DNA from: an uncultured virus (IMG/VR IMGVR_UViG_2061766007_001711)
Taxonomy: Duplodnaviria > Heunggongvirae > Uroviricota > Caudoviricetes
Virus record (IMG/VR): IMGVR_UViG_2061766007_001711
Strand: one strand, 5' to 3'
Length of the DNA: 21,905 nucleotides
The position numbers and the translations under genes were made by a program. The notes beneath the pieces are model-generated. The model saw only the letters and a program-made list of their open reading frames with translations. It did no database searches and was not told where the DNA came from. Below are positions 1-21,905 of the stretch, one piece after another; the first letter of the stretch is position 1; each line of letters begins with the position of its first letter.

Positions 1-70
1 TACGGCACTTAAATCCTTTGCCACATACTAAAGCGTACTGGCATAATGTACATGGACTAGGCTTATTCAC
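1..70 (-). CDS. Small Cys-rich protein, runs off the window edge (MNKPSPCTLCQYALVCGKGFKCR...)
   Basis: GTG start overlaps the upstream TGA (GTGA), with GGAGG 5 nt upstream; CxxC...C...C pattern. Not in the ORF track. Confidence 0.5.
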   Translation of the reverse strand, partial: MNKPSPCTLCQYALVCGKGFKCR

Positions 71-147
71 CAATGCCTCCAAATATTTACAAGGTTAAGA
101 ATACATAATGCAATATTGCCGATAGCTCCGATCATAGTCCAATTCAC
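67..147 (-). CDS. 26-aa hydrophobic peptide (MNWTMIGAIGNIALCILNLVNIWRHW)
   Basis: GTGA overlaps at both ends; one TM-like stretch. Confidence 0.4.
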   Translation of the reverse strand: MNWTMIGAIGNIALCILNLVNIWRHW

Positions 148-293
148 GGTAGTTTGTCCTTCATTATGGAATTGAAAATGTTCTTGGTTTCTTCATCGGA
201 TAGTGCAGCACTTTCGATGACGGTGCTCTGCCCAAGCTTGTACGACTTGTACACAACGATATATCCACCAATGCATGCCATTTGTGTTCTCAT
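144..293 (-). CDS. 49-aa hypothetical protein (MRTQMACIGG...KDKLP)
   Basis: ATG overlaps the upstream TAA (TAATG) and the stop overlaps the next GTG. Confidence 0.5.
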   Translation of the reverse strand: MRTQMACIGGYIVVYKSYKLGQSTVIESAALSDEETKNIFNSIMKDKLP

Positions 294-812
294 TAGCAGA
301 TCTCCATGTACTGGTCATTCTTGCTATATGGAATTTCGTATTGGCGAATAGAATCGCCCAGGAACTTTTCAAGCAACGTTGAACTATTGAACGTTCTAAA
401 CATGCAATTGTCAAGCATAATGCCAGTCTTGCTCTTGAGTTTCCTGGACACCGCGTCAAGTTCATCCAGTCGCTCTTTCAAACGTCTGATAAGNNNNNNN
501 NNNGAACTTTTCGACACCGCCGATTTCATTGAGCCTAGACTGCGAGAGTTTTGCTCCAATAATACGCTCGTCGGCATCAAGTCCGTCCAGCGGCATACTT
601 TCAGGCGAACAGTTCTTAGACCGTGGAATAAGCCTGAAGTCTCCGTTACGATTGCGATATACAAAGTCACGGATGTATTCGATTTGTGTATCGTCGAATG
701 TGAGCTTCGAACGCACAGGTTGACGATCACCGAATGCTGCAAGTACATCTGCATCTGCGACTGGCAGTGATACATATACGTCAAGAACTTCACGTTGTGT
801 AGCAGATTTTGC
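293..812 (-). CDS. C-terminal fragments of a larger protein (504-812 and 293-493, split by a 10-N gap), possibly the end of the primase-helicase gene
   Basis: Open frames AKSATQRE...GVEKF and LIRRLKERL...YMEIC*. The frame changes across the gap. Confidence 0.5.
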
Positions 813-999
813 NNNNNNNNNNNNNNNNNNNNNNNNNNNNNNNNNNNNNNNNNNNNNNNNNNNNNNNNNNNNNNNNNNNNNNNNNNNNNNNNNNNNNNNN
901 NNNNNNNNNNNNNNNNNNNNNNNNNNNNNNNNNNNNNNNNNNNNNNNNNNNNNNNNNNNNNNNNNNNNNNNNNNNNNNNNNNNNNNNNNNNNNNNNNNN

Positions 1000-1215
1000 G
1001 CCACTATCTTCAAAATAGATATACCTATTCGACGAGATAACAAAGTTTTGATACGTATCTGCAACGATCGGATCTACGCCTTTGCCTTCGTACTGAAAAC
1101 GATCTCGGCCAGTCATCGACTTCATTATGCCTTGAAGCTGGTCATTAACGCCGCTAGCTTCGAATTCAGATATGGACACGAGCCGTTTGCCCATAAGAGA
1201 CATTGTGAAGCGAAG
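1000..1215 (-). CDS. D5/P4-family primase-helicase (SF3 ATPase), internal fragment
   Basis: RFTMSLMGKRLVSISE (Walker B region), KSMTGRD...EGKG and FVISSN (motif C) resemble phage/plasmid primase-helicase C-terminal domains. Bounded by gaps. Confidence 0.75.
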
Positions 1216-1225
1216 NNNNNNNNNN

Positions 1226-1299
1226 ATAGGGTTGCCTCCTTTTCCCTAACGGGCGCAGGAGGCGGGCGCCCTCCCCGGTAACGGAGAACATCCCGGGTA
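1226..1299 (-). promoter_or_regulatory. Structured intergenic leader with RBS (AAGGAGG) for a gene lost in the gap
   Basis: Three hairpins on the minus strand. AGGAGG is followed by 7 nt and then AT at the gap edge. Confidence 0.55.
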
Positions 1300-1827
1300 C
1301 TACTTGATGCTCAACGTGCGCTCCTTCGCCTTCGCGCAGATGTACGCGGGGTAAAGTTCCATGAGCTTCTCGCCCGTCATGCCTGCCGCCTTCGAGATGT
1401 TCGCCACCGTGAGGAGCTGGACGAGCTGTTCCACGGTCACGAGGTTCTTCGCGATGAGGTCCTGGACCACCTGGAACGGCCCCGCGTCGTCCTGCCACTC
1501 GTAGGTGTAGGATTGCTTGCTCCACGACACCTTGAGTTCCTTGGAATCAGGCAGGTCCTCCCATCCGCCCACGTTCCACGCGTGCTTCATGCACTCCTTG
1601 ATGGATTTCGCGGCGGCTTCGAAGAACCTGCGGAGCGCGTCGAGGTCGCGCCACCCCTCGCCCTTGGCGTTTCGGGCCGAAATGAAGTCGGCCTCTTCGC
1701 CGCTTCCGGGTTCCAGCTCCATGCCTGCGGTGCGGGACGCGAAATCGTACGCGGCGAGCGCGGCGGGTGTCGCGGGTATCGTCTTGAATTCGTCCGGGTG
1801 GATGATCGTCACTTCCTTCGTAGCCAT
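1300..1827 (-). CDS. Hypothetical phage protein, 175 aa
   Basis: AAGGAGG RBS; 3 nt from the upstream stop; codon usage matches the phage. Confidence 0.85.
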   Translation of the reverse strand: MATKEVTIIHPDEFKTIPATPAALAAYDFASRTAGMELEPGSGEEADFISARNAKGEGWRDLDALRRFFEAAAKSIKECMKHAWNVGGWEDLPDSKELKVSWSKQSYTYEWQDDAGPFQVVQDLIAKNLVTVEQLVQLLTVANISKAAGMTGEKLMELYPAYICAKAKERTLSIK

Positions 1828-1830
1828 TTT

Positions 1831-2658
1831 CTAGCCCTCCTTCGTTGCGCCGACGACGGCGTTGTTCACTGCGGTGTAGATTGCCTGCCTGCGTTCCGGC
1901 GGGACGTCGCCCGCGGATTCGAAGCCGAGCTTGCCCATGGCGTCCATGTAGGCTTGGCGGTTCTGCCGCGCGAGCTTCTTCATGGCGTTGAGGAAGTTCC
2001 GCGTATCGGAGTCCACCTCCTCGGCTTCCACGGCGTTCTGCGCCGTTTCCGTGCGCTGTGCGGACGTTTCTTCGGCCTGCGGTACTTCGGCATGGTTTTC
2101 GACTTGCGTGGCGTCAGTGGCCGTTTCCTGCGTTTCCGCGAACACCTCCTCGCTTTCCGCGAATTCAGGCACGGAGCCGCCCTTCGGCGTGAAGTCGGAC
2201 ACCTCCTCCGGCGTGTACATTCCGCAGAGGCAGGCCGGGTAGAGTGCGCGCACCCCCTCGGACACGCAACGCGCCGAGAGCATCTGCGTCGGGTACTGCT
2301 TCCACGTCTGCTTGCCGGTGAGCCCTGCGGCCTGCGCCCTCGCCATCGTCCACGTCACGTCGAGCTCCCCGCCCTGCGGGTGTTCGAGATGAAGGGTGCA
2401 TTCCTTGTCGGTACGCTTGACCCAGCGCACCTTTCCGCCTGATTCCTGGAAGGCGGCGAGCATGGCGTCGGCCTTCATCGCGGGGCGCCCCTGTATGATG
2501 TGGTAGCGCTCGGCGGCTTTCGCGGGGTGGAGACCGTTCGCCTGCGCGAGGCACATCAGGGTGAAGGCTTCGGAGCTGTTCTTGTAGCTGAAGAAGCCGG
2601 ATTTCGCAAAAGCCACGGACATGTTCGTCATGTCATGGATGGTGATTTCGTTAGCCAT
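1831..2658 (-). CDS. recT: RecT-like single-strand annealing protein
   Basis: GLHP..A..YHIIQGRPAMKADAM and TWTMARAQAAGL..K.TWKQYP.QML.AR.VS..R.LYP motifs, an acidic linker and a small helical C-terminal domain; AAGGAG RBS. Confidence 0.75.
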   Translation of the reverse strand: MANEITIHDMTNMSVAFAKSGFFSYKNSSEAFTLMCLAQANGLHPAKAAERYHIIQGRPAMKADAMLAAFQESGGKVRWVKRTDKECTLHLEHPQGGELDVTWTMARAQAAGLTGKQTWKQYPTQMLSARCVSEGVRALYPACLCGMYTPEEVSDFTPKGGSVPEFAESEEVFAETQETATDATQVENHAEVPQAEETSAQRTETAQNAVEAEEVDSDTRNFLNAMKKLARQNRQAYMDAMGKLGFESAGDVPPERRQAIYTAVNNAVVGATKEG

Positions 2659-2914
2659 GGTTTTCTCCTTGTTGTAGGTTGTTAAGTTCCGCGAGCTCCT
2701 TCTTGAGCTCCGCTTCGCGCTTCACGTTGTTGTCGTAGATACCCGTCCAGATTTCGAACTTGTCGAAGTGGCTCATGGACTCGTCGTCGAGCTTGCCTTC
2801 CCTGCCCTTGACAATTTTCGCGAGCCGTGTGGCGCGACGGATGGCAATCTTCGCCGCCGCCGCTGCGCCCTCGTGCGCGATCGTGATGTTGAATTCCAGT
2901 TCCTCCGCAGTCAT
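2651..2914 (-). CDS. Hypothetical protein, 87 aa
   Basis: AGGAGG RBS; overlaps the recT start. Confidence 0.8.
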   Translation of the reverse strand: MTAEELEFNITIAHEGAAAAAKIAIRRATRLAKIVKGREGKLDDESMSHFDKFEIWTGIYDNNVKREAELKKELAELNNLQQGENHG

Positions 2915-2925
2915 TTTTACGCCTC

Positions 2926-3147
2926 CTAGCCGTTGAGCACGTCCTCGAATTCCTCGTTCATGGCGCGCGCGAGGTCGGCCTTGATGGCCATCACCTTCTT
3001 CTTCTTCGATTCGTATGCGAGGATTTGCGCGTCGCTCGGGTTCTTGCCGAGGAGCACGCGTTCCACGATGTTCACAGCGAGGTTTTGCAGGTCGCGCACC
3101 GCGTTCTCGTGCGCCCGCTCCAGCATCCTCAAGTCGTCCATAGTCAT
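2926..3147 (-). CDS. Hypothetical helical protein, 73 aa (MTMDDLRM...)
   Basis: GGAG RBS upstream of the ATG at 3147, preferred over the track start at 3195. Confidence 0.75.
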   Translation of the reverse strand: MTMDDLRMLERAHENAVRDLQNLAVNIVERVLLGKNPSDAQILAYESKKKKVMAIKADLARAMNEEFEDVLNG

Positions 3148-3182
3148 GATGTTTTCTCCGTTGTTGTTAGTGTTAGGTTTTG

Positions 3183-3716
3183 TTAGAAGTTCCACTCGGA
3201 TTCCGGCACGTTCGCCTTTATTCCGAGCTTTTCCATATTAGCGTGGGTGTATTTGAGCGTGTCCATGAAATTTTTTATCCATCCTCGCTGGTAGTCCACC
3301 ATCTCGCGGTTCTTCGGGTCGGCCTCGAATTCCTTCGCGTAGGACTTCGCCTCTTCCAAGTCCATAAACGGGAATGTTCCCGCGATTCGTTGCGTCGCCA
3401 TCATGTACTTCGTCTCCGCTGCCGTGGCAATCTTGCTTCCGGGGTGAGAAATCCTAGGCGTATCGCTCGGTATCTGCATGTAGGCGCGGTGTTCGGCGCG
3501 GAAATTGTTCAAGGCTTCGTTCAGGACGCGCTGCGTCGGTACGTCGGCCATCATGCGCGCCTTCTTGAAGCTCTCGTGGACTTCCTCCACGTCCGAGAAC
3601 TTGAGCGCGTCCATCAATGCGGCGGCGACGATTGCCACCGTGGTCGGGACTACGCGCCCCGCCTGGGTGTACGAGAGCACCAGCTCGTCGTGGATGGCCT
3701 GGAGAATCTTATCCAT
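3183..3716 (-). CDS. Possible helicase loader/inhibitor-like protein, 177 aa
   Basis: Coupled directly downstream of the initiator-like gene. The N-terminal helical pattern (AALMDALKFSDVEEVHESFKKA...VPT) resembles phage loader domains; the function is inferred. Confidence 0.45.
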   Translation of the reverse strand: MDKILQAIHDELVLSYTQAGRVVPTTVAIVAAALMDALKFSDVEEVHESFKKARMMADVPTQRVLNEALNNFRAEHRAYMQIPSDTPRISHPGSKIATAAETKYMMATQRIAGTFPFMDLEEAKSYAKEFEADPKNREMVDYQRGWIKNFMDTLKYTHANMEKLGIKANVPESEWNF

Positions 3717-4416
3717 GGCGGCGTTCCTCCATTATGCGGTTGAGGACTTGCTGGGATTGTTCGTAGTTCCGGCGCGAGATTTCATCGGTGGTTAGGAACT
3801 TCTGCTTCGGCGCGGCTTCCTCGGAATGGCGGCGCGACCAGTTGAGGAGCGTGGCGTAGTGGCTCTTGTAGCGCCTGCCGCTCGAGGCGAGGTACTGCGA
3901 GAGCTCCTCGATCAATTCCGCGGCGTTGTCCACCTTCTCGTATAGCCGGAGCTGTTCTTCCTCGGTCAGCATGACGTTGTGGAATTCGCCGTACGGCAGC
4001 TTCCTCGGGGCCTTCGTTGCGACAATAGCTGTCGATGGTTCTTCCTCGGGGCCTTCGTCCGCCACTGGTTCCGGTTCCTGGAACGCCACGCGCTGTTCCT
4101 TCATGGCGAGCGTGTACTTCACGGAGTCGTACTTCATTCCGTACTTCTTCTGCATCCACCCGTCGAGAGCATCCTCGTCCGCGCCTTCCCCGACGGCCTT
4201 CACGGCGGCGGCTCGCATCTTGATTAGCGACTGTTGCGCCTTGAATTCCCCGGCCTCGTTGACGAGCGAAGCGGCGAGCGGTTCGGCGTCCGGGTTGGCG
4301 CCCTCGAAAAGGAGGGTGTCTGCGAACGAGCGGAGCCACGCTGCGGCCTTCTTGTCGTCGTTTCCGAACGTGCGGACGTGTAGAGCGAACTGCACGGTGT
4401 CGAGCTGGACCTTCAT
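3709..4416 (-). CDS. Phage replication initiator / replisome-organizer-like protein, 235 aa
   Basis: C-terminal YGEFHNVMLTEEE...IEELSQYLASSGRRYKSHYATLLNW motif typical of phage replication proteins; AGGAGG RBS. Confidence 0.7.
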   Translation of the reverse strand: MKVQLDTVQFALHVRTFGNDDKKAAAWLRSFADTLLFEGANPDAEPLAASLVNEAGEFKAQQSLIKMRAAAVKAVGEGADEDALDGWMQKKYGMKYDSVKYTLAMKEQRVAFQEPEPVADEGPEEEPSTAIVATKAPRKLPYGEFHNVMLTEEEQLRLYEKVDNAAELIEELSQYLASSGRRYKSHYATLLNWSRRHSEEAAPKQKFLTTDEISRRNYEQSQQVLNRIMEERRHG

Positions 4417-4620
4417 CTACGCCTCCTGGGCGTTGAAGTTCCCTTCCAGCTTCGCGAGGATGTCACCCGCGATCTGGTGCTGGCGCATCGATGCGTACAT
4501 CTGCATCTCGTCGCCCTTTCGTGCGTTTTCCTTGGCTTTGGCCTCGTAACCGTCGCGCGCCATTTTTACGGCGTTGACGAGTAGTGCCTTTTCTTCTATC
4601 TTGAATCTGTAACCAGCCAT
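4417..4620 (-). CDS. Hypothetical protein, 67 aa, first gene of the leftward operon
   Basis: AAAGGA RBS; the stop abuts the next ATG. Confidence 0.8.
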   Translation of the reverse strand: MAGYRFKIEEKALLVNAVKMARDGYEAKAKENARKGDEMQMYASMRQHQIAGDILAKLEGNFNAQEA

Positions 4621-4669
4621 TTTTTCATCCTTTGGCTGGTCGATAGAGTGCAGACTTTTTGGTTTAAAT

Positions 4670-4699
4670 ATTCTACATTATTGGCAATCAGCCTGACAA
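4670..4699 (-). promoter_or_regulatory. Putative leftward sigma70-type promoter
   Basis: TTGTCA-N18-TAGAAT on the minus strand in AT-rich DNA, about 50 nt upstream of the 4620 start. Confidence 0.45.
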
Positions 4700-4817
4700 T
4701 AATATAACATCTTTTTGTCAATAATGCGAGATTTTTTTGTAAAATATTTGTTTACGTTTGAAAGATAGTTTACGATAATCGGCAGAAAAGGGCATTTTTT
4801 CACAAATGTGGCACAAT

Positions 4818-4848
4818 AGTGACACAAAAGTAAAAGAATAGTGTCACT
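4818..4848. promoter_or_regulatory. Inverted repeat AGTGACAC-N15-GTGTCACT (putative protein-binding site)
   Basis: Perfect 8-bp arms; related motifs at 4694-4720, 5316-5334 and 13405-13442. Confidence 0.5.
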
Positions 4849-4853
4849 TCGCC

Positions 4854-4895
4854 TGTAATGTAATGTAGTGTTTATAAACATTACATTACATTACA
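4854..4895. repeat. 42-bp palindrome (one mismatch) built of TGTAA/TTACA pentamers
   Basis: TGTAATGTAATGTAGTGTTTA|TAAACATTACATTACATTACA. Confidence 0.9.
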
Positions 4896-4978
4896 CTNNN
4901 NNNNNNNNNNNNNNNNNNNNNNNNNTTGAGGAAGAACGCGCGCGCGATGGATGCTTACGCATTTTTTAGGAGGCCTGC

Positions 4979-5317
4979 ATGAAACGAAAGCAAAAATTCA
5001 CCGACAAGTACGGATGGCTCGTGCGCCGCGCTGCCGCCGTCCTGACATTCTCCGTCGTAGCACCGTCCGTCGTGCTCGCCTCCGTCTGGTGGATGCTCCC
5101 CAGGTTCGGTTCACTCTCCACCTGGCTCGCCGACCTCGCACTCATGGAAGCCTGCATCATCCTCGAGATCAAGGCGGACAAGACCGACAACGCGGAGCCG
5201 GTACGCATTTGGCCCGTAATCCTGGACACGTCCATACTCTCCGCTTCCGTCGCCTCGATGGGCCTCGTCATGGTGTTCGGGGCTTTAGGCCTCTTGTCAA
5301 TCATTTACGGAAATTAG
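4979..5317 (+). CDS. Membrane protein, 112 aa, 2-3 TM segments (holin- or exclusion-like, unproven)
   Basis: AGGAGG RBS, a basic N-terminus and long hydrophobic stretches. Confidence 0.75.
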   Translation: MKRKQKFTDKYGWLVRRAAAVLTFSVVAPSVVLASVWWMLPRFGSLSTWLADLALMEACIILEIKADKTDNAEPVRIWPVILDTSILSASVASMGLVMVFGALGLLSIIYGN

Positions 5318-5438
5318 TGACATTTTCCGTCACTGCCTGTTGCGCGTCCGCTAAAAAAATTGTATATTCCGTGTAATCGCTAACTAGGACTACGTCTCCC
5401 TGCCGCTCTGTCGGCGGGGATTCGTCNNNNNNNNNNCA

Positions 5439-5501
5439 TTCGCCGCCGTGTTCGCATTCGTCGGCCTGATGGTGTTCCTCAAGCAGACATTCCTCGATTA
5501 G
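5439..5501 (+). CDS. 3' end of an alternative membrane-protein gene (FAAVFAFVGLMVFLKQTFLD*)
   Basis: Hydrophobic open frame ending at the TAG equivalent to 5315-5317. Confidence 0.55.
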   Translation, partial: FAAVFAFVGLMVFLKQTFLD

Positions 5502-5523
5502 TGACATTTTCCGTCACTGCCTG

Positions 5524-5552
5524 TTGCGCGTCCGCCAAAAAAATTGTATATT
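5524..5552 (+). promoter_or_regulatory. Putative rightward promoter TTGCGC-N17-TATATT (allelic copy 5340-5368)
   Basis: 17-nt spacing; AGTGAC-N7-GTCACT inverted repeat just upstream. Confidence 0.55.
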
Positions 5553-5580
5553 CCGAGTAGTCGCTAACTAGGACTACGTC

Positions 5581-5615
5581 TCCCTGCCGCTCTGTCGGCG
5601 GGGATTCGTCGTTTT
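5581..5615 (+). terminator. Terminator-like GC hairpin
   Basis: TCCCTGCCG-CTCTGT-CGGCGGGGA followed by TTCGTCGTTTT (imperfect U-tract). Confidence 0.45.
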
Positions 5616-5734
5616 AGGGCGTTTAATATTACATATACCGAACACGCGCGCTTCCAGTCACTGCACTTTTATGTCATTTTCTGTCACTTTTTCTTAAAAA
5701 TCCGTAAGTTACTACAACTTTCAAGAGGTGGACC

Positions 5735-5890
5735 ATGCCATTGACCCTTAAAGACCACGAGAAACGCATCCAGGAGCTCGAAAAGACCATCGCCCTACTC
5801 CAAGTACGGCTGGACGAAATCGGGCCGCAGAACGCACGCAACGCGAAAACGGAAACGCCGCCCCCTAAAGACCGCATCGTGTTCCGTTGA
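5735..5890 (+). CDS. 51-aa coiled-coil protein (MPLTLKDHEKRIQELEKTIALLQVRLDEIG...)
   Basis: AAGAGGTG RBS, heptad pattern, and a stop overlapping the next RBS. Below the track length cutoff. Confidence 0.75.
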   Translation: MPLTLKDHEKRIQELEKTIALLQVRLDEIGPQNARNAKTETPPPKDRIVFR

Positions 5891-5900
5891 GGAGGTGAAC

Positions 5901-7142
5901 ATGGCTAAATCACACGAAATCACACGGACCGACAATTCGCATAAATTGAGCGCAGACAAGATCGTCATGCTCCCGGTTTCCGAGGTCCGACCATACGAGA
6001 AAAACCCGCGAAAGAACGCCGACGCAGTTAAGTTCGTCAAGGCATCCATCGAGCAGTTCGGATTCAAGGTTCCAATCATCGTCGATTCTAACCGCGTCAT
6101 CGTCTGCGGCCACACGCGACTGATGGCGGCGAAGTCGCTCGGCATGATCGAAGTCCCCTGCATCTTTGCCGACGACCTGACCGACGACCAGATAAAGGCA
6201 TTTCGTCTCGCCGACAACAAGGTGGGCGAATTCGCGGAGTGGGACATGGACATGCTGGGAGACGAGCTTGACGCCATCGCGGACGCGTGCGACATCGACA
6301 TGGGTGAGTTCGGTTTCGACTTGTCCGACGAAGAAGAAACGGAAGTCGTGGAAGATGAAGTCCCGGAGGAAGTCGAGCCTATCTGCAAGAAGGGCGAGAT
6401 TTGGCAGCTGTGCGAACATAGGCTCATGTGCGGCGATTCAACAAGTTCTGATGATGTATCAAAGTTAATGAATGGCGAAATTGCAGATATTGCTTTTACA
6501 TCGCCACCATATAACGCTGGACAAACGCCGACAGAAGTAAAGATGGGCAAAAGGACAAAGTATAATGGCAACGAAGATGATAAAGACGAAGATAATTATA
6601 CAGAATTTCTTTGCAAATATCTTGAAAATACATTAAATAATAGTAAATATTCATTTATGAATATTCAATCATTAAGCAATAATAAAAAAAGTATTATTGA
6701 TTTAATGTATAAATTTAGAAATCAATTTTGCGATACTATTATTTGGGATAAAACAGGTTCACAGCCAGCAATGGCAAATAATGTACTTAATAGTGAATTT
6801 GAATATATACATATATTTGGTGGTAATGCTTCAAGAGCTATAGGAACAATTCCTTTTCGCGGAACTATATCAAATATATTGCATTTAGCGGCACAAAGAA
6901 AAAACGAATTTTCAAAAATTCATAACGCCACATTTAGTGTTGATTTTGCGGCATACTTTGTGAAAAATTTTGCTAAAGAATCCGTATTGGATTTGTTTGG
7001 CGGAACAGGAACAACGCTTATAGCTTGCGAACAATTAGGCCGCAAGTGCCGCATGATGGAACTCGAACCGCACTATTGCGACGTGATTATTGCGCGATGG
7101 GAAAATTTCACCGGGCAGAAGGCCGTGAAGCTGGAGGGTTAG
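5901..7142 (+). CDS. ParB/Srx-like N-terminal domain fused to a beta-class amino (N4C/N6A) DNA methyltransferase
   Basis: PYEKNPR...SIEQFGFKVPIIVD...GHTRL..A (ParB-like); HRLMCGDS; TSPPY (motif IV) before VLDLFGGTGTT (motif I); GAGGAGG RBS. Confidence 0.92.
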   Translation: MAKSHEITRTDNSHKLSADKIVMLPVSEVRPYEKNPRKNADAVKFVKASIEQFGFKVPIIVDSNRVIVCGHTRLMAAKSLGMIEVPCIFADDLTDDQIKAFRLADNKVGEFAEWDMDMLGDELDAIADACDIDMGEFGFDLSDEEETEVVEDEVPEEVEPICKKGEIWQLCEHRLMCGDSTSSDDVSKLMNGEIADIAFTSPPYNAGQTPTEVKMGKRTKYNGNEDDKDEDNYTEFLCKYLENTLNNSKYSFMNIQSLSNNKKSIIDLMYKFRNQFCDTIIWDKTGSQPAMANNVLNSEFEYIHIFGGNASRAIGTIPFRGTISNILHLAAQRKNEFSKIHNATFSVDFAAYFVKNFAKESVLDLFGGTGTTLIACEQLGRKCRMMELEPHYCDVIIARWENFTGQKAVKLEG

Positions 7143-7145
7143 CCA

Positions 7146-7592
7146 GTGAAGACATATCGCAAGCCGACAGAAAAATCCTTGAAGAACCTCCGGCGCATCA
7201 CGTCGGAGCAGGCTCGCGAAATGCAAAAAATATCTACCGCAAAACGAAGGCAGAACCGCGAAGAAGCGCTCACCCGCGACACGTTCAAGCAGGAAATTAC
7301 ACGCGCGCTCGGCATGAAGCTACTCGTCACGCCGTCGATGCGAGAATCGTTCCGAAAGTTGGGCGTGGAACTTGACGATTCGGAATCAGCCACCCGTCTT
7401 TCTTTCCGGCGGGCAGTCACGAAGGCTGTAAAGGACGGAGACATAAAGCAGATTTTGATGCTGGCCGAGTTCGCAGGCTTCCGTAACGACCAGGAAGAGT
7501 CAGAACCGCCCAACGGCGGCAAGATTGTCTTCGAGGTGCAAGTACCGACTCCTATTCCGAAGGAGGTGCAGGATGCCTTCCGAACAAAGTAG
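7146..7592 (+). CDS. terS: Putative terminase small subunit, type A (148 aa)
   Basis: Overlaps the terL start; N-terminal KNLRRITSEQAREMQKIS..KRR motif; GGAGG RBS before GTG. Confidence 0.7.
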   Translation: MKTYRKPTEKSLKNLRRITSEQAREMQKISTAKRRQNREEALTRDTFKQEITRALGMKLLVTPSMRESFRKLGVELDDSESATRLSFRRAVTKAVKDGDIKQILMLAEFAGFRNDQEESEPPNGGKIVFEVQVPTPIPKEVQDAFRTK

Positions 7593-8207
7593 CATCAAGA
7601 TTTCGCCGTTCCAGCAGAAGCTCATCTTTTCTGAAAACGAGTTTGTCCTGGCCTGCTGCGGTCGAGCCGCCGGAAAGACCGAAGGAGTATGCGGTCGCCT
7701 CGCCTACCGCAACGTCAATTTTGGCCGTTCTGCGATGCTCATCGCGCCTACATTCGGAGTGATACGTGAGACGATCATGCCCGCCACAATCGAGTGGTTT
7801 AAAAAATTTGGAGTCAAGACAAAGCCGAACTTTTCGGAGCATACGATAACGACACGCTACGGGAAAATCGTGTTCCTCTCCGGTACGCGCCCGGACAGTC
7901 CGCGCGGCTACACCAACCTCGAGGACTTCTACTGCGACGAGGCCGCCTACGTCCCGAAGAAGGCCATCAAGAACGGCCTACTCGCCTGCCGNNNNNNNNN
8001 NCCGAAGAAGGCCATCAAGAACGGCCTCCTCGCCTGCCGTTCCAACAAGGGCCTATCAACGACACAGTGCTACACATCCACGGGCCTCGCCGGTTCCTAC
8101 TTCAACAAGATGGCGAAACAGCCCCCGGTCGCCGACAACCTGGTCCTCACCGCTTCCACGTTCGACAACCCGTTCACCACGGCGCAGTACAAGCGCACCG
8201 TCTACGA
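7573..8207 (+). CDS. terL: Terminase large subunit, ATPase domain, allele A (partial, internal gap)
   Basis: Walker A GRAAGKT, Walker B DFYCDEAAY, motif III YTSTG and STFDNPF; AGGAGG RBS. Confidence 0.9.
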
Positions 8208-8217
8208 NNNNNNNNNN

Positions 8218-8266
8218 TCCCGACCCCATCCCGCAAGAGGTGAAGGATGCAATGGGGCAAGGCTAA
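8218..8266 (+). CDS. terS: C-terminal end of type B small terminase (PDPIPQEVKDAMGQG*)
   Basis: Aligns with the type A tail PTPIPKEVQDAFRTK* and continues in frame from ...VFEVQVP at 11183. Confidence 0.7.
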
Positions 8267-8587
8267 AGACGAGAACCTCCGCATCTCGCCGTTCCAGCAG
8301 AAGCTCATCTTCGCCGAGAACGAGTTCGTGCTCGCCTGCTGCGGGCGCGCGTCCGGCAAGACTTCCGGCGTCACCGGGCGCATGGCCTATCGCAACGTGA
8401 ACTACGGACGCTCCGCGATGCTCATCGCCCCGACATTCGGGCTCATACGCGAGACCATCATGCCCGCGACCCTCGAATGGTTCGACAAGTTTCACGTGAA
8501 AACGAAGGCGAACCTCACCGAGCACACGATCGAGACGCGCTACGGGAAAATCGTGTTCCTCTCCGGTACGCGCCCGGACAGTCCGCG
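8247..8587 (+). CDS. terL: Terminase large subunit N-terminus, allele B (partial)
   Basis: GRASGKT; close paralog of 7573-7904, identical over the last 50 nt. Confidence 0.9.
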
Positions 8588-9396
8588 NNNNNNNNNNNNN
8601 NNNNNNNNNNNNNNNNNNNNNNNNNNNNNNNNNNNNNNNNNNNNNNNNNNNNNNNNNNNNNNNNNNNNNNNNNNNNNNNNNNNNNNNNNNNNNNNNNNNN
8701 NNNNNNNNNNNNNNNNNNNNNNNNNNNNNNNNNNNNNNNNNNNNNNNNNNNNNNNNNNNNNNNNNNNNNNNNNNNNNNNNNNNNNNNNNNNNNNNNNNNN
8801 NNNNNNNNNNNNNNNNNNNNNNNNNNNNNNNNNNNNNNNNNNNNNNNNNNNNNNNNNNNNNNNNNNNNNNNNNNNNNNNNNNNNNNNNNNNNNNNNNNNN
8901 NNNNNNNNNNNNNNNNNNNNNNNNNNNNNNNNNNNNNNNNNNNNNNNNNNNNNNNNNNNNNNNNNNNNNNNNNNNNNNNNNNNNNNNNNNNNNNNNNNNN
9001 NNNNNNNNNNNNNNNNNNNNNNNNNNNNNNNNNNNNNNNNNNNNNNNNNNNNNNNNNNNNNNNNNNNNNNNNNNNNNNNNNNNNNNNNNNNNNNNNNNNN
9101 NNNNNNNNNNNNNNNNNNNNNNNNNNNNNNNNNNNNNNNNNNNNNNNNNNNNNNNNNNNNNNNNNNNNNNNNNNNNNNNNNNNNNNNNNNNNNNNNNNNN
9201 NNNNNNNNNNNNNNNNNNNNNNNNNNNNNNNNNNNNNNNNNNNNNNNNNNNNNNNNNNNNNNNNNNNNNNNNNNNNNNNNNNNNNNNNNNNNNNNNNNNN
9301 NNNNNNNNNNNNNNNNNNNNNNNNNNNNNNNNNNNNNNNNNNNNNNNNNNNNNNNNNNNNNNNNNNNNNNNNNNNNNNNNNNNNNNNNNNNNNNNN

Positions 9397-9593
9397 GTGA
9401 TGGACGAGGGCTTCTACATCGGCGACACGGACGTGGAGGACGAACTCGTCCCGCAGACATACTTCATGAACCCGCGCGGGCAAATCCAGCTCGTGCCGAA
9501 GAAGTACATCAAGACCGTAATCGGGAAATCCCCCGACCAGGCGGACGCCATGTGCCTCGCCTGCTATCGCGGCGACCCGCAACCTTTACAAAC
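9397..9593 (+). CDS. terL: Terminase large subunit, C-terminal nuclease fragment (misordered)
   Basis: KKYIKTVIGKSPDQADAMCL carries the SPD-x-ADA catalytic motif. Confidence 0.8.
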
Positions 9594-9604
9594 NNNNNNN
9601 NNNC

Positions 9605-10276
9605 ACCCGCCCGGACTCTCCGCGCGGTTACACGAATCTTGAGGACTTTTATTGCGACGAAGCCGCCTACGTCCCGAAGAAGGCCATCAAGAACGGCCTA
9701 CTCGCCTGCCGTTCGAACAAGGGGCTATCCACGACCCAGTGCTACACCTCCACGGGACTCGCCGGTTCATACTTCAACAAGATGGCGAAGGCGCCGCCCG
9801 TCGCCGACCATCTCGTCCTCTCCGCGTCCACATTCGACAACCCGTTCACGACCGCGCAGTACAAGCGCACCGTCTACGAGTCACTCCTCGACACTCCCGC
9901 CTTCCTGAAGCAGGAGCTTTTCGGCGATTTGGACGCCGAGGAACTCAACCTCGTATTCCCGCCCTCGTCATTCGCCACGGTGCGGCGCGTTTCCGGGGGC
10001 CGCAAGCGTTGCGGCATCGACTTCGCATACGAGGGAAACGACACCACCTGCATATTCGTCGTGGACGACTGCGGCATCGTCGAGAAGAAGGTCATAGGCA
10101 AGGATAACGGGCGCCTCGCCTTCGACGCGTTCAAGCGCCTGCACCAGAAGTGGAACTTCGAGTCCCTCTCGCTCGACCATACCGGCGGCTTCGACGCGGG
10201 CTTCGTCGTTCTCATGGAGCAGGAAAAAATCAAGGTCCCCGTCAACCTCGTAAACTTCGGCGCGGCATCGCCCGAC
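9605..10276 (+). CDS. terL: Terminase large subunit, central part (third allele)
   Basis: DEAAY, STG and DNPF, then the RNase H-like CGIDFAYEGNDTT and LSLDHTGG. Confidence 0.9.
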
Positions 10277-10290
10277 NNNNNNNNNNTTTC

Positions 10291-11183
10291 ATGGTAGCGA
10301 GAAACCCGAACAAGACCGAAGCGAGAATCCCCACCAACTCGAGGCACTACAAGCGCAAGACCGACTGCGCCCAGGCGCCCGTCCGGGGAACTTCACGCCT
10401 CGCGCAAAAGTTCATTCCCGAAACCAAGACCTTCAAGGAAAAGCAGGGCTTCCTCGGTCTCAAGGACCGCGACGACAAGCGCCCACTCTGGCAGAAGCTC
10501 ACCGACGTGTACGACTGGCTGTGCGAGAAGTACACCATCGTGTTCAAGCACCGCTCCGAGTGCGTCGACCAGCACGAATACGAGTGTCTCCTCATCACCC
10601 ACTCCGCCATTTCCGACTTCACGGTGGCCGCGTTCATCTACTCGTGCTGCTCCGAGGTCGAGGAGCTTCCCTACGTCCACCACTGCTTCAATCCCATGCG
10701 TTACGCCGAGGACCTCTCCGAAGGACCCGACAAGGAAGCGTTCAAGGACATCGTCGAGAAGATCGAGAAAAAGTTCATTTCCATCAAGANNNNNNNNNNA
10801 CGTTACGCCGAGGACCTCGCCGAAGGCCCCGACAAGGAAAAGTTCAAGGACATCGTCGAGAAGATCGAGAAAAAGTTCATTTCCATCAAGANNNNNNNNN
10901 NGCCGACGGACCCGACAAGGAAGCGTTCAAGGACATCGTCGAGAAGATCGAGAAAAAATTCATTTCCATCAAGAAGGACCTCCGCAAGTACATCGAGAAC
11001 GACGCCTACTTCCTGAACGCGCAGACGCGCTCCCACACAATATGGTTCCTCGAGCACTTCTTCAAGAACGACATCGAGGAGCCCGACGCGCCNNNNNNNN
11101 NNTGAGCACTTCTTCAAGAACGACATCGAGGAACCCGACGCGCCGACATCCGGCAAGGTCGTGTTCGAGGTCCAGGTCCCCGA
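10291..11183 (+). CDS. terS: Putative terminase small subunit, type B (about 232 aa when reconstructed from overlapping allelic pieces plus 8218-8266)
   Basis: Ends NDIEEPDAPTSGKVVFEVQVP, matching type A NDQEESEPPNGGKIVFEVQVP; the rest is dissimilar. The start is uncertain because it lies next to a gap. Confidence 0.65.
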
Positions 11184-11193
11184 NNNNNNNNNN

Positions 11194-11239
11194 CGAATCC
11201 GAGGACGTGACCGTCCCGGCATCCACAAGGAGCTACTAG
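11194..11239 (+). CDS. terL: Probable last codons of terL (ESEDVTVPASTRSY*)
   Basis: Stops 1 nt before the portal ATG and contains the portal RBS; assigned by synteny. Confidence 0.5.
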
Positions 11240-11240
11240 A

Positions 11241-13372
11241 ATGGCAACAGAAGAAATCATCGAAGAAACGGCGGCGGCGTTCCAGCCGCAGGAAGTGAAC
11301 CCGGACGCGCAGCTCCCGGACGCCGAGGAGGAGAAGCGCATCATCGACGAGATGGTCGAACTCGCGGAGAAGTCCTCCGACTTCTTCGGCGTTGAGAACG
11401 AGCGCAAGCGCGACGACGCGCGCGTCTATGCCGACGTGGTCGTGTTCAACGATACCGACACGAAGGCCATGACGAAGAACCGCGCCCTCGCGAGCGTGAA
11501 CCCCCTACCCCTCTACGTCAACGCCGCGAAGAACCTTTTCCTCACGAATCCCTTCGTCTCCCAGGTCGAAGGCAAGAACGGCGACACGTTCCGCGACTTC
11601 CTCGACCAGCAGCTCGTGGAAATCTTCGCGAACTCCGACGCTAACGTGTCCGTTTTCTCCGAGGGCTTGCAGGACATTTTAGAGGAGGGCGGCGGCTTCA
11701 TGTACTTGACGACCGAAGAAGGCCGCATCGAGATTAACCTTGCCTACGAGCCGAGCTCGTGCATCTACGACCCGAACTCCCGCAAGCTGGACGGAAGCGA
11801 CGCGGAATTCTTCGGCATCGTCGAGCAGCTCCCGTACGAACGAGTCAAGGAGATGGCCGAGGCCAACGGCGTCACCATCCCGAGCAAGGACAGAATACAG
11901 CAGACTAAAACGTGGAGCTTCGCGAACTACAACGGGAGCCTCGGCGGCATCAACCTCGTCCACTTCTACAAGCGCGACTCCGAGGGCGTGTGGTTCATCC
12001 AGGTGGTCGGCGACAAGGTAATAAAGCGCGTACTTTTCCGCGGGCTCTCGTGCCTGCCGGTGGTCCCGATTTACGGCCAGCGCTTCAAGGACGACCGCAA
12101 GAAGTTCTACAAGGGCGTGGTGCGCGATACCAAGCACCTCTGCAAGATCGTGAACGGCTGCTACGTTTCGCTGTGGGAACGCGTGAGCGTGCCGAGCGTG
12201 CCTTACACCTCCGTGTCGATGGACTCCATCGAGAACGTGGATGCCGACTACAACAACGACCTCGCACGGTACAAGCGGTACAAGGAATACGTCAAGAAGG
12301 GCGAACAATGGGTGCACCTCGCGGAGCCGAAGCGCGTGGACCCGGTCGTGATGACCGCCGACCTTATCCCCGTCATCAACGACTCCCTCCGTAAGATTTC
12401 GCTCATGATTGGAATCCCGGAAGAAGGGCTAGGATTCAGCGCAGCCTCCGACGCGGTGCAGAAAACCGCCGCCGAGATTCTCACGCGTTCCTCCGCGCTC
12501 GTCACCAACGTGTCGCACTACTACCGCCACTTGCAGCGCTCCATCCAGCACGTCGCCGAGGTCATCGTCGAGATGCTCTGCATCTACAACGGCAGGCCGA
12601 ACGAATACCACGTAAAGCTGCTCAAGGGCCCGGAGGACGCCATCAAGCGCGAACAGCGCCGCCAGCAGATTCTCGCCTTCCAGACGCTCGCCCCGGAAGC
12701 GGTGAAGCCGTTGCTCCTTGCCGAGGCCATCCGCACGGGAGACTTCGAGAACGCCGATGCCATCGCGAACGCGGTGCTCCTCACGCTCCCGCTGGAATTG
12801 AAGCAGGCACTCGACGTGGGCGGCGGCGTGGACGTCGCGGCGCTCTCGGCCCAGGTCGGCGCGCTCACGCAGCAGGCGCAGCANNNNNNNNNNCGGAACT
12901 GAAGCAGGCCCTCGACGTGGGCGGCGGCGTGGATGTCGCGGCGCTCTCGGCCCAGGTCGGCGCGCTCACGCAGCAGGCGCAGCAGCAGGCGCAGCAAATA
13001 GAGGAGTACCGCCGGACCATCGACGCGGACATCATCGCGGGACAGAACCAGCTCGTGATGGCGCGCATGAACAACGAGGCGGCTCTGCGTTCGAAGCTCG
13101 TGGAGCTGGAAGCGAAGGCGGCGGAGAACGAGAAGGACCGCCAGCTCGAACTCCTCAAGATGGAGGGCGACGCTCGCGCGAAGGCCGAGGAGCTGTTCAT
13201 CAAGAGCCGCGAGGCGGAGCAGAAGTTCATCGATAGCACGCGGAAATCCGTCCAGGATGCCGAGCGCCTCCGCATCGAAGCCGAGAAGGCACGGGCGGAA
13301 ATCGTCGGCAAGCTCGGTGCGGTGATTAAAAATACATATACCGACAACCTAACACCGCAGACGGAACTATAA
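11241..13372 (+). CDS. Portal protein, P22-like with C-terminal coiled-coil barrel (about 676 aa after removing the 12793-12883/12894-12984 overlap)
   Basis: Follows terL; IYDPNSRKLDGSDA and LPVVPIYG...GVVRDTK motifs; long Q/E/A-rich helical tail. Confidence 0.85.
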
Positions 13373-13404
13373 AAAATGTCAATATTTGTCAACCAAATAT
13401 GACA

Positions 13405-13451
13405 AAAAGTGACAATGGACGTTTGCATCCGTTGTCACTTTTGATTATTTT
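13405..13451 (+). promoter_or_regulatory. Putative internal promoter TTGCAT-N17-TATTTT overlapped by an 11-bp inverted repeat
   Basis: AAAAGTGACAA (13405-13415) and TTGTCACTTTT (13432-13442) in the AT-rich gap before the scaffold gene. Confidence 0.5.
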
Positions 13452-13472
13452 TATAAAAAACGAGGTGAGACT

Positions 13473-14420
13473 ATGGCATTACCAAGCCAGGAACTATTGG
13501 AAAAGTACCGCGCCGAGGAAAAGGCGGACAAGGGAACACCCGCGAATCCCGAACAAACTAACGCGGAGACGACCGAAACCCAGACGACCGAAACGCCGAC
13601 GGGCGCGCAGGGCGGCGAAGGTGACGGAGCAGCCACTACACCCACGGAAACGACACCCTCCGCCAGCGCAGGCGAGGACGCGGACAAATCCGCGAAGGGC
13701 GACGACAGATGGGAACACGCTCAATCGCAGTGGAAGAAAAGGCTCGACAGACAAGAGCGGGCCCACCGGAAACAAATCGCAGGACTCGAGGCCACGATCG
13801 CGGAACTGAAGAAGCAGGTCGAAGGCAACAAGCCGAAGCTCCAGCGCGAGGACTTTCCGACGGTTGAAGCGTTCGAGAGTTACAAGAACGAGGAACAGAA
13901 GAAGCAGCTCCTCGACGAACTTGAAAAGAGCAACGCCGCCAAGGAAGCCGCCGCAAGGCAGCAGGCCGAAGCGAAGAAGAAGATGGAGGCTACCTTCAAG
14001 ACGCCCGAGGCGCAGAGGGATTTCCAGGACACGATGTCCGACTTCATCGACGACAACAGCGAATGGCTCGAAACCGAGGAAGGCCAGCTCTATCAGGAAA
14101 TCATCGACCAGTCCCCCGTCGGGCTCGTCATGGCGATGGCCATCGCGAAGAACGAAGTGGTGCAGGAACAGATGAAGAAGTGGTCGAAGGACTTGCTTTA
14201 CCAGAAGCTCATGTCGTTCGAAGTAACCCTCATGAACAAGGCCAAGGAGGCTAAAGCAGCCGCCGCGGCCAAGCAGACAACGCCCGCGCAACCCGCCGAG
14301 AAGCAGCCCTCCACGAGCGGCATCCCCTCGACAGGGAGCGTGGGAAAGACACAGGCGCCGCAGACGTTCTCCGCGAAGGATTGGCTCCGCAAGAATCGCC
14401 CCGAGCGCTATCCACGCTAA
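13473..14420 (+). CDS. Capsid scaffolding protein, 315 aa
   Basis: Between portal and coat; disordered acidic N-terminus, coiled coils, KLQREDFPTVEAF motif and basic C-terminal helix. Confidence 0.8.
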   Translation: MALPSQELLEKYRAEEKADKGTPANPEQTNAETTETQTTETPTGAQGGEGDGAATTPTETTPSASAGEDADKSAKGDDRWEHAQSQWKKRLDRQERAHRKQIAGLEATIAELKKQVEGNKPKLQREDFPTVEAFESYKNEEQKKQLLDELEKSNAAKEAAARQQAEAKKKMEATFKTPEAQRDFQDTMSDFIDDNSEWLETEEGQLYQEIIDQSPVGLVMAMAIAKNEVVQEQMKKWSKDLLYQKLMSFEVTLMNKAKEAKAAAAAKQTTPAQPAEKQPSTSGIPSTGSVGKTQAPQTFSAKDWLRKNRPERYPR

Positions 14421-14437
14421 CTAAATGAGGTTTTACA

Positions 14438-15093
14438 ATGGCTAACTCCATTATCACCGTACCCGGCCTCGAAATCTTCGCGGCCGAAATCGAAGAATCC
14501 TGCCCTATCCTTGAAGATTGCCGAACCACCAACAAGGGCCTCCGTGGCCGTGAAGGCGGCAAGCTCAAGGTCGCAATCCCCGACCCGGGCCACACCTTCG
14601 TGAAGAAGGGAGGCATCCCGACCATCGGCGCCGGCGGCGACATCGAAGACCTTTCCGTCAAGGAATTCCAGCGTGAATTCACCGTATGCGTTGCCACCAA
14701 CGCTTGCGCCTTGAGCTCGCTGGAACGCGTAGTCGACATCGACTCCTTCGAAAAGGAAGTCGCAGACCCGCGTTCTCCCGAAATCGGCGCGGGTGTCCAG
14801 GACTACGTCATCGACGCCGGTGGTCTGTACTCCGACTCCGTGTTCGTCGCCGACGGCACGAGCGGCACCTTCAACGGCTACGATTTGCTTTCCGAAATGT
14901 CCGGCTCCCTTTCCGACTCCCGCTGCGCCGGTGAACTCGTCGGCTACATGAGCGGCAAGATCAAGAGCAAGATCACCGCCGGCGGCTTGAAGCTGTTCAA
15001 CGAAAACGCCATCGCAGGCGAACTCTACCGCAAGGCCAAGATTGGCGAATACGCCAACGTCATGTGGAAGAGCACCCCGATGCCTGTCATCTC
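14438..15093 (+). CDS. Major capsid protein, P22 coat-like, N-terminal part
   Basis: MANSIIT start, GGKLKVAIP and LYRKAKIGEYAN motifs, strongly biased codons, position after the scaffold gene. Confidence 0.8.
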
Positions 15094-15103
15094 NNNNNNN
15101 NNN

Positions 15104-15166
15104 CGCGGTGCAGGAACAGATGAAGAAATGGTCGAAGGACCTGCTTTACCAGAAGCTCATGTCGTT
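15104..15166 (+). repeat. Allelic fragment of the scaffold gene (matches about 14157-14219)
   Basis: VQEQMKKWSKDLLYQKLMS with a few SNPs; flanked by 10-N joins. Confidence 0.85.
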
Positions 15167-15176
15167 NNNNNNNNNN

Positions 15177-15516
15177 CGCGACGACCTTGTCCTCGTCCAT
15201 TTCGGATAGGGAGTTCGCCTTGATTTGGTCGCGGCGGGCGCGGAGCTCGTCGTTCTGCGCCTGAAGGTTCGCGATTTTCTTCTTCAGTTCCTCGGCGCNN
15301 NNNNNNNNNNNNNNNNNNNNNNNNNNNNNNNNNNNNNNNNNNNNNNNNNNNNNNNNNNNNNNNNNNNNNNNNNNNNNNNNNNNNNNNNNNNNNNNNNNNN
15401 NNNNNNNNNNNNGTCGGAAAGTGCCATTATTTCGCCCCCATTTCGTCGAGTTCCTTCTGCAAGGCCGCAATCTGCGCCTCGTTTTCCTTTATCTGGTCGT
15501 CAATTTCCGCGATTTC
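15177..15516 (-). CDS. Inverted, misplaced pieces of the ejection-protein cluster (end of the 89-aa gene and start of the following MALSD... gene)
   Basis: 15413-15516 duplicates about 20249-20352; AEELKKKIANLQ... continues ...MAQNR from 20116. Confidence 0.7.
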
Positions 15517-15526
15517 NNNNNNNNNN

Positions 15527-15898
15527 TCGAAGTCCTTGTCACCGGGGAAGGGGATGGAGAGGCCCGAGGCCCACTTCTCGTATTTTGTGCGCTTGGCTTC
15601 GGATTTCTTCTTCGTCTGCTTGGTTTCCTTTTCCTTGTCATCGACGACAATCGACAATCCGGGGACGTTGCGGACTGTTTCGGTTTTTCCGGCCTTGTTC
15701 GCAACATACGGGAAAACGTAGTCGCTCAATTTATTATAGGGGACTACCTCTTTAATATCTTCTATGGCCTGCTGGGCTTTCGACAAGTCCTCGCCGAGCG
15801 TGCGCGCGTTTCGCATACCTCGGCGCCTCATATACCACGGAGTAACGGCGTTTATTGCACCGCCGATTGCAACGTCTCCCGCCGAGAAATCGCTCCTC
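15527..15898 (-). CDS. Internal fragment of a large hypothetical protein (possibly ejection/internal virion), lower GC
   Basis: Frame open across the whole contig (RSDFSAGDVAIGGAINAVTPW...PGDKDF). Confidence 0.5.
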
Positions 15899-15908
15899 NN
15901 NNNNNNNN

Positions 15909-15959
15909 ACTCGCCTCCGCCAACATCACGACCGCCACGACAATCAAGGCAGGCACGGT
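15909..15959 (+). CDS. Coat protein fragment (LASANITTATTIKAGT), allele of about 20001-20051
   Basis: Direct match to the 19935-20105 piece. Confidence 0.6.
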
Positions 15960-16851
15960 NNNNNNNNNNNNNNNNNNNNNNNNNNNNNNNNNNNNNNNNN
16001 NNNNNNNNNNNNNNNNNNNNNNNNNNNNNNNNNNNNNNNNNNNNNNNNNNNNNNNNNNNNNNNNNNNNNNNNNNNNNNNNNNNNNNNNNNNNNNNNNNNN
16101 NNNNNNNNNNNNNNNNNNNNNNNNNNNNNNNNNNNNNNNNNNNNNNNNNNNNNNNNNNNNNNNNNNNNNNNNNNNNNNNNNNNNNNNNNNNNNNNNNNNN
16201 NNNNNNNNNNNNNNNNNNNNNNNNNNNNNNNNNNNNNNNNNNNNNNNNNNNNNNNNNNNNNNNNNNNNNNNNNNNNNNNNNNNNNNNNNNNNNNNNNNNN
16301 NNNNNNNNNNNNNNNNNNNNNNNNNNNNNNNNNNNNNNNNNNNNNNNNNNNNNNNNNNNNNNNNNNNNNNNNNNNNNNNNNNNNNNNNNNNNNNNNNNNN
16401 NNNNNNNNNNNNNNNNNNNNNNNNNNNNNNNNNNNNNNNNNNNNNNNNNNNNNNNNNNNNNNNNNNNNNNNNNNNNNNNNNNNNNNNNNNNNNNNNNNNN
16501 NNNNNNNNNNNNNNNNNNNNNNNNNNNNNNNNNNNNNNNNNNNNNNNNNNNNNNNNNNNNNNNNNNNNNNNNNNNNNNNNNNNNNNNNNNNNNNNNNNNN
16601 NNNNNNNNNNNNNNNNNNNNNNNNNNNNNNNNNNNNNNNNNNNNNNNNNNNNNNNNNNNNNNNNNNNNNNNNNNNNNNNNNNNNNNNNNNNNNNNNNNNN
16701 NNNNNNNNNNNNNNNNNNNNNNNNNNNNNNNNNNNNNNNNNNNNNNNNNNNNNNNNNNNNNNNNNNNNNNNNNNNNNNNNNNNNNNNNNNNNNNNNNNNN
16801 NNNNNNNNNNNNNNNNNNNNNNNNNNNNNNNNNNNNNNNNNNNNNNNNNNN

Positions 16852-17301
16852 GTGAACAACGTCTACTACAAGGTGGGCGTGGAATGGTACTCCCTCGACC
16901 CGGTGCGCCCCGAGACGCTCCCTGCATACGAGGGCGTGGGGACAATCCCGTACAAGTTCTGCTACGAGAAATATTTCGAGGGCAACGACCTCAAGGGCCG
17001 CGTCACCCTCGACCGCACCAGCGGCTACGACATCGAGGCCGTGGTGACGTACGACATGGAGCCGTTCAACGACAACGACGTGCTCACCCTACCGCCTGAA
17101 TTTATAAACCTTCTCACCGCCGACGTGCAGTATCGCTGGGTGTCCAACCTCGCGATTAACGACACGCTCAAGCGCGACAAGAAGGACGAGGTGGACCGCC
17201 TGCTCGAATTCGTGAAGGGTATCGAGACGAAGGCGCTCGACGTTCCGAAGCGCTACCCCAACATGGACGACAAGTTCTACAACGGGGTCGGGAGGCTCTA
17301 A
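16852..17301 (+). CDS. Head-tail adaptor protein (gp4/gp11-type), C-terminal part
   Basis: LTLPPEFINLL...RW motif; TAATG-coupled to the tail hub gene. Confidence 0.6.
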   Translation: MNNVYYKVGVEWYSLDPVRPETLPAYEGVGTIPYKFCYEKYFEGNDLKGRVTLDRTSGYDIEAVVTYDMEPFNDNDVLTLPPEFINLLTADVQYRWVSNLAINDTLKRDKKDEVDRLLEFVKGIETKALDVPKRYPNMDDKFYNGVGRL

Positions 17302-19272
17302 TGGCCGCGCGCACGATCCAAATAAACAGTTTTTGCGGCGGCTCGTCGAAATTGGCGGACTCGGAATTCCTCGGCATGGAGGAATCCCTCAACATGTACC
17401 CGGAGACAGTCACCGCGACGGACTCCTACACGACAAAAGTCCTGAAATCGGTGGAAGGCTTCAACAAGGGGCCGACATTCGAGAGCAACGAGAAGTACCT
17501 CGGTATGGGCGTAGTCAATTCTAACCCGTGGAGCTCCCCTGCCATCAAGGAATCCTTCCTAGTCGTTACCCGCACGGGCGCCTCGAACGATTGCAAGGTG
17601 TGGAACATCTACGGCGGGACGAAGGCCCAGGTGGGCTCGCTCTCGTCCGGCTCTGGAGAACGCGCCATCGTCGAGGAACTCTCGAACGGCGTGGTGGTTT
17701 TCACGCTCGGNNNNNNNNNNCATGGGCGTAGTCAATTCTAACCCGTGGAGCTCCCCGGCCATCAAGGAATCTTTTCTAGTTGTTACCCGCACGGGCGCCT
17801 CGAACGATTGCAAGGTGTGGAACATCTACGGCGGTACGAAGGCCCAGGTGGGCTCGCTCTCGTCCGGCTCGGGCGAGCGCGCCATCGTCGAGGAACTCTC
17901 GAACGGCGTGGTGGTTTTCACGCTCGGCGGGTCCATGTACTCCGCCGACCCGACAAGCACCACCTCACCCGCCCCGGTATGCGTTCCTATTGTCTTGCCG
18001 GACGCTTTCGACCATGCGGGCAAGGTCAAGCCGACCCAGCTCGCGCAGCTAAATTTCCGCCTAATCGTCAACGACGAGGACAGCGACTACATCTATTGGA
18101 GCGAAATCAACCGCCCGCGCAGCACTGCGGACATGCACCCCTTCGAGCAGAGCCTCACGCAGTACGCGTACACCAAGACGGACGGGACGGTCGTCACCTT
18201 CTCGGACAACGTGTTCTACGCACCGAGCGCCGGCACGTACGACCCGAACACGCTCACCACGCAGACGGTCTACACGTCCGCACTCAACTCGATGAAGATG
18301 GACCTGAAGGCGGACAAGGTGGTCGCATTGAGGGCGACGGACACTTCGCTTTTCGTATTCGGGAACAACTCGCTCCAGGTGCTCCGCTGGCAGAATTCCA
18401 CGAGCGCGCCGTTCGCCATCGTGGCGAAGTCCTCCCTCGCGGGTGTCGCGTTTGCCGACGCCGTGGCGGTGGTTGGAAACGAGTGTTTCTTTGTCGGAAA
18501 GGGGCCGCAGGGTATGCTCGGCGTGTTCGCTGTGGACGAGAACTGCAACATCCGCAAGGTGAGCACGAACGCCGTGGACCAGAGGCTCGCGAAATATGCC
18601 GCAATCACGCACGGCTTCAAGGACATCCGCTCCTTCACGTACACCTACAAGGGCCACCAGTTCTTCATCTTCACCGCCGTGGAATACTACGATGAATTCG
18701 AGGAGACGATGGCCTACGACGTGGGCGAGGACGTATGGACTGACCGCGCCTCGTTCGACGAGAACGGCGACAAGTTCGCATGGTGCGCGGTGGACGCACA
18801 CCACATAGAAGGGCGCCCGACTTTCGTCACGAAAACACGCGGCGGCAAGTACCGCCTCGCGGAATTTGTTCCGAACAGCTCCACCGACCACTGGCTCGAG
18901 GAGACATCGGACGACCTGAACTACTACATCGTGAAGGAACGCACCACGGGCATCAAGTACGACGGCGTGAACGACATCGTCGTGACGTCCTTGGAGCTCG
19001 TGATGAACGCAGGGGCGACCATGCAGACGGACCCGTCGAAGCAGGGCTACAACCCGCGAGTCATGCTCCAGGTAAGCAACGATGGCGGGAGGACATGGAG
19101 CAACGAATTGTGGGCTTACGCCGGGAAGGTGGGGCAGTATTCGTGGCGTGTCCGCTGGAACGGCCTCGGAAGGGGCGCGCGTTTCGCCTTCCGAGTTCGC
19201 ATGACGGACCCGGTGACATTTGAAATTGCAACGGCATATTTGAGCTATCTACCTTGCGGGAATAGGGTGTAA
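17301..19272 (+). CDS. Packaged-DNA stabilization / tail hub protein, P22 gp10-like (about 584 aa after removing the 17504-17710/17721-17927 duplication)
   Basis: Beta-rich; LNMYPE, YKGHQFF, MAYDV...W and C-terminal VMLQVSNDGGRTWS...GKVGQY..RVRW..LG....FRVRMTDPV. Confidence 0.85.
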
Positions 19273-19274
19273 AA

Positions 19275-19601
19275 ATGGATTCGCAGATTTTGAGATTTGC
19301 CGACCTCGGCGACGGAGTGGTAGACACTAAAACGTATCTGCCGTTCATCGCCGTAAAGAATGGGCAGAACGTGCGGATGTTCACGGACGGGTTCATCGAC
19401 TTTTCCGTCGTTCCCGTGCTGAAGTTCCCGGACTCGCGCTTCAATTTCGCGGTCAAGTTCTACGAGCAGGAATCGGGCGAGATTGTGAGCGCCTACCCCT
19501 CGCGCGCGTTGATCGTCGAGGCGGGACGGACTGAAATGGAAATTAACGAAACGGCCATCGCGTATGCCGAGGCCGAACTCTTGACAAAGGAGAACCAGTA
19601 A
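19275..19601 (+). CDS. Hypothetical (probably virion) protein, 108 aa
   Basis: Tightly packed between the tail hub and ejection genes, with TAATG coupling. Confidence 0.75.
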   Translation: MDSQILRFADLGDGVVDTKTYLPFIAVKNGQNVRMFTDGFIDFSVVPVLKFPDSRFNFAVKFYEQESGEIVSAYPSRALIVEAGRTEMEINETAIAYAEAELLTKENQ

Positions 19602-21587
19602 TGGCAAACGCTTTGGAAAAATACCGCGCGAACGGACAGCCGGCGAAGCTGCCCACAACCGACGTGCAGCGCTTCGGATGGGACGATTTCACGGATTGGG
19701 TCGGTGATGCTGCCGGTTGGGCTTGGGAACACTCCCCCGGAGGCATCACTTCCGAATTCGTGGACGAGCTCACGACGGGCTCCGGCTCCGGCCTCGGCGC
19801 GGACATCGCGGGCTACATCACGGACCCGTTCACGAACCAGGACGAGGTCGATGCAGCCTACGCCAACGCGCAGAAAACGCTCGCGGACCAGCAGGCAAAG
19901 GCCCGCGCCGGTTACGCCGTGGCANNNNNNNNNNTATCGGCGCGCTGCCTGCCTCCACCACCGTGAGCGCCAAGCCGAGCGAAGGCTCCGACACCATCGT
20001 GCTCGCCTCCGCCAACATCACGACCGCCACGGTCATCAAGGCCGGCACGGTGTTCACCGTCGCCAACGTCTCGAAGTGCGACGTGCTCGGTCATGTCATG
20101 GACGANNNNNNNNNNCGCGGTTCTGCGCCATCTTCTCGGCGGTCGCCATCTGGATGTCGGCCATCGTGAGCGCGTTCGCGGACTGGTCCGCCATGGCCGG
20201 GGAGGCGAACGGAATCGCGACCTTTTCTTCCGTCTTTTCGGTGATGTAATCGGAAAGTGCCATTATTTCGCCCCCATTTCGTCGAGTTCCTTCTGCAACG
20301 CGGCAATCTGCGCCTCGTTTTCCTTTATCTGGTCGTCAATTTCCGCGATTTCCTCGGAGTCGTCGAACTGCGCGAAGAAATCCCGCGTCTTTTGGGCGTC
20401 GTATGCGCCCTTCGCGGCGCCGAGGATGGCCCCGAGGCCTTCGCCNNNNNNNNNNNNNNNNNNNNNNNNNNNNNNNNNNNNNNNNNNNNNNNNNNNNNNN
20501 NNNNNNNNNNNNNNNNNNNNNNNNNNNNNNNNNNNNNNNNNNNNNNNNNNNNNNNNNNNNNNNNNNNNNNNNNNNNNNNNNNNNNNNNNNNNNNNNNNNN
20601 NNNNNNNNNNNNNNNNNNNNNNNNNNNNNNNNNNNNNNNNNNNNNNNNNNNNNNNNNNNNNNNNNNNNNNNNNNNNNNNNNNNNNNNNNNNNNNNNNNNN
20701 NNNNNNNNNNNNNAACAAGCAGATAGCCGACACGCGCGGCGAGATTTCCGACATGATTGGCGCGGACGCCATGGACAACTACAAGGCGCTCCTCTACCAG
20801 CTCAACCCGAGCGCATACGCCGCCGACACCTCGCCCATCAAGGGCTTCGAATTCGACCGCGACGTGTCCAAGTATCTCGACCCCAACGCCGAATATGTCA
20901 TCGACCAGAGCGTAGAAGCCGCGAANNNNNNNNNNGTACTTGGACACGTCGCGCTCAAATTCGAAGCCCTTGATGGGGGAGGTGTCGGCGGCGTATGCGC
21001 TCGGGTTGAGCTGGTAGAGGAGCGCCTTGTAGTTGTCCATGGCGTCCGCGCCAATCATGTCGGAAATCTCTCCGCGCGTGTCGGCAATCTGCTTGCCTGC
21101 CACGGCGTAACCGGCGCGGGCCTTTGCCTGCTGGTCCGCGAGCGTTTNNNNNNNNNNGCAGGCCATGAGCGGCCAGGGCGGCATGACTGGCGGGGCCGCT
21201 GCTCGCGCATTGCAGGCCGAAGCCTCCGCGAAGGCATCCGAGCTCTACGGCGACGCGTTCGACCGCATGATGGAAGCCACCGGGCAGGAATACGGCAAGG
21301 CACGCGACACCGTGAGCGCCGAGCAGGCAGCCAAGCAGACCGCCGCCGACCTGAAAAAGTTCCAGGTGGAAGGCTCCGGCAACCTCGCGGGCTCCCTCGT
21401 CGGCAACATGCAGGGCTTGACCGAGGACCAGGTGCAGCTACTCCTGGCGCAGATGGCTACCGACTCGAGCTACGCCGGGGCAATCGCGCAGCTCATGATG
21501 GACCAGGCTAGCCAGCCGACCACCGCGCAGCAGATTCTCGGCCTCGGCGGCGACGTCGCGAACATTTACAGCGCATTCTCGAAATAG
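19601..21587 (+). CDS. DNA ejection/transfer protein (gp7-like), in pieces 19601-19924, 20714-20925 and 21158-21587, bridged by the inverted allele 20936-21147
   Basis: Gly/Ala/Gln-rich; DPNAEYVIDQ...SGQGGMTGGAAARALQ...LYGDAFDR. The bridge piece overlaps both neighbours. Confidence 0.65.
19935..20105 (+). CDS. Misplaced coat-protein segment (insertion-domain-like)
   Basis: IKAGTVFTVANV resembles the LKxGDVFTIAGV motif of P22-like coats and reads on from ...MPVI(S) at 15093. Confidence 0.6.
20116..20445 (-). CDS. Inverted contig: 3' half of the 89-aa gene (20263-20445) plus the start of the next gene MALSDYITEK... (20116-20263)
   Basis: GEGLGAILGAAKGAYDA overlaps 21690-21739; TAATG coupling. 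Confidence 0.75.
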
Positions 21588-21602
21588 GAAGGGGTGACGA
21601 CC

Positions 21603-21739
21603 ATGGCATTGAACTTTACACCGCTTACGGCCTACCGCATCGAGGTTATGGACGGAATCAGGCAGCGCGCCGAGAACCAGCGCCGCATGGGCGAAGGCCT
21701 CGGGGCCATCCTCGGCGCCGCGAAGGGCGCATACGACGC
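21603..21739 (+). CDS. Small putative ejection protein, 5' half (MALNFTPL...; about 89 aa in total)
   Basis: Purine-rich RBS; completed by 20263-20445 on the minus strand. Confidence 0.7.
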
Positions 21740-21810
21740 NNNNNNNNNNTGGCGAAGGCCTCGGGGCCATCCTCGGCGCAGCGAAGGGCGCATACGACGC
21801 NNNNNNNNNN

Positions 21811-21905
21811 TGACAACGTGTTCTACGCCCCGAGCGCAGGCACGTATAACCCGTCCACGCTCACCACGCAGACGGTCTACACGTCCGCACTCAACTCGAT
21901 GAAGA
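21811..21905 (+). repeat. Allelic fragment of the tail hub gene (matches about 18204-18298)
   Basis: DNVFYAPSAGTYNPSTLTT versus DNVFYAPSAGTYDPNTLTT. Confidence 0.9.

Follow-up and report, generated by a model that had tools for sequence, protein, structure and literature searches.

Two versions of a DNA-packaging cassette occur in the window, by which we mean the whole 21,905-nt stretch analysed here (IMG/VR record IMGVR_UViG_2061766007_001711, an uncultured member of the Caudoviricetes). They are probably coexisting alleles of one podovirus lineage, in which the proteins A and B would each be a modular small terminase (TerS) ending in a shared tail that connects it to the large terminase (TerL). 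Sequence comparison makes it most likely that the tail is the C-terminal part of such a TerS that is matched to TerL, as in phages P22 and lambda. The alignments on which this reading is built reveal two alleles, the join that restores one of them, a homology of A and B confined to the tail, the covariation of tail and TerL, and the breakpoints of the exchange; the TerS function, the recognition of DNA by the bodies and the docking of the tail on TerL are what we infer from them.

As a scaffold, the window is fragmented: it was assembled from a metagenome, has 29 runs of N and places two alleles of one locus in series (Table 1). Logan contigs of four sequencing runs (X3, X4, X5 and X6) were aligned to it; X5 and X6 are independent samples, X4 and X3 perhaps the window's source sample, and the organism labels of matching runs, where given, are bovine gut, gut or bovine metagenome. 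The join of 11183 to 8218, which a sequence-only reading of the window had proposed, proved to be real: the joint 11177 to 8218 (11178 to 8219 in X6) is seen in assembled contigs of the four runs, including the two independent samples, and the IMG/VR contig L001, a B contig without N that is 99.5% identical to window 8218-8587, is collinear with the entire B path. Further joints in the Logan contigs were 5896 to 10287 (contigs of 4 runs), 10716 to 10902 or 10773 to 10959, 11081 to 11134, 8581 to 9619 (X5 only), 10276 to 9397 with 51 nt between (X4, X3 and X5 only) and 9593 to 11194 (4/4 runs; positions 2825/2826 of L001 are adjacent there), and the whole B path lies on a single 8637-nt contig of X5. 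When the window pieces were joined along this path, an open frame of 232 aa resulted, 229/232 identical to proteins P0011 and P0012, and the ORF of L001 has exactly the predicted tail as its C-terminus. Because 9593 joins 11194, ESEDVTVPASTRSY with its stop codon is the C-terminus of TerL and not the real end of the ORF starting at 10291, the adverse case that the sequence-only reading had itself named. An assembly artefact behind the join or the A/B arrangement could be suspected from the N-runs, the wrong scaffold order and the overlapping, variant and out-of-order pieces, but has next to no probability, since each allele is found unbroken on contigs from independent assemblies and runs. For the join it is refuted, and the artefactual part is only the order of the pieces inside the scaffold. 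In X4 and X3, the A cassette is covered at a contig depth of ~17-28 and the B pieces at ~60-85; alleles A and B coexist in one sample. In X5 and X6 there is practically nothing but B (the A cassette is uncovered in X5 and has a depth <1 in two bins in X6), as judged from contigs, which cannot prove absence.

Table 1. Features of the packaging region of the window, in window coordinates.
Feature	Position	Strand	Remarks
Upstream region common to both alleles	5437..5900	+	ends in RBS GAGGAGG; start ATG at 5901
ParB_N + N6/N4 DNA methyltransferase fusion, first allele A gene	5895..7142	+	likely start ATG 5901
Type A TerS-position protein, 148 aa	7146..7592	+	body 1-112, tail 112-148; from translation
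37-aa tail, A version	7479..7589	+	sole stretch aligned by hhalign
terL 5' part, allele A, codons 1-139	7573..7991	+	20-nt overlap with terS-A; allele-specific to codon ~96 (~7860)
terL variant continuation	8002..8207	+	overlaps 7951-7991; ~90% identical to 9674-9879
Type B tail end and stop codon	8218..8266	+	L001 alignment, joint 11177 to 8218, joined frame
terL 5' part, allele B, codons 1-113	8247..8587	+	protein 100% identical to L001 TerL
terL C-terminal part	9397..9593	+	after 10276, 51 nt missing between
terL middle part	9604..10276	+	real order: after 8587; joint 8581 to 9619
Type B TerS-position protein, codons 1-166	10291..10789	+	83% nt identity to L001 902-1404; joint 5896 to 10287
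Micro-variant of mid B gene (assembly bubble)	10800..10891	+	bypassed by contig path
Type B protein, middle-to-late part	10902..11092	+	L001 alignment, contig joints
Type B protein, tail start	11103..11183	+	frame 2 of piece; joints 11081 to 11134, 11177 to 8218
terL last 14 codons (ESEDVTVPASTRSY) and stop	11194..11239	+	joint 9593 to 11194
P22-like portal gene	11241..12883	+	Pfam PF16510 1.2e-28

The upstream region common to both alleles is 94% identical to L001 503-907, and at the left boundary of the cassette the alignment is identical through ...GAGGAGGTGAACATGGC and divergent after it. Allele A comprises a ParB-N6 methyltransferase gene and the gene for the 148-aa protein, whose C-terminus reads FRNDQEESEPPNGGKIVFEVQVPTPIPKEVQDAFRTK before the stop codon. 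Allele B is one gene, for a 232-aa protein, that replaces the A cassette precisely, from the common RBS and start codon through to terL. Both Pfam domains of the ParB_N-N6/N4 methyltransferase fusion scored above threshold (PF01555, 1.2e-21, 78.1 bits for a cut-off of 26.7; PF02195, 4.7e-06, 27.0 bits for a cut-off of 26.3) and PHROG 498, DNA methyltransferase, matched at 5.7e-97; a homologue or fragment of this gene is found upstream in all close A-body loci and in zero B loci. Nothing was detected when the window or its positions 4800-6000 were scanned for Rfam families, tRNAs and promoters/terminators.

The A and B genes are located directly upstream of terL, on the same strand and in a head-packaging module, which is the TerS position. 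The order upstream gene, terL, P22-like portal is common to the tail-bearing loci, and in the window a PHROG match to 'head closure Hc3' follows further downstream of the portal. TerL itself matched PHROG 2 (8.8e-33 for L001, 1.4e-28 for L017 and 1.2e-31 for L062) and no TerL of a cultured phage in the phage collection is more than ~24% identical to it. TerS identity is assigned to A and B from position only, because neither body matches a known TerS family or fold. For neither body did Pfam, PHROGs or NCBIfam yield a family at E <= 0.01, and the same was true of distant A and B relatives at relaxed thresholds; comparison with PDB sequence profiles produced chance-level rows only, none of them below E 0.38. 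Foldseek comparison of the B model with PDB and BFVD gave no match at E <= 0.001, wide VIA-align searches only generic helical matches (best Z 5.0 for B and 3.8 for A), and the ESM Atlas no usable B match and, for A, viral clusters without names only. The sequence-only reading had called for profile and fold searches of both proteins; the profiles did align the tail only, and a TerS family or fold was not found. Both predicted models are helical, with low confidence for A (pLDDT 57.5), moderate confidence for B (67.2), values below 50 for the tail in both and no match above Z 5.0, and in neither is a helix-turn-helix or an oligomer core demonstrated. The missing fold matches do not make these folds new, nor do they set them apart from those of TerS. 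No A or B match was obtained among cultured phages (50,697 records), and no relative of either in a prophage search comprising two scans of genome contigs.

Realignment of the two tails confirmed that they run without gaps to the same stop position, with 22/37 residues and 72/114 nucleotides identical. That nothing similar precedes the tail, as had been claimed, is borne out by hhalign: the 37 tail columns alone aligned, with a probability of 97.2% and E 4e-11 from small alignments and of 97.7% and E 2.4e-12 from deeper ones. Full-length homology of A and B, which would have refuted the claim, was not detected in these profile alignments. The two bodies thus show no detectable homology and yet carry one homologous tail. 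In it, an acidic and probably disordered linker is followed by a short strand-like K(I/V)VFEVQVP and then by PIPxEVxDA. Ten of the 22 identical residues differ in codon between A and B, so constraint acts on the tail peptide.

We then consider which bodies carry this tail. Among the 71 relatives of the A protein, none of which has a Pfam domain, 48 end in this tail family and 23 in another (three other classes and one short end), and the 34/34 B-family proteins, including those at 42-44% identity, all have this tail family. A degenerate DNA motif of the tail recovered 13 B and 3 A stretches (16 in all) from viral contigs and 16 B and 6 A stretches (22 in all) from metagenome contigs, two collections that share many contigs. 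The tail profile, compared with 1.84 billion representatives, gave three matches (2 A, 1 B). Tails that have diverged may escape both an exact-pattern scan and a profile of only 37 positions; P0033 and P0034, for instance, fell below threshold. No third body on this tail was found in any collection searched: the alternative N-termini that a motif search had been expected to count are A and B only.

The A body occurs on at least three other tail classes, and the three such loci with context (L017, L018 and L062) have two other TerL lineages. In L017 and L018 it is 103/112 and 99/112 identical to the window's, with other tails, and their TerLs are only 23-27% identical to the main lineage; in L062 a distant A body is accompanied by a third class of tail and by a TerL of 482 aa from a third lineage. 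The A body of the window is nearer to that of L017 (103/112) than to that of L014 (95/112), although L014 shares the window's tail. Between the A genes of the window and L017, nucleotide identity drops from ~0.9 to ~0.3 at nt ~336, and the true body/tail junction, seen between A bodies with different tails, is thus at the motif AEFAGF. Tail class seems to behave as a follower of the TerL lineage rather than of the body.

Start codons for terL lie at 7573 and 8247 inside GAT-GC, as the sequence-only reading had placed them, and 16/16 IMG/VR loci bearing this tail show a 20-nt overlap of terL with the gene upstream. The 5' ends of the two terL alleles do differ and then converge, the divergence reaching about codon 96: measured against L001, nucleotide identity of the A allele is 69-87% for codons 10-96 and rises to 96-97% at codon ~100 and downstream, and the DNA of the B part is 99.5% identical to L001 1556-1925. 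The alleles were described as near-identical, which is right for the protein and wrong for the DNA, as the A-side and B-side pieces of the window are ~90% identical in mid-terL. When 3 A-linked TerL sequences (the only distinct full ones) were compared with 14 B-linked ones, 17 columns were disjoint, all within columns 1-96 of 430. A tree of TerL residues 1-96 separated A from B (support 93/89) and a tree of residues 97 to the end did not. That TerS type and TerL N-terminus go together could be due to a fixed breakpoint and simple linkage, without co-adaptation. Altogether, the unit exchanged between A and B runs from the first cassette start codon to terL codon ~96, and it therefore takes in the tail (59% identical) and the 5' end of terL, together with the ParB-methyltransferase gene in the case of allele A. 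An N-terminal domain swapped onto a conserved docking peptide, as had been proposed, does not describe the difference between A and B, whose exchange spans both the tail and the terL 5' end.

We propose that the body (residues 1-112 of A and 1-196 of B, with a basic N-terminus) would recognise the phage's own DNA and oligomerise, and that the 37-aa tail would connect it to the large terminase, probably via the first ~96 residues of TerL. The tail could instead be the strand of a beta-barrel stalk with a flexible end, kept for the TerS ring and associated with TerL by physical linkage. An alternating hydrophobic stretch is indeed present in every tail class (VFEVQV, LEIEVTGV, VVINF, VEVHVTGL), and the TerS proteins of Sf6, P22, SF6 and PaP3 have a helical core, a beta-barrel stalk and then a flexible C-terminal moiety (accessible part of PMC9611059). 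In PaP3 TerS a strand is followed by an acidic tail that is unnecessary for TerL association in vitro (PMC7672466). We nevertheless consider this explanation unlikely, as a strand for self-assembly should move with the body, whereas in A recombination falls exactly on the junction of body and tail, with the tail accompanying TerL, and two bodies without detectable homology retain one tail. Roles in a stalk and in TerL docking are not mutually exclusive. Conservation of the tail as nucleic acid, be it as terL RBS and start, translational-coupling signal or packaging site, is very improbable for the whole segment. The last ~8 codons do double as the RBS and start codon of terL, the codons of E-V-x-D-A (GAG GTG ... 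GAT GC) being the same in A and B and containing an SD-like GAGGTG and the terL ATG, and the 20-nt overlap is retained in those 16/16 loci; part of the tail's end is constrained at the DNA level by the terL start signals. Upstream of these codons, however, the synonymous changes and the nucleotide identity given above argue against it, and L045 keeps the tail, yet its terL starts past the stop codon without overlap.

There is also a slim chance that A or, more likely, B is another TerL-associated factor with a borrowed docking tail, DNA being recognised elsewhere. B is the larger protein (232 aa), is mostly helical by prediction without a recognisable HTH and lacks a TerS-like family or fold match; but it replaces the A cassette exactly, its family is always at the TerS position with this tail, the only ORFs upstream of it in the window/L001 lineage (window 4951-5376 and 5735-5890) have no PHROG match, and no TerS came up when the window's remaining ORFs were scanned with PHROGs. 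Cleavage at pac is controlled by methylation in phage P1. It is conceivable, if improbable, that A and B are undescribed TerS folds or families and that A acts with the ParB-methyltransferase, the site being chosen by a methylation mark or a ParB-like partner; the alleles would then be two mechanistically different modes of DNA choice acting on one motor via the same peptide.

With modular TerS proteins and a TerL-connecting tail as the preferred reading, the system cleanly exemplifies, in nature, a modular design that is already known, and is no new kind of system. What appears to be new, from the loci compared, is that the A body is used with so many tail classes and the B body always with one tail family, that a third body on this tail was not encountered, and that the exchange unit is delimited. 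The C-terminal moiety of TerS is flexible and usually invisible in structures (as far as PMC9611059 is accessible), and TerS-TerL contacts are poorly defined structurally; this population is a natural domain-swap experiment, with two bodies on one tail and one body on four tail classes, matched to three TerL lineages among the loci with context, and it delimits a candidate interface of 37 TerS and ~96 TerL residues. It likewise provides a clue to the function of two protein families, so far orphans, from cattle-gut phages. The coexistence of putative packaging-specificity alleles in one sample fits the diversifying selection on TerS proposed for PhiGT1-like podoviruses (PMC10386132, accessible text).

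In P22, TerL residues 1-58 are sufficient for binding TerS residues 140-162 (accessible part of PMC9611059). The present loci resemble P22 gp3/gp2 in the order terS-terL-portal with a P22-like portal, and probably in the matching of a short TerS C-terminus to the TerL N-terminus, TerL 1-96 being allele-linked here; they differ in that A and B showed no sequence or fold similarity to gp3 in the searches run. Chimeras of lambda and phage 21 are reported to have revealed a specificity of matched TerS C-terminus and TerL N-terminus. The C-terminal region of lambda TerS (gpNu1) binds TerL (gpA) (same source, PMC9611059, in part), to which the putatively TerL-matched tail corresponds, but lambda is a cos phage, the protein families are different and the evidence here is comparative only. 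With respect to Sf6 gp1 and the P22-like phages, the likeness would be that a DNA-recognition part is exchanged and a motor-contact part stays matched. Horizontal exchange of terS among P22-like phages is reported by Leavitt et al. (2013, Virology 440:117). Sf6 and P22 TerS are only 12% identical (PMC9611059, accessible part); the bodies compared here are not detectably homologous, and their junctions have been traced within a wild population. The accessible text of PMC10386132 contains no analysis of a shared tail or of tail-TerL covariation in the PhiGT1-like podoviruses; it does describe recombination points replacing TerS that are often inside or beyond terL, and the breakpoint at terL codon ~96 fits this pattern.

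The two proteins at the small terminase (TerS) position could be read as the sequence-only reading had claimed, type A as an ORF of 148 residues (7146-7592) and type B from pieces at 10291-10789, 10902-11092, 11103-11183 and 8218-8266. Their C-terminal tails match at 22 of 37 residues and 72 of 114 nucleotides, and the ATG codons of terL, the large terminase gene, are located at 7573 and 8247. The join from 11183 to 8218, which had been proposed from the protein alignment, is now borne out by three independent lines: homologues, collinearity with the IMG/VR locus L001 and contigs of sequencing runs. Uninterrupted B-type ORFs of 229-242 aa are present in 13 IMG/VR contigs, all 13 ending in this tail, and the ORF of L001 terminates in exactly ...GKVVFEVQVPDPIPQEVKDAMGQG before its stop codon, a tail of this family. 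L001 is tiled by pieces of the window in the order 5500-5905, 10290-10789, 10902-11092, 11134-11183, 8218-8587, 9604-10276, a stretch of 51 nt, 9397-9593, then 11194 onward.

The joints were read from Logan contigs of four runs (X3-X6) placed on the window; X5 and X6 are independent; X4 and X3 possibly come from the source sample and so do not count as independent. All four runs contain the joints 5896 to 10287, 10716 to 10902 or 10773 to 10959, 11081 to 11134, 11177 to 8218 (11178 to 8219 in X6) and 9593 to 11194. The joint from 10276 to 9397, with 51 nt between, was seen in X4, X3 and X5, and that from 8581 to 9619 in X5 only; a single 8637-nt contig of X5 carries the whole B path. Joined along this path, the pieces give B an uninterrupted 232-codon frame whose product is identical at 229 of 232 positions to the proteins P0011 and P0012. 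The ORF at 10291 does not really end in ESEDVTVPASTRSY and a stop codon, because that sequence is the end of TerL.

The window is interrupted by 29 runs of N, mostly of exactly 10. Together with many short variant copies (see table), these runs mark it as a scaffold assembled from a metagenome, with alternative paths through a mixture of strains placed in series and partly out of order. Displaced or duplicated variant pieces occur across the entire scaffold, beyond the terminase locus, and the gene order 3' of the portal needs confirmation from other contigs before it is relied on. Between 10699 and 10974 lie, in series, three micro-variants of about 90 nt of the B gene (…SEGPDKEAF…, …AEGPDKEKF… and …ADGPDKEAF…), which shows that the sample contains no fewer than three sub-haplotypes of B. 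The minus strand at 1300-4881 carries an early region in divergent orientation.

Features of the window and loci carrying the methyltransferase of allele A
Feature	Position or locus	Strand	Identity	Source
Variant copies	7600-7904 vs 8283-8587		79%	window self-comparison
Variant copies	7885-7991 vs 9605-9711		91%	window self-comparison
Variant copies	8002-8207 vs 9674-9879		90%	window self-comparison
Variant copies	10718-10789 vs 10903-10974		97%	window self-comparison
Variant copies	14159-14218 vs 15107-15166			window self-comparison
Variant copies	15414-15516 vs 20250-20352			window self-comparison
Variant copies	18205-18298 vs 21812-21905			window self-comparison
Inverted variant copies	19875-19924 vs 21147-21098			window self-comparison
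Inverted variant copies	20396-20445 vs 21739-21690			window self-comparison
RecT-like annealing protein	1831-2658	minus		
Replisome-organiser-like protein	3709-4416	minus		
'Head closure Hc3' homologue	17722-19272	plus		
ParB-methyltransferase upstream of A body	window (5895-7142), L014, L015/L035, L017, L018, L043, L046			
ParB part only, upstream of A body	L016/L042			
Methyltransferase fragment upstream of A body	L041			

Profile-profile comparison of the A and B proteins aligned the 37 tail columns alone, with small alignments (probability 97.2%, E 4e-11) and again after deepening to 26 and 24 sequences (97.7%, E 2.4e-12); these alignments are shallow (Neff 1.3-2.3), and very remote homology of the bodies could escape them. 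Neither body gave a match above noise in Pfam, PHROGs, NCBIfam, PDB sequences, Foldseek (PDB, BFVD) or VIA-align, and both families are nameless in all libraries searched, cultured phages containing no relative. AlphaFold gives B a helical model (pLDDT 67.2 overall, 75-94 in the core) and A a model with a pLDDT of 57.5; in both, the tail linker and strand-like part fall below 50, with a short predicted helix at the very end. Over their first 45 residues the two proteins carry net charges of +8 and +6, making the N-termini basic; the tails are acidic (-2 and -5).

We then considered what the tail travels with. In the A family this tail family was found in 48 of 71 cluster representatives, the others ending in ...ELSGKVDSKLEIEVTGVEVG-like (7/71), ...VVINFRRATPEDAK (10/71) or ...V(E/D)(V/I)xVTGL(D/N) (5/71) sequences or in a short end (1/71). 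Genomic context for these non-standard tails comes from three loci: the TerL proteins of L017 and L018 are only 23-27% identical to the main lineage, and that of L062 (482 aa) belongs to a third lineage. The window A body is identical to that of L017 at 103 of 112 residues, despite the different tail and TerL of L017, and to that of L014 at 95 of 112, though the tail is the same. Nucleotide identity between the window and L017 is about 0.9 up to nt ~336, the position of the invariant AEFAGF motif, and about 0.3 beyond it. These comparisons indicate that the body/tail junction is a real recombination point and that the tail moves with terL.

All 34 B-family proteins have this tail family, including four full-length relatives at 42-44% identity (P0033, P0034, P0106, P0107) and the fragment P0108. 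The suggested motif search for alternative N-termini recovered the A and B bodies and no third one, either in viral contigs (16 stretches: 13 B, 3 A) or in metagenome contigs (22 stretches: 16 B, 6 A), two collections that share some contigs; a tail profile run against 1.84 billion proteins likewise gave no third body and only three representatives (2 A, 1 B). Codons differ between A and B at 10 of the 22 conserved tail residues, and identity extends to the DNA in just the last ~8 tail codons, which hold GAGGTG and the terL ATG. Judged from these sequences, the constraint on the tail acts at the peptide level. In the divergent A-type locus L045 (224-1477 of the locus, minus strand), terL (MTISPFQQ...) begins one base past the terS stop. 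L045 nevertheless retains the tail, so neither the 20-nt overlap nor the initial ~8 residues of TerL are indispensable. In the A-family protein P0071 an internal deletion removes the strand-like core of the tail (…GGKIQDALRTK), perhaps as a natural variant or perhaps through misassembly.

The boundaries of the exchanged cassette were placed by alignment. On the left, the A path of the window equals L001 through the ribosome-binding site and ATGGC and diverges thereafter; allele A opens with a gene that fuses ParB_N to an N6/N4 methyltransferase, and the 232-aa protein is the first and sole gene of allele B. The right boundary lies inside terL, where nucleotide identity of the window A allele to L001 is 69-87% at codons 10-96 and rises to 96-97% from codon ~100 on. 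An alignment of 17 distinct TerL sequences, 3 linked to A and 14 to B, has 17 columns with disjoint residue sets, all within columns 1-96 of 430. A tree of residues 1-96 splits A-linked from B-linked proteins (support 93/89), whereas that of residues 97 to the end shows no such split, L015 (A) clustering with L002 and L005 (B). The exchanged unit thus comprises the body, the tail and terL codons 1-96, with the methyltransferase in allele A. About 400-500 nt 5' of the cassette (window 5377-5900, L001 507-903) are without a convincing gene and 94% conserved between alleles; scans of the window stretch found neither an Rfam match nor a site resembling a promoter or terminator.

Every close A-body locus has the ParB-methyltransferase, whole or in part, immediately 5' of it (see table), and none was found upstream of the divergent A bodies of L045 and L062 or of any B locus. 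Full-length copies are 52-59% identical in amino acids to that of the window and the adjoining A bodies 85-92%; the methyltransferase is far more diverged than its neighbour, though always linked to close A bodies.

Contig depth in X4 and X3 was ~17-28 for the A cassette and ~60-85 for the B pieces, which places both alleles in one sample. X5 and X6 are almost purely B: the A cassette has no cover in X5 and a depth <1 in two bins in X6, absence of A being unprovable from contigs. The B piece was found in 20 runs from 10 studies; the label is bovine gut metagenome, bovine metagenome or metagenome for 14 of them, and the remaining six have a coded organism name or no name.

According to a review (PMC9611059), TerS proteins are generally composed of an HTH, a helical core, a beta-barrel stalk and a flexible C-terminal moiety. 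By their position, size, basic N-terminus, helical middle, strand-like segment and flexible end, A and B would fit this layout. The same review states that residues 1-58 of P22 TerL suffice for binding TerS residues 140-162, and that lambda TerL is bound by the TerS C-terminus (PMC9611059). A tail that tracks the TerL lineage, and TerL residues 1-96 that track the TerS type, form the pattern predicted by this mechanism. The tail is thus probably a TerL-matched connector, possibly also supplying a stalk strand, and the A and B bodies would be interchangeable modules for DNA recognition and oligomerisation. Linkage alone could explain the pattern in TerL 1-96; it explains less well why the same peptide is kept under purifying selection on two bodies without detectable homology. 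The earlier interpretation stands as to two such bodies on one TerL-matched tail and has to be modified as to the swapped unit, which is larger and runs to about terL codon 96. The finding is chiefly of value for its sharply bounded candidate TerS-TerL interface and for a natural allele pair usable in experiments.

Horizontal exchange of terS is reportedly the subject of Leavitt et al. 2013. That TerS is modular and binds TerL through its C-terminal part is textbook knowledge for lambda and P22, and TerS diverges extremely among P22-like phages, those of Sf6 and P22 being 12% identical (PMC9611059). The PhiGT1 paper proposes that TerS replacement pulls parts of terL with it (PMC10386132). Compared with these systems, the present finding is not a new kind of system; it adds a new, well-documented case to an established principle, in two orphan families.
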